Part shown: one piece after another, positions 1 through 64,000 of the stretch
How positions within the stretch are numbered: the first letter of the stretch is position 1
How the letters are laid out: each line of letters starts with the position of its first letter
DNA from: Botryllus schlosseri
Taxonomy: Eukaryota
NCBI GenBank assembly: GCA_051294905.1
Contig: CM119371.1
Span: forward strand, 6,512,001-6,576,000
Length of the DNA stretch: 64,000 nucleotides
Direction of reading: 5' to 3'
Translations under genes and position numbers: made by a program
Notes under the pieces: model-generated
Databases searched by the model: none
Seen by the model: the letters and a program-made list of their open reading frames with translations, nothing else
What the model was told of the DNA's origin: nothing

Positions 1-1090
1 TGGTCCTGTCTATATCAGGGGTGGCTCAGAATGTGGCCCGCAAGAGGGTTTAGCGTGGCCCGCGGGGTAATGTCCTTTTATATTATCGAAAATGAATTGC
101 TCAGATTGTGAACTTGTAATGCCAACCAAAAATTATATTTCTGGCTGCAATACTTGGGATGATGATGACTAAAATATCAGTTCTGACGCTTTGGTAGATC
201 CAGGGTCCAGTCACATTTTGAGTAAATCGTCGTACAATACAATAAACTAAAATAGTAGCGAAATTTTTCTTCACGCTTCGCAGGTTTAATTGTCACTCGA
301 TTTCTTGCTTGGTAGCCTGCCCCCTTCTGAAAATAAAAAAAACGCCTAATTTATCCGATGAGCCTAACTGTATTCCCAATTAAGGAAGAAAGTCTTTTCG
401 CGTTCGCGCTCGCATAAAATCGTTGACGGTGAAATGTAGGCACAAAATGATTGTCGCATATTATCGGAGACCTTCGATATCGATGTGTCCAGACGCCGAA
501 TAGTCGTGTCCTTACAAACTGAGCCTAGCAGGTGGTATACGATAGACCCGCAATACAATCCTAGTTTATTTATAAACTTTGAAAATTTTACCCGCTTTGC
601 GTGGCTAGTACACGCGCACTCGTTCGCCAATTTCCTGTGCCCCTTTAGCCGAAAAGGTTGGCCATTCCTGGTCTTTATAGATTACTAATCTACTAATAGG
701 TTAGTTATCTATAGTAACAACAGTAACATCCGATGTAGCAACAAAGACATAAAAGTTCCGCCGTGCCGGCTTGTGACTTCATACTGAATACTTGTCAATT
801 GTCGACAACATCATAGTTGCACTAGAACGCAATTTAATCCATGCCATTGCTGTGCACAGCATTAAAATTCAGGCCTGGTGTTCAATTATGATAAATCAAC
901 AGATGTGGTTGTTGCATATATAATAGCATCTTATGAAATAGGTCGGAACCGGAGCTACTCCTCAAATAACCGGCTCCAGCTCCGGCTCCAGCTCCGGCTA
1001 AATTTTATGTGGAGCTCCGGCTCCGGCTCCAGCTCTGGTGAAAACGCTCGGCTCCGGGGCTCCGGCTCCGGCTCCGGCTCCAAAGCCCTG
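1..1090 (-). mobile_element. Non-autonomous hAT-like element (partial; window starts inside it)
   Basis: Reverse-complement homolog of 44749-45986 over ~1 kb; ends in GGCTCC hexamer repeats and the TIR ...CTCCAAAGCCCTG at 1090. Confidence 0.85.
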
Positions 1091-1854
1091 ATGCCAACGA
1101 AATGGTTCAAAGGTATGCTATTTCAATGTCGTTGGTATAGGAAATGTATGTATGTTAGGGTTGTCATACGTCCGGAATTGCATTGAAAAAGCTGCGTCCG
1201 GGAGGATAAATTCTAAAATATACCTAAATGTCCGGAATTTTGAAGGCTTGAAGTGGGCTCAAAATCTTTTCGTAAATCAATATGAACAATAGTCTTTTAA
1301 AACGGATATGCTGGTCGATTTTTTATCCGCGCTGGGCGCGAGTTAATGCAACTAATATTGATAATTGTATGGGCACCAGGCACCGCCCTCGCCAAAATGT
1401 AATCAAAATAAATATAATTAACCATCATTTACTGAAATAAGTCGAATTGTAATCGCAATGCCTAGGCTGACGCAGGTGTGTGTCTGATTTCAAAGAGTAA
1501 TCAAAGTCGCCTTAACACCTTCCTATCTTTTCATTGTATCGCAGCTTTGCCGCGTTTTGTAATGATGAAAACACTGAGCTATATAAAATGATTTATAAAC
1601 TGATACTGATTTGCAACAAATATGGTAGGGTTACCAAAATACCTCCTCTTTTTAGACTTTTTTAAAAGTGGTGTCGGAGCACGCCCAAATGTCCTCTTTT
1701 TTGAGAAATTCTGGCAAAAGATAGGTTAAAATTCGACTGAAATATAGCAAATTAATACTCAAGTAACGTTCGGGGGGAGGGGGGTGGGTATTTTGGGAGT
1801 TGAATTGGAAAGTTGGCCTCTTCTTTATTTTTTTGAGTCAACTACGGAGAATAA

Positions 1855-4800
1855 GGGTGGATTGCACAGATGCCGATTGAAAAGTAATCACCGATTGCCT
1901 TAATCGGCGATAATTTAATCAGCGAGCAAGGTCACCTGGTGACTCTGTGGTACAGATACGGATTCGTCTGTGAGTTATCTTATCGCGGATTACTGACGCA
2001 AATCGACGCAAATGACGTACGTTAGCAATCAGCTGTTTTCGGTCGGTGGCGATATTAACTGTGTCGTCAGAAGGGAGAGATGCGCTCTTCATATATATGT
2101 ATGTTTAGTTGATGTCATGTGCATATAGCAGCTAACTAAACTGTTGCCACTGCACAGTGTAAGGTTATGAACGCCAGAACGCGTCAGAACAAACGTTTTG
2201 AGGTTATGAAAAGAGATATTGTAGGAATAGCACACCAAAATCATCGTCTTATACCGGTATTGCTATGCCAGAAACTCTACTACAAATTTCGTATATTGCA
2301 GGACATTTATCTCATTACTCAGGGATAAACTACGTCCTTTCCTTTCCTTCAGATAGATACTTTTCAGATAGAATTTTATTTTCCGTTTATTGGTGCATTA
2401 GTCATGATAGTCGCTTCACCAATGTGAAGATATACAAATTGAGTTTATACACACACATTTGCATACGATTTTGATTTCTCCATACCAATGACATTTGGCT
2501 CTGCAGGAGTGTAGAAGTAAATATCAGCCATTGCAAGGATCTAACCGTTGCGCAATGTGACGATGTTATTATATAATAAGTCATATGCATACATGTGCTC
2601 AAGTGCTGTACAAACAGTAATGCATTTATGTTACAATTTTGCAATGCAAAGTTATCTGCTGTATCCAGTTGAGTAATCTTGTTTGTTGACAGCCAAACCT
2701 CACTTCAGTTTATCAAGAATTTGGTCAACCATAAAATTCAATACAACCTGTTTTATAGAGAGCTAGCTACATTAATATAGTGCAATATCGACTGATAACA
2801 ATGGATCCATACCTCAATGTTCTTGCTACGGGCCAGATGTTACAGAGCCTAGCAGAAGAGAGAGAGTGCCAAGAAGATTGGTCAAAATCCATTGGAATAT
2901 ACCCTGGAGGTTAGCGACACCGATAATGTGACGGCACAACCGAGCACGACTTCAGCGCAGACAGATTGTTCAAAATCACTTCTCTGGAATGTCTTGAGTA
3001 TTTCATCTCGTGTTTGAACACCAATAACCACACATTCAATTCCTCGTCAATTATTTTTATTGCGAGATCCAGTAGCCTATGCTATAGTCAGAATTGGACT
3101 AGAAAATCAGATTTTCAAAATTAGACTATAATGAAAATTGTGGCTGCATATTTTTCCAAATTAGAATAGAATTATAGACACAGTAGTTATTTTTCAATTA
3201 AATTAGAATAGGGATTACTGAATATGTGGAAATTTGGAAATTGAATCTGCACAGCTCGCTTAGTATTGTAGAGTTCTACCAGTAGAATTTTCAGCAAAAC
3301 CAGAAATCAAGTTAGAATTATATTACTGGCATTTTGCACTTACTATTCTAATTATACAGCCAATTAACTAGTTGTCCAAGTCTGGTTTTTGTGCTATTTC
3401 GATTCGTTGCTGTATTTTCTCAATTTTGTAGTTCTTTTTCCATTTCCAGTTTCTGGTACTTGACATGCATCTGTAATTCAAAATATTTCATTCTGATATC
3501 ATGCTGCTCCTTTGCCATTTCCAGGACGCTCATTTCTGAACACCACATTTTGATCACCAACATTATAGTTAAAATATGATTTTTTTCATCAACACACCTG
3601 GCTCTCTTTTTGGAGACAATTGGCGTTGAGCTTTTTGTGTCGTCTGTTTCATCTTGCATATCTGAATGTAGTAATGAATAAACTGTGGGTTGCATCACCA
3701 TCATTGTATGCTAACACTTACCGGTCTGGTGTTCCATCCTGAAGTCTGTCGAGGGAATTGAAGGAAGCGTTACATCGCCATCAACAACGAAAAGGGCAGC
3801 AATTTCATTTGCTGCAAGAAAACTATGGTTAACAACAGTTGTATTGATTCCATAGAGTTCAAATTCAATAGAGCAATGTTAATGTCAATCAAAACAACCC
3901 GCAATGTTCCATTTGTGTGGCTATGTTTGTACCAACACGATTCATATGGATTTCAAATTAGTACCTCAACTTACCATCGCTGTTGTGACATGAAGAACCA
4001 GCCTCTGTGTTCACATCCTCGTCGATGATGAAGGTGCAAACTGAATCTTCGGAATATGCATCTGAACAAACATTTTATTTAAAAATTTCAGGTAGAAATA
4101 CATTAGAAAAGTTACTTTCAAATTATTTTTTCACGGTTTATCTTAACCTGGCGAAACATAGGAAGGATGGATGACCAAAATCATGACTTGACTCGAGTTG
4201 GAATAGGATGAATGGATTTGACTTGAATCACTGCTTCAATATGACATACGGTATGAGAAATCCTGACTCGAAGTCAAATCTTCAAGTCAAGTTGCAAGCC
4301 TAACAATAATAAGGCCAACGATACTGCTCAGGCACCTGCACAGTGGCAAAGCCAGACTGTTGCAAGTTGAAATTGGATGCAAGTTCCTCTGTCGTTGGTT
4401 GTAACATATTAAAAAAGTTTATGTCCTAAATGTACTCACCATTGTTCGTGTGACTATCAAATACGCAATCGTAGTCATACCGATGTTTCAAACATTCAAT
4501 TTGAGATGGAATAAGGTCTGAAAAGTGATAATAAATATACCAGTGCTATAAAAATCAATTGCGGATTGATCAAGGAGCGGTTCAGATTAAGAATTTGCTG
4601 AGCAGTGTTCCCCATGTGTCGTTTTCGTATAGCTGAAGACGTGCAGCAGTCTCTGGATATGGTTAGTTTGTTGGGAATTACAAAAAGACAATGAATCCAT
4701 GTTTCTCATGATCATCAAAATTTGTCTATTCAGTTCACAACGAGTGTTAAAACGTGAGTATGAAGCACGCAGAGAGTCACGATAAACACAGATGGAAACA

Positions 4801-5064
4801 ATATATCTCCTACTGCGAATTTTAAAGAATTGTCAGTAAAATTACCTATCGAAAACCTTTTCCAAGGAGTTCGTCAACTGGAGGTGGGCCAGTTTTGGCC
4901 CGTTCGACGCGTCGTGATGCATATAACTTTTTTGCTTTTCGTTTCAAATTTTTCAATACATTCTGGATTTGGCCAGTTGTACGGCTGCACGCGCAGGACC
5001 AGTATTCATAGCCGCATCTTTTTGCTTTGCCGTCAGTCTTTTTGTCTTCTTTGGTTTCAATATA
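1855..5064. mobile_element. Putative decayed PIF/Harbinger element
   Basis: Candidate left end TAA|GGGTGGATTGCACAGA at 1855. Plus-strand remnants resemble a Harbinger transposase N-terminus (R-x-PRR...NPLE, ~2803-2900) joined to its C-terminus (QRRQIVQNHFS, ~2953-2997), convergent with a Myb/SANT gene remnant. Right TIR not seen (possibly in the N gap). Confidence 0.4.
3420..5064 (-). pseudogene. Myb/SANT-like DNA-binding protein (Myb_DNA-bind_5/MSANTD type), spliced, apparently degenerate
   Basis: IETKEDKKTD...RTTGQIQNVLKNLKRKAKK...KTGPPP matches the Harbinger-associated Myb/SANT pattern, though conserved Trp residues are lost. GT..AG-bounded exon candidates at ~5064-4848, 4519-4440, 4063-3974, 3813-3721, then a coiled-coil last exon ~3661-3420. 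In-frame stop at the end of the first visible exon; the 5' end falls in the gap. Confidence 0.55.
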
Positions 5065-5164
5065 NNNNNNNNNNNNNNNNNNNNNNNNNNNNNNNNNNNN
5101 NNNNNNNNNNNNNNNNNNNNNNNNNNNNNNNNNNNNNNNNNNNNNNNNNNNNNNNNNNNNNNNN
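5065..5164. other. Assembly gap (run of N)
   Basis: 100 consecutive n. Confidence 1.
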
Positions 5165-5379
5165 GAGTGAGGCCAAAGAAAACGGTGTACGGAATAACGT
5201 ATTGTCATGATCCCGCGTTGATACCATTAACTGAAACCAACGTCGCTCGATAGATATGTGGTGATGACCTATTTCGAAATGAAGCTGGATGAACTAGACC
5301 AAAACTTTTGATGACACGATTTATAATTATGCATTGTGTGAAAATACGAGACAGCGCTCTCTTGCGGGGGTTAACACGA

Positions 5380-8300
5380 TTTTAGTCTTCATCCCACAGA
5401 AACACTGTATCGATAGCATCACTGTTAAATTTACTCGAATAACGATGTATCAAGATGGAGAAATATGACTGTTTGCGTTGTAGATCTACAAGTCTTCCGC
5501 CATCTATTCGCCAGATTGAATTCACCAAATCGATTCTATTGATCTCGCGATGCAAGGTTGGAGCCCCGTGAAAATTAATTTTCAATATATTATGTTGCAC
5601 AACATCGGTGAAATCATAATTAACTCTCATGGCAATGCGGTAATCGCTTGGGCTGCAACCTTGTTGTGTGAATATTACAGACAGTAAACTATCGACTGTA
5701 AAACATTTGTACAATTACAATTGTTTCGTATTAATGTCGGTGACCTCAAGCATACATGATGATAGACTTCCAGAACGAGGTAGAATCTATCAAGCTTTAT
5801 TTACATCCAGTTTTCCCACCATAACTGCACAAGCAACAATTTCTTCAAATACTTTGTATGAATGAGCTGAGCCACAGTGGAACACGCGGAATTTGTAACA
5901 TCACACACATTGTAACTTTTCGTATTGACGGTGTATCGACATGTAGGCATAGCTGAAGTTATATATTTATTCGTTCGTCGGTTTTGGTTTATTGCTTCAG
6001 GTGATTATCAGGATCTGGTGATTGAGTTTACCAAATTGACTTTCCGAGTTCGAAGCGGTAAGGATTGTATGCCATGTGAATTGGTTTATAAAGATTTAAC
6101 AACATCTTCCCTGCGCCGCAAAAAATCTCTATTATTGACGTGTGAGTACACTAACTGACAAGTGCACACTCGTGAGTTGTTAACATAAACTCAAAAACAC
6201 GTGTTCATCCATTTTCGAAGCTTGATCATGATCATCCAATGATCATTATTGCAACACAAGCATATACCGGTGTGTAAAACAAGAGAGATTGCTAATTCAG
6301 TCGTAATGCGTCTCGAAAATGCTAAGCACGAATCCTAACAAGTGAAGCACGGGGATGATATCGTAGATTGTAGCTTCACAGTCGTACACACACACAGAGA
6401 GAGACACAGAGAGATCACACACAACCATATTTTACCGCTCGGTCACCAACTATAACGACTGGAATTCGGTTCACATGCTTCATCGTAATGAAAACGGCGT
6501 ACCCACCAAACACCTGAAGCCAATTATTGCTCTGATGTGAGTGCTATGCGCGATCTATTATTGGTCTGCTGATCACATCGAAACCTGCAGTATATCGCCG
6601 AGTATAGTTGCCGGTAATATACTATTATGAGTGTGAGAAGGATTTGCACGTCTTATGCAGAGTACTGATTTGCTTTATCGCGTGGGTGAACACTGAACAT
6701 ATTGTTCATGTGATGAAACGAGATCATTATCCAAATGCAAATGTGTATATTACGCGTTCGGTCTAAAGCAACGCAAAAGAGATGGACCTTTTAGGAAATC
6801 GCGTTGTATACCTCGTTCTATGCAACTTCATAGAATACCACATGCAAATAGAATCGAAATATCTCAACTCTTTATGCATTTTGTCAAATCGGCACAATTT
6901 TTATATGGGTTCCTGCTATGCCATACACACTAAAATCATAAACAGGTCTCAATGATATTGATGTCATATTGATATCAATAAAAATAATTATTAACTGTAG
7001 CTGTTCAACAAAATCATAATATTGGTTTCAACGAGTAATTACTCTTATTGAGTTATGTGTTCGATGAAAATGATGGATTGCACACTTGTGCTTCAGGGTT
7101 GGTGAAGAAAATTAAATATTCAACATCGTGAAAGCTTGTGATAAAATAAAGGTAATACATTCGTGGTTTAAATTAGGTTGTGACTGTGACGCTTTGATGT
7201 ATGCTTTAATCCACATAGGGACTTGACGCTCAAGAAACACTTTCACGTTGTTCACCAGTTCAATTAACACAACATAAATACTGTACTACATACTGTTGTA
7301 CGATTTATCGCGAGTGTGTAAATGATACTCAACATTTTTTTCAAACGAAACTGTCTTCTGGTCGTTTTGACGCGAAGACAATCATCAGATAACTCTCTAC
7401 GTTCCCTTAGTAAAGTAACTTGTTTTGTGTGTTAGGTTTGTAAGTTATGAGTCGAATACATAGCTAGGCCTACTCTTTTGTAGAGATGACTCCGATTACA
7501 TTGACAGATCTGTCAACCAGTGGCTATAATGGCTTTTGTTTCACAAAAATGCCGACGTGAGTGTAAAATGATAATTTTAGGACCATGTACATGAATGTTA
7601 TCCGTCGCGCTAAACCTGAAACACCACATTCTTCGTGTAGGTGTATATCATGGTTGTCGGTATTAGTTTATCCACCCAAAAATCATGCTTCAAAATACTC
7701 CCATGGAAATTTAATATTACGATAACTGAATTTTGTAGGATCACAGGTTCTGGTATAGGATACAGTGTTTTCAACTCATCAAGTCGCGTATTAGTTGTCG
7801 TTAGTATGAACTATTATTGTGAGTGACAGGATTTGTGTGTCTTACGCAGAGTGTTGATTTTATTTAACAGGAGAGTTCATATGGGAACAAGGTAGCTGTC
7901 AAACGCGAATGGAGAAAGGTATGCGGATCAGCTTTATAACCAACCAAGCAACGGTTTTGCAATATTGTAATATAGAGTATACAAGACTATTTAGAGACAC
8001 ATACATTATTCTGTACCTTCGTCGTTGTGACCTAAATAACTACTTGTTATAAAAATAAGTTGAGTATGACAATTCGTATCTGTCGCAGTTGAATGTTTAA
8101 CCTTTTCGAAATGAATCCGAATACATTGACAACATTCGAATACAGAGGAGAGCGTTAGCCATTGAGCGTGTTTTGTATGAAAGTCATTTCCAACGCGCTT
8201 ACCTCGATCCGAATTAATTCCGTGTCATACAAAACATGAATTGTATTAATTACCGACGGTATCACGAAACTAAAAACCTAACAAGCTATAATTTAAGTCA

Positions 8301-11300
8301 TTCGTTTGCCTGTGCTTTAGGTATAGATCAAGGGTTCTTAACCTGTACTCTCCGGCGCCCCTTTCAAAAAAATGCCTGGGTCTGGCGGCCCTATTTTAAG
8401 GACTGTAGTAAAAACAATGGGTAAATGGTGTAAGTCCGGTTTCGGGTTGGGAACCATCGATAGCAGAAAGTAATCGTATTTAATGTTAGTGTTAAGATAC
8501 CAAGACACTAGTCAATAGAATTATTAACGTAATGTACTTCAATAGCTGTTGAAGTCAATCAGACATCTGTGGTCGATCAAAGTTGTGGACAAGTTCTTTG
8601 AACTCTGGCTGCATGTTAGACGCACAAATCCTTAGTAAAGACTGTACGTGAGCATAAGTTAGATTGGAACGTCTTGTTAATGTTTATGATCGAAAATGTT
8701 TCACGCAAATCCATGCAGATTTGTGTAGCGGGGCACATTGTCATGCAAGACAGGTATCTGTCAGTGGCGAGTTAGCGCAGTGGTATAATCACCGGCTACA
8801 ACACCAGTGGGTGCGGGTTCGAGCCCCGACCTAGGTCGACTTCTGAATTTCGATACCTAAGTGTTGGAGGTTTACCTAGGCTCCTCCTCGCCACCACATC
8901 CGTGTCAGCGGTGTCTTACAAAAGCCTAGAGGTTGGCCGTGGTATAAGTCGGCAGTTACGGAAAATAAGAATAATATCGGCCTGGTGTAAATGACCATCG
9001 TAGTCGACAAACACCACGGATACCCCAAAACAAACAAATCAGGTATCTGTCCGCGGAGCGCTCAAAATCACGTCGCGGGGCGGATCCAACAAGTTGCTAA
9101 ACTAATCGAATTAGTGTTACGAAATCAAGTTCTTTTAATGATTCGAATTTTGTGAAGTTAATTATTTTCGTAGATAAAATGGAAAAAGTATGTGTCGGTG
9201 GATCGAGAACACATTAACCGGATTTTGGAGTAGTCGATATTACGATTTATTTGATGTTTGGTATTCTACATATAACTCAAGTCTATCCGACTAGGCTCAA
9301 CGTTGCAAACATATTTCTATTTGCTTTCGTGGTGATCAAAGTGTCTTTTAAAACTTTAGCACGCTGGGTAGAGAGGATGTAACGAAATTAAGTATTAATC
9401 AATCAGTGGTATGCAAAATCAAGTTAATAATTTATTTCGACCAAAATTTTTATGTACCTTTGGTATCTTGTAAATAACTGTTTAATATGAAGATGGCAGT
9501 GTGGGATAAGCATTTGCGTTATGGGAGTGAGTAAAACGGACCTTGAATTTGATCTGACCAAAATCAACCTCACGTCACACAAAAACCTCAATTATATTAT
9601 AAGTGTAATATCGAATAAATTCCTATTGTGTTATATGATTTTCGATATCGAAAAAATAACAACACAGCGATTAATAATTTATGTTGGTCGGTGCTTTAGG
9701 TGTTGATTGATGAATTAGAGTAAGTGATATTTTGGATATGCGCACTAAGTTGAAAACTGCCCTGCTTCTTTGTATCGCTGAATTTAGCTATGTGTGAGTA
9801 AATTGGTAGTAATTCAATCATAACTCAAATTCATATTAACCGAAAAATACCTTTCGGTGATTTGGATCTTGTGATAATATTTGGTTCCATTACTGCGAGT
9901 GAACAGTGATACAAAACACCAGATTACCAGATTCACCATATTACGGTGTACAATTCCGATTTCTTTGATGTTCCGAGTTCAACATATAAAACAATAACTT
10001 TACCCAACTAGTTTAAGCATAATCCCAACTTTGTGAAATCGCTGTATCTCGCCATATTTTACATTGAGCGTGTTGGATGGTGCTGCGAATGGACTCAAGC
10101 ACGATTCAAGCCACCATATGTCATATCTCACACGCTTCGAATAGCGATCATACGAACCGATGCACATTGCGATGTAACGACGCTATGAGTATCTGTTTAG
10201 CTTCCCGTCACAAGTACCGATAATATGACTTGTGTGAGTTGGTGCATTCGACATTCACTACAATGTAAGATGTGGTACACATTGAATCATTTTAATTGAG
10301 TACTGATCGGATCGTTGAATCTCGTGTTGGGAATAAATTGGGTAATATGTAATCCGTAAAGAATTTGCTCGCATTACGATATCTTACATTATAATACATG
10401 GATTCACTTGCGACAAAATATATCTCAATCTATCATTGGTCAGACATTCGCATCTCGTATACTCAATATACAACATGTTAATCTCAAAGTCACAATGTTG
10501 GATGTAATGAACATTTTATCAATCGCTTTTGCGTCTTTGCGATGATGGAAGTGTTTGTGATAAATCTGTAGACCCAGAATTTTACATTGGGAACATTATA
10601 TAGTACGAAAGAATTCAAGCAATATCCAACCCGCGACATGCAAAACCGGCCACACGCTATATGCTCGCGCAACTTTTATTTTATCGTACATACAACGGTT
10701 AAGTTAGACGGGAAGGTATAACTGGATATAACACATGGCGATCTGTCAGTAATTGGCCTTGTTAGGTTTTGTAAGATGTCGATATTTCGGATGCAATGGC
10801 GATAGCATTTTCCAATACTCAATTTTGACACGGGTAAAACAGATCACTGATTGAGTTGAGTTTCAAATCATTTTGTGAATTTTTTGACCCCTTGATACTG
10901 CAGTTTCAACTTTAGCCTTGATTATTGTAAACGATTAGGTTTGTGAAATATTAGCTGATAATCACATTATACCATTCTGAAATACAGCATCACGATATCT
11001 TGCAATATAACACTTGGATTCGCTTGACAGAAAATTAATTCACGCAATCTGTCATTGATCAGATATTCAAAAATCTGCTAGGATTTACCCAAGCTCAATC
11101 GCGACACGACAATAATCAGGTAGTTATGATCACGTTGACGCAAGCGCTCGATAGGCTGTTTCAAAAATCTATACGTGACATACACACGTGAAACAATATC
11201 CACATTCATGGCTTTCCTACAGCAGTGATTCGATACACTCGATAGGATAGTTGGGTGCTGAACGATTGTATTCGGTGTGTCTTGTGTATACGCTCACGGA

Positions 11301-11490
11301 TTGCTTCTAGTCCAACATGTTCCACGGGAAGCAATTCGCGTAGTGATTTCAGTCGACAGGATACCATAGTCATTTGTCTCCGCAGAATATGTAGGTCACT
11401 TCGCATTAAAACACCTGTTTTCAAAATCGATCGCGGGAAGCGCACAATAACGCTTTTTCGAAGCTCCATAGGCCGATTTTCGACCACTAG
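5380..11490 (-). mobile_element. Highly degenerate non-LTR retrotransposon remnants (L1/Tx1-like)
   Basis: Minus-strand translations give decayed RT motifs in the expected order: QASKMDEHVF (~6220, cf. KAPGxDG..EFY), AVMVGKLDVNKA/DR (~5800, cf. LDxxKAFDR), FTV..TQQGCSPS (~5660, cf. RQGCPLS) and VFLW. APE-like TFHH..KAIDKMFITS/SD near 10450-10560; ORF1-like fragments 10650-11490. Many stops and frameshifts; boundaries approximate. Confidence 0.5.
8763..9039 (+). mobile_element. tRNA-derived SINE family A, full length
   Basis: A box TAGCGCAGTGG, B box GGTTCGAGCC, CAAA-repeat tail, 12-bp TSD CAGGTATCTGTC (8751-8762 and 9040-9051); second copy at 34277-34515. Confidence 0.85.
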
Positions 11491-13289
11491 CTAGCTCAAA
11501 ATGCACTGTTTCTGACTTCCGAAATACAACATTCTCGTTTCCGGTATTTTACGAATCACCAGCGGCTATTTACACTACTGACGTTAAAGTGGTGACCGAA
11601 GCATATGCCCATTGCCCATGTGTCGGGATCTGAACGTAGAGATGGCCTCATCACACAAAGACTGAAATCTGGAAAGCAGATGAAATCCTTCATTACGAAA
11701 CAAGCTTTTAAAGTTTGTGCATACTAATACTCTGGTAGTGAATTCATATTCGAAATATATCTTTTTTCAATATAGAATTGATGTTTTTGTGTTTTCAATA
11801 TGGATTTGCAATTTATGTGCTTTTAATATGGAGTTGTCAGTCATGAGATCAATCACTACAAGCTTTTGGCATCATAGCCACTGCTTCAGTGCGTAATTTT
11901 ACCTAAAAACAGCCTAAAAATCAATAATTTGCTTGTAACTTTTTTTCTGTTCATTTTCAAGACAAAAGTTCTATGGAATTGAGATAGAAACTTGTTGCTT
12001 CCGCATCTTTTAAGCCCAAAACCAGCTTTCTAGCATAAGCGGTAATCAATATATAGCGAAATTAGCTATTTTTGGCTCGTTCGGTGCAATTGCACGACCA
12101 CTAGAGGGTGCACGAGCCCAAAATGATTGTAGAATTTTTTTTTTAATTTGGCACCACATATCAAGTGTCCGTTTTGAAATTCAAAATTTTCCATTTTTCA
12201 CTCCACCCTAATCCCCCATGGGCCTTCACCAGCATTTCAACAATCAATTGATCAATATTTTACACTCTTTTGTCAGAATCGACCAATGTCATCATGGAAT
12301 CAAAAATTGTCGTATCAATTATTGGCATTACTCCACGTTTGCTTGATTTTCTTGGCCTCTGTGCTCGCATATTTCCTATCATGGTGGCCCCGCAGTCGCA
12401 CGCCTCAGTCAGACGACTTCATACATTACTGGTATAATTAGTTCTGTTGGTACCGAACCGGGAAATGTTTCGACGCGACGCTTTTCTGTATCATTACGAG
12501 GGTCAGTCCAGCATGGTTGAAGTTCTCATTTCTCTTACTGATTGAAATCTTCTGCAGACAACTATCCATCCGGCTGCTCTCTGTCTTAAGTGTCTTTGGT
12601 GATCGATTACTGCAGGGGGATTCCCACGAAGTCAGTGGGGCATAACGGTGGTTAGTTATCTATAATATTCAGATAGACACGCCTACTGCCCTGTATGCAG
12701 TATGCACTATATGCAGCTTGGCCATTTATTTTTATAATTGACCGTCCTCACGTCTTTTATCGACTTCTCTTGACTCCCTGCCACCATGTTGTGACGTCAC
12801 GAAAATGGCCGATATTTTTTTACCTTCAATGGCCGATACCGATATTTCTCTTTAAGCGTGATATCGACTCGATATTATCGGCGAGCCGATAATCGGTCGG
12901 GCTCTAATCCCTAATAAATAATTAAAGAACTGGTCACCGTAAATACTATTTTATTCAAATCCAAATTTTTCGACGGCAATAACTCCGCTTCCACTGGTTG
13001 GAATTGAACAACATTTGATGAACATCGTTTCTTAGGGTTAGTTCGGATATCAATAATTTTCACTATCCTGATAACGGATATATCCGGACATAGGCGCCGA
13101 CTTACGAGGTTACGAGGCCACCTCGTACAAAATGCCCAAACGTCCAAGTGATTTGTGACCAATAATTAATAATCAGGCGAATCGACGCGACCTCGTTAGA
13201 GACGTCGTCGACTTCGATACGCGCGTGTGTCAGGCGTCGATTTACGAGAAGCATGTTGTCAAATAGTGAGAAGATTCTGTGATGATCTC

Positions 13290-13475
13290 GAAGATAGTGT
13301 AATGGTTATGCTTCCGGCTTCTCAAGCGGTAGGTCGTAGGTTCGATCCCCGGCCGGTCAAAGACTCGAAGGCGCTCAGCAATCACGGATAGCATGGAGGA
13401 GAAAAAACGGGGGCCAAAGCATCTCGATAGTGCAGGCGAGAAAGAATATCATATCTCTCTCTCTCTCTCTCTCTC
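13290..13475 (+). mobile_element. tRNA-derived SINE family B
   Basis: A box TAGTGTAATGG, B box GGTTCGATCCC, (CT)n tail; homologs at 56627-56872 (-) and a degraded copy near 34808-34910. Confidence 0.75.
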
Positions 13476-13661
13476 CCGCTGAGATGGTCACGAAATTAGG
13501 TCATTCGTTCGGATTCCCGTCGCTAGCCCGATTTATCGCGTCTCGAACAAACCTGCATCTGCAATAGGCCCAGTTCACACTATACCATCGCTTGCCTGCG
13601 CAATCGCATCTGTATTGGCGGCTTCGGCCTGGCGTACACGATATCATCGCTGGTATATACA

Positions 13662-14769
13662 CAGGCCGTGTTATTTTTGGCATATGCCAAAACTGCCAAA
13701 AATAACTTATTTTTGGCATTTTTCGATTTTTATTTTTGGCAGTTTTGGCATCGTCCTCTAAATAGATAGTTTCAGCCTCGAATTAGTCACAAAAACGCTT
13801 CATTTGGGCTAGTTTGTCAAAAGACACCACAAAATGTGCAGCATCCACTTATAATCAATGCCAACAAACAATAGGAAGAAGAAAAAACCTAACGATTTCA
13901 TAGGTTAATAATATCAAACGAAACCACAAAATGTGCAGTATTCATCGGAATCGGTGCCAATAAGCAAAAAAAAGAAAACCCTAACAAACACTCTCAACGG
14001 CTGATTGTTACAGCTGTTGAATAGACTTAAATCGTGTGCACTGTAACAGTGCTTCCAAACTCAGGTCAGCTAAGTTTCTCCTAAATTCATTTCTCGCCCA
14101 GAGAATCTGGGAAATATCGGCTTCAACAGTAGCCGTTGAGGTAAAGAATGTTGCCAGTCATCCACAAAAGGTTTTCAGAGCTTTAAAATCTTTGGAGGGC
14201 CGAACCGGCTTCCATGCACCATGAAAAGAGATCACTTCGCCAGTGCCATCGATCTCGTCGCGGAAAGAATTGTCTTCCCGATCCTTTTCCAGGAGTTTCC
14301 TGTGTTGTCTCTCAACACATTCTATTTAGTAGCCCGAATATCATTTCTCCTTCAGTCTACTGATATATTCACTTCAGGTGGCTTATTACAAACTCGCATG
14401 GACGAGTCCTGGGAATGTTAGCTTGTTTAAGAACATTGACGCAACAAGATTGTCTGGCAAAACGAGACTATTCAGCTCAGAAATAGCCAGACAGTTTGTT
14501 GCGTCACAATGTTCAACTCGATCACAATGCAAAAATCGTGGTTGATTTTGGGGGTTCCAGCTCCATGAGCAGAATATAATTTATATTTTAATAATCAGTA
14601 CTGCGGCAGCTTCTCATTGATACCCGTTTTATCTAATTTAGCGCTCGACAAGCAAGTCAAACATGGTCGTAAAATTGCCTTTGGACAAATGGAAAGTATA
14701 ACGTAAACCAATGCAATTTTTGGCAGTTTTGGCATCTGGCTCCTGAAATGCCAAAAATAACACGGCCTG
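13662..14769. mobile_element. hAT-like MITE
   Basis: TIRs CAGGCCGTGTTATTTTTGGCA / TGCCAAAAATAACACGGCCTG; 8-bp TSD TATATACA (13654-13661, 14770-14777); TTTTGGCA subterminal motifs. Confidence 0.9.
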
Positions 14770-15709
14770 TATATACATGAGCAATGAGCATCTGCGATAG
14801 GCCTGGTGCGAAAGATACCATTGCTGGCTTATCTATCGCGTCTCGGACCTAGCATGCTTTGGCTTCTATCTCTCGCTGGTTTGGAGACAGTGCGGTCGAG
14901 TTTACGCTAATTGGTGATTGTTTTATGACCACTGTGATTCTGCCAGAAAATGCTTATGTCATATTTCCGAAATCGCTGAGTCATTGTTGTCGAAATGATT
15001 CACTTGAGCTAAGATCAAATATTATAACCGGAAAAACAATTTCGCGACAGATTTGGAGTGCAAACGAACTGAAACACACGAGTTTTATCAATAAATGGCG
15101 CAAACGGTATGATCAATACAATATGTCATCGAAACTTGGAAGGAGTGCTTCATTTTACAACCGCCAGGTAGTACTTATGGCATTTAAATTTTCAGCCGTT
15201 ACGTAATCTACGCAGGCGGATCTATTTCGATTCTCGCCTGTAGCCGAAGCATCAGAGGATAATTTGTGTTCCTTCCCCCATGTTTGACTGTTTCTTACGG
15301 CGTCAAGACGCCCGAAGAAAGACTCCACAAAAGATTATATGTGATATCGAGCAGAAAAAAAACAAATAATAACGTTTAACGAAGACAGCCTATCCCACAC
15401 TGTTACATCGACCAATTGGCTTTAGTCGTTGTTTGATTAAAATACCATAATAGGTAAATGCAACACCTTCTTGCCGGTTAACTACATCGCATTACACGCT
15501 ATGTGTCTTGAGCACATCAGAATATAAATGATTACGATTATTGCGATCAACGTCATGTTCGTGTTTGGTATAGGTCGACTGTAATGCCGCAATTTATAAG
15601 TTATTCAATAAACAATAAAAACAAAAAAATGCAATAGCGTTGCTTCTGCTTCGGACATTTTATATATTCGCAAAACTATTTCATCGTATGGTTTTACGTA
15701 GCCTACTTA

Positions 15710-17606
15710 TTGAAGATCAAAACGCACGATTTTCAAGTTTCAATCGACAATTAGGACACCCGAATTGTAACGGCGTGCCCTCTGCTTCGGATGTGTTACA
15801 TATTGGGATAAGTATTAAATCATGATGTTAATGATAATATCAAAAAGTTGGGAAATTGCGTACTTTTTCAAGATCAAAATGCACGATTTTGCGTCAAATA
15901 CGACTTTTCGTCCAATTCGATTTTCGGTCTATTTCAATCAACGATTAGGACACCCTAAATGTAACGGCGTGCCCTCTGCTTCGGATATGGTATAAATCTG
16001 GATAGGTATTACATCATGATATTAACGATAATATCAAAAAGTTGAGAAATTGCGTACTTTTTCAAGATCAAAATGCACGATTTTGCGTCAAATACGACTT
16101 TTCGTCCAATTCGATTTTCGGTCTATTTCAATCAACGATTAGGACACCCTAAATGTAACGGCGTGCCCTCTGCTTCGGATATGGTATAAATCTGGATAGG
16201 TATTACATCATGATATTAACGATAATATCAAAAAGTTGAGAAATTGCGTACTTTTTCAAGATCAAAATGCACGATTTTGCGTCAAATACGACTTTTCGTC
16301 CAATTCGATTTTCGGTCTATTTCAATCAACGATTAGGACACCCTAAATGTAACGGCGTGCCCTCTGCTTCGGATATGGTATATATCTGGATAGGTATTAC
16401 ATCATGATATTAACGATGATATCAAACAGTTGAGAAATTGTGTACTTTTTCAAGATCAAAATGCACGATTTTGCGTCAAATACGACTTTTCGTCCAATTC
16501 GATTTTCGGTCTATTTCAATCAACGATTAGGACACCCTAAATGTAACGGCGTGCCCTCTGCTTCGGATATGGTATATATCTGGATAGGTATGACATCATG
16601 ATATTAACGATAATATCAAAAAGTTGAGAAATTGCGTACTTTTTCAAGATCAAAATGCACGATTTTGCGTCAAATACGACTTTTCGTCCAATTCGATTTT
16701 CGGTCTATTTCAATCAACGATTAGAACACCCTAAATGTAACGGCGTGCCCTCTGCTTCGGATATGGTATATATTTCGATAAGTATTACATCATGATGTTA
16801 ATGACAATATCAAAAAGTTGGGAAATTGCGTACTTTTTTATGATCAAAATGCATGATTTTGCGTTAAATGCGACTTTTCGTCCAATTCGAATTTTGGGCA
16901 GTTTCAATCGACAATTAGAACGCCCAAAATGTAACGGCGTGCCCTCTGCTTCGGATATGCTATATATTTCGATAAGTATTACATCATGATATTAACGATA
17001 ATATCAAAAAGTTGAGAAATTGCGTACTTTTTCAAGATCAAAATGCACGATTTTGCGTCAAATACGACTTTTCGTCCAATTCGATTTTCGGTCTATTTCA
17101 ATCAACGATTAGGACACCCTAAATGTAACGGCGTGCCCTCTGCTTCGGATATGGTATATATCTGGATAGGTATTACATCATGATATTAACGATAATATCA
17201 AAAAGTTGAGAAATTGCGTACTTTTTCAAGATCAAAATGCACGATTTTGCGTCAATTACGACTTGTCGTCCAATTCGATTTTCGGTCTATTTCAATCAAC
17301 GATTAGGACACCCTAAATGTAACGGCGTGCCCTCTGCTTCGGATATGGTATATATCTGGATAGGTATTACATCATGATATTAACGATAATATCAAAAAGT
17401 TGAGAAATTGTGTACTTTTTCAAGATCAAAATGCACGATTTTGCGTCAAATACGACTTTTCGTCCAATTCGATTTTCGGTCTATTTCAATCAACGATTAG
17501 GACACCCTAAATGTAACGGCGTGCCCTCTGCTTCGGATATGGTATATATCTGGATAGGTATTACACCATGATATTAACGATAATATCAAAAAGTTGAGAA
17601 ATTGTG
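15710..17606 (+). repeat. 194-bp tandem array, left arm of foldback 1 (~10 units)
   Basis: CAAAAAGTTG recurs at 15841, 16035, 16229 (period 194); near-identical units. Confidence 0.95.
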
Positions 17607-17734
17607 ACGCAATAATGAAAATTTATAAATAACATTAATGGGAATTCAACCATAGCAACAATGCGGCGTATATAGCAACAAGCAACTTCAAGAAGTACTG
17701 TCCGTGAGGAATAACATACAAATGCAATGAGACA

Positions 17735-18481
17735 ATGCAGCAACACAGAATAAAAATTGTATTGTACGCATTACGTGTGGTAAATACTGATCGGCTAATA
17801 ATTGACACGCAACAAAATGCTACAATTCTGATGTACGTAAAAACTGGTGAGACGATCAAGGACGCAAGATCAAAGCAAATTCCTCGTCGCCGCATACCGC
17901 CTAATTTGGGCACATGCACAGTTGTGGAGAAAAAGAAAGATGTGCCGTATGTTCCACGGTATGGAAACAATCTCAACAATATGACATGGACAGGAACGTC
18001 TGTCATGCAGTTGAATTCTATGTTAAACAATTTGAAAAAACTTACCACCTCGTCAATGAGAAATGGAAATGCGAAAGCAGAATGGTATCGACATTCTCTG
18101 TTCGTGAAAGGACAACTAAAATCCCTGAAAAAATTCAATTCGACTCTGAAATATGCCGAGAGCGAAACTACGGAAACGCATCTGGAATATTTATTGGAAT
18201 TCATTAAATCGAAATTTTGCCTTAGAACTAGAACCGTTAAATATTTCAAGCACATGAGCGGGGAATTGTCACTATACAGCTCAAAAGACAGTTTAGTCGT
18301 TTATCCGAATCCTGAGGTGTTTGGGAACGCTTTGATTCATAGTTTTAAAGACAAAAAACGAAATTTCCGAGAATATGTAAACGAAGTGCTGCATTTTGAA
18401 GGAATGATATTTTTCGCAATGGCACTGAAAAACCAGGACTACAATTCAATATCAAAAGACTTTGGGTTTTCATTGGATTAA
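17735..18481 (+). CDS. 248-aa orphan ORF in the centre of foldback 1 (unknown function; possibly a decayed fragment)
   Basis: Longest ORF in the unique loop between the arrays; basic, no family recognised. An alternative frame has Cys/His clusters (HSCGEKERCAVC) interrupted by stops. Confidence 0.35.
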   Translation: MQQHRIKIVLYALRVVNTDRLIIDTQQNATILMYVKTGETIKDARSKQIPRRRIPPNLGTCTVVEKKKDVPYVPRYGNNLNNMTWTGTSVMQLNSMLNNLKKLTTSSMRNGNAKAEWYRHSLFVKGQLKSLKKFNSTLKYAESETTETHLEYLLEFIKSKFCLRTRTVKYFKHMSGELSLYSSKDSLVVYPNPEVFGNALIHSFKDKKRNFREYVNEVLHFEGMIFFAMALKNQDYNSISKDFGFSLD

Positions 18482-18721
18482 TTGGAATGATATGCTGCAT
18501 GAATTCAAATAATTCGTTTTTTCTCTAAATACGTCCATTTCTAGAATCCTATATCTACATCGAGTATGCTTTACAAAATACACGTTTCGAAATTACATTT
18601 TCAATTTGCATATTAATCCGTCTGAAGCTCATTGATTCGAGGGGAGTTGCTGACAAAACTTAGCGACGAAGAAAGCAGGACAGGACATAGCATGGTAAAA
18701 CAGAAATTGACCAGGAATCGA

Positions 18722-20640
18722 ATTATCGTTAATATCATGATGTAATACTTATCCCAATATATAATATATCAGCAGCAGAGGGCACGCCGTTACATTTTGG
18801 GTGTCCTAATTGTCGATTGAATCTGACCGAAAATGGAATTGGACGAGAAGTCGTATTTGACGTAAAATCGTGCATTTTGATCTTAAAAAAAGTAAACAAT
18901 TTCTCAACATTTTGATATTGTCATTAATATCATGATTTAATACTTATCGAAATATATACCATATCCGAAGCAGAGGGCACGCCGTTACATTTTGGGTGTT
19001 TTAATCGTTGATTGAAATAGACCGAAAATCGAATTGGACGAAAAGTCGTAATTGACGCAAAATCGTGCATTTTGATCTTGAAAAAGTACGCAATTTCTCA
19101 ACTTTTTGATATTATCGTTAATATCATGATGTAATACCTATCCAGATATATACCATATCCGAAGCAGAGGGCACGCCGTTATATTTTGGGTGTTTTAATC
19201 GTTGATTGATTTAGACCGAAAATCGAATTGGACGAAAAGTCGTAATTGACGCAAAATCGTGCATTTTGATCTTGAAAAAGTACGCAATTTCTCAACTTTT
19301 TGATATTATCGTTAATATTATGATGTAATACCTATCCAGATATATACCATATCCGAAGCAGAGGGCACGCCGTTACATTTTGGGTGTTTTAATCGTTGAT
19401 TGATTTAGACCGAAAATCGAATTGGACGAAAAGTCGTATTTGACGCAAAATTGTGCATTTTGATCCTCAAAAAGTACACAATTTCTCAACTTTTTGATAT
19501 TATCGTTAATACTATGATGTAATACTTATCCCAATATATAACATATCGGAAGCAGAGGGCACGCCGTTACATTTAGGGTGTCCTAATCGTTGATTGAAAT
19601 AGACCGAAAATCGAATTGGACGAAAAGTCGTATTTGACGCAAAATCATGCATTTTGATCCTCAAAAAGTACACAATTTCTCAACTTTTTGATATTATCGT
19701 TAATACTATGATGTAATACTTATCTAGATATATACCATATCCAAAGCAGAGGGCACGCCGCTATATTTTTGGTGTCCTAATTATCGATTGAAACTGACAG
19801 AAAATCTAATTGGACGAAAAGTCGTATTTGACGCAAAATCATACATTTTGATCCTCAAAAAGTACACAATTTCTCAACTTTTTGATATTATCGTTAATAC
19901 TATGATGTAATACTCATCTAGATATATAACATATCCAAAGCAGAGGGCACGCCGTTATATTTTAGGTGTCCTAATTGTCGATTGAAACTGAAAGAAAATC
20001 TAATTGGACCAAAAGTCGTATTTGACGCAAAATCGTGCATTTTGATCCTCGAAAAGTACGCAATTTCTCAACTTTTTGATATTATCGATAATACCATGAT
20101 TTAATACTATCCAGATATATACCATATCCGAAGCAGAGGGCACGCCGTTACATTTTGGGTGTCCTAATCGTTGATTGAAATAGACCGAAAATCGAATTGG
20201 ACGAAAAGTCGTATTTGACGCAAAATCATACATTTTGATCCTCAAAAAGTACACAATTTCTCAACTTTTTGATATTATCGTTAATACTATGATGTAATAC
20301 TCATCTAGATATATAACATATCCAAAGCAGAGGGCACGCCGTTATATTTTAGGTGTCCTAATTGTCGATTGAAACTGAAAGAAAATCTAATTGGACCAAA
20401 AGTCGTATTTGACGCAAAATCGTGCATTTTGATCCTCGAAAAGTACGCAATTTCTCAACTTTTTGATATTATCGATAATACCATGATGTAATACTATCCA
20501 GATATATAACATATTCAAAGCAGAGGGCACGCCGTTATATTTTAGGTGTCCTAATTGTCGATCGAAACTGACCGAAAATCCAATTGGACGAAAAGTCGTA
20601 GTTGACGCAAAATCATGCGTTTTGATCTTAAAAAAGTAGG
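18722..20640 (-). repeat. 194-bp tandem array, right arm of foldback 1 (~10 units)
   Basis: Reverse complement of the left-arm unit (GAAGCAGAGGGCACGCCGTTAC...); more divergent among its units than the left arm. Confidence 0.95.
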
Positions 20641-23054
20641 CGTCGTAAAACCACGATGAAATAGTTTTCCGAATATATAAAATGTTCGAAGCAGAAGAAA
20701 CGCTGTTGCTTTTTTGTTCTAACTGTTTATTGAATAATTCATAAAATACTGTATTACTGTCGACCTATACTAAACAAGAACATGACGTGAATCGCAATAA
20801 TCGTAAGCATGTGTTTTCTGATGTGCTCACGACATAGTGTGCAATGCGATGCAGGTGATCGGCAGGAAGATGTTGCATTTACCTATTATGGTATTTTAAT
20901 CAAAAACGACTTGAGCCAATTGGCCGATATAGCCTAACAGTGTTGGATAGGCTGTCTTCCTTAAATATTATTATTTTTACTTGTTTTCTCCTCGATATCA
21001 CGTATAATCATTTGTAGAATCTTTTTCCGGGCCTCTCGCCGCCGCGAGAAATAGTCACACATGGGGGAAGGAACACAAATTAACCTCTGATGCTGCGGCT
21101 ACAGGCGAGAATCGAGATAGGTCCGCCTGCGTAGATTACGTAACGGCTGAGAATTTAGATGCCATAAGTACTACCTGGCGGTTGTAAAATGAAGCACTCC
21201 TTCAAGTTTCGATTATATATTGTATTGATCATACCGTTTGCGCCATTTATGGATAAAACTCGTGTGTTTCAGTTCGTTTGCACCCCAAATTTGTCGCGAA
21301 ATTGTTTTTCCGGTTATAATATTTGATTATAGCACAGGTGAATCATTTCGACAACAATGACTCAGCGATATCCGAAATATGACGGAAGCATTTTCTGGCA
21401 GAATCACAGTGGTGTTTTATGTTACATTGATTAAAGAGCGACATCGCAAAACTGAATAACATAGAATCGCTGCAAAGAGACTTTAACGTGCGTAATTGAT
21501 TACCGCTAATACTTGAACGTAACGATCAGAAGATGTGTATCATGGCTTGAGTTCTAAACCACTACACAGGTCTGAACCACCTGAAATCAGTGCCGCCACG
21601 TTCGGACATTTTGATTTGCCAAAACTGTCATTGAGGCTGCGTAATCCGCGCGCGTATTTAATTGTTCACCAGAGATCAGGGACTCTCTAATTGACAGCAC
21701 TTCCGGACTCGTTGGCAAGCTTATCATACGCGTAAAATCGTCAACATGAACACCATCCTAGATCTCCTCTCCCGACTATTCGCCCAAATAGACGATCTGC
21801 TTTTTTATCATCATAATGATGTGCGCCCACATTCGTTTACAAAATCATTCTTACGCTAGCTAGCTTCGTGCGATAGTCTTCGTAATCGGAGCGCGAAATT
21901 GGAGGGTGTATTGGTGTGTGCCTCCAAATTGGAATTCATTTTTGCGCATATTCGTTTCTCTAAGAAGGCTTTGCCAGTGAGATTAATCGGGAAATGCAGC
22001 AATACAGCTTGAACACCGATATAATGAGAAAACAATTGACGCGAAGAAAGCTGCTCAATACTATATCAAATTCAAAACCCATTCGTAGCGATACTGATTA
22101 GAATACACGCTTTCTCGTTTGCTACCATCCATATTTTTTTGTTTTCTACTTGATACTTTCGTACTCCGAAATTGTCGCACGAAGTCATTTTTCAGTGTTC
22201 CTTTCGTTATTAACGTGCAGTAGGCAATGCCATGCCATTGTCAAATATTGACGCATACCGAGATTCTGGGTGGCACAAATTCTGATTTTATTCGATTTGT
22301 TTGAACTGGGAACCTTCTATATTCCGATCAACTTGATTGCTGGATGTACTCGTATCGAGAACAGCAATATCGATTATTAAACTATTAGGCATTTGGTAGC
22401 CAGTGAATTTCTATTGATAAGATTGCGGCATGCGTACGGAAGTGGAATTAGTGCTAGCCCAGGGGTATCCAACCAGCGGCCGTAGAAGGAAATTTGTTCA
22501 GCCGTCAACACGTAATTCAATTAGTATGTGTTGGCGGCCATCGACATGCAAATTGAATTTACGAATTGACCGATGTACTTCCAATATGATTCGCGAACGT
22601 AAATCGGAAATGTACCAATGCCGCCAAAATCGCTGTTTTAATCGACAAACAATTGCCGCGATGCGAGCTAATCAACGCGAAGCCAGAAATCGCAAGCGAC
22701 AACTATTGATTGGCTGCGCGATTTCGCGTTTGTAATCATCATTATTGTCTGCTTGAAACCTCATGTTCGAGAGTTGTCATGTGTTAATTGCGAACTTGCC
22801 AGGCCAGTGCGTAGCGTATTTAGTTACTCACATCACAACGCATTGCGCGTGAATAACATTGATACAACTCCAAATTCTCAGTGATGTAAATTCTGATTTC
22901 TGTTAGGTGCATTCCGTCGGACAGACTAGCAGCGCAGTTATATTTTCGTGCGATCGTACTCGTATCGTTTTAAGATGCCATTTAATAACTCGACTGCATG
23001 GTTTGATATGAATGATCACAGGGCCGGTATTAAAACGCCACACGAATAGTTTGA

Positions 23055-23544
23055 AGGGGCACTGCGCTCTAAAAATGATGTGGTCTCAAATTGAAGGTAA
23101 AAACGACCAAAAATTTTGGGCCGCGGCCATTTCCTTCAGAACGCCACCGTAATGGAGGTGCAATTTATTGAAATTTCTACAAGACCAGCTGCCGCGACTG
23201 CTTAACCCGTTACATGGCACGATATCTTCACCGTCGCACTTGCTCGACGCGATTAGGCAGTCTCGCATAGAACGAATTTTAGATAGTTGTCAGCCGATGT
23301 TATGAAGGAAATGTGTCTAAGTTTCGTTCTCTGCGGGAATGCCTTATCGCGTCGAGCAAGTGCGACGATGAAGACATCGTGCCATGTAACGGGTTAAGCA
23401 GCCGCGGCAGCTGGTCTTGTAGAAATTTCAATAAATTGCAGCTCCATTACGGTGGCGTTCTGAAGGAAATGGCTGCGGCCAAAAATTTTTGTTCGTTTTT
23501 ACCTTCAATTTGAGACCACATCATTTTTAGAGCGCAGTGCCCCT
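23055..23544. mobile_element. Palindromic Kolobok-like MITE (490 bp)
   Basis: ~230-bp inverted arms starting AGGGGCACTGCGCTCTAAAAATG; flanked by TTGA (left) and TTAA (right), consistent with a TTAA TSD. Confidence 0.8.
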
Positions 23545-23869
23545 TTAACGCTGCACGTAAACCAGCGCCATGTAGTAAAGTGCGTTTTAGGGCGACGATG
23601 ACGTCATCGATATGGAACGATTATGACGTCACTAGACTTCGCCACCTCGTAAAAAAATAAAAGTCGGCGCCTATGTATCCGGATATTGGAAATTTTTCTA
23701 ACCGGTTAACCGTATAATAACTGCTAAGTGAGACAATCGATTTCATGAGGTCTGCAAGAAAAACGGATCGCAAAATCATTACACAGTGTTATTGTAGAGT
23801 ACCTGCCTATACCTACACGCGCAGGCGCAGTACGAGCGAATATGAGAAAAAAACGCATATTTAATGTTA

Positions 23870-24030
23870 ACTGCTTCTGCAACGCCCTCCTTATAAAGCA
23901 CAATGCATCAGTTGTGGCATCCTGTAGCCGGGACTGGAATTTTGTAACAAAGAGTCCACGTGTAATGAATGCTCTTTCAGCTTCCACAGAAGTGGGCTGA
24001 ATAGTGAGCAGCGCTTCGTAGATAGTCTAA
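23870..24030 (-). pseudogene. hAT transposase C-terminal dimerization-domain remnant
   Basis: TIYEALLTIQPTSVEAERAFITRGLFVTKFQSRLQDATTDALCFIRR matches the PxTSVxxERxFSxxG..R.RL motif of Dimer_Tnp_hAT. Confidence 0.8.
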
Positions 24031-27000
24031 CTAAAGGTTGGCAGGTCGTTCCCGGAAACTTCAACGACTCTACATTCCTTTTCACCATTTTTATGTTTAG
24101 GTTCGGAGTACTAGAAGCACGACTAGCTGATACTGGAATTGATGCCGAAATGATACCTCGCTCTAATTCACATGATCAGGCACGCAGCTAGCCTAGAATT
24201 TAGGGGGGTTTCGATTTTTTTCGAATTAATTATCAGCGGAAATCAATTACGCTTGCACTCACGCACATGTTTGCGAACATTAGATGTCATTCAGTTTCGC
24301 GGTGTCACTCTCAGAATCACTTAACGGCATATCGTCACCAAGCCTTCGGAAGATAGGAGCTAACGCATGCTAGCCATTGCTAGGTCCGAGACGCGATGGT
24401 AACTGGGCCAGCGATGATATCCTTCGTAGGCCTATTGCAGAAGCGATTGTGTAGGTCAGCAATCGTGAACACCAAACCAATGCAGATGCAGATGCGATTG
24501 TGCAGGCCAGCGATGGAATAGTATGCACACTGCACAGGACGATTCTTCAATCCAGCGGAACTATAGGCTTGTTGAAGACGCGATAAATCAGGCCAGAGAC
24601 GATAGCAAAGCATGCGGCAATCAATGACCTAATATGGCGATCTTCTCAGCACAGACACATCTCGCTAATTGGCAACACGCTTCTCGCCAATTGGCTGTGA
24701 ACAACATTGAATACGACGTATTGAAGCTTACTAAAAGTGTAAAACGCATTAGCAACGATTCTTTTTTATCCGGTTAACCGGCAGAATTATATCCGGATAT
24801 CAGATAGTAAAAATACCTGCCGGTTAACCGTTATCCGGATAATCCAACCCTAGCTATAGACAACCTAACACTTTCATTGGGTGAACAGAAATTTTCAAAT
24901 TTTTTGTTATTTATATTGATATATTAAATAGAAACTTTTTTCTCCTGTAGTAATGCGGCTACTGGTTGGAATTGAACCAAATTTGGTGTGTAGGCTTAAA
25001 TTAGGTAACCTAACAATTTTATCAAGTAGCCAGTAAGATTTGACAAAAAAAGTCATTTTTGAAGACCGTTATCTACATCGACGACTTGGAGATAGTCATA
25101 CTCGAGGACGCTCTGATAGGCGGAATAGTTCTACGCATTGAGCTCTAATGTACGCAAGTGGGTTCTCTATATGTATATTTATGTACAAAAATTAACAATA
25201 TATTTACGGGTTTTGCGGTCTGTAGGTCAGCTCCACCTTCAACTCGCTATAGCTTTTAAAGTGCACTTTATTCATCTTACATTAGATTGGGAAAATGCTT
25301 GTATTATCCAGCACATTTCTAACAAATGTTTTCATTTTTAGTAAAAAGTACATCCATTGAATAACCCTTCAAGACAACTAACGTCGAGTATGTTCGTTGT
25401 TCATATGCCACATCATAACCATCAGACAGAAGTGTTATGGTTTCACTCTAGTCACCATAAGGAATAAAGTCGCCGCATTAACACCATATTCCAAAACGGC
25501 TAAATGTACATTGTACACACTGAGTTCACAGGCTTATGAAAAATAGACCAAAAAGTAGTTCTACATTGAAGCGAAAACCCCGATGCGAAACCGTTATATG
25601 AAGATAATGGATAATAAAATATTCACAAAAATAGAATTCAAATAGCATATTTGTTGTCGCGCTGCGGTATCAGTTTCGACCTCCGCAGAAACCCGAATCA
25701 CGATTTAATACTGTTGAATAAAAGTCCAATATCCGCGTTTACAGCTGAATCACTTGTATTACTCACAACGCATACCCACCCAGGGCTAACGCCCGATTAC
25801 GACTGAAACAAAGGTATGGGTATAGTATACAAATAAGCTAAACTTATATCGTCGTCAGAGCCACTGTTTCAATGGTTTCTAGGCGTGGGCAAAACCGAGT
25901 ACCTGATTAGTTCGATTCTGCATCACGTATTATGCTTCGAGTCGAGTATTCAAGTATCACTCATTATGACGTCACAATAACAAAATGTATACTATGTCAA
26001 ATTTCAAATATGTACCTTTTATGCCACCACAAAGAACATATTGCCTGTTATCGGTTACATTAGAGATACTTTTCGACCAAATCGATTTCATTGCAGTTCT
26101 TGAATATGTATTCAACCGGTCAATCATATTATTTGTGCCAATTTCATTGTTTGCTGATAAAGGTGTTACTAGAATAGAATCCCTGCGATATATAATGTAT
26201 TGTAATGTACTATCATGTATACAGGCTTGATAATCAAGTACTCACGAGTCAAGTGCAACACACAAGCATTTATATTTTGTGTAACATTTTGGAATAACTT
26301 GACTTGTCCGGCCCGAAAGCGATCTGAAGGTTTGAATCCGGCCCGCGACGCAAGCTGAGTTTGTCACCCTGCTCTAACTTGAACGACGCAGCAGCGTTTA
26401 TATGCATTTTAATTACGTAAACAGGGTTTTTGCGTACAATGTATCAGACAATTATGGTTATGGAATGTAGTCCTCGATGGATGCGAGGTGATATCACGCT
26501 TGTGCTTCATTGGTCGCATTTCAAAGATATGAGTCATTACGCAAGTACGCGTGAAGTTTACCCAACTGATCTCAATGTGATTTGCAAGATGGGCGGGTTG
26601 AATGTTTTCAATTCCTGTTCCGGCTTTGAGAATGAAATCGAAATCCAAAAGCTATTTCGAATGTTATATAAATCCTAGAATCCTTTTATTAATGGAATTT
26701 ATCCAAAATTCGTATTTCTTGTTTAAATGCAATTCTATGTCGAGCTTCAAAAATTCACAACAAATCCGATGTTTACAAGTTGAAATCTCATTGCACCTTT
26801 TCTCTCAGCAGTGTTGCAGCATCTTTTGCACGCTTCGTCGGTGACGTTTCAAAGCACTGAGCTTGATATGTCGATGGAATGTGCGATCGGCTGCGTCGAG
26901 ATGAAACAATCTTTTGCGCCAACTTTCGAAGAATTCAACCAAATCAATTAGGGCGGAACGTAAAAGAGGGGTTTGGCAGTTAGCAGAATATCTTTCAAGA

Positions 27001-27352
27001 TGGAAGCTATGTTCGATTCTAGACAATGATTGCTTACAAAGCATTGTGATGGTTGTACAATTGTACATTGTGTGTAACTGTTCCAATGAAAAGTATAACC
27101 CAACGATGTTATGTTATGTTATCTGCATCACGAGAAGGGCGGATAAATCGTGAAGCGAAAAGTATCGAGAGTCACATACGAGGAAAGTATCACCAATTAA
27201 GATGTAGGCTTGTAGCTAGGTGAGTTATTTTAATTCAGAGAATTTTAATTCGAACTCAGAGCAAAGGCGGAGTTCGGATTTCGTTGCAGGTTGTCTACTC
27301 GGGTATTTGTAATTAGCGCAATTTTATAAAAGGAGAGATTTAAAGCTGTGCT

Positions 27353-30298
27353 CATAGGCGCCGAGTTACGGGGTGGCGGGGTGGCGCCAGGGTTGTAATG
27401 ACTCGAGTCATGACTCGACTCGAGTCAGACTCGAGTCACGATTTTCGGATGACTCGACTTGACTCGAGTCAATGTGTGTATTGACTCGACTTGGACTCGA
27501 GTCATTGCGCATGACTCGAAGCAAGTCATTGACTCGAGATTCAGACGGCCAAGACCGACATTTCATTGTAATTTCGAAGCCAACACATTATTGGGATTTC
27601 GTTTGTTGGTACTGGTGCTTGAAAATGGGACCAGGAACTGCTAAAAACGAGGAAATTGATAAATTATAAATGCGAACCATTCAATATCACCAAACAGAGT
27701 TAAAAAAGTGGGTTTAGGAAGACTTTAACTGGAAACTGAGCAGTCAACACAATGACTTGGACTCGGACTCGAGTCACAATACCATGACTCGGACTCGATC
27801 CTCTGTTTGCTGACTTGGACTCGGACTTGACTCGGTGGGAATTGAAAATGACTCGACTTGACTCGAGTCAAAAATATAAAAGTAAGATTGACTTGTGACT
27901 CGGAGCCTTGTGACTTGGTTACAACCCTGGGTGGCGCAGCCAATTAGAATAAACGCCCGCCGTCTGCGATTTCAAATCATCAGCGCTGTCAATTAATTAG
28001 CGAGTCCGTGATAGCGCGTAAATGCCAACTATTTAGCATTAACAGATACGCGCGCGAATATTTGAATACGCAACTTCGTAGGCGACGACGAACTAGTGCT
28101 TAAAACGGCCCAATAAGTTTTAATCTGTGATTAGTAATCATGCAGACAATCGAAGCAACCTCGTTTACGACGTCGATTTCGACACGCTGGCGCTGAGAAA
28201 AACCATCTTCTATCTCGACCAGAGGAGCGAATTCACGTTCTCATCTCTTAATTAAATTGTATTTGCGCCCATATTCGTTTACAAAATAATTCTCGTAGTT
28301 CCGTGATGGTCTCTTTAATTGGATGCTTGGAGCGCGAAATAGGACATTGTGTTTTGTATGCCTGCGAATTGAAAGTCATTCCTGCGCAAAGTGCGCATAA
28401 TCATCACTTTAACAAAGCTTTGCCAAGACAATTTTTATCGGAAAATGCCACAATGCAGCTCAAACCTCGTTACAATGAGCAAACAATTGTCGCGATGTCA
28501 GACTAGGAAGTTCCAAGTTGGAACCCCATTGTGCTGTACGCAAGTTGAATAATTGCTGATCAGATGGCGCGCTTTCTCGTTTGCTATCATCTGTAGATTA
28601 CTAATTCTTGTCTGCTTCATACACTCATATTCCCTAGGTGTCACTTGTCAGTGTTTGATTTGTTATTAATACCGGGCATTGTGCAGTGCACGGCGTTGAA
28701 TTACGTTTTCAAATATTGATGCAACACGAGCTTCTCGGTGGCGCAAATTCTGAATTTATGCGATTAGTTTTACCGGGAACCTTCTATGTTCCAATAAACT
28801 TAATTGCTGGACGGACCCTGTCGAGCTAGCGCAATCATATCGCGGATCGAAAAGAGAGAGAGAGTCGAATTCCAAACCTTTGGGATATGTATTTCTATTG
28901 ATAAGGTCGCGGCATGCGCCCATATTGATCTTATACTGTATAACACGTGGATAATTGAAAGCGCACCATTTTTCGATCACATTCGACTGGCTGATCGGAG
29001 CCTACGTAGTCGTAGGCCGTAGGTCCCGGGCTGATATTAACCAGCGCGTTGTCGGCATTAAAACCCCAGGTGCGTAGCCAGGTAGTTTCTCATTTATAAC
29101 TAGAAATCCCGTCCTTTTGATATGCCAATTCACTAATTCGTATTATCGATGCTGCGCACTTCAAATCAGCGAGAATCATTTGTATGCGAAATGGGTCATC
29201 GATATCTCATGTGCGTGCACTATCGGCGGTGGTTTGATTTAGCGCGTCCGCATGTAGGCTCGCTACCGTCCGCAGATACACTTTCTCCAAACAGTAACAA
29301 TCTCTGACTGTAATATTGTTTGTGTTTATGTATCTTTTTGATTAAAACTTATGTCCGCGTCTGAACAAATTGTGCTCGTTGCCATTGCCGAATCTGGGTA
29401 TTCAGGTATGACTAGCACACTCTGTAATTGTAATTATTGCAGGTTTGCGGCATGTCTGCAATTTCGTTATCAGCGCAATCTTGCCGGCCGATTTTACAGT
29501 CCAATAAAATTGATCACTACAAGTATTTCGCACAGCGTAGGCCTACTGAGGCTGATTTCAGCAATCTAACAATCCTTGTTTGATGTACAAATTCGACCTC
29601 ATCTTTAGAAACGTAGATTCGAAACACTATATCGCGATTTGACGACCACTATACGTTCACCTTCTACAAATTAAGGTGCATTATTTGCATTGAGGCGGGA
29701 CGCAAGCTGCGTTTGAAGTATTTTGTGATAAATATTCTCGGAGCGAAAAGTTGAACAGTGTTTAATTTTGTTTGCCTGCTAGTTGGAATTTATTCCAGTG
29801 CCCTTAATATTAATCTAATTATGCTTTGCGAACGTAAATCGGGACATGCAACAATGCAGTCGAAATCGATGTTTTAAATAGCAACCAATTGTCGCGATTC
29901 GAGCTACTCAATACTAAGTAAAATAACCCACTGTGTTGGCGGTAAGGGATAATTCATGATTGACCGCGCGTATTAGTAATCAAAATTCTTGTCTGTCTTT
30001 GGTGTTCTAGAATTGTCGCGCTGCGTTACTGCTCGCTCACTGCTCAGTCCAGCGACGAATGCCGAGTGCGCGGCAATTAATGACATGATTTCGCAATCGT
30101 CGTGATACGAATCTCGCTAATTGGTCGCGGCCCGCGTGACACTAATAATACGACTTGTGGAATTGAAACTGAATATATTAGCGTCATAATGGTCATTTCA
30201 AAAGGACGGGGTTTTGTGTTTCAAAAGGAGGGGTATCGACACCCCCCTGGCTACGGGCCTGCCGCCAACCCATGCAAAAATAAAAGCCGGCGCCTATG
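27353..30298. mobile_element. hAT-like non-autonomous element, CATAGGCGCCG family (second copy)
   Basis: TIRs CATAGGCGCCG / CGGCGCCTATG; TSD GCTGTGCT / GCTGCGCT (1 mismatch). Confidence 0.8.
27388..27929. mobile_element. hAT-like MITE, GACTCG-rich family (complete)
   Basis: TIRs CAGGGTTGTAA / TTACAACCCTG; perfect 8-bp TSD GGTGGCGC; related copies at 35248, 63548 and ~34262. Confidence 0.9.
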
Positions 30299-30357
30299 GC
30301 TGCGCTAATCTATATTTTTTTCATTTGGGCTCATTAGAGAGATACATCGCTTTAGAT

Positions 30358-31202
30358 CAGTGATTCCCAACCTTTTTACCCTAATTCCCCACTTCCGATT
30401 TATTCCGAGCCTTCATTCCCCACCTAAAATCTCTATATCCATATCTACCCTTTAAAGTGTTACCTCCAATAAAATTTTGCAAGACTTTGCTTAGTAAATA
30501 GTACGTGCTATTGGTGATTGTTAAGATCCTCGGAAGTGATCAGCGCGCAATAAAATTAACGCAGCGGTGAACTGGTTACCATAAACGCACCTCCGTAAAT
30601 ATAGGTATCTACCCCGGCTCGCAGCCAACAGAAAAATAGGAGGGATTTGAAAATTTTCCAAATGCTTCAGGGTAGCATCAATTTACATACGTAAATGCCA
30701 AATAATACATGGGTTCCTCATGTTGACGAACTCATGAGTGCGATATATATATAAGCCGCCTTAAACTACACTTTCGCGCAATACTGAAAGAACTTGAAAT
30801 AACGTAAATATGTAATTTCATTTGTAACGAGTCTGGATGTGCTATCAATTAGCGAGTACACGATCTCCCTTGAATACATGTTCAGCAATGTGAGCTCTTA
30901 TTACAACGAATCAGAATTTTTCTATCACTACGTTTCGTGACCGATGATGGTGTACAAATGAATAAAAAACATTTCTGGAGATCGCGTGTCGCTATCCAGG
31001 CGATTCTCGTTTATTGGAGGCACTGATAATATGAATCGCTGAATTGCGAATGAGCTGTGAAATATTCGGTCGGCATTTCAAAACGACATTTGATTAAGGA
31101 GAATATTACTGCAAAGATTTTTGTCAAAAGTGAGTCTATTCCCCACCAGAAATCCCGAAATTCCCCACCAGTGGGGAATTCCCCACCGTTTGGGAACCAC
31201 TG
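30358..31202. mobile_element. hAT (Charlie-like) MITE just upstream of Kelch gene 1
   Basis: TIRs CAGTGATTCCCAA / TTGGGAACCACTG; perfect 8-bp TSD CTTTAGAT. Confidence 0.9.
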
Positions 31203-31405
31203 CTTTAGATACATACACCGCAAAAAGAAATTGTCACCATACCAGCAAAGTTCGATACATTTTAATTATATTTTTCAGCCCAGTGTGTCTGTGTATACTG
31301 TAGGCCCCTACAGCTGATTTCAAATTGCAATACCCGAAATAACTTAATTATGTTCACTTGAAAAACAGTGCTACTCTATATTGTACATTTTTATGAATAT
31401 TAATC

Positions 31406-33007
31406 ATGGTGCAGATTGTCTGTCCAAATGTGGAGAAACATGCAGTGAAGATGATGGCAGAATTACATCGCATGAAGCAAGATAGCGATCATTGTGATTT
31501 CACAATTCAAGTTGGAAATGATGTCTACTACACACACAAAAATGTATTGTCGGCTGGATCCGAATATTTCAGAGCGATGTTGAAACATGACACAAAAGAG
31601 AGTCGCGAAGGAAGAGTCGTTTTCAGGGATGTGGATTCTCAGTGCGTGAAAAGTTGCATAGATTTCATATATTCCGGTAAATTTGATGTTCCCGATGAAA
31701 AGATGAATGATCTTCTTTATGTCGCAATCATGATGCAGTTGGAAGATGTGAAGCAGGCGGTATCTGATGCTTTAGCCGGATCAATTACCACAGAGAATTA
31801 CTTTCCCATACGAAACATTGCTGATATGTATGGTCTCGATGATCTCCACTCAAAATGCAGAATCTATTTTCAAGATAATATAATGGATATATCAAACCAA
31901 ATTGAATTTGGAGATACAGAACAAAATGAAATCACCGGTGTCATAAACTCGGAACAGCCAAAATTGAGTGAAGAAGATAAACTATCGTTATCGCTAAAAT
32001 GGGTGGAGAAAAATCCTAAAAAACGGGAAAATTTGCTGGAATGTCTAGAGTTGCTCAAGTTCGACGAAATGTCTCGGGCGTTTTTGCAGAATCTGTTAGA
32101 GACGCATCCCATAATCAGCAATGACTTGATGTTGTACAAGTTAATCAATGGCCATTTTATGAAAGCAACAATAAAGCCGATCGTATCAAAAGGCAGCGGT
32201 GAAATATTAATTCTTTTCAGTTACAAGACGGATGGTATCCAATCCTTTAATCCCACTACTGAGAAAGTAGAGAAGCTCCACGATGAAAAGTTCAAGCATT
32301 TGACAAATTTCAGCGCTATTTCTCTCGGCACTTATCTTTATATTTTATGTGGCACTAAATCTGTTCATCGTCTGAATTTCCGAAACAAAAATTCAAAATG
32401 GGAGAAGATGAAAGATATGATTCGCGACCATGGAGAGATTCCTCGTTCAGAGTGCTTATCGGGATCGATATTCGTCATTGGTGGAAGTTATCCTGAGGAA
32501 AGTAATTCCGTGGAAAGATATGACCCATCTGTAAATCAATGGGTTCAACTGGGGAATAAACCCACAAAAATAGCTTACGCAAGTCTCGTATCATTGAATG
32601 ATTCCATCTATTGTGTCGGAGGCAAACGTGATAAGGTTGTGGTTTCGTCGTTCAGCAGATTCACTCCATACTCATCAGAGTGGGTTGATCTCGAACATAT
32701 GAGATATCCAGCCTATGATTGTGGTGTTGTTGCAGTTGATCAAAAGATATTTGTGATCGGAGAGGGAACAGGGAGAAAGAAAATCAATTACATGGAATGT
32801 TATAATGTTACGTCAGCTCAGTGGACGTCATTGTCATCTCCAAATGTTTGCCGTGCTTGGAACGACGCGTTTCACGTTGGCGAGTGGATTTTTGCAGTAG
32901 AAGAGCTTGGAAATATCGAGAAATATGATATATTGAAAGATAAATGGAGTAAGGTGAAACCAAAAGTAGGTTTCAAAATCTACCGGACTGTAAAAGCGAA
33001 TGCATGA
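31406..33007 (+). CDS. Kelch-like protein (BTB-BACK-Kelch), 533 aa, intronless CDS
   Basis: BTB (CDFTIQVG...HKNVLSAGSEYFRAML), BACK region, and Kelch repeats (IFVIGG...VERYDPSVNQW; IYCVGG; MECYNVTSAQW). Polypyrimidine-TTTCAG acceptor at ~31278. Confidence 0.95.
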   Translation: MVQIVCPNVEKHAVKMMAELHRMKQDSDHCDFTIQVGNDVYYTHKNVLSAGSEYFRAMLKHDTKESREGRVVFRDVDSQCVKSCIDFIYSGKFDVPDEKMNDLLYVAIMMQLEDVKQAVSDALAGSITTENYFPIRNIADMYGLDDLHSKCRIYFQDNIMDISNQIEFGDTEQNEITGVINSEQPKLSEEDKLSLSLKWVEKNPKKRENLLECLELLKFDEMSRAFLQNLLETHPIISNDLMLYKLINGHFMKATIKPIVSKGSGEILILFSYKTDGIQSFNPTTEKVEKLHDEKFKHLTNFSAISLGTYLYILCGTKSVHRLNFRNKNSKWEKMKDMIRDHGEIPRSECLSGSIFVIGGSYPEESNSVERYDPSVNQWVQLGNKPTKIAYASLVSLNDSIYCVGGKRDKVVVSSFSRFTPYSSEWVDLEHMRYPAYDCGVVAVDQKIFVIGEGTGRKKINYMECYNVTSAQWTSLSSPNVCRAWNDAFHVGEWIFAVEELGNIEKYDILKDKWSKVKPKVGFKIYRTVKANA

Positions 33008-34276
33008 TTCTTTTGTTATTTTAAACTTGTTTGTTCTAGTTCTATCCAATGTAAAAATTTTCTAACCAGTTCCATTATATACCTACATTCCGTATTGTGC
33101 ACTTTGTCATTTGAATATACTTTTGAGTTACAGAACTTATAATATGTACAATGCACATGTAATAATATGCCTACATGCTACATTCATTATATAATTATAT
33201 TAAAACCCTAAGCTTTTCGAGCTGACAGTCTTCAGGGTCAATCGCAAGCAAATTTTTTCGTTTCAAATCATCACAAGATTTTGCCGCTATTGAAATTGCT
33301 GTCAGTTCTGAAGCCAGAGGTTGTCAGTAACCAAGTAATGCTATGTTTGAGCACTGCTCTTTTTGTGATTGTATTACAGTATTCAACTATTCATGTTTCT
33401 ATTGCACTTCTTATTCTACGTTTTTTCGGAGTAATCGCTACTTACTCTTTGTATTTTGGATTTTGTAAAGTAAAAAGTAATTTTAAGATTGATTTTTATC
33501 ACTTTTGTAAGTGAAATTACCTTATCAGCTCATTATATTATTATGTTATATCAGCTTGTGTAGTATAGTAGCGTTATGTAGTTTCAAAAGTACTGTATTT
33601 GTGTAATCATCAATCATTTTGTGTAGTAGTGAAGATGCATCTGGCTGCTTGAAAAGTAGCTCCCCGATTTCGGCCTACTACTAAAAGTATGCAAGAGTGT
33701 GACATATTGATCAAGTCTACTTTTCATAATTTCTTACTATAGTACTTTACCAACTTCATATATCTACTTGCATTAGTTTTGCATGGCTTTGGAAATCACT
33801 AGTTCTACTTTCCATCCAATCTATGGCACTACTGCTACTTTTACTTGAATAGCAATCCTGACTACTTTGACCATATTAACTAATTACGTTCGGTGAACTG
33901 ATATGTGATAATAGTGGGCTCAAAGACGTTAACTCGCAAAATATTCATAATCTGAATTTGTCATTGATGTTTCTACGACAGCACATATTTTTGCAGCAGT
34001 CAGAAGTCGCTTTCGAATGGTATCAGAAATCGCTGTAAATACTCTCGTATTCATTGTATATTGTTCTTGAATAATAGACGCTTTCAAATTTGCAATTGGT
34101 TCAATAACATCGTATCGTGGGGAACTTTAACGACAACGATTAGTGTGCACTTGATGTCTATGGCTACTAGTCAAGATGTAAGGGTAGAACTATCCAAGTC
34201 GTTCACATATGAGAGAGCCTGGTTAGTGGTTAATCAAGGAATGGATATCTAGTGTCACACACCAGGGTTGTAAGTC

Positions 34277-34515
34277 GTGGCGAGATAGCGTAGTGGTATA
34301 ATCCACAGCAACAGCACCAATGGGTTGCGGGATCGAGTCCGACTCCAGAATTCCTGCCCAGGTGTTTGAGGTTTACCTAGGCTCCTCCTCGCCATCTCAT
34401 CAGTGTAAGCGCCAAGCGGTGTCTTCTAAAAGCCTAGAAGTGGGCCGTGCTATAAGTGGCCTGGTGTAAATGACCATAGTAGTCGACAAACACCATGAAT
34501 ATCGAAAAAAAAACA
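34277..34515 (+). mobile_element. tRNA-derived SINE family A, second copy
   Basis: Homologous to 8763-9039 (GGTTTACCTAGGCTCCTCCTCGCCA, GGCCTGGTGTAAATGACCAT); A-rich tail. Confidence 0.8.
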
Positions 34516-35584
34516 AGTTTTAACAAAGTTCCGAGTCACAGGTCAATTTGACTTTGATAGTTTTGACTCGAGTCATTTCCAATTCACCACAGAGTAGAGT
34601 CCAAGTCATAGTATTTACTGTTCAGTATCTATAGTTCAAGTCAGGTTGAACTCACCTCTGTGAAACACTTGGGTGATATCGACAGCCTCGGGGATTCGTG
34701 ATGTAATCATTTTTTCTGACATTAAATATGTTTATTCAAATAGATAAAAGACAGTTTCTTGGCCTATTTTTCAATTATAATTGAATTATCGGTCCTGATA
34801 TACGACAAGATAGCGTAATGGTGAAGCCAAAGACCAAAGACTTGAGTAGTAACACTGTTATCCATGACTTCCCTGCTTGGCGCTCATGCATATATGGAAT
34901 CGCATGGAGGGGTGGTGCAAGACTCGGAAAGCCATAAAAAAGGCTATATCTGCACGTTCCTTGTCCAGCGGCTTATGCACATCATGCGCTCATGATATGC
35001 ATATGCGCAGATCGTGTGTATGTGTAGCATGAGTCGGTGTATATGCCGCAAAATACAGCACGGACAAAAATAAGCTACGTCCTTTTCCTTTCCTAGGATT
35101 ACCATATTTTAGAATCCGGCAAGGACGACACTTTTATCAAATCATAAAAGTTAGTTTTGAAAACAACTGATTCTGTTATATTGTCTGGAAATCTCGTTGT
35201 GTTGACTTTAAAAAGTCATATTCCTTCGCTCATCGTACTATATAGATCAGGGTTGTAACCAAGTCACAAGGCTCCGAGTCACAGGTCAATCTCACTTTTG
35301 AACTTTTGACTCGAGTCAAGTCGAGTCATTTTCAATTCACCAACGAGTTAAGTCCGAGTCCAAGTCAACGAGCAGAGGGTCGAGTCCGAGTCATGGTATT
35401 ATGACTCGAGTCCGGGTCCAAGTCATTGTGTTGACTGCTCACTTGCTCAGTTTCCAGTTAAAGTCTTGCTAAACCCACTTTTTACAACTCTATTTGGTGA
35501 TATTGAATGGTTCGCATTTATAATATACCGTACCAATTTTCCTCACTTTTAGCAGTTTCTGGTCGCATTTTCAAGTACCACTAT

Positions 35585-35820
35585 TGTGGTGTATCAGTCC
35601 CTTTTGACCACTAGTGGGTGTTTATACTGATTGCTCCTGATTACCTTCACGTCGGGACTATTCATTTCATTCGTACCAGTTGGGTGTGGCGTCGCTTCTG
35701 TCAGTTGTACCTACGTTAACTCTGTATTATTGCCATGTTGTATTCAGATACACTAGCTTACTTTTATGTTAATAAAAGCCTAGGAACCGATCGTATTGAG
35801 TTCTATCGAAGGGTACAACA
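35585..35820 (+). repeat. 5' LTR
   Basis: TGTGGTG...TACAACA; AATAAA at 35771-35776. Confidence 0.98.
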
Positions 35821-35849
35821 ATTTTATTAACATAAATGGTCATCTCAAC

Positions 35850-38426
35850 ATGGCGTTCTCTCAAGAAAAGTACATACGTGTGCCAGTTTTGGAAGTGATG
35901 CCAAGCTCGGCTGACTCGCAGAAGATATTCAATCATTGGGAGAAGATGTTGGGGAAATTCTTAGTTGCCGCGCAGGCCTCCGCTTCAAACTCAACGGCTC
36001 CCAATCGATCCTCTTCTGACCCTCCAGCTGAAGTGACTATTGACAAATTAGCTATTCTATACGGATATATATCTCCGGATGTGTTCGCTCTTGTAGAGCA
36101 CTTCGCTACGTATGAATCCGCTCTTGAGGCGCTATGCAAGCTCTACAAGAAAAAGAATAACGTGATCTACTCCAGACACCTCTTGGCAACGTCTCGTCAG
36201 GATCAAGGAGAAAGCGTCACGGATTTTTCGCTAAAATTGCTTACTCTCGCTAAAGATTGCATGTTCGCTGCTGTAAATTCCGACGAGCATCAAAAGGAAG
36301 CAGTTCGCGACGCCTTAATTGCTGGCTTACGTTCGCCTAATATTCGTCTTAGATTATTGGAGCACGATGATATGACATTGGACAAAGCGGTTCAGATAGC
36401 CGAATCTCTCGAGCGAGCTCAGCAATTTTCGTCTTCTTACGAGCCCATATCGATGCCCGTCCCTGTCGCCGTGAGTGCTGTGGGATCTGAACAGACGACT
36501 AATAGCGATCAAGTCAAAATAACGCCGGAGGGGACCGGCGAAGTTGCATTAGTCACGAAAGCATACAAGAAGTGCCAATATTGCGGCAGTCAACATTACC
36601 CTCTGCGCAAGGTCTGTCCCGCGAAAAACGCCGATTGCTATAAATGTGGATATAAAGGCCATTTCGGTAAGGTATGCAAAAGTGGCACTCAAAATAGGAA
36701 GATCGCTGCGCCAGCGTATGATTCTGATGAAGCCTCTCATTTGGCTTCTCTAGACGCCGGTGGAACTGGTGCGGTAACGTTTAATTCCGCCGAAGTGGCG
36801 GACCTCGCTTCCCTGTTGATTGGAGTACCGAAATCACTCAGATACTCGGCTATCATCATCAATATAGCAGGATTGACTATAGAGGCGCTGGTCGACTCGG
36901 GGGCCTACGAATGCTTTATGAGACGATCGTTTGCTAATTCGCTTGCACTCCCTCTGCACGGACCGGAATCCACTATTACTCTGGCATCGAAGGACTCCAC
37001 CTCTAAAGTATTGGGGCACGTTACTTCGCCATTCACAATACAGGATCATAAATACAGCGAAACACGTTTCGGAGTCGTAAACAACTTGTGCGCGGATGTG
37101 ATCTTAGGATTGGAGTTCCTGAAAACTCACAAGAACGTCATTTTCAAGTTCAACGGGCCTCGAAGCGACTTGATCATCGGTGATTCTCACTGTTCCGTCG
37201 CTGCCGCTAAGATTACAGAGACGCCAAAGATATTCCACTTCGTTGATAGAAATGTCGACCCCATCGCTGTGAAATCAAGAAATTATTGCACCGACGACGC
37301 CCAATTCATCAAAGAAGAGGTGTCAAGATTACTGCAAGAAGATGTGATAGAAAAGTCCGTCTCTCCGTGGCGGGCTCAGGTTCTGGTGACGAAAGATGAA
37401 CGCCATAAAAAGCGGTTAGTTATCGACTATTCTCGAACTATTAATAGATATACGCCCCTGGACGCGTATCCGCTCCCTAGAATCGAGCATATTGTTAATG
37501 AAGTCGCTAAAGGAACGGTATATAGCACCATCGATCTGAAATCCGCGTATCATCAGGTGCCTCTTTGCCCTTCAGACCGTCCTTTAACAGCTTTCGAAGC
37601 TGACGGTAATTTATACCAGTTTCGTCGATTGCCTTTTGGGATAACAAACGGCGTCGCAGCTTTCCAGCGATTCATAGACAATTTCATCCGAAATCATAAC
37701 CTGCAAGGTACTATTGCTTACCTGGACAATGTTACTATTTATGGCAAAAATAGAAAAGAACACGATAAGAGGTTGGAACGTTTTATGACTTCAGCCAAGG
37801 CTGACGGGCTGACTCTGAATGAAAAGAAATGTGCGTTCTCAGTTGAAAAGTTATCGCTCCTGGGGTACCTTATTTCCCATAACAAAATTCAGCCTGATCC
37901 TTGCCATTTGAAACCTTTGATGGATATGCCCATCCCTAACAATGCAAAAAGTTTAAAGCGCTGCTTGGGTATGTTTGCCTATTATTCGAAATGGATACCT
38001 TCGTTTTCGGAGAAAATGAAACCATTGACTCGAAACATTGAATTTCCGTTGAAAACCGATGGACTCCAGGCTATCAAATCGTTGAAAAATAGCCTTATAG
38101 GTGCTTGCCTAAGTTGTATATATGACGACGAACCTTTCGAGGTTGCCTGTGATGCTTCGGACGTGGCTATCGCGGCCATACTAAGTCAAAGAGGCAGACC
38201 TGTAGCGTTTATGTCGCATACTCTTTCCAAATGCGAGTCAAAATACAATATTGTTGAAAAAGAGGCTCTCTCGCTATTATTGAGGCCATACGAAAATGGG
38301 GATACTTGCTTCACCGCAATAAGTTCCGCCTCGTTACCGATCAAAAAGCATTGTCGTTCATATTCAGCAAAACTCACGCTAGTAAAATCAAAAATGCTAA
38401 GTTGTCGGTGTGGAAACTCGAATTGA
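35850..38426 (+). CDS. Gag-Pol polyprotein, first part (Gag, CCHC knuckle, protease, RT, RNase H start)
   Basis: First ATG at 35850; CYKCGYKGHFGKVC; LVDSGA; IDLKSAYHQ, LPFG, YLDN; CDASD. The natural frame is lost at ~38270. Confidence 0.93.
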   Translation: MAFSQEKYIRVPVLEVMPSSADSQKIFNHWEKMLGKFLVAAQASASNSTAPNRSSSDPPAEVTIDKLAILYGYISPDVFALVEHFATYESALEALCKLYKKKNNVIYSRHLLATSRQDQGESVTDFSLKLLTLAKDCMFAAVNSDEHQKEAVRDALIAGLRSPNIRLRLLEHDDMTLDKAVQIAESLERAQQFSSSYEPISMPVPVAVSAVGSEQTTNSDQVKITPEGTGEVALVTKAYKKCQYCGSQHYPLRKVCPAKNADCYKCGYKGHFGKVCKSGTQNRKIAAPAYDSDEASHLASLDAGGTGAVTFNSAEVADLASLLIGVPKSLRYSAIIINIAGLTIEALVDSGAYECFMRRSFANSLALPLHGPESTITLASKDSTSKVLGHVTSPFTIQDHKYSETRFGVVNNLCADVILGLEFLKTHKNVIFKFNGPRSDLIIGDSHCSVAAAKITETPKIFHFVDRNVDPIAVKSRNYCTDDAQFIKEEVSRLLQEDVIEKSVSPWRAQVLVTKDERHKKRLVIDYSRTINRYTPLDAYPLPRIEHIVNEVAKGTVYSTIDLKSAYHQVPLCPSDRPLTAFEADGNLYQFRRLPFGITNGVAAFQRFIDNFIRNHNLQGTIAYLDNVTIYGKNRKEHDKRLERFMTSAKADGLTLNEKKCAFSVEKLSLLGYLISHNKIQPDPCHLKPLMDMPIPNNAKSLKRCLGMFAYYSKWIPSFSEKMKPLTRNIEFPLKTDGLQAIKSLKNSLIGACLSCIYDDEPFEVACDASDVAIAAILSQRGRPVAFMSHTLSKCESKYNIVEKEALSLLLRPYENGDTCFTAISSASLPIKKHCRSYSAKLTLVKSKMLSCRCGNSN

Positions 38427-39598
38427 GCGCCTTCAAGTATGAAATAATTCATCGCCCGGGTACTGAGAATGTTGTTCCTGATACATTTTCTCGTGTCTGC
38501 TGCTCGTTGCCAAATTCTGGCTTGTCTCTCCATCAGGTGCACGAAGCTCTTGCTCATCCCGGAGTACGACGGTTGAACCATTTTATTAGAGCGAAAAACT
38601 TGCCATTCTCTGTAGATGAAGTCCGAAAGATCTGCGCTAACTGCAGAATATGCTCCGAAATCAAACCGCGATTCTATAAATCCAATGTCCATCACCGTCT
38701 CATTAAATCGACTAGACCGTGGGAGAGAATAAGTATTGATTTCAAAGGCCCTGTTGAAGGACCTCGAAAGTATCTGCTCGTAATTATTGACGAATACAGC
38801 AGATTTCCATTTGCGTATCCATGCCGAGATATGACATCAGCTACCGTTGTTAATTGTCTCACTGATTTGTTTTCCTTGTTCGGTCTGCCCGAATATGTTC
38901 ACAGCGATCGTTCAAACTCGTTCTTATCGAAGGAAGTAACGACGTTTCTTACCCGTAAAGGCATAGCAACGAGCAAAACTACTCCGTACCATCCCACTGG
39001 AAACTCTCAATGTGAGCGTTTGAATCAAACGCTCTGGAGATCAGTAAGAATGCTCTTAGCCTCACGAAAATTGCCTGAAAGTTCATGGGAAGCTGTGTTG
39101 CCTGATGCCCTTCACTCTATCCGTTCGCTTCTGTGTACTACTACTAATTCGTGTCCGCACGACAGATTTTTCAATTTCAGTAGGAGAAGTATGATGGGGG
39201 AATCGGTTCCAGATTGGATACTCCAAGGAGGCTCCGTGTTGCTGAGGAACTTCGCAAGGAGAAGTAAAAGTGATCCGCTCGGAATCGAAGTCGATTTGCT
39301 CGAAGCTAACTCCAAATATGCCTTGATCCGGCATCCATCTGGAGTGGAATCGACCGTCTCAGTCAAGGACCTCGCACCTTATCCGCCTACTACTGAGCCC
39401 TACCCAGTCGATGATGGGGCTGCCGAACCGGACCGTGCAGTGGCCGACGATTCGTTTCTGGTTGAACCTACGGTTGACGTTGGCAACAAACAAGATTCTT
39501 CAGAAACTTTGCAAGAAGTTGTCGCTGATCCTCCGCCCTTGAGAAGATCAACTAGAATCAAACGCGCGCCTGAACGATATGGACAATCCTCTTTATAA
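38273..39598 (+). CDS. Pol, second part (RNase H end and integrase), out of frame by a 2-bp insertion
   Basis: AIIEAIRKW...TDQKAL (RNase H); HEALAHPG...CANCRIC (HHCC); DFKG/HSDRSNSF/NSQCER (DDE core). Confidence 0.9.
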   Translation, partial: AIIEAIRKWGYLLHRNKFRLVTDQKALSFIFSKTHASKIKNAKLSVWKLELSAFKYEIIHRPGTENVVPDTFSRVCCSLPNSGLSLHQVHEALAHPGVRRLNHFIRAKNLPFSVDEVRKICANCRICSEIKPRFYKSNVHHRLIKSTRPWERISIDFKGPVEGPRKYLLVIIDEYSRFPFAYPCRDMTSATVVNCLTDLFSLFGLPEYVHSDRSNSFLSKEVTTFLTRKGIATSKTTPYHPTGNSQCERLNQTLWRSVRMLLASRKLPESSWEAVLPDALHSIRSLLCTTTNSCPHDRFFNFSRRSMMGESVPDWILQGGSVLLRNFARRSKSDPLGIEVDLLEANSKYALIRHPSGVESTVSVKDLAPYPPTTEPYPVDDGAAEPDRAVADDSFLVEPTVDVGNKQDSSETLQEVVADPPPLRRSTRIKRAPERYGQSSL

Positions 39599-39626
39599 TT
39601 ACTTTGCTTTTGTTAGTGGGGGAGAT

Positions 39627-39862
39627 TGTGGTGTATCAGTCCCTTTTGACCACTAGTGGGTGTTTATACTGATTGCTCCTGATTACCTTCACGTCGGGAC
39701 TATTCATTTCATTCGTACCAGTTGGGTGTGGCGTCGCTTCTGTTAGTTGTACCTACGTTAACTCTGTATTATTGCCATGTTGTATTCAGATACACTAGCT
39801 TACTTTTATGTTAATAAAAGCCTAGGAACCGATCGTATTGAGTTCTATCGAAGGGTACAACA
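39627..39862 (+). repeat. 3' LTR
   Basis: Identical to the 5' LTR except CTGTC->CTGTT; preceded by the PPT. Confidence 0.98.
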
Positions 39863-40713
39863 ACTATCATTAGACGAAATTCCAATAGTGTGGTTACTTT
39901 ACTGTTATTCGAAATTTCAATGAAATATCAGTTTCGGCCGTCTGAGTCCCGAGTCATATGACTTGATCATGGAACTGACGAGTAAAGCATACACAACATA
40001 ACAGTAAAACACATCAAGTTTTATTTTAAATCACTGTTGTAGTAAAGTTTCATATAGTGTGGAATGTCATGAATAAACTTGAAATGAACTGAATGTATTC
40101 AATTGTTATATACTTCAGTTTGCTACTACTTGTACTGTATTTGTATATAAGTAGACAAGATTGAGCTTTTTAGCCTGCCTACCCATTTACTGAACTTAAA
40201 ATGACGTCCCACTTCAGTGCACGGAAGTCAAACAGATTGTGTAGCAACACAATGCAATGTGTGACCTCATAATGCAATGTGTAACCTCATAGAGGTCTAT
40301 GACTGTAATGTTATGTAGGCTAACCATACAGTTTGCCTTCGTTCAATCAGAAATTGCCTTGCTTTCCTAGTGATTAACTGCTTCACCGCTTAAATTGGCA
40401 ATTTTTATTTAAAGTATACAACAATATGACTTTATAGCTCCAATATGACCTAACCTGGAAAATATGACTTTATAACTTATACCCCATGGCCATAGGGATG
40501 CGGTTTTTGCTAACTTGATTTTATGACTTACTGATGCATAGAAAAAAATATGACTTTAATGACTTTAAATGGCCCTAATGATAACCCTAAATAATGACTA
40601 TACATGGACCACCTCTGCTAAATTCTGCCATCAGAATACCTAAACCTGTAGGTGTGCAGAACTCACAAGGACACTTGAAAAAGTTACCGAATATTTCTCG
40701 AAGAATGATAAAT

Positions 40714-42342
40714 TTATTTAATCTGCAATTTCACTACAGTAGAGCCAAAAATGCGAAACATTTCATCACCCTCCGAATTCTTGTACCATTTGTCATTCAA
40801 TATATCGTACTTTTCAGTATCATAAGTGTAACTGTGATATTGTTTTAGTATAAAAATCCAGTTGCCAACATGATAAGCATTGATCCAGTTGTGACAACTA
40901 TTCATGGACGAAAGTGAAGTCCATTGAGCCGAAGCCGCGTCGTAGCATTCGACTAGTGCAAGCGGCTGTCCATTTCTCAAACCGCCCATAACAATTATCT
41001 TTTGTTCAACTGTCACAACCCCACTCCCACAAACGGGATAACTCATCGGCTGCAATTCGACCCATTCTGAAGTTAACGGTGTAAATCTGCAGAAGGTCGA
41101 GACTTCACCGTCGTGCTTTCTGCCGCCGATACAATACACTGAATCATTCAACATTACCAGACTAGCATCGCTAATTTTTGACGGTCTGTCGTCTAGTCTG
41201 AGCCATCGATTAATAGAGGGGTTGAACACCTCTACCGCATCTGAAGGCTCCGGGTAGCTACCGCCGATAACAAATATTGATCCCGACGAGGAAACTGCGG
41301 GGGGATACCATCCATGGTTGTGAATCATATTACCCATCTTTTGCCATTTTGATTTTTTATCGTTAAAATACAGTCGATGCACAGATTGATCCTGAGACAG
41401 AGCATAAATGAACGGGTCGAGGTATACAGTAGTGAAAACTTTCAGGTGTTTGAACTTCTCGCCGTGGAACGGCGTTGCTTTGTTAGTTATCGGATCGAAG
41501 GCTCGGATACAGTCGTTGTCGTGATCGAAAACAATGATCGTCTTTTCGTTTAATGCTCTGATGGAATTTTCGTAAGCCTCGATGATGTAACCGTTAATCA
41601 GCTTGTACAGAAAAACATCGTTACTGATCATGGGCTGTGTTTCAAGAAGACGTTTCAAAACTGGTATAGAGATTTCGCTCAACTTGATTATTTCAAGACA
41701 CTTTTGAAAGGTGTTCTTTTTATTCGGATTATTTTCTAGCCACTGCAGCGATATAGTCAACTTTTCTTCTTCGTTCAACTTCAAGACTTTGAGGCGCAAA
41801 AACCCAAGTAGATCTGTTTTTGATATATTCCCAAATTCGGGCTGTTTTGCGATTTCAATGATGTTCTCTTTAAAATATTTTTCGCACTTTGACGAAACTT
41901 TTTTAAGTCCATACATTTCGGCAATATTCCTGGTGGAAAAGTAATTCTCCGCAGATATTGATTCTGCTAAAATATTGGATATGGCGTGTTTTATATCGTC
42001 CAGCTGCATCATGACCGCAACATGAAGGAGGTCTTGAATCTTTTTTCGCGGTATATCGAATTTACCGGAATATACGAAATCAATGCAGCTTTTTACACAC
42101 TCGGAGTCAACATCTTTGAAAACTATTCTTCCTTCGCGACGTTCTTTCGTGTCGTGCTTCAGCATCGCTCTGAAATACTCGGAACCTGCCGACATTATAT
42201 CTTTGTGGGCGTGATACACGTCGTCCTGAACCTCAATTATGAAATCGCAGTGATCGTTGTCTTCTTTCATTCGGTATAACTCCGACAAAATCTTAATCGC
42301 ATGCTTCTCCGCGTCTAAACATACATTCCGCAACATAGCCAT
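40714..42342 (-). CDS. Kelch-like protein (BTB-BACK-Kelch), 542 aa, intronless CDS
   Basis: Close paralog of 31406-33007 (shared SAGSEYFRAMLKHDTKE.REGR.VF.DVDS.CVKSCIDF); Kelch GG/Y/W repeats; TTTTTACAG acceptor at ~42378 upstream of the ATG. Confidence 0.95.
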   Translation of the reverse strand: MAMLRNVCLDAEKHAIKILSELYRMKEDNDHCDFIIEVQDDVYHAHKDIMSAGSEYFRAMLKHDTKERREGRIVFKDVDSECVKSCIDFVYSGKFDIPRKKIQDLLHVAVMMQLDDIKHAISNILAESISAENYFSTRNIAEMYGLKKVSSKCEKYFKENIIEIAKQPEFGNISKTDLLGFLRLKVLKLNEEEKLTISLQWLENNPNKKNTFQKCLEIIKLSEISIPVLKRLLETQPMISNDVFLYKLINGYIIEAYENSIRALNEKTIIVFDHDNDCIRAFDPITNKATPFHGEKFKHLKVFTTVYLDPFIYALSQDQSVHRLYFNDKKSKWQKMGNMIHNHGWYPPAVSSSGSIFVIGGSYPEPSDAVEVFNPSINRWLRLDDRPSKISDASLVMLNDSVYCIGGRKHDGEVSTFCRFTPLTSEWVELQPMSYPVCGSGVVTVEQKIIVMGGLRNGQPLALVECYDAASAQWTSLSSMNSCHNWINAYHVGNWIFILKQYHSYTYDTEKYDILNDKWYKNSEGDEMFRIFGSTVVKLQIK

Positions 42343-44748
42343 ATTAATATCCGGAGTTGAATGAGTAAATAATATTCCTGTAAAAATAAAAACAATTAAA
42401 GTTTATTAACCGATTGGCACCGGCTGCCATTTTCGAAAAATTTTACTTCATTTTTCAAAATCGAAAAATGGTACCTTCCTGGGATTCGAATACTGTAAAC
42501 AAGGTACCGTTCGATTCAAAATGATAACGCGCAGCCGATTGCGCCACTCAAATCGACACTAACGGTGTGTCTGATTACGTATATCAAGATCAAGCCGAGT
42601 AAACGTTGGTTGGAAACAGAAATGCTAAATTGTGGACCGTATGAACCTTAGTATAGGTATTCGATGACGATATAGAGTGTTATGTATTGTATAGGCACAG
42701 TATTCATCTTTCTAGAGAGCCCTGAGTCGACACTCTACGTCTAGCTGGCGATCATTTCTAATCAAAACACCGACCGTTTTAGTCAACTCGCGGCAGGCCG
42801 CCGAGAGAGTGAGTCATGGCGAGTGATGCGCGTATGGTAACTTCGAAGGCTTATAACTGAAACTGTTGTGAACCTAAATCAGTCATTTTCGTATTCTTAG
42901 ACGGAGATTATTATACATTCCTTACCACAATGATATACTGCAAATGCTTATCATTACTGCGACGTAAATTTTATGATGTTATTTTGGTAGCACTTGCGTC
43001 AAATATATACAACATATTGCGGGTAATGCACACCGAGTAGTATTGCAGTTATTACGATGTATACATGACTAATAACTGTTGTCCAATGTAGATATAATCT
43101 TATGGGCATGTACCCTTCACAGAAACAATCTAAGAATGTCTATTACATACAGAATTCAGGACATATCACTTTATGTTATGGATATTCGTCCCTGCGTTTG
43201 ACACTACCGTGGTAGTCTGCAGCAATTCTCTTCGCGATTTTCAGAAGCGGCCTTGGGGTGACTTAGGCATAACTAATGTTGTTTACTTAGGGCTTGTAGG
43301 TGGAGATTGACTAGTTTTATTGAAAGAGACAAACCGCCAATGCTTATCATTACTACCTACAATGTAAGATATATAACGATGTACGACAGCTCTTTGTATA
43401 TCCAGATGTACGCTTTTGCGTAGGTATAATCGCCGAGTAATATTGTGCATATCCCGAATTATACTTGACCCTTAGCCGTTATTTAGAATCATATAGTCAA
43501 CAGCAATCCACAGACAAAATCTATGAAGGTCTATGGCTATTAGAACACGATATATATCACGTTATGTGACAGGTATTCATGTTCATCCATCTGCTTGAAG
43601 CTGGTACAGTAGTCTGCAAGAATTTGATTACCGATTTTCAAATGCAACCTGGAGCGGTGTGGAACTAACTAGTATAGTTGTTTTAGAAAAAAAAATACAG
43701 AAGCTGACAATCCCTATTCATAGCAACAAACTACAGCCGGTTATGATGAATAAAACCAAATGTATACGACAGTGTATATGACGGGTATGAGGAACGCGCG
43801 TCTGCGAAATTATGCTTCGGCGGATATTGTTGCCACTTGTCACGCGACCTATCACATAGCTTTTGAACAGCTTATATGTAACTAATATCAGATATGAAGA
43901 TATGTGTGGACTTGTATGGACACTAGCTTTTCACAGAAAAAAACAACTATGCTCTAAGACGGCTAGAACAAAACATACAGTACATTATGTGAGAGTGGTC
44001 AATGACGCACGCGTTGCCGAAGCAGTGTATTTTGCAACATATTTACCTACGGTCTTTGTTATCCTGTTTCGACGTCTTAGATATAAAATATATCAAATAT
44101 TATGGTATCAATGAACTTGCACAAACAATATCTATCCGCAGAAATAAACGGCAACGAACCTGCACGATTAGAACGGGATATATAGTGGTTCTAATACAGT
44201 ACGTTTCCCTCTAACGGCAATGGGTAAAAATACCCACGCCGGCGCCAAACGGTTAAAGACTCGCTCGATAAAACTACAGTATCTTCATCAAAAATTCAGA
44301 AAAATTTCATGAGAAACACACTATTACAATCAAAGATATTTTTAGTTCCCGTGGATCAGGGGTCGGCAACCTTCAGCATGTAAAGAGCAATTTCAACATA
44401 TTTGGAATCTTGTTAGACCAAGCAGGATTATCAAACACTGTTTCAGTTTCTGCATTCAATTATTTCGAATGATGGTTATTGGTTACCCAGAGCATATATT
44501 GAAAAGCTCCAATTCAAGCGCTATCAAATGATAGGACAATGCTCTCAAGAGTAGGAACAGGCAAAAATTCATCACACCAATTAAATATTGATTAAATCGA
44601 CAGTTAATTGCTGTTCTTACTTATGCTGCATGCGGTGCATACAACCAAACTGCTCTTGCGGTTTCACCGAACTCTCAAAAGGGTGCACTATCTGACTTTT
44701 ATAGTCATGCAGGTAACGTTCACGTATTAAATACTGTAGCGTTAAATG

Positions 44749-45986
44749 CAGGGCTTTGGAGCCGGAGCCGTGCATTTTCACCGGAGCTGGAGCCGGAGCT
44801 CTACAAAAAATTCAGCAGGAGCTGGAGCTGGAGCCCGTTATTTGAGGAGTAGCTCCGGCTCCGACGTATTTCATAAGATGCTATTATAGCCTATATGCAA
44901 CAACCACATCTGCTCATTTATCATAATTGAACAGCAGGCCTCAATTTTAATGCTGTGCACAGCAATGGCATTAACGTGCGTTCTAGTGCAACTATGATGT
45001 TAGGGTTAGCGATAATTGACAAGTATTCATTATGACGTTACAAGCCGGCACGGCGGCACCTATGTCTTCGTTGCTACATCGAATATTACTGACGGCTGAC
45101 AGACTCTAGATTACTATAGATAACTAACCTGTGGGTAGATTAGTAATCTATACAGACCAGGAATGGCCAACATTTTCGGCTAAAGGGGCACATGCAATTG
45201 ACGAACGAGTGCGCGGTCCACTAGCCGCGCCGAACGGGTAAAATTTTCCAAGTTTATAAGTAAACTAGGTCAATAATATTATTACTTGAGTATATTGCGG
45301 GTCTACTGCATACCGCCCGCTAGGCTCAGTTTGCAAGGACACGACTATTCGGCGTCTGGCCACATCGATATCGAAGGTCTCCGATAATATGCGACAATCA
45401 TTTTGTGCCGACATTTCACCATCGACGATCTTTATGAGAGCGCAAACGCGAAAAGACTTTCTCCCATAATTGCGAATACAGTTAGACTCAATCGGGTAAA
45501 TTAGGCGTTTTTTATCCATTTTCAGTACGGGGTAGGCTACCAAGCGAGAAATCGTGTGACAATTAAACACGCGAAGCGCGAAGAAAAATTTCACTACTAT
45601 TTTAGTTTATTGTAATGTACGACGATTTAAAAATATGACTGGACCCTGGATCTGCCAATGCGTCGGAACTGATATTTTAGTCATCAACATCCCAAGTGTC
45701 GCAGCCAGACTTGTAATTTTTGGTTGGCATTGCAAGTTCACAATCTGAGCAATTCATTTTCGATCATATAATGGGAAATGACCTCGCGGGTCAGGCTAAA
45801 CCCGGCGGGTTGGCAATTCTGATATAGACAGGCCCATTCGATAATTTCAGAGCTGGAGCCGGAGCTGGAGCCGGAGCTGTGGTGATAATGCGGCTCCGGA
45901 GCTGGAGCCGGAGCTAATGTATGATAGAAGAAAGCTCCGGAGCCGGAGCTGGAGCAGTTTAAATTTACGGCTGCTCCGAAGCCCTG
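44749..45986 (+). mobile_element. Complete hAT-like non-autonomous element (1238 bp)
   Basis: TIRs CAGGGCTTTGGAGC / GCTCCGAAGCCCTG; perfect 8-bp TSD GTTAAATG; GGAGCC/GGAGCT subterminal repeats. Confidence 0.93.
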
Positions 45987-48401
45987 GTTAAATGACCGAG
46001 GTCCATAAATCCCATCAGAATGATGTCAACACATACACGGTAGTTCTGGACGAATAACTTGAGAAATTATTTTTACAGTTCCTGAAATTGGCATCCCAAG
46101 GCACTTGCTGACTTGCCCCCTGCCTAATAAAGCAGTAACAAAACACAGAAGCAAAATTTGAATTCTGCTGCACAAGCTACTGGTAAAGGTAACACTGCAA
46201 AGTAACCTTGTGGTCCAAAATAATTCCATCTTACTTCTTCACAATCGACAACATTGTCACAAGGTAGGCTATATGCCACACAACACTGGAAGGCTACCTG
46301 TTTCACGCTATTTATCGTAGAAAGAGGCAATTCCCTCCTACCTCGAAACCGGAATGGAATTGGTGGCAATGTCACGCAGGATTTTCTGTTTATTTGCTTA
46401 ATTATTCTATACAGAAAAGCTCTCATCACGCAGGATTTATTTAAAAAAATGAACCGAGATTCCATATAGGCCTCGAAACACACAGGCGTACAATTTACTG
46501 GTACAAGATACTCTCCCGATAACTTCGTTAGTCTGGCAGATTGAAAATTGCGGCCCACGGGGGGGGCATCCCTAAAAGACGGAGAAGCGGAGGCAGCGGA
46601 GACAGCGGAGGCAGCGGAGAATGGACCCTAAAACGCGGAAACAGCGGAGACAGCGGAAAGAGCCAAAAATGCCGATTCCTAAAAGACGGAGATAGCGGAG
46701 ACCGGAGCTTTCGGTCATTGACCTTTATAGACACGCGCGACATAGCGGACGGATACTGGAAGCGGAGTTCGGGACCCCGCGAAATGGACATAGCGGACGG
46801 TTATATAATATAGAAAGCGGAGATCAGGGCGTATCGGAAGATGTTTCGAAGCAGTGGAGAATAACGGAGAAGTCAGCCATGCGAGTTCAAGGCCAATTTG
46901 GCGACTGATTGCCCGTCGATGAGATGACATAGCGGACGGATCCTGAAAGCGGAGTTCGGGGCCCCGCGATATAGACATGGCGGACGGTTATATGATATAG
47001 AAAGCGGAGATCAGGACGTATCGGAAGATGTTGCGAAGCAGTGGAGAATAACGGAGAAGTCAGCCATGCAAGTTCAAGGCCAATTGGGCGACTGATTGCC
47101 CGTCGATGAGATGACATAGCGGGCGGTTATATAATACAAGGAAAGCGGAGTTCGGGTCGTATCGGAAGATGTTTCGAAGCAGTGGAGAATAACGGAGAAG
47201 TCAGCCATGCGAGTTCAAGGCCAATTTGGCGACTGATTGCCCGTCGATGAGATGACATAGCGGACGGATACTGAAAGCGGAGTTCGGGGCCCCGCGAAAT
47301 AGACATAGAGGACGGTTATATAATATAGAAAGCGGAGATCAGGGCGTATCGGAAGATGTTTCGAAGCAGTGGAGAATAACGGAGAAGTCAGCCATGCGAG
47401 TTCAAGGCCAATTTGGCGACTGATTGCCCGTCGATGAGATGACATAGCGGACGGATACTGAAAGCGGAGTTCGGGGCCCCGCGAAAAAGACATAGAGGAC
47501 GGTTATATAATATAGAAAGCGGAGATCAGGGCGTATCGGAAGATGTTTCGAAGCAGTGGAGAATAACGGAGAAGTCAGCCATGCGAGTTCAAGGCCAATT
47601 TGGCGACTGATTGCCCGTCGATGAGATGACATAGCGGACGGATACTGAAAGCGGAGTTCGGGGCGTAGCGAAATATATTTCGAAACAGCAGAGAATAACG
47701 GAGAAGTCAGCCATGCGAGTTTCAGGCCAATTCGGTGATTTGCTTGCCCTATCGATGAGATGACAGCGGACGCGTTTCGTATGACAATTTAACTGATGAT
47801 AGTTGTGGAATATTACTGAACTACTTTCTACTTTACAAAAACCGAATTGCAAATGTAATTAGTTCATCCAGAATGCTGTTCAGGTAGAATTTGAAGTAAT
47901 TGCGAAACATTACCACTTCAGTAAGTACGGGAAATAGCCCAAATCTACTTGATTACCCCGAAAAAGTAGAAATATTCAACATATATAATATCCGAACAAC
48001 GTGATGTGATAAAGCAAAAATAACGTCAGATTCGTATTCAGCGCCCCCAAATTAGGTATAATTGACCCGAAGAAGTCCTGGCGCAAAAATTCTGTAGATC
48101 AGCGTTATTGGTGCTGCGGCGTGCGACGCCATCAAACCAGGAAATTGGCCCGTGAGCACATTCTAGTTTGAGACCTCTGCACTAGTGACTATAATGCGAA
48201 CTCTGTAACAACTTGCTATGAACCCAATATCGGGGCATTTTGCCTGGCCTTAACAATCCACCTTTGCTCGACTCGATCTTCTCCTTATTTGCTAACACAT
48301 GTCACTTCATTAACGAAATATCTTTTACAAATTATATACAGATGTTACCAAAATGAAACGAAGAAAATATATACAGTCATGATAAAAGGTTAAATAAAAG
48401 T

Positions 48402-48671
48402 TCACGGCTGAATTTTAGCAGCTAAGCAGTTTTTGCGGTAGCAAATGAAGTATGTCATCTCATCAGCCTTTTCATCGACTGGGCAGGACTTGGGGAACCA
48501 TCTTCGACATTTCACACACATTATCTGCTGATCTTGGTCTTTACTACCTTTACATAAGCTGCTGTCGCAATTATCCCATTTCGATTTATTCATGACACCA
48601 ATGGCAGATGAGGAATCGGCTAGCTCTGCATATGTAATATCACTTTCTGATATTGCATTCCAATCATCCAT
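48402..48671 (-). pseudogene. C-terminal PHD-finger-like fragment in the centre of foldback 2
   Basis: CDSSLC-x-IMCVKCRRWFPKSC-x-FICYRKNC follows C4HC3 spacing with the His replaced by Pro; the ATG overlaps the repeat arm, implying an internal deletion. Confidence 0.65.
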
Positions 48672-49609
48672 GGCTGACTTCTCCGTTATTCTCCGCTGCT
48701 TCGAAACATCTTCCGATACGCCCCGAATTCCGCTTTCCTTGTATTATATAATCGCCCGCTATGTCATCTCATCGACGGGCAATCAGTCGCCCAATTGGCC
48801 TTGAACTTGCATGACTGAGTTCTCCGTTATTCTCCACTGCTTCGAAACATCTTCCAATACGCCCCGAACTCCGCTTTCCTTGTATTATATAACCGCCCGC
48901 TATGTCATCTCATCGACGGGCAATCAGTCGCCAAATTGGCCTTGAACTCGCATGGCTGACTTCTCCGTTATTCTCCACTGCTTCGAAACATCTTCCGATA
49001 CGCCCTGATCTCCGCTTTCTATAGTATATAACCGTCCGCTACGTCTATTTCGCGGGGCCCCGAACTCCGCTTTCAGTATCCGTCCGCTATGTCATCTCAT
49101 CGACGGGCAATCAGTCGCCCAAATTGGCCTTGAACTTGCATGGCTGACTTCTCCGTTATTCTCCACTGCTTCGAAACATCTTCCGATACGCCCCGAACTC
49201 CGCTTTCCTTGTATGATATAACCGCCCGCTATGTCATCTCATCGACGGGCAATCAGTCGCCCAAATTGGCCTTGAACTCGCATGGCTGACTTCTCCGTTA
49301 TTCTCCACTGCTTCGAAACATCTTCCGATACGCCCTGATCTCCGCTTTCTATATTATATAACCGTCCGCTATGTCTATTTCGCGGGGCCCCGAACTCCGC
49401 TTTCAGTATCCGTCCGCTATGTCATCTCATCGACGGGCAATCAGTCGCCAAATTGGCCTTGAACTCGCATCGCTGACTTCTCCGTTATTCTCCACTGCTT
49501 CGAAACATCTTCCGATACGCCCTGATCTCCGCTTTCTATATTATATAACCGTCCGCTATGTCTATTTCGCGGGGCCCCGAACTCCGCTTTCAGTATCCGT
49601 CCGCTATGT

Positions 49610-50060
49610 TAGGCTTACAATACGTCCTCTTTTAAGAGGATTTGTCCTCTTTTTTGACTTTTTTTAAAGTGTCCTCGGAGGACGCCCTTTTGTCCTCTTT
49701 TTTGAGATTTTGTCCTGTTTTTTGAAAATTTAGGTCAGATTTAGAGCAAATTGCGAGTGATATGCCGCAAATTAGCACAGAAGTGACGGTCCGGCGGATA
49801 TTTCGGAGTGAAAAACGGTGAATTTAGCTCTGAGCGAAAAGATGACCTTTTTTTTTTTTTTTTTAGTCATCCACCTGGCAATGTGGACAAAAAACGTTAT
49901 TTTGAGCTCTGAGTGGAAGTGACGACCTTTTTTTTTCTTAGTCAACTGATCACGGAGTGGGAAAAATTTATCGGTTTTTGAGAATTCTTCTCCGGTTTTG
50001 CAAGCCTGAAATTTCTGAAAAAGTGTCCTTTTTTTACATTTTCAAAATATGGTATGCCTA
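49610..50060. mobile_element. hAT-like (Blackjack-type) MITE inserted in the right arm of foldback 2
   Basis: TAGGCTTACAATA...TATGGTATGCCTA; duplicated GCTATGT flanks; GTCCTCTTTT motifs; related fragment at ~1626-1850. Confidence 0.8.
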
Positions 50061-51119
50061 GCTATGTCATCTCATCGACGGGCAATCAGTCGCCAAATTG
50101 GCCTTGAAATCGCATGGCTGACTTCTCCGTTATTCTCCACTGCTTCGAAACATATTCCGATAGCGGAGCCGCTATGTCTATTTCGCGGGGCCCCGAACTC
50201 CGCTTTCAGTATCCGTCCGCTATGTCATCTCATCGACGGGCAATCAGTCGCCAAATTGGCATTGAACTTGCATGGCTGACTTCTCCGTTATTCTCCACTG
50301 CTTCGAAACATCTTCCGATACGTCCCGATCTCCGCTTTCCTTGTATTATATAACCGCCCGCTATGTCATCTCATCGACGGGCAATCAGTCGCCCAAATTG
50401 GCCTTGAACTCGCATGGCTGACTTCTCCGTTATTCTCCACTGCTTCGAAACATCTTCCGATGCGCCCCGAACTCCGCTTTCCTTGTATTATATAACCGCC
50501 CGCTATGGCATCTCATCGACGGGCAATCAGTCGCCAAATTGGCCTTGAACTCGCATGGCTGACTTCTCCGGTATTCTCCACTGCTTCGAAACATCTTCCG
50601 ATACGCCCTGATCTCCGCTTTCTATATTATATAACCGTCCGCTATGTCCATTTTGCGGGGTCCCGAACTCCGCTTTCAGTATCCGTCCGCTATGTCGCGC
50701 GTGTCTGTAAAGGTTAATGACCGAAAGCTCCGCTCTCCGCTAGTTCCGCTGTCTCCGTCTTTTAGGAATTGGCATTTTTGGCTCTCTCCGCCGTTTCGGT
50801 TGCTTCCGCGTTTTAGGGTCCGTTCTCCGCTGCCTCCGCTGTCTCCGCTGCCTCCGCTTCTCCGTCTTTTAGGGATGCCCCCCACGGGGCGTAAATGACC
50901 AATTTGCTGATCATCCCAGCTCAGCTGTGCTGACAAAATACCACAGCATTATTTATATTTAAATCACAACCCGTAGTAGTACGCAGCAGTAATGCCGTAT
51001 TGTAAACAACTCCCAATGGGTCCCGAAAGCACAGCAAACTGAGGCCCACATTTGGCGCTAGTGATCGCATAACATAACATAACATAACATTGTTGGGTTA
51101 TTATTTTTATCTGAACAAG

Positions 51120-51424
51120 TCACACACAATGTACAATGCGATGTCGAACGACACGCATTAGTAGCGATCCTTTACTCTAACATCCACCTCGGCCTAGAGT
51201 GCCCGATGTTACAGTTCTTTTCGATGTTGATCTTCTTTGAAGCCGGGTCCTTTTCTACTAGTTCTTTCCATTCCTTGTGAGTACTTTCTTTCGTCGGGTC
51301 TTTTACTGGGCTTTTTTGTCGCCGTAAGAACGGCAACGGCGGGAGAAGAGGAGCCCAGATAAACCTCCGACGGGAATCGAACCCGGTTCTCCTGCGTGCT
51401 GGGCGCTTATCGTAACCACTACAC
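51120..51424 (-). mobile_element. tRNA-derived SINE family C (its 5' head displaced to 62138-62153)
   Basis: B box GGTTCGATTCC; A box (GGGAGATAGTGTAGTGG) split by the hAT composite; body homologs at ~54260-54450 and ~62220-62442. Confidence 0.75.
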
Positions 51425-52546
51425 CAGTGGTTCCCAACCTTTTTCGACTCATCGCCCCCTTTTGAAACTGAAGTGGTCCTGGCGGAATTTCGGCGGAATG
51501 TTTGCACTGAGGTGAAACACCGCGAATGATCACGTGAAACATTATGATGGACGAATAGTGTATATTAACCCCTTGCATATCAAGTGATCGGAAATGTCGA
51601 CTTCTCGGGCGGAATTTTTGATTAATCACGACTAATTTATTGGAAAACTGAACTTGAAGACAAATTTGATGCCGCGTTATTACCTCACTATTTTTGTTAA
51701 ATAAATCGATTATTGAAAGTCACAGTCGCTGTTTCGAAAACATTCGATTGTAGTCATAAATGCCAATGTAACCAATATATTATATTTCGGAATCACAACA
51801 AAATAAATATACAAACGGTATTGGATTATTCTTCATTACAAAATCACTTTAAAAGTCTACAGAGTCCGGGCTTATTCAAAATACGAGCCGATATTAGTGT
51901 ACAATTGAAGAGCATATTGATATTGAAGTAAACCCGAATCTATTCGGCCGACACTCGTCAGAGGAAATCGTTAACAATGCGATAGCATCGGTAATTATAC
52001 TTAAGTCCATTTTCTCTGGTAAATGCATCCAAAACTGCATTCCATACCGCTTTACTGCCGTCTATTACAATGATTAGAGGTTTTAAGGATCGCTCTCTAC
52101 CCGAAGAATCGTGTATGAAGTCTCGCAGAAAGTTTCCTATAGTGATTGCGTCATGCTTGCTTGTGAGAAAGCTTGCCACCGGCATTCCCGGTTTGTTGGG
52201 TTTCATACAAAAATCACATAGATTTGAAAATTTTCAAAGCCTTTACTGTTGCGCACAACACCTACTGAGCCATCGATGAAAAGGAAATCCACGCGCCACA
52301 GCTCTTTATAGATATTGATCTGCCCGTCATTGTACATAGTTACGGTTGGGGGATTCGCGGACCACGCACGCAGAAAATTAGTTTTCTTCTCATTCGTGAA
52401 TATTTTCACCAATTTCTCCATGCAGAATAGCCAGTTTTTGAAATATTTTACCACTGGACAACAATCTCTTTTGATGTCTTTCAGGGCGTCAGTCGAAGGT
52501 GCGAATGTATGTGAACCAAAACAGCGTTCATTTTCTGACTAAGTAT

Positions 52547-53468
52547 CAGTGTTGAGATTAAGTCACTACCTTCGAGTCACGTGTCATCTCGAGTCATTGC
52601 ATATTTTGACTGAGTCAAGTCAAGTCAATCGCTTTTCGAAGGTGACTCGAGTCAAGTCAAGTCACTCGTTTTCTGGAGGTGACTCGAGTCAAGTCGAGTC
52701 AATTCAAGTCAAGTCACGAGTCAAGTCACAATTCAAGTCAAATTGAATTTTCAAAGTATGAGGGATAATTCAAAGTCATTACATTTTGCTAGCTGTGTGA
52801 ATCACAGATTGATTGGTGATATATCTTGAATCGAATAACGAGTATTAAGGTAAATATACGTGCGAAAAGGCGTCGTATCGCTCACACACGCATAGAGCTG
52901 CTAATAAAATAGAGGAGGCGCGGCGAGAAGTTGAAACAAATTTATATGGTACATTACACTACCCATCTACACAACCGTGAGATTATAAACGCATAAACTA
53001 TATTCGTTCGATTCAAATCATACAATAGGCTTGGCTAAGGTGGGCTCTTCGCGATGTAAGCACTGTGTCGTCTAACAAAAAGAGTTACGTTACTATTAGA
53101 TTATTCCACAGCTAGTACATAAACGTAAGCATTACGTTTTCGGTCAATTCATTTCTGATGTAACAATGGAGGATCAGTGAAAAGTACAATCAGTGAATGA
53201 CTAATTGCTCTCACAAGCCACACCGGTATATAACGAACAATCCGAACATCAAAGAGATGCAGCGATTTAATCGACACCGTTTACTAGATGACTTGAAATT
53301 GACTCGTAAATTTTGCTCCGTGTCACGAGTCAATCCACATTTCTGAAGCGCCAAGTCAAGTCAAGTCAAGTCATTTTCGCAAAGTGACTGGAGTCAAGTC
53401 AAGTCATGCGAAAAAGTTAACTCGAGTCTGACTCGAGTCAAGTCATGACTCGAGTCATCTCAACACTG
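52547..53468. mobile_element. hAT-like MITE (CAAGT/GAGTC-rich)
   Basis: TIRs CAGTGTTGAGAT / ATCTCAACACTG; TSD CTAAGTAT / CTATGTAT. Confidence 0.88.
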
Positions 53469-53636
53469 CTATGTATCAAATAAATGTCGATGCACTTGAG
53501 TCGGGGTTTTGCAATCAAGCTCCTGTTTGAGTTGAAGCCGCTGTTCGCCTCTTCTTGATTTAGTACATTCGTGACGATTATGCCTGTCTCCAGTTATATG
53601 AAAGTCGATTTGCGCCGAATTCGCCATACTGTACAA

Positions 53637-55220
53637 GGGTATAGTTCAAAAATAGTGTTTTTTCTAAATTTCACTCGCTTAGTGATAAAATTGTCAAGTT
53701 GCCTAAAAAAACGCTACACACCAAATTTGGGTCAATTTCGACCATTTTTGAATTTATAGTGTTACGGTGAGAAATTTTGACACTTCGATGACCAAATATT
53801 GTGTTCCAGGCATTCCTGAAGGGAAAGTGATGCTTTTTACACGCGTTTACATCTTGATAAAGGCCTGTGATCGAGTTTGGATGATGAAATTGCTAATATA
53901 TGAAAAATGATTTTGACACTGATAAGCTGAAACTACATTGAAAGAGCCCCGTGAAAATGATAGTGATATACGTCGCATATGAATACTTTCAGCGCTGAAA
54001 TCCGGGACCATAAAGAGAAAATGAATTGCCAAGCAGGTAAAATACAATAAAATATATTTCCCAGACTAGAGGTGATATCTTTTGTCGCACCACAGTGAAC
54101 TTCACGTAATCAGAGCAAATCAGCTTCTGGATAACAGCACTTTGCAACATAGCGCATTGTCGTATTACTAGGCTAAGTGAAGACAATTGTATGTAAAGAC
54201 AATTCTCAATAATCTGGAGATTATATTTTCATCCGATCGAGACACACAAACAATGCGATAAGACACCATGCGATGTAATGAACACATAGGAGGATGCCAA
54301 ACGATGCCCAGTTGCGGTCTCTTAAACTGACATTCGCCTCGGCCTAGTGTCCATTGTCGCAGTTCATTTTCAATGTTGATTTTTATGCCGTGGCTCGTTC
54401 TAGCTCTTCCTATTCCTTGCGAGTGCTTTCTTTCATCGGGTCTTTTTTCACCACCAAATCTCGAGAATGATATGAAGTGGTTCAGAAGAACTATTGATAT
54501 GAGGAAGATATTTCATCATTATTATCAACCAACTGGCAACATGACATACCTCAAGCATCCCATTGTTGGTTGGCGCGAGTTCACTACGGTACATATAAAT
54601 GGCCTATGATGATGCAGATCCGCTAAAATTAGAAAATATAAGGACTCAGCATTCGTAATTCGCCTTGTGGAGGTATATAGGAGTCGTGAAAAGCAAATAT
54701 CATAACGCATTGCGAAGAAAACAGCCAAAACGTCGTCCAATCTACATCGGTACGTCAAAAGATACTTTCGGGTATCGATATTAATCTAGGAAATATATTT
54801 TGCTGTATTTTACCTGTGCGTCAGTTCATTTTCTCTTCATGGTGCCCGATTTCAGCCTTCGAAGTATTTTATTTGCTTCTATATATCACCATCGTTTTAT
54901 CGAGACTACTTCAATTTCGTTGAGTCATTTCCAGCAAATCAGTGCCATTAATTTTCCGTTAATTAGCAATTTCATTATCTCAACTCTATCACAGTCCAGT
55001 TTCAAAATGTAAACCCGTAAAAAAAGCATCACTTTCCCTTCAGGCATGCCCGGAACACAATATTTGGTCATATCGAAGTGTTGAAATTTTAATTTAAGAT
55101 TGCACGGCCTTTACTGGTCGGAATTGGCCCAAATTTGGTGTGTAGCGTTTTTGTAGGCAACCTGACAATTTTATCATTAAGCGAGTGAAATTTGGAAAAA
55201 AAGTTATTTTTGAACAACCC
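53637..55220. mobile_element. Mutator-like non-autonomous element with ~450-bp imperfect TIRs
   Basis: GGGT...ACCC termini; perfect 10-bp TSD TACTGTACAA (53627-53636, 55221-55230); arms ~53637-54080 and ~54780-55220. Confidence 0.85.
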
Positions 55221-56626
55221 TACTGTACAATTGAGCATGGATAGTGACCGTACATTCGCAGCATGTTCTATGACCGCAGTAACAGTATGACATTGCCTTC
55301 GTAATATCGATCAGATTTCGTCGTAATCTCTGTCACTTTGTCTTGAGCACGTAAATAATTACTTTTTATCATGAGCACACATGAATCGTATACTTGCCGA
55401 AGCGCCCGTATAAGTGCCGTTTGGGTACAGAGAATTGTTGGCAAAATGATGTTGGCCTCGATTTTGAATTGCTCTTTCCCATTCTTCTGCAGTAATTGAA
55501 GTTGACCGTCGTAAGTTCATCTCATCAGGTTCTTTGATCTTGTCTTAGATCTTCGCTGTCATTCTTCAATCGATTCGATTGCGGAAACACTCACGCATGT
55601 TTCATTAATTTCGCTGAGCGCGACTGGTTTAGAAATCGACGTAATCTGGGACTCCGGAAGCGACTTTGTATGATCACATGCATCGCAAGAATTTAACGTT
55701 CCGTCTTGTCCCGTGAACTTATCTAGGCGAGGCGTGGGCGGCGTTGGTTCTTAATCGACATAACGATTTTCAATCTGAGTCGCGTGAGTATAAAACGGGC
55801 GTTCTGTACCTGTGTTATGGTCTACCCTACATCGCAAGGACACAGTATGCCATTGATTATAATCAAATTTCGATTACTGTTACTGTCGGGTCGAAAGGCA
55901 CATGTTGGATGAAACCAAAAATTGCAATCTTCCGTGACATGGCGTAATCGTGATTAGTAATCGTAATCGATTACGACGATTACAGCATTTCCAAGTAATC
56001 GTAATCGCAATCGATTACGTTCGGAAAAAATCCGGAAGTAATCGTAATCGTAATCGACTACTTCACATATCTAATCCCTTTCTTTGTGAAAGAACGACTA
56101 CTTTTCATTTCTGCAATGGCCATGACACATGACATAAACTGAACAATGAACATTCGTGAACAACGCAGAGCTCGATTGAAAACAGGTTATTGATAGCAGA
56201 AACATCGGATTTACAAACGACACTGCTCATTATCGCGTCACAAGTATTAGCTTGGGTCGTGATTGCGTAACAAATTATCCGCATGTAGTAAATAGATATT
56301 CGATGTTCGTACAATGTAGTACTGTGATTGTAAGAACACCCGCTATGCCTCACTATATCAGCATAATAATCACCACTCTGCCTATAGTTTCAAATAGTAA
56401 CGTACGTATTGATGTTTTGTTATGCCTAGGTAAACGAAGTTTGACTGTCGCTGATTGACGAGCAGTAGGCCTAGGCCTATTTATGTACACAGGAAAAAGA
56501 TTTGAAATTTTGTACTCGTCAAATAAAACATGACGATTTCAACATCGAAGCATTATAAACCAACGGCTGCTGATAGAAAATCATAACCTAGCCGTCATTT
56601 GCCGTTACTCGTATAACAGCAGCTCG

Positions 56627-56872
56627 ATAGAGAGAGAGAGATGGTATTCTTTTTCGCCTGCCCCATCGAGATGCTTTGACGACGGAGATGCGATACGGCC
56701 TTTATAGTAAGGTCATCCAGTCTGCACCCCCGGTTTTTTCTCCTCCATGCTATCCGTGATTGCTGAGCGCCTAGCAGGATAGCCGTGGACACCAGTTTTC
56801 GAGTCTTTGGTCTGACCCGGCCGGGGATCGAACCCACGACTTACCGATCGAGAAGCAGGACGCACAACCAGA
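56627..56872 (-). mobile_element. tRNA-derived SINE family B, second copy
   Basis: GGGATCGAACC (B box, reverse complement), (AG)n tail, body shared with 13290-13475. Confidence 0.75.
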
Positions 56873-57324
56873 TATAGCTGTATTAAGTGGATTGAAGGCA
56901 GAATTTTATGTTTACTTCATCTTATTCTCATACGACCCTAGTTAAAACGGGTATCAATCGCTATTTCGCAATTTTATACTCAAAACTTGGATCTGTCACT
57001 AGCCATTTGCGAACACACCATGTTAGCGTGGGTTGCAGCCAGAATCAAGACCGAAACAGCATTTCGTCCCCTCAAATGGCCGTCTTGGGCACCCATAGGC
57101 TGATCAATAAAACTTCTGACGGGCGAAGTCCCCCAGATCCTCCCCCCCCCATTTTACGACCGGGCTTTTTACAACAACTGGAAGACACGTGTTGATGCGA
57201 TATGGATTCGCTTTGTATTTGCTGTCAAGTCGCGCCAAGCGCGAAAACTTCGCGAACGTAATTTAAAACTATAAGATCTTCGTTGTTATTATTACTTTAT
57301 TGTATGTTATTGATTCGTCTGCTA

Positions 57325-60300
57325 TATTGTAGAACTATTCAAACACTTTGTCGTGGTATATTAGTTATAATATTAGCAAGTCCGCTCGACTCTCAAATAT
57401 AACGCTGAATGTATGGTATTTTCATATCAATGGGTATATTCGTATGCCTGAAATGCGACGTTACAGACCAACTTTGATCACTTATTTTGAATAAACGAAG
57501 ACCCGCTATACTCTGAAATAACTTTTATATTGCAGAACTATTCAATCACTTTGCCTTGGTATATTGGTTGTAATATTAACAAGTCCGCTCAACTCTCAAA
57601 TATAACGCTGTAAGTATCGTATTTTCGTATCAATGGGTGTATTCGTATGCCTGAAATGCGACGTTACGGACCTAGTTTGCGCTCTTATTTTGAATAAACG
57701 AAGACCCGCTATACTCTGAAATAACTTTTATATTGTAGAACTATTCAATCACTTTGCCGTGGTATATTGGTTGTATTATTAACAAGTCCGCTCAACTCTC
57801 AAATATAACGCTGTAAGTATCGTATTTTCGTATCAATGGGTGTATTCGTATGCCTGAAATGCGACGTTACGGACCAACTTTGATCACTTATTTTGAATTA
57901 ACTAAGACCCGCTATACTCTGAAATTACTTTTATATTGTAGAACTATTTAATCACTTTGCCGTGGTATATTGGTTGTAATATTAACAAGTCCGCTCGACT
58001 CTCAAATATAACGCTGAATGTATGGTATTTTCATATCAATGGGTATATTCGTATGCCTGAAATGCGACGTTACGGACCAACTTTGATCACTTATTTTGAA
58101 TAAACTAAGACCTGCTATACCCTGAAATTACTTTTATATTGTAGAACTATTCAATCACTTTGCTGTGGTATATTGGTTGTAATATTAACAAGTCCGCTCG
58201 ACTCTCAAATATAACGCTGAATGTATGGTATTTTCATATCAATGGGTATATTCGTATGCCTGAAATGCGTCGTTACGGACCAACTTTGATCACTTATTTT
58301 GAATAAACTAAGACCCGCTATACCCTGAAATGACTTTTATATTGTAGAACTATTCAATCACTTTGCCGTGGTATATTGGTTGTAATATTAGCAAGTCCGC
58401 TCGACTCCCAAATATAACGCTGAAAGTATCGTATTTTTGTGGCAATTGGTATATTCGTATGCCTCAAATGCGACGTTACGGACCTAGTTTGCGCTCTAAT
58501 TTTGAATAAACTAAGACCCGCTATACTCTGAAATTACTTTTATATTGTAGAACTATTTAAGCACTTTGCCGTGGTATATTAGTTGTAATATTAGCAAGTC
58601 CGCTCGACTCCCAAATATAACGCTGAAAGTATCGTATTTTCGTGGCAATTGGTATATTCGTATGCCTCAAATGCGACGTTACGGACCTAGTTTGCGCTCT
58701 AATTTTGAATAAACTAAGACCCGCTATACTCTGAAATTACTTTTATATTGTAGAACTATTTAAGCACTTTGCCGTGGTATATTAGTTGTAATATTAGCAA
58801 GTCCGCTCGACTCTCAAATATAACGCTGAATGTATGGTATTTTCATATCAATGGGTATATTCGTATGCCTGAAATGCGACGTTACGGACCAACTTTGATC
58901 ACTTATTTTGAATAAGCTAAGACCTGCTATACCCTGAAATTACTTTTATATTGTAGAACTATTCAATCACTTTGCCGTGGTATATTGGTTGTAATATTAA
59001 CAAGTCCGCTCGACTCTCAAATATAACGCTGAATGTATGGTATTTTCATATCAATGGGTATATTCGTATGCCTCAAATGCGACGTTACGGACCTAGTTTG
59101 CGCTCTAATTTTGAATAAACTAAGACCCGCTATACTCTGAAATTACTTTTATATTGTAGAACTATTTAAGCACTTTGCCGTGGTATATTAGTTGTAATAT
59201 TAGCAAGTCCGCTCGACTCCCAAATATAACGCTGAAAGTATCGTATTTTCGTGGCAATTGGTATATTCGTATGCCTCAAATGCGACGTTACGGACCTAGT
59301 TTGCGCTCTAATTTTGAATAAACTAAGACCCGCTATACTCTGAAATTACTTTTATATTGTAGAACTATTTAAGCACTTTGCCGTGGTATATTAGTTGTAA
59401 TATTAGCAAGTCCGCTCGACTCCCAAATATAACGCTGAAAGTATCGTATTTTCGTGGCAATTGGTATATTCGTATGCCTCAAATGCGACGTTACGGACCT
59501 AGTTTGCGCTCTAATTTTGAATAAACTAAGACCCGCTATACTCTGAAATTACTTTTATATTGTAGAACTATTTAAGCACTTTGCCGTGGTATATTAGTTG
59601 TAATATTAGCAAGTCCGCTCGACTCCCAAATATAACGCTGAAAGTATCGTATTTTCGTGTCAATTGGTATATTCGTATGCCTCAAATGCGACGTTACGGA
59701 CCTAGTTTGCGCTCTTATTTTGAATAAACTAAGACCCGCTATACTCTGAAATTACTTTTATATTGTAGAACTATTCAATCACTTTGCCGTGGTATATTCG
59801 TTGTAATATTAACAAGTCCGCTCGACTCTCAAATATAACGCTGAATGTATGGTATTTTCATATCAATGGGTATATTCGTATGCCTGAAATGCGACGTTAC
59901 GGACCAAGTTTTATCACTTATTTTGAATAAACTAAGACCCGCTATACCCTGAAATTACTTTCATATTGTAGAACTATTCAATCACTTCGCCGTGGTATAT
60001 TGGTTGTAATATTAACAAGTCCGCTCGACTCTCAAATATAACGCTGAATGTATGGTATTTTCATATCAATGGGTATATTCGTATGCCTGAAATGCGACGT
60101 TACGGACCAACTTTGATCACTTATTTTGAATAAGCTAAGACCTGCTATACCCTGAAATTACTTTTATATTGTAGAACTATTCAATCACTTTGCCGTGGTA
60201 TATTGGTTGTAATATTAACAAGTCCGCTCGACTCTCAAATATAACGCTGAATGTATGGTATTTTCATATCAATGGGTATATTCGTATGCCTCAAATGCGA

Positions 60301-60660
60301 CGTTACGGACCTAGTTTGCGCTCTTATTTTGAATAAACTAAGACCCGCTATACTCTGAAATTACTTTTATATTGTAGAACTATTCAATCACTTTGCCGTG
60401 GTATATTGGTTGTAATATTAACAAGTCCGCTCGACTCTCAAATATAACGCTGAATGTATGGTATTTTCATATCAATGGGTATATTCGTATGCCTGAAATG
60501 CGACGTTACGGACCAACTTTGATCACTTATTTTGAATAAACTAAGACCCGCTATACCCTGAAATTACTTTTATATTGTAGAACTATTCAATCACTTTGCT
60601 GTGGTATATTGGTTGTAATATGAGCAAGTCCGCTCGACTCTCAAATATAACGTTGAAAGT
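57325..60660. repeat. 203-bp satellite array (~16.4 units, two interleaved variant types)
   Basis: TATTG(T/C)AGAACTA at 57325, 57528, 57731, 57934, 58137 (period 203). Confidence 0.97.
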
Positions 60661-62659
60661 ATGATATATTCTAGTCGACACTTCTGGTTGCATTCGATAA
60701 TTTCGCTATAGCGAAGAATATGTTACGAATCATGTCGACTATTATTCCTCGATTTATTTCAGATAGCAATAAGCGAATGACGATGTTGCATTATATTAAG
60801 CCTCGAAATCCTGATTTTTGCCAAATTAGACCCGAATAAAGGAAGAATTCAACCTTAGTCGATATTTCCTGATTACACGATACGCTCGGGGTTAATCCCA
60901 GAAATAGTGATGTGCATGATCATTCGTGGTGTTTCACGTTAGAGCGAAGATTCCACTAGAATTCCGCCAGGACCACTTCAGTCTTTTGAAGCTCCACACC
61001 AGTCATCGCCCCCCAAATATTGGGAAACTAAAAACAGCACTTCGTCACCCCCAAACCCCACCAGACCCCTCTCAGCAAGTGGGCCTTTTGTCGCTACATA
61101 TCAACTATACCCTATTTCATGTACTGTTTGGTGAGTCACCGTATTTCGCCTAAACGCGCGAAGCGCGACAAATTTATATAATTCATGTTTGAATCGGTCA
61201 ATATGGTCGGGAATTGCATATATATTGCTATCAATCTTTGGTCCTCATTCTGCTCGCGTAATCAGATTTACCGGTAGAGCTGAGTGTGGTGTGATAGAAA
61301 AGGTAGGACCATTAAATATTAATTAAACATCTTCGGGCGGAATCGTTGTTGTATTGACTTCGTTACATGATGCTATTTCGTGACCTCCTATATATCTGCT
61401 ATGTCAGAAGATATGGAAATCGTCAAAACGTACCAAACTAAAAGACGCACATGATTTCAAATTGGTATTTCTATACTGGCAAATAATTTTTTCCTTGCGG
61501 GATGGCATTCGTCCTGTAGGGTTAAGGTCGCCAGGACAGGAACATTCAACGCCAGCCATTGAGGCGCCTATGGACAATTAAACATATATGTATATATATA
61601 TATATATCTAAGTTTTCGGTCAGCACAAGGGGATTCCTTTTCGCCCATAAGGCCTTCTCGCTGCTCATCGTTCTGGCACACTTCTCGGAGTCGCATGTTA
61701 CATGGCCTCTAACTTATGTCTTGGTGCGTCGTGGCGCAGTAATGGCCGACGCCGAAGTCTCCCATTTCCATAAATCATGCGTATTTTTGTTGGGTGACTG
61801 GTACCCCAAAATCAAGATATACGACAATACTAAATCGCGCGCAGCGCGAAAATTCTTTGAAAAAGTTGCATGAATTTCTAAAAGATTACTCAATAATTAA
61901 TGTTAATTCACGAAATAATTTTGGCCCCCTTCGAGTTCGGGCCCCCACCCCCAATTGGGGAGTTTGGGATGCGGTAGTTACGGTCCCAACTCCAACATAG
62001 CCGCTTCAACGCGCCGTCGCCCCCTATCGCCCCCTTCGTCCGCTTTCGCCCCCCAATCGCCCCCTTCGTTATTTTCGCCCCCCTAGACCGCCAAATCGCC
62101 CCCTGGGGGGCGATATCGCCCACGTTGGGAACCACTGCACTACACTATCTCCCCCGATCGCAATATCAATAATCCACGGTAACCGTCGGATTCTATTTTC
62201 GTTTGATCAAGACGCCCACAATGAACAATGCGATGTAATGAACAGATAGGAGGATATACGACCAGTTGCAGAATCCAGCTTGACCTAGTGCCCGATGTCA
62301 CAGTTCTTTTTCTGTGTTAAACTCTATTTCGCGGCTCTGTCCATCCCTTCATCGGGTCTTTTTCTGTGCTTTTTTGGTTCCGTAAGAAAGGCGACGCGGG
62401 GGAAGAGGAGACCATATAAACCTCCAACGCGGAATCGAACCATTAGAATGTACAAAATAAATTGCATATTTTATCAAAGTCAAGATAGAGACCGTATTTT
62501 AGCTTTGGGACTAGCCAGAGTAAACATATCTGCGCAATGTAAGTTCATGTATCAGTTCCATTGCGGTCAATGTCTCTCAAAATTTCAACGACTACTTCAC
62601 CTCGGAGTCAAAAGCGCAAAAGTACAGCGCACGCGCGTCAACGAAGAACAACTACCAAA

Positions 62660-63041
62660 TGATCAGGACGGAATATAAAAAAACGCATTGCTCTCTCAAG
62701 TATGCCGTACCCCAATTGTGGAACAGCATCTCGCCGGCTGTCCGACAGTCGTTGAGCATGTCCGCATTGAAGTCGAATACTAGCCAGCCTTCAGGATTAC
62801 CGGACCACGATCTGACATCGACCTTGCCCTCCACCACCTCATTTTGTCGCTTGCGTCTTATATTCTCTGCATTACTTTTCATTCAGTGTGCATGCCTCTG
62901 CTTTACTTCGCCTAGGCTAAGGTGGGTGTCTGATGTTAACGGCTCCTCCAAGTTGTTTCGACAGCTTCCTAATTTTTCATTGTATCGCAATCTTGTGATG
63001 TTTTGAAACAATGAAAATATCAATAAACCTGATTGATTGAT
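62660..63041 (+). mobile_element. 5'-truncated L2/CR1-group LINE 3' end
   Basis: RTEY...SLKYAVPQLWNSISPAVRQSLSMSALK resembles the conserved RT C-terminus (Y.GP.LWN.LP..S..FK); AATAAA followed by a (TGAT)n tail. Confidence 0.65.
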
Positions 63042-63547
63042 CTACATATTGACTAGCAAGTATTAGAATGTGCAACATAAATTGCATATTTTATCTAAGT
63101 CGAGATAGAGGCTGTATTTCAGCTTTGGGAATAGCCTGGGTAAATATATCCGCACAATGAAGTGGTTCTTGACCTTTTCATAGCCGTGGCCAAATTTTCA
63201 TTTCAAAAATATGCAATGACCCACCACTCAGAGAGAGAGAGTCTTTATTTTTTCATCCAATCAAAATACATAAAAACACAGACGGCAGTGATGGTGGTAC
63301 AGAAAATATGCATGCACGAGCGATACTAATCTGATCACACCAGCATCAAACAGGTACACTTGATTCTATACAGTCTGGCTGTACAATGTTAGTTGACAAA
63401 GGAAAATTTGAACGACGGTACGGTATAGCCTCAATACCCATATAAGCGGCGGTAATATGGCAAGCTTAGGCCAGACAGAGGTGACGCATTCCATGGACGT
63501 TGTTACATTACAATTCCCTTGTAATCGGTACAGGTTATTGTTTCAAC

Positions 63548-63960
63548 CAGGGTTGTAACCAAGTTACAAGGCTTCGAGTCACAAGTCAATCTCGCTTTTA
63601 TAGTTTCGACTCGAGTCAAGTCGAGTCATTTTCAATTCACCACCGAGTCAACTCGGAGTCCAAGTCAGCGATCAGAGGGTCGAGTCCGAGTCCAAGTCAT
63701 TGATTTTGACGGTCCAGTTTCCAGTTAAAGTCTTGTTAACCCTCTTTTTACATCTCAGTTTGATGATATCGAATGGTTCGCATTCATAATAGGTATGCTA
63801 ATTTTCCTCACCTTAAGCAGTTTCTGGTCGCATTTTCAAGTACCAGTACCAATAGACGAAATCCCAATATTGTGGTAACTTTACTATTCTTTGATATTAC
63901 AATGAAATGTCGGTCTTGGCCGACGGCCGTCTGAGTCATATGACTTGGTTTGAGTCATAC
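63548..63960. mobile_element. GACTCG-family hAT MITE (partial)
   Basis: Starts CAGGGTTGTAACCAAG; colinear with the copy at 35248. Confidence 0.8.
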
Positions 63961-64000
63961 ACAATTAAGCCGTTTCCATGTGCGGCCACTACTTGGCTTA

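Follow-up and report, generated by a model that had tools for sequence, protein, structure and literature searches.

A 6.5-kb foldback element with internal arrays of 194-bp units and a chimeric core in Botryllus schlosseri

Arms, arrays and termini of the element

The window analysed here is a 64,000-nucleotide stretch of Botryllus schlosseri DNA. It contains a foldback element of ~6.5 kb at 14928-21413 (the coordinates are those of the initial annotation), whose features are collected in Table 1. Self-BLAST pairs 14928-17584 with 21413-18722 in inverted orientation (88.8% identity over 2702 columns), with a core of 1137 bp between the aligned arms. Each arm is 2.7 kb long and consists of ~0.8 kb of unique outer sequence and of 194-bp units (9.6 in the left arm and 9.9 in the right arm). 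Self-BLAST and TRF therefore bear out the ~2.7-kb inverted arms, each made of an outer segment and ~10 tandem 194-bp units, that had been annotated initially.

The termini of the element start with AC and are flanked by an exact 8-bp target-site duplication (TSD), GTTTTATG; two random 8-mers from the window match with a probability of 4.5e-5 (2,000,000 draws). The annotated intact TSD thus holds in its exact 8-bp form. A 10-bp TSD can also be read, with one mismatch and with the element ends shortened by one base, as can, by eye, a 9-bp TSD that needs asymmetric ends. As several readings fit (8, 9 and 10 bp), a single copy does not fix the TSD length of the family. The element has the structure that defines foldbacks, and we agree with its description as a DNA transposon of foldback type whose TSD is Mutator-like.

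No transposase is encoded in this copy, as judged from the list of open reading frames (ORFs) and from Pfam. The Rfam search gave 0 matches, and the terminal 25-mer of the element had 0 matches among metagenome contigs. Seven 8-mers are common to the terminus and the 194-bp unit; they are scattered, and no candidate transposase-binding word was found near the end. A RAG/Transib-like terminal heptamer was rejected by eye, the boundary there having no 5-bp duplication. The 203-bp array and the second foldback of the window showed no relation to the element.

Table 1. Positions of the features of the foldback element within the window
Feature	Position	Strand	Remarks
Left TSD	14920..14927	.	Exact 8 bp
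Left unique outer (flanking) domain	14928..15737	+	First 350 bp identical to the right arm at 330/350 positions; inner part 82-88%
Degenerate 194-bp unit with internal deletion	15636..15737	+	Inner edge of the outer domain; local alignment to the unit
Left array	15738..17604	+	9.6 x 194 bp (TRF); mean pairwise difference 4.9%, 9 full units
Piece of another high-copy repeat	17600..17760	+	From read/contig depth and loose ends; holds the ATG of the ORF and its first ~9 codons
248-aa ORF	17735..18481	+	Residues ~47-246 (17873-18472) form an uncharacterised domain
Right array	18722..20638	-	9.9 x 194 bp (TRF); mean pairwise difference 9.3%, 9 full units; traces of two-unit duplication
Right unique outer domain, with the terminal inverted repeat at its end	20639..21413	-	Self-alignment with the left arm
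Right TSD	21414..21421	.	Exact 8 bp

The arrays were compared by their 18 full units, 9 per arm, the two partial inner units being excluded. Units differed on average by 4.9% in the left arm (36 pairs), by 9.3% in the right arm (36 pairs) and by 8.9% when compared across arms (81 pairs); when the arm labels were permuted, 7/10,000 permutations gave an arm contrast as extreme. The left arm is thus homogenised and the right arm is not. Near-twins are found among the right units (2% difference for R1 versus R3, and likewise for R2 versus R5), and the right unit R8 is only 2–4% away from seven left units. No column is fixed for different bases in the two arms among the 18 full units, the closest being 8/9 versus 8/9. 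The arm-specific homogenisation that had been proposed is therefore significant but incomplete, some right units being left-like. This pattern would fit expansion that took place mainly inside the single arms, with a degree of exchange between the two, and the arms provide a small natural test of how arrays homogenise inside one arm and across an inverted pair. The local alignment between 15561-15737 and the unit was not equalled in any of 1000 shuffles (0/1000), and the 194-bp unit may have been derived from the outer domain, in that direction.

The arms can pair with each other in 28 perfect runs of at least 21 nt (1140 nt in total), and the RNA duplex predicted for the outer 300 nt has an energy of -502 kcal/mol, versus a mean of -97 over 20 shuffles. 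Both values agree with the hairpin-forming capacity attributed to the element; dsRNA might be produced from the arms.

The core and its open reading frame

Four of the 24 sequencing runs listed were aligned to 17540-18790 (the core and the array edges; the termini and flanks lie outside that stretch). Parts of the element are present in at least 20 runs from 11 studies, and three contig runs, each from a different study, contain the core. In run X7, three contigs with depths of 378–434 span the greater part of the core and show, over 896 aligned bases, 7 mismatches and 0 gaps; the reading frame is thus open there too. Of the 1.1-kb unique core annotated initially, the size stood but the uniqueness did not, and both its chimeric make-up and its coding content had been overlooked.

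The depth of X7 was 8,800–20,100 in 17600-17760, ~430 in the remaining core and ~20,000 at the array edges, depths not being equal to copy numbers. This contrast suggests that there are far more 194-bp units than this core would explain. Loose ends were observed at 17600 and at 17756-17761 in all three contig runs (3/3). High depth together with loose ends on both sides marks 17600-17760 as part of a different abundant repeat, which makes the core a chimera: its first ~160 bp come from this repeat. Because the array extends past 17604 and the foreign repeat extends upstream of 17600, the joint has a 5-bp microhomology (17600-17604). The flanks of the high-copy piece have no other occurrence within the window. 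No second full copy of the element was seen by searching the metagenome contigs for the terminal motif, or in the runs, which were aligned on the core only.

The initial annotation noted no coding content in the core and missed a frame of 248 codons. The stop-free run around it spans 257 codons, and 0/3000 shuffles gave one as long. Homology starts at ~residue 47, downstream of the foreign repeat piece that contains the ATG. Pfam assigned no family to the ORF, a capsid match being rejected as sub-threshold (E 0.047), and the word-seeded protein search confirmed 0/183 candidates. An exhaustive search of 1.84 billion proteins gave 4 matches, 2 of which run across most of the ORF: P0002 (E 4.2e-10, 25% identity) and P0003 (E 2.1e-7, 23% identity). 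The other two, P0004 and P0005, were discarded as short matches within repetitive proteins.

The clusters of P0002 and P0003 include longer members. A protease-like segment precedes the domain in P0006, where it is Ulp1-like (Pfam C48, E 0.012), and in P0010 of the ascidian Clavelina lepadiformis, where it is USP-like (UCH, E 6e-4). Neither match reaches the Pfam cut-off; P0006 and P0010 may themselves lie in transposons. In hhalign, residues 49-246 matched the Clavelina group with 95% probability; compared directly, the Clavelina group and P0006 gave a probability of 0.7%, and the two are linked solely via P0001. Longer protein forms with the domain were not found among 4950 candidates of 640–2000 aa (0/4950, a weak negative; lengths of 488–639 aa fall outside this search), and pattern matches of profile A2 were confirmed in 0/136 cases in metagenome contigs and in 0/81 in viral contigs. 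A remnant of the USP His-box upstream of the ORF, seen by eye, was unsupported (shuffle p 0.07 and 0.31, best alignment elsewhere, no Pfam match).

Structure prediction of the ORF reached a pLDDT of 37.7 alone and of 50.7 with an alignment, values too poor for claims about the fold. With the low-confidence model, Foldseek gave 0 matches at E<=0.001 and VIA a best Z of 5.0, neither of which points to a new fold. The PDB sequence search returned 0 matches for the ORF domain. The Atlas gave no usable match for the ORF and, for the Clavelina domain, leads of at most 0.80.

The most likely reading of the ORF is that of an orphaned 3' remnant, left from a longer gene. The uncharacterised C-terminal domain, with a protease-like domain upstream in both longer relatives, is the sole lead here beyond known biology, and might in time serve to mark protease-bearing transposases.

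Origin of the element

We consider that the element is probably a non-autonomous, internally deleted foldback cut-and-paste transposon that works like Mutator/Rehavkus, with no transposase in this copy. The superfamily likeness is drawn from the arms and TSD of one copy, which makes Mutator/Rehavkus a candidate affiliation. Counting against it, TSDs of 8 bp are not specific to MULEs, and the termini start with AC. The searches with the terminal 25-mer in metagenome contigs, with 4950 protein candidates and with profile A2 found no autonomous partner.

The proposed mechanism has five parts. (i) A transposase from an autonomous partner would bind the arms, cut the termini and reinsert the element with a staggered cut of 8–9 bp. 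(ii) The innermost part of the outer domain would have given rise to the 194-bp unit, whose number then grew through unequal exchange or slippage, mainly within an arm, with occasional exchange between arms. (iii) Deletion or gap repair at the 5-bp microhomology would have made the core. The longer gene of which the 3' end was left would most likely encode a protease-bearing transposase polyprotein. (iv) The frame would still be open owing to recent amplification of the family. (v) The 11% difference between left and right arms would predate the insertion and be inherited from the founder. As the cores are <1% apart whereas the arms are 11% apart, we infer that the arm asymmetry is older than the insertion and that amplification was recent.

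A Pack-type foldback, in which the core ORF was captured from a host gene (e.g., the tail of a host deubiquitinase), is unlikely. A chimeric core of unrelated pieces is what gap-filling capture is described to produce (PMC8277862), the named relative carries the UniRef label 'USP domain-containing protein', and USPs appear among the Atlas leads for the Clavelina domain with a low score (0.76). However, the proteases that precede the domain in its relatives are of two different classes; these relatives are very few and share 23–25% identity with it, unlike a conserved host gene, and no closer host parent emerged from the word-seeded or exhaustive protein searches.

That the foldback belongs to another superfamily (hAT, P/Galileo-like or Merlin) is improbable. 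TSDs of 8 bp, the exact length observed here, are also made by hAT, P and Merlin elements. Long arms together with protease-linked domains suit MULEs better, a fit that is partly general knowledge. The foldback build evolves repeatedly, its structure being described as non-monophyletic (PMC3169594, PMC4079207), but the TSD reported for Galileo is 7 bp (PMC3573991), and the foldbacks with a known transposase are, in the published account, mostly Mutator-like (PMC4079207).

We regard it as very improbable that the open ORF domain is kept under selection and expressed as a stand-alone trans-acting protein, the arms feeding a 194-bp satellite. If so, a recently amplified foldback family would have dropped its transposase and retained a previously unnamed ~200-residue domain that normally stands after the SUMO- or ubiquitin-protease of the autonomous partner, and the stand-alone protein would be a helper, an anti-silencing factor or a dominant-negative regulator. 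Even a little less probable is the ORF as a working stand-alone gene under selection, encoding an accessory or anti-silencing protein. Its frame is unbroken both in this copy and in the X7 contigs and, among the 16 variants listed in the ORF, 7 are synonymous and 0 are stops (p 0.036 with 21% expected synonymous, p 0.18 with 30% expected), a pattern that would be weak evidence for selection on the ORF. However, 12 further rows lie beyond those listed and many of the variants stem from single low-depth contigs; the start codon lies in a piece of an unrelated repeat, upstream of the homologous part; and the youth of the family accounts for the intact frame. RNA support for the core is at trace level: RNA run X24, of which ~6% was read, gave 16 reads in 12.9 million records, 94% of them with unlike tails. 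The sole loose end listed in this run resembles library adaptor, and none of the 20 runs listed as containing part of the element is an RNA run.

An assembly artefact with a false inversion is hardly credible: among the 24 pieces listed of 1605, none bridges an array-core junction and none spans 17540-18790, and no read or listed contig was seen to cross the element, but an 11% difference between arms, with arm-specific variants, is unexpected in a mirrored contig, the TSD is exact, the only N gap of the window lies at 5065-5164 and thus outside the element, and the core recurs in three studies.

Comparison with known foldback systems

The repeats of FB elements are short and extend to the termini. 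Here, the TRF array is absent from the outer 810 bp and the unit is 194 bp long, and by this feature the element is not a member of FB/FB-NOF. The FB-NOF-like affinity that had been proposed found no link when the core ORF was used in Pfam and in the word-seeded and exhaustive protein searches, none of which gave a NOF-like match; Tetris, Galileo F and Tribolium Rehavkus are closer builds. As described, FB4 and FB-NOF resemble the element in being non-autonomous foldbacks, probably MULEs, that may contain an ORF or a captured gene in their interior, but FB4 has TSDs of 9–10 bp and terminal inverted repeats (TIRs) of ~700 bp (PMC8277862), compared with 8 bp and 2.7-kb arms here.

The foldback structure alone is reported not to fix the superfamily (PMC3169594). 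In Galileo F, of the P superfamily, direct repeats of ~210 bp are described inside long TIRs, with arms varying independently (PMC3573991). The element shares direct repeats of ~200 bp inside long TIRs and arm-independent variation; unlike it, Galileo F has up to 3 units and a P-type transposase, and membership in Galileo was rejected on the tested TSD, an exact 8 bp versus the 7 bp described (PMC3573991). The long TIRs and the 8-bp TSD of this one copy resemble those of MULEs, for which TSDs of 8–11 bp are listed (PMC6446971), and Muta1 is reported to make TSDs of 8 or 9 bp (PMC5225508).

The likeness to Tetris of Drosophila virilis, compared by description and not by sequence, is closer. Tetris is described with an outer domain that reaches 866 bp, internal repeats of ~220 bp and TSDs of 8–9 bp, or 10 bp in rearranged copies (PMC4079207). 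The element likewise has a unique outer domain (~810 bp), internal tandem repeats (194 bp) that appear to derive from it, as the degenerate unit at 15636-15737 suggests, a middle domain and an 8-bp TSD within that range; both are non-autonomous, and Tetris, proposed to be a Mutator element, is tied to satellite arrays (PMC4079207). In contrast to the published Tetris copies, however, the arms are longer (2.7 kb versus up to 1.7 kb), each arm holds ~10 units instead of the 3 and 4 of one described allele pair, an inverted inner domain is lacking, and a 248-codon ORF lies in the core, whereas the Tetris cores are described without one (PMC4079207).

Tribolium Rehavkus also has subterminal tandem repeats inside inverted termini, with up to 50 repeats in the termini and arrays of up to 80.5 kb reported (PMC12581902). 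Its listed TSD is 9 bp (PMC6446971), whereas that of the element is an exact 8 bp and reaches 9 bp only with asymmetric ends. The Rehavkus transposase has a PHD finger, whereas this copy has no transposase, and the listed Rehavkus hosts are arthropods and annelids (PMC6446971, PMC12581902). The design of the element, which the initial annotation took to represent a possibly undescribed foldback family, is thus known from published accounts of Tetris, Tribolium Rehavkus and Galileo F, and the family may already be catalogued.

We found no literature linking foldbacks with ascidians, Ciona or tunicates in the incomplete literature collection that was searched. An older foldback report in Ciona reportedly exists. 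Judged from the published descriptions, the element probably works like Tetris and Rehavkus. Satellite seeding is published for both, with arrays of up to 66 copies for Tetris (PMC4079207, PMC12581902), and we agree that the element belongs to a class able to seed satellites. It provides a clean example, in a tunicate, of how foldback arms give rise to satellite-like arrays, a route that has been described before.

A second foldback and smaller inverted repeats

A further foldback, which has no relation to the 6.5-kb main foldback at 14928-21413, is present in the window. It is flanked by an exact 8-bp TSD (46555-46562 and 50882-50889), its terminal repeat is rich in GC and its arms consist of intermixed 141-bp and 187-bp units, the right arm being interrupted by an insertion of ~450 bp (about 49610-50060). 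No frame of more than 88 codons was found in its 896-bp core. Three smaller repeats were also observed: a MITE-like palindromic element with 90.6% self-complementarity; a 1.6-kb element with inverted arms of ~440 bp at 77%, starting and ending with TGTACA; and a ~1-kb repeat present as two inverted copies (85%), which are edged by short GGAGCC-type repeats.

Features of the window
Feature	Position	Strand	Description
~1-kb repeat, first copy	46-1057
N gap	5065-5164		100 bases
Abundant-repeat fragment	17600-17760
Palindromic element	23051-23548		498 bp
BTB-BACK-Kelch ORF	31397-33007	+	536 codons, uninterrupted
LTR retrotransposon	35583-39863		LTRs 239 bp, 99.6% identical
BTB-BACK-Kelch ORF	40714-42402	-	562 codons, uninterrupted
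~1-kb repeat, second copy	44762-45803
Second foldback	46563-50881
1.6-kb element	53630-55229
Tandem array	57323-60671		16.5 x 203 bp

Tandem array, abundant repeat and assembly gap

The 203-bp units of the tandem array (matches 94%) are unrelated to the 194-bp unit repeated in the main foldback arms, and the array has no inverted partner within the window. The core of the main foldback includes a fragment of a very abundant repeat, the natural flanks of which are absent from the window. The N gap lies outside the main foldback.

LTR retrotransposon between Kelch ORFs

The LTR retrotransposon, the coding region of which comprises two overlapping frames (protease-RT-RNase H and integrase), sits between two convergent BTB-BACK-Kelch ORFs that are 67% alike at the DNA level.

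Follow-up and report, generated by a model that had tools for sequence, protein, structure and literature searches.

The window analysed here, a stretch of DNA of 64 kb, carries on its forward strand a single copy of an LTR retrotransposon of 4,278 bp (4.28 kb), at positions 35585-39862. Its 5' LTR (236 nt, 35585-35820, TGTGG...ACAACA) is a direct repeat of the 3' LTR (236 nt, 39627-39862, TG...CA), with one mismatch between the two, C/T at 35702, and the element is flanked by two identical copies of the 5-bp target-site duplication ACTAT, at 35580-35584 on the left and at 39863-39867 on the right. The repeat search had set the raw boundaries at 35583-35821 and 39625-39863, and these were trimmed to LTRs of 236 nt using the 5-bp duplication. 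The insertion is confirmed by a paralogue of the target repeat that lacks it (63604-63947) and in which the ACTAT stretch occurs once only. Between the LTRs, the ORF list and Pfam (gag-asp_proteas, RVT_1 and RT_RNaseH_2) place gag, with two Cys-His knuckles, protease, reverse transcriptase (RT) and the start of RNase H in a single frame at 35850-38426, and the remaining RNase H and the integrase (ORF list, Pfam) in a different frame at 38258-39598. The frameshift within RNase H is found in the window copy, the relatives having one ORF of about 1200 aa. A polypurine tract, AGTGGGGGAGA, can be read at 39615-39625 and ends one base short of the 3' LTR.

The order protease-RT-RNase H-integrase, the TG...CA LTRs, the polypurine tract and the short target-site duplication are those of the Ty3/gypsy elements (Metaviridae), and the closest solved structure for the RT is that of Ty3 (4ol8, E = 1e-45). 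Pfam recognizes only rve, Integrase_H2C2 and RT_RNaseH in the integrase ORF, with no chromodomain, and PF00385 is present in none of the 120 homologues listed (the best 120 of 757), as the initial annotation had supposed in calling the chromodomain not evident. The element is a young LTR retrotransposon of the Ty3/gypsy type without a chromodomain. Rfam gave no match in the window, and ARAGORN found no tRNA genes in its 64 kb.

LTR elements need a primer for the minus strand, bound just 3' of U5. At this place the window element has a single base, A at 35821, between the LTR-terminal CA and a sequence, TTTTATTAACATAAA (35822-35836), that is the exact reverse complement of TTTATGTTAATAAAA (35763-35777) in the 5' LTR. 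The initial annotation had pointed to this 15-nt perfect self-complement including an AATAAA, which can be read directly from the sequence (15 of 15 nt, with AATAAA at 35771-35776), and the LTR end defined by the target-site duplication (35820) places the 3' arm, from 35822, exactly where it had put it, one base past the LTR. The stem stops at both ends, at the opposed T residues 35762 and 35837 on one side and at 35778 (G) opposite 35821 (A) on the other. Inspection also bears out the geometry that had been described: in the 5' arm, which is the putative self-primer, the 3' end points towards U5, and only the 5' LTR can take part in the stem, since the partner arm lies outside the LTR; the 3' LTR has its copy of the 5' arm at 39805-39819 with no partner arm beyond. 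Right after the 5' arm comes a second, weaker stem (GCCT...GGGT) and then a G+T-rich stretch to the LTR end (35778-35814), while upstream an initiator-like TCAGAT (35744-35749, with its A at 35746) may be one candidate transcription start.

The length of this complement is unusual for its position. Among 20,000 LTRs simulated with a first-order Markov model, complements anchored 0-2 nt after the LTR never exceeded 12 nt, a length found twice, against the 15 nt observed, and just 4 further perfect hairpins (stem of at least 13, loop of 25-80) are present in the 64-kb window. When the RNA of 35755-35860 (106 nt) is folded, the minimum-energy structure (-22.6 kcal/mol, z = -2.1) includes the 15-bp stem.

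A protein search with the protease-RT-RNase H region as the query returned 757 proteins at E <=0.001, and many of the best 120 of these correspond to ORFs about 1200 aa long, on contigs about 4 kb in size; those among the best 120 that have a named source are from Styela, Ciona, several Lepidoptera, Mytilus and Trichinella. An alignment of 20 homologues was then used for the retrieval of 80 loci on metagenome contigs, whose RT-RNase H is 40-56% identical to that of the window element. A scan of viral contigs found no relative, and a polyA tail, which would point to an RNA origin, is missing from the ends of all the short contigs. Several of the 4-kb contigs are circular permutations arising from collapsed LTRs.

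Pairs of direct repeats 2.5-8 kb apart are present at 28 of the 80 loci, and 18 of these were examined after removal of duplicates and of contigs with an end inside an LTR. A perfect complement of the LTR, 10-19 nt long and beginning 0-4 nt past the repeat end, was found at 15 of the 18, with 35-56 nt between the end of the LTR arm and the end of the LTR. At one locus, L014, a mis-set LTR boundary had concealed the stem, which was recovered by the scan described below, and at L022 and L075 the detected repeats are not the LTR ends of this type of element. An LTR-independent scan, set to report perfect stems (11 nt or longer, loop of 25-80 nt), detected one of 11-19 nt just upstream of gag at 39 of the 80 loci (one of them, L023, doubtful). 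Among the other loci, 4 have a decayed stem with 1-3 mismatches or an indel in the same place, and 1 has the 3' arm alone, on the first bases of its contig. For 25 loci the expected region lies outside the contig. The region is covered and the stem absent at 11 loci, and in 7 of these the N-terminal match to gag is also absent, so that their 5' part is missing or too diverged and they are probably truncated. L024 and L029, where the start of gag is close to the start of the contig and no complement exists anywhere in the contig, were counted as indeterminate. L023 has a 79-nt loop, no TAAA and an odd spacing to RT; it was excluded from the motif counts, which cover 27 families, and retained in the covariation alignment A2 (see below), where it stands one column out of register and is the source of several unpaired cells.

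The families share a common layout around the stem. Taking the inner end of the 5' arm as position 0, positions -14 to -7 read TTT(W)AGTT, with A, G and T at -10, -9 and -8 in 21/27, 25/27 and 21/27 families, and positions -3 to 0 read TAAA (22/27, 27/27, 26/27 and 26/27 families). The bases right after the arm are R, C and C, the two Cs being present in 26/27 and 25/27 families. Since the arm sequence is itself partly conserved (AGT and TAAA), pairing is not the only constraint on it, and the stem could owe its existence mainly to the polyA-type hexamer. A canonical AATAAA or ATTAAA stands at the inner end of the arm in 15 of the 27 families; the other 12 keep the stem and lack the canonical hexamer. 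An additional canonical hexamer occurs in the loop in only 3/27 families and within the 114 nt upstream in 2/27.

The second stem recurs in the relatives as RCCU...AGGY. Anchored at the first base of the loop, it has a mean length of 4.35 bp across 26 families, compared with 2.82 +/- 0.21 in shuffled loops, none of 2000 shuffles being as high, and in the loops whose anchored stem reaches at least 3 bp (29 of 31) its closing pairs are G-U (13), A-U (8), G-C (7) and U-G (1). It is followed by the G+T-rich stretch, the LTR-terminal CA, one spacer base and the 3' arm, in that order, and CAA stands directly before the 3' arm in 24/27 families. The stems measure 11-19 nt and the loops 24-70 nt, and the two shortest stems (11 nt, in L032 and L044) have the conserved AG of the initiator-like TTWAGTT as their first bases. 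Upstream, TCAG[AT] occurs 26-38 nt before the inner end of the arm in 5/27 families, with looser CAGA/CAGC variants in about 5 further families, as judged by eye.

The initial annotation had proposed looking for the complementarity, with compensatory changes, in related Gypsy families, and both are present. The 5' arm differs from family to family, reading ...GTTAATAAAA in the window, CAAGTTGATTAAA in L003, ATTTCTAGTCGAATAAA in L009 and TGATTCTAAGCTGTTAAAA in L015, and each 3' arm is nevertheless complementary to its own LTR. Across the 13 inner positions of 32 distinct arm pairs, 403 of 416 cells are Watson-Crick pairs, with 2 G-U and 11 mismatched cells making up the remainder; perfect runs average 12.4 when arms are paired within families and 3.4 when they are paired across families. 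In alignment A2 (MAFFT, 28 representatives, with a stated helix of 13 pairs), 96.2% of the cells are paired compared with 69.4% in shuffles, 12 of the 13 pairs have changed on both sides, and double changes occur in 84 cells compared with 20.8 in shuffles. None of 500 shuffles matched the observed values on any of five measures, and sliding the partner by 1-3 columns leaves only 27-51% of the cells paired.

Some individual loci suggest a replication-like inheritance of the two arms. Relative to its family, L008 has one change in both LTR arms together with a compensating change in the site. The site of L072 agrees with the arm in the 3' LTR and not with that in the 5' LTR, which indicates that the 5' LTR arm mutated after insertion. 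The separate insertions L016 and L025 have in common a mismatch at stem position 14, and in L014 both LTR arms have changed and the site has not. Thus, the shared mismatch and the unmatched change indicate that copying does not enforce pairing along the whole stem.

The arm at the primer-binding position has a differing sequence in at least 27 families, and three arm families exist within one assembly. None of the arms in the families examined starts with TGG. In the relatives, the ATG of gag occupies the place of TGGTCATCTC in the window (35837), and the start contexts of L044 and L061 are similar to the window's own ...TCTCAAC ATG. Measured from the end of the arm, the first ATG comes at -3 to 30 nt, overlapping the arm in several families, and with gag's ATG so close behind the 3' arm there is no room for a tRNA site. 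ARAGORN reported only one tRNA-like match across the 39 loci. The claim that a tRNA primer-binding site is missing from the expected place therefore appears to hold, on the evidence of these arms and start codons, and a match of a host tRNA to the site seems very unlikely because the arms are family-specific, never start with TGG and have gag's ATG so near. Judged by sequence, the place of the primer-binding site appears to be filled across the clade by a family-specific sequence that matches the element's own LTR, without a common match to a host RNA.

We propose that these elements use Tf1-like self-primed reverse transcription, in an animal Gypsy clade that lacks the chromodomain, a reading to which we assign a probability of roughly 70%. 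The window element belongs to a widespread clade of compact, single-ORF elements that appear to prime with their own RNA and not with a tRNA. What the sequences show is a complement with a fixed place, which is conserved and covaries, and too little space for a tRNA site; from this we infer that the duplex forms in RNA, is cleaved and primes, and where transcription starts. In the genomic RNA, the segment 35763-35777, near the start of R, would fold back over a loop of about 44 nt made of the rest of R and U5, and would pair with the 15 nt at 35822-35836, which a single base separates from U5. Between ...UAAA and RCC (after 35777), where the duplex has its inner end, the element's RNase H would make a cut, as in Tf1, and the freed 3'-OH would be extended across the spacer and U5 to the cut, producing a minus-strand strong-stop DNA of about 45 nt. 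This DNA would then transfer to the same sequence in R at the RNA's 3' terminus. With the hexamer as its signal, the polyA site would fall 10-30 nt past the cut, and the short effective R would hold the second stem.

Finally, plus-strand strong-stop synthesis would copy the RNA primer, and the site would be rewritten from the LTR arm in each cycle. Such rewriting would keep the two arms Watson-Crick paired and drifting together between families, and would explain why the long stem is almost purely Watson-Crick in contrast to the G-U pairs of the small neighbouring stem. It would also explain a change that arose in the LTR arm during a cycle and is present in both LTRs and not in the site, as in L014.

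In the strict Tf1 model, the 5' end of the RNA would coincide with the outer end of the pairing, giving a start in 35763-35767 or no more than a few bases away, and the 11-nt stems that begin at the conserved AG fit such a start. On the other hand, a start at the upstream TCAGAT, which some families have 13-28 nt before the arm, would place the arm inside the RNA rather than at its 5' end, unlike in Tf1. In the reads of run X24 over 35450-36050, the depth on the LTR is 12 or less and there are no pile-ups of starts or ends. In the same interval, the contigs of runs X4 and X17 break at branch points of the graph and so do not reveal where an RNA ends, and run X22 has 0 reads.

The primer arm ends in what is likely to be the real polyA signal of the element, located in R, given the hexamer, the G+T-rich stretch that follows it and the lack of other signals. 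The same order of AATAAA and GT-rich sequence is described for LTRs of animal Metaviridae, and an AATAAA unusually near the LTR's 3' terminus for the self-priming Sushi group, in Benachenhou 2013 (PMC3601003). Because the arm ends in the LTR's only polyA-type hexamer, the stem probably also hides this signal at the 5' end of the RNA, while the 3' copy of the hexamer stays exposed because the partner arm lies outside the LTR. Such occlusion would be a natural by-product of the stem, but it cannot account for everything, in view of the one-base spacing, the missing primer site and the 12/27 families without a canonical hexamer. It is tempting to speculate, as a tentative extension, that one RNA segment has two jobs throughout the clade, acting as the primer of the minus strand and, through its last six bases, as the polyA signal, so that pairing would silence the promoter-proximal signal and the unpaired 3' copy would be active. 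The primer might then be cut from inside the leader, with transcription starting at an initiator some 15-30 nt upstream. An internal primer of this kind, if true, would make self-priming independent of the 5' end of the RNA.

The most serious alternative to self-priming, which we nonetheless consider unlikely, is that the stem is purely regulatory, hiding the polyA signal of R at the 5' end and perhaps gating gag translation or packaging, with another primer in use. The 5' arm does end in TAAA in 22/27 families, and in a canonical AATAAA/ATTAAA in 15/27, this hexamer is usually the sole one near the LTR end, and the G+T-rich stretch comes next, as expected downstream of a polyA site (PMC3601003). 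Moreover, the location of the partner arm outside the LTR makes the stem specific to the 5' end, and gag's ATG adjoins or overlaps it. However, occlusion requires neither a spacing of exactly one base after the LTR-terminal CA, seen in 24/27 families, nor nearly pure Watson-Crick pairing (2 G-U in 416 cells), when the small neighbouring stem uses G-U freely. A stem with only this role would also leave the element without any primer site, and 12/27 families keep it without a canonical hexamer.

The other explanations fare worse. Priming by a host tRNA, a tRNA fragment or another host RNA within 35822-35849, for instance at TGGTCATCTC (35837), with the LTR arm masking or mimicking it, seems highly improbable to us. 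There is a TGG at 35837, and the arms share a loose pattern that a conserved host RNA could in principle impose; yet most positions of the arms vary from one family to the next, each arm fitting its own LTR in every case, three arm families sit side by side in one assembly, and the relatives have gag's ATG in place of TGGTCATCTC and no arm that begins with TGG. We give equally little credence to the idea that the hexamer is a TATA box, with transcription starting about 25-30 nt downstream, in the loop, so that the 5' arm would be present only in U3 at the 3' end of the RNA and would engage in a long-range pairing (cyclisation or a dimer contact). Both AATAAAAG and ATTAAAG resemble TATA variants, and a 162-nt contig of run X17 starts at 35792, with 35639-35785 uncovered in that run, at a depth of about 4 and with the RNA nature of the run a guess, but patchy contigs of such low depth cannot show a start. 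With this arrangement, R would shrink to about 0-15 nt if the same hexamer directs polyadenylation, and no mechanism would provide a usable 3'-OH. That the inverted repeat arose by chance and has no function would be in keeping with an A+T-rich sequence and with a fold z of only -2.1 for the 106-nt region; it is contradicted by the simulation (maximum 12 nt), by the stems at 39/80 loci and by the covariation, and its probability is negligible.

To our knowledge, self-priming has been demonstrated experimentally only for fission-yeast elements, in the case of Tf1. The first 11 bases of Tf1 pair with the primer-binding site and RNase H cuts between bases 11 and 12 (PMC7175516), with further RNA structure needed for priming (PMC7175516; Lin and Levin 1998, cited in PMC4600332). 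Tf2 of Schizosaccharomyces pombe and Tj1 of S. japonicus are likewise counted as self-primed Ty3/gypsy elements (PMC5341516, PMC4600332), the mechanism being proposed for them and for other fungal and vertebrate elements of the Tf1/sushi group (PMC4600332, PMC6934838). Like Tf1, Tf2 and Tj1 as these sources describe them, the elements studied here have, after U5, a site complementary to their own LTR-derived RNA, with the 3' end of the primer facing U5 and, in the relatives, a single gag-pol ORF. The second stem, beside the duplex, may be a counterpart of the U5-IR of Tf1, and is short here (4.35 bp, against 2.82 bp in shuffles). Unlike Tf1, they lack a chromodomain, their stem is 11-19 nt long instead of 11, and the primer arm ends in a polyA-type hexamer. 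The hosts also differ from the yeasts of Tf1, Tf2 and Tj1, the named relatives among the best 120 of 757 matches being from animals (tunicates, Lepidoptera, a mussel and a nematode). The chromodomain at the C-terminus of the integrase that characterizes the Tf1/sushi (chromovirus) clade is absent, which sets the present elements apart from that clade in this feature.

Self-priming has also been predicted in silico for the Tcn1 clade of chromoviruses and for the TAR lineage of plant Ty1/copia elements, such as Houba and Osr-1 (Neumann et al. 2019, PMC6317226), and was considered and then rejected for Skipper and SM-Tcn1 (PMC5006619, PMC2864245). Those two predicted lineages resemble the present one in having no tRNA site and a complement of their own LTR at the primer-binding position, and differ in superfamily or clade and in hosts; in the accessible part of that study (PMC6317226) we found no description of an embedded polyA hexamer or of a one-base spacer for them. 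Similarly, the fungal GalEa copia elements have a Conserved Hairpin Site at the primer-binding position and no tRNA site (Donnart et al. 2017, PMC5445492). In GalEa, however, the arms of 9 nt are both internal, with a fixed A/A mismatch, and no complement of the LTR is reported (PMC5445492). A conserved hairpin at the primer-binding position in place of a tRNA site is thus what the two have in common.

In size and architecture (about 4-5 kb, short LTRs and one gag-pol ORF), the clade resembles the compact Gypsy elements of the Mag lineage and the Cigr-1 type, and Cigr-1 itself is about 4.2 kb long. One of the best 120 of the 757 matches is a Ciona protein, 55% identical over 76% of the query, and two reports place the Cigr-1 clade in Ciona, molluscs and annelids (PMC6238403, PMC8556966). 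This size, the architecture and the Ciona protein make a Cigr-1-like identity only a lead. Unlike the present elements, mosquito Mag elements have tRNA-Leu or tRNA-Ser sites (PMC3286476). A literature search whose reach excluded most subscription papers found no report of self-priming in chromodomain-less animal Gypsy elements (Cigr-1, CsRn1 or Mag type). Self-priming is of a known kind, and what appears to be new is its signature in a chromodomain-less animal Gypsy clade. If this is true, independence from a tRNA primer arose or spread beyond the Tf1/sushi group, and pipelines in which a tRNA primer-binding site counts towards the annotation score would under-report such elements or score them wrongly. 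We could also speculate that, with no host tRNA needed, movement between distant hosts might be easier.

Because the primer overlaps a polyA-type hexamer, these elements would lend themselves to testing how the two ends are distinguished when the polyA signal of an LTR element lies in R. HIV-1, which uses a tRNA primer, has AAUAAA in R at both ends of its RNA, and a hairpin helps decide which of them is used. The elements described here are similar in that the hexamer lies in R and a structure is linked to which end would be used. The HIV-1 hairpin, in contrast, lies wholly in R and is present at both ends, whereas here one arm is outside the LTR and the stem can form at the 5' end only.

Among the related loci from metagenome contigs, L016 (4083-4167) and L025 (4088-4171) represent separate insertions of one family that have in common a mismatch at position 14 of the proposed self-primer stem, counted from the inner end of its arms, while their 13 inner pairs are perfect and the LTR arms are unchanged in both. 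The shared mismatch, taken with the intact inner 13 pairs, hints that rewriting from the primer is limited to the inner part of the stem; to judge from these sequences, it might reach only the inner 11-13 nt.

The final base of the 3' arm, followed by TG, forms an out-of-frame ATG. Read by eye, this ATG starts a short upstream reading frame (35836-35898) that runs across the position, 35850, at which gag begins; several relatives use the ATG at the end of this arm as the start of gag itself. As assembled, pol lies in two frames owing to a frameshift inside the RNase H region (approximately 38258-38426), even though the LTRs of this copy differ at just one of 236 positions; the relatives have a single ORF of around 1200 aa. 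The frameshift may come from an assembly error. Within the coding region of three related loci, downstream of the reverse transcriptase match, we also observed an inverted repeat of 29 nt whose arms match perfectly around a loop of 48 nt (L030 1360-1465, L077 868-973 and L080 864-969).

The element is inserted in a very high-copy dispersed repeat, to which both of its flanks (35300-35584 and 39863-40160) belong, and the depth summed over contigs is hundreds of times higher on the repeat flank than on the element in sequencing runs X4 and X17. Further copies of the repeat lie at 27610-27873 on the reverse strand and at 63604-63947 on the forward strand, the latter being uninterrupted and used as the empty site. 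On a larger scale, the element is flanked by two oppositely oriented, uninterrupted BTB-BACK-Kelch ORFs, one of 536 aa (31397-33007, forward) and one of 562 aa (40714-42402, reverse).

Elsewhere in the window, two 194-bp tandem repeat arrays of approximately 10 copies each (15738-17604 and 18722-20638) are oppositely oriented around a 1.1-kb spacer containing an ORF of 257 aa, for which a Pfam search gave no match. This arrangement resembles a large foldback-type element, with the two arrays as its inverted termini. Two more arrays, with mixed periods of 141 and 187 bp, are likewise opposite to one another (46739-47772 and 48669-50648). An assembly gap of 100 N occupies 5065-5164, and a 203-bp satellite of 16.5 copies with 94% matches extends over 57323-60671.

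Follow-up and report, generated by a model that had tools for sequence, protein, structure and literature searches.

A primer-binding site complementary to its own LTR in a young Ty3/Gypsy element of Botryllus schlosseri: comparative support for self-priming in an animal clade without a chromodomain

The window analysed here, a 64-kb stretch of contig CM119371.1 of Botryllus schlosseri, contains a recently inserted copy of a small Ty3/Gypsy LTR retrotransposon. We consider it probable that this young copy primes the synthesis of its minus strand with a piece of its own RNA, in the manner of Tf1, and that the same design is common to a clade of animal elements of about 4 kb. Comparison of related sequences strongly supports this self-priming reading, short of proof. 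To date, self-primed reverse transcription is demonstrated only for Tf1-type elements; the predictions concern mainly chromoviruses, along with one Copia lineage of plants. The mechanism itself is already known, and what seems to be new is the lineage, a Ty3/Gypsy clade of animals that is devoid of chromodomain.

Organisation of the element

The element measures 4278 bp (4.3 kb) from LTR to LTR and lies on the forward (+) strand, as do all features described below. A direct repeat of 239 nt (35583-35821 and 39625-39863) delimits its two LTRs: a 5′ LTR of 236 nt at 35585-35820, which starts with TGTGGTG and ends with ACAACA, and a 3′ LTR of the same length at 39627-39862. The insertion is bordered by the target-site duplication ACTAT, read at 35580-35584 and again at 39863-39867. 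The polypurine tract GGGGGAGA (39618-39625) stands one base before the 3′ LTR, and the same motif precedes the 3′ LTR of related families. The hallmarks of Ty3/Gypsy elements are therefore present, namely LTRs bounded by TG and CA, a duplicated target site and a polypurine tract ahead of the 3′ LTR. The two LTRs differ at one base only (C35702 versus T39744), which indicates that the insertion is young.

The gag-pol reading frame (35850-38426) encodes a Gag with an ordinary CX2CX4HX4C knuckle (CYKCGYKGHFGKVC), a protease, a reverse transcriptase with the motif YLDN and the start of RNase H. In the window copy it is interrupted by a frameshift between RNase H and integrase, where two frames overlap (38258-38426), and the end of RNase H and the integrase, with its H2C2 and rve domains, are read in the other frame (38258-39598). 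At least eight other copies possess a single open frame of 1270-1271 aa. The order of the Pfam domains, gag-asp_proteas, RVT_1, RT_RNaseH_2, rve and Integrase_H2C2, is the protease, reverse transcriptase, RNase H and integrase order of Ty3/Gypsy elements, and the best match to a solved structure is the reverse transcriptase of Ty3 (4ol8, E = 1.1e-45). The earlier note on this DNA, made from its letters alone, had seen no evident chromodomain. The domain search bears this out: Pfam recovers protease, reverse transcriptase, RNase H and integrase in the window element and no Chromo match at E <= 0.01. Furthermore, PF00385 is absent from the precomputed domain lists of the 120 closest relatives.

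The catalytic motif C of the reverse transcriptase (37800-37830, in the 35850-38426 reading frame) reads YLDN, the usual form being YxDD. With a crude pattern, that of the first [YF][LIVMA]D-x no more than 70 aa past PFG, the motif was found in 110 of the 120 closest relatives, where it is YLDN in 50, YLDD in 33 and another x-D-N form in about 13. The second aspartate would thus be often replaced in a clade that looks active.

Complementarity between the LTR and the site that follows it

In place of a tRNA-type primer-binding site, the earlier note had reported a perfect self-complement of 15 nt, starting one base after the 5′ LTR and involving a part of the LTR that includes AATAAA. All three points are confirmed. 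The stretch TTTTATTAACATAAA (35822-35836) is the exact reverse complement of the LTR arm TTTATGTTAATAAAA (35763-35777), it is separated from the last base of the LTR (35820) by A35821 only, and the polyadenylation hexamer AATAAA occupies 35772-35777, inside the arm. We predict that the arm is a self-primer and that 35822-35836 is the primer-binding site, which would thus be complementary to the LTR of the element and not to a tRNA. The pairing ends sharply, the positions that follow being unpaired both outward (35762/35837) and inward (35778/35821). The stem consists of 14 A-U pairs and 1 G-C pair. It is included in the minimum free energy fold of 35755-35870, with a z-score of -2.3 that is only modest because the stem is nearly all A-U.

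To evaluate chance, each 30-nt internal window was compared with the LTR of the same element for the longest exact complement, in 16 elements (the window copy and 15 relatives described below). In these control windows the longest complement averages 5.8 nt and never exceeds 10 nt, and 0 of 5829 reach 12 nt or more. At the position that follows the LTR, a complement of 10-18 nt to the element's own LTR is found in 16/16 elements. The self-complement is not due to chance. These elements display one of the features that define the self-primed class, a site beside the 5′ LTR that complements an upstream part of the same LTR, in the absence of a tRNA site.

Conservation in the family and in other families of the same genome

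At least 40 matches to the LTR were found in the host genome (495 Mb, 219 contigs). Both arms are unchanged in 14 of the 18 junctions between 5′ LTR and internal region that could be aligned. Arm changes that break pairs occur in L005, L012, L015 and L016, as in decayed copies, and at the depth of the family there is no informative covariation.

The same 18 copies bear on the idea that a host RNA primes the element, be it a tRNA whose 3′ end would anneal at TGGTCATCTC, half of a tRNA or some other small RNA, the match with the LTR being then incidental. A TGG is present at 35837, which the earlier note had named as a possible refutation of self-priming should a host tRNA match it, and a pattern resembling a tRNA 3′ end has four matches in the genome versus two for the reversed control. 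However, this TGG sits 16 nt from the LTR and is not conserved. It reads TGA (TGATAATCTC) in 4 of the 18 copies (L013, L014, L015 and L017, a 91-94% subfamily of which two members have intact frames of 1271 aa), and it is missing in sister families, where the site is followed by unrelated spacers or directly by the start codon. None of the four genomic matches is tRNA-like: a tRNA is expected to have a C at the first position of the T-stem, and 0 of the 4 have one. In addition, no tRNA gene was found in the 64-kb window.

More distant relatives were retrieved from the same genome with the reverse transcriptase-RNase H region as query. The 114 matches fall into identity tiers of 72-75, 64-66, 60-62, 55-57 and 52-53%, and we analysed 20, selected in the different tiers because their open frames are long, a sample that leaves aside families at 52% and 55% and further ones at 60%. 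Clean LTR pairs were obtained for 15 of the 20, with LTRs of 158-260 nt and TG..CA ends. With the window copy included, 5-bp target duplications are found in 16/16 elements (perfect in 15), and the complement starts at +1 relative to the CA of the LTR in 14/16, otherwise at +2 or +3. These families, whose reverse transcriptases are 53-75% identical, retain the pairing with 12 distinct arm sequences. The LTR arm ends 34-69 nt before the end of the LTR and is usually followed by GCC or ACC. When each site was compared with the LTRs of all families, its best match was the LTR of its own family.

The pairs themselves illustrate this joint divergence. Arm and site read TTTAGTGAATAAAA/TTTTATTCACTAAA in L039 and TTTTAGTCAATAAAA/TTTTATTGACTAAAA in L040, and the difference between the two (..GTGAATAAAA/TTTTATTCAC.. 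in L039 versus ..GTCAATAAAA/TTTTATTGAC.. in L040) is compensated. Other pairs are ..TTAGTAAAA/TTTTACTAA.. in L044, TTCTATGTTGCTTAAA/TTTAAGCAACATAGAA in both L037 and L049, AATATTAAAGTAG/CTACTTTAATATT in L038, where the complement has 13 nt and starts at +2, and TTAGTTCATTTAA/TTAAATGAACTAA in L050. Among the five loci without clean LTR pairs, the signature is present in L041, L043 and L046, and absent in L031, where an internal deletion removes the site, and in L048, for which no LTR pair was found.

Relatives on metagenome contigs

We also scanned metagenome contigs with an alignment of the relatives, which yielded 80 loci with reverse transcriptase identities of 46-59%. A search for LTR pairs detected flanking repeats in 25 of 58 loci, 6 of which failed the TG/CA rule, so that the method was usable on 19 of the 58. 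Six of these have short complements and 13 share the design, their arms being 13-19 nt long and the complement starting at +1 in 12 loci and at +5 in L083. The failures of this method are mostly repeats at contig ends (123-127 nt) or mutated LTR ends. Between L059 (CAAGTTGATTAAA) and L062 (CAAGTTTATTAAA), one pair differs and the change is compensated in the site.

A second scan, independent of the LTRs, was anchored on the reading frame and searched the region upstream of the gag start for the stem. A perfect stem of at least 11 bp with a loop of 40-69 nt is present in 16 of the 17 loci that have an intact gag-RT frame, the exception being L113, where 12 of 14 positions are paired. Hairpins of this size are rare in the background (457,540 bases scanned). 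The region is available in 50 loci, of which 25 show the strict signature (CA, then a single base and the site; arm followed by RCC), with 21 distinct arms and one doubtful case, L084. The other 25 comprise 6 loci with an imperfect form, 2 that are cut by the end of the contig and 17 with no hairpin. All 17 have a broken gag-RT frame, and could represent either decayed copies or genuine exceptions.

In several families the start codon lies directly after the site, which leaves no room for a tRNA site. It overlaps the last base of the site or follows it within 5 nt in 8 of the 16 hairpin-bearing metagenome loci, and in L037 and L049 of the host genome it follows after 2-3 nt. Altogether, the position after the LTR carries about 30 different sequences across families. 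Each is matched to the LTR of its own element, a correspondence that a host tRNA could not follow. These covarying primer/site pairs, about 30 in number, represent an unusually clean comparative support for a clade of animal Gypsy elements without chromodomain.

Covariation of the two arms

The earlier note had proposed to look for compensatory covariation between site and LTR in related Gypsy families, and this is what we observed, with changes on both sides at 15 of 18 pairs (66 cells). The alignment comprised 18 sequences, from 11 families of the host genome and 7 metagenome families, and extended from the 18 nt that end at the 3′ end of the arm to the 18 nt that start at the site; L038 was left out of the count as it was misaligned by MAFFT. 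In the 18-pair helix 90.1% of the cells are paired, versus 68.7% (SD 1.6) in shuffles and 32-50% with slid partners, and the covariation score is 0.564 versus 0.157; as the windows were anchored on a complement already found, these values favour pairing, although the anchors themselves are the LTR end and the conserved RCC. None of 500 shuffles equals the observed values on any measure, and the inner 12 pairs contain zero unpaired cells. The same helix, with 16 pairs, was returned unprompted by RNAalifold and is present in 18/18 single-sequence folds.

In this alignment the RCC that follows the arm (35778-35780 in the window) is nearly invariant. Single folds often pair it with a GGY near the CA of the LTR (35811-35814 in the window) or involve it in a local hairpin, and the RCC/GGY pairing leaves the terminus of the LTR bulged. 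As judged from these folds, the RCC/GGY element could be part of the structure recognised by RNase H. A conserved inner stem-loop comparable to the U5-IR of Tf1 was not recovered by RNAalifold from the 18 sequences.

A model for self-priming

The primer of the minus strand must anneal right after U5. The geometry that the earlier note had drawn from a single copy holds throughout the relatives: the last base of the arm is paired with the start of the site, one base beyond the CA of the LTR. Since the arm ends opposite the first base of the site, a 3′-OH created by cleavage at this point could be extended across one base into U5.

We thus propose the following scheme, in which the pairing potential of arm and site is shown and the formation of the duplex in the RNA is inferred. 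The transcript would start within the LTR, at or just upstream of 35763. Its first 15 bases or so would fold back and pair with 35822-35836, closing a loop of 44 nt that contains the rest of R, U5 and the extra A. By analogy with Tf1, the RNase H of the element would then cut after A35777, just before the conserved RCC (GCC at 35778), and the reverse transcriptase would extend the 3′-OH, copying A35821 and then U5 and R. Extension from A35777 through A35821 would place the LTR end exactly where it is observed. Following the standard scheme of reverse transcription, the plus-strand strong-stop DNA would copy the RNA primer, so that the site would be rewritten from the LTR arm at each cycle. Such rewriting would explain both the perfect and sharp-edged arms of young copies and the joint drift of arm and site between families.

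With self-priming, R would extend to about 35800 and the putative U5 would correspond to 35801-35820. This boundary is suggested by the contig pieces of run X1 (of unknown kind), which cover 35583-35770 at a depth of 26, 35741-35800 at 38.7 and 35771-36049 at 10.3. The sequences diverge at 35800/35801, that is 23 nt after AATAAA. The genomic copies of the LTR have GT at 35800-35801 in 29 of 30 cases, so that a variant in the assembled DNA does not account for the X1 branch. The divergence hints at the addition of polyA 23 nt past AATAAA. A crude argument from the X1 depths gives a very weak indication that the transcript starts nearer to 35745 than to 35763. In two single-cell runs the LTR depth is only 0-9, with no pile-ups of starts or ends, and 0 reads of the bulk RNA run X21 (organism B) were placed on the element. 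The 5′ ends of the arms are mostly T or C and not the purine usual at transcription starts, which counts against self-priming. TATA-like words are found at variable distances from the arm 5′ end (-27 to -43), with a clean TATAAAA at -31 in L047 only.

Other explanations of the pairing

Among the alternatives, the one that survives best places the arm in U3, with transcription starting between AATAAA and the polyA site, as in retroviruses that have a very short R. The pairing would then be a long-range or intermolecular contact between 5′ and 3′ ends, possibly a new mode of priming or a guide for the first strand transfer. The poor initiator sequences at the arm 5′ ends would be accommodated in this way, as would the resemblance of TTAATAAAAG to a TATA box. 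However, if polyA is added near 35800, transcription that begins about 30 nt past this TATA-like word would leave no R. In L037 and L049 the arm lies 27 nt upstream of AATAAA and is not a TATA box there, and L047 has its TATAAAA 31 nt upstream of the arm. Moreover, a primer cut from the 3′ U3 would presumably separate the template of the first transfer from R and the polyA tail. We regard this arrangement as improbable.

Slightly less credit, and in our opinion very little, can be given to a stem that acts only as a regulatory or structural hairpin, for masking of the polyA signal, packaging or dimerisation, the priming being ensured by something else. Masking, which the earlier note had advanced as a second possible function, has real arguments in its favour: a polyA signal located about 10 nt from the cap requires silencing at the 5′ end, local formation of the stem is restricted to this end, and the arm contains AATAAA, ATTAAA or AGTAAA in 10 of the 12 types of the host genome and, among 20 types from the metagenome contigs, a canonical hexamer in roughly 12. 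As a conserved function it does not stand. AATAAA lies outside the arm in L037 and L049 (27 nt downstream) and in L050 (8 nt downstream), and several metagenome arms end with GTTAAA, GTTTAAA, TGTTAAAA or TGAAGA, with no canonical hexamer. Since about a third of the arm sequences are in this case, masking is at most a side effect, possibly beneficial where the hexamer does fall in the arm. In addition, the 3′ arm is always at the place where a primer anneals, one base past the CA, and there is no other primer site.

Finally, priming by a host RNA, considered above with the TGG at 35837, is barely credible.

Relationship with known elements

According to two reports, the Tf1 transcript anneals by its first 11 bases to the primer site, and RNase H cleavage falls between bases 11 and 12 (PMC7175516, PMC4600332). 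Self-priming is shown for Tf1, and it has been put forward for Tj1, the Tf1/sushi group "from fungi to vertebrates", Tcn1-like chromoviruses and TAR, a Copia lineage of plants (PMC4600332, PMC6317226, PMC6934838). Compared on this basis with Tf1 and Tf2 of Schizosaccharomyces pombe and Tj1 of S. japonicus, the present elements similarly have a primer site beside the 5′ LTR that complements an upstream stretch of this LTR. The duplexes are of similar size, 11 bp in Tf1 and 12-19 here, and both Tf1 and the present elements have a single gag-pol frame (PMC7175516, PMC4600332). In contrast to Tf1, Tf2 and Tj1, the present clade has no chromodomain, lives in animal hosts and has very short LTRs (150-300 nt), and its arm usually ends with a polyA hexamer followed by the conserved RCC. 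The RNA start and the cut are demonstrated in Tf1, whereas here they are deduced from the sequence.

For the Tf1/sushi elements of vertebrates, the Tcn1 clade of fungi and non-seed plants and TAR, the evidence is of the same nature as ours, namely the lack of a tRNA site and a complement to the element's own LTR (PMC6317226, PMC4600332). Those elements are, in contrast, chromoviruses or Copia elements, and the chromodomain that Tf1/sushi elements carry at the integrase C-terminus is absent from the window element. Among clusters with automatic names, those nearest to the clade are "K02A2.6-like" and "Gypsy retrotransposon integrase-like", not Tf2-like; such automatic names are only a lead. The hosts of the named relatives are ascidians, moths, a coral and a sea slug, and the best of these relatives are ascidian proteins with 57-64% identity.

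The 5′ end of the LTR, TGTGGTG, recalls the TGTGGYG of the CsRn1 clade (PMC3601003), and the hosts of this clade are also invertebrates. In CsRn1 elements a tRNA-Trp site is accompanied by a CHCC motif in Gag and by 4-bp duplications (PMC2582038), and membership of this clade, considered on account of the LTR start, is ruled out by the self-complementary site, the CX2CX4HX4C Gag and the 5-bp duplications in 16/16 elements. The Mag lineage (C-clade, with SURL) and Cigr-1 of Ciona are likewise small single-frame elements. Mag C elements also share short LTRs (174 nt on average) that end with ..AYANAACA, a likeness drawn from a published table (PMC3601003). Cigr-1 is a candidate relative of the present clade.

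Our searches of the open literature revealed no account of self-priming in invertebrate Gypsy elements, whether Mag-like, Cigr-1-like or other, and an earlier mention is possible in subscription journals or in GyDB and Repbase notes, which lay beyond this search. One could go further and view self-priming as the ancestral and universal mode of a large and old clade of non-chromodomain Gypsy elements of about 4 kb, across many animal phyla; in this broad form we find the proposal rather unlikely. If self-priming is the mode of these elements, each family would carry a private primer/site pair that drifts freely, because the site is rewritten from the RNA of the element at each cycle. The clade would be freed from its dependence on host tRNAs and from small-RNA defences directed against tRNA primer sites; 3′-tRNA fragments are said to target such sites (PMC7472051). 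Self-priming would also have arisen or persisted outside chromoviruses, which would bear on the idea, discussed in PMC3601003, that the earliest LTR elements used a 5′ hairpin to prime themselves.

The clade offers predictions that can be tested throughout, regarding where the transcript starts, where RNase H cuts (A|RCC) and how R and U5 are laid out, and its matched pairs constitute a natural series for studying how reverse transcriptase and RNase H recognise an RNA-RNA duplex. It also provides a rule for annotating elements now called "no PBS", an outcome that pipelines report for such elements because they seek only tRNA matches. Some annotations may be at fault in another respect. Three relatives (P0092, P0118 and P0047) are filed as bacterial, under the names "DDE-type integrase" and "transposase InsO family", on contigs of about 4 kb from metagenome bins; they are most likely contigs of animal retrotransposons that were wrongly binned.

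Surroundings of the insertion

The element is inserted in another, very abundant repeat (35450-35584 and 39868-39900), for which the depth of the X1 contigs is in the thousands. Many reads and contigs run from 35580 directly into the sequence that follows the 3′ LTR, as at an empty site. Just upstream of this host repeat, the region 35260-35440 is rich in GAGTC/GACTC (…gagtcaagtcgagtc…, …gactcgagtccgggtcc…). Further downstream in the window, two tandem-repeat arrays are found at 46739-47740 and 48649-49609, with spacings of 141 and 187 nt.
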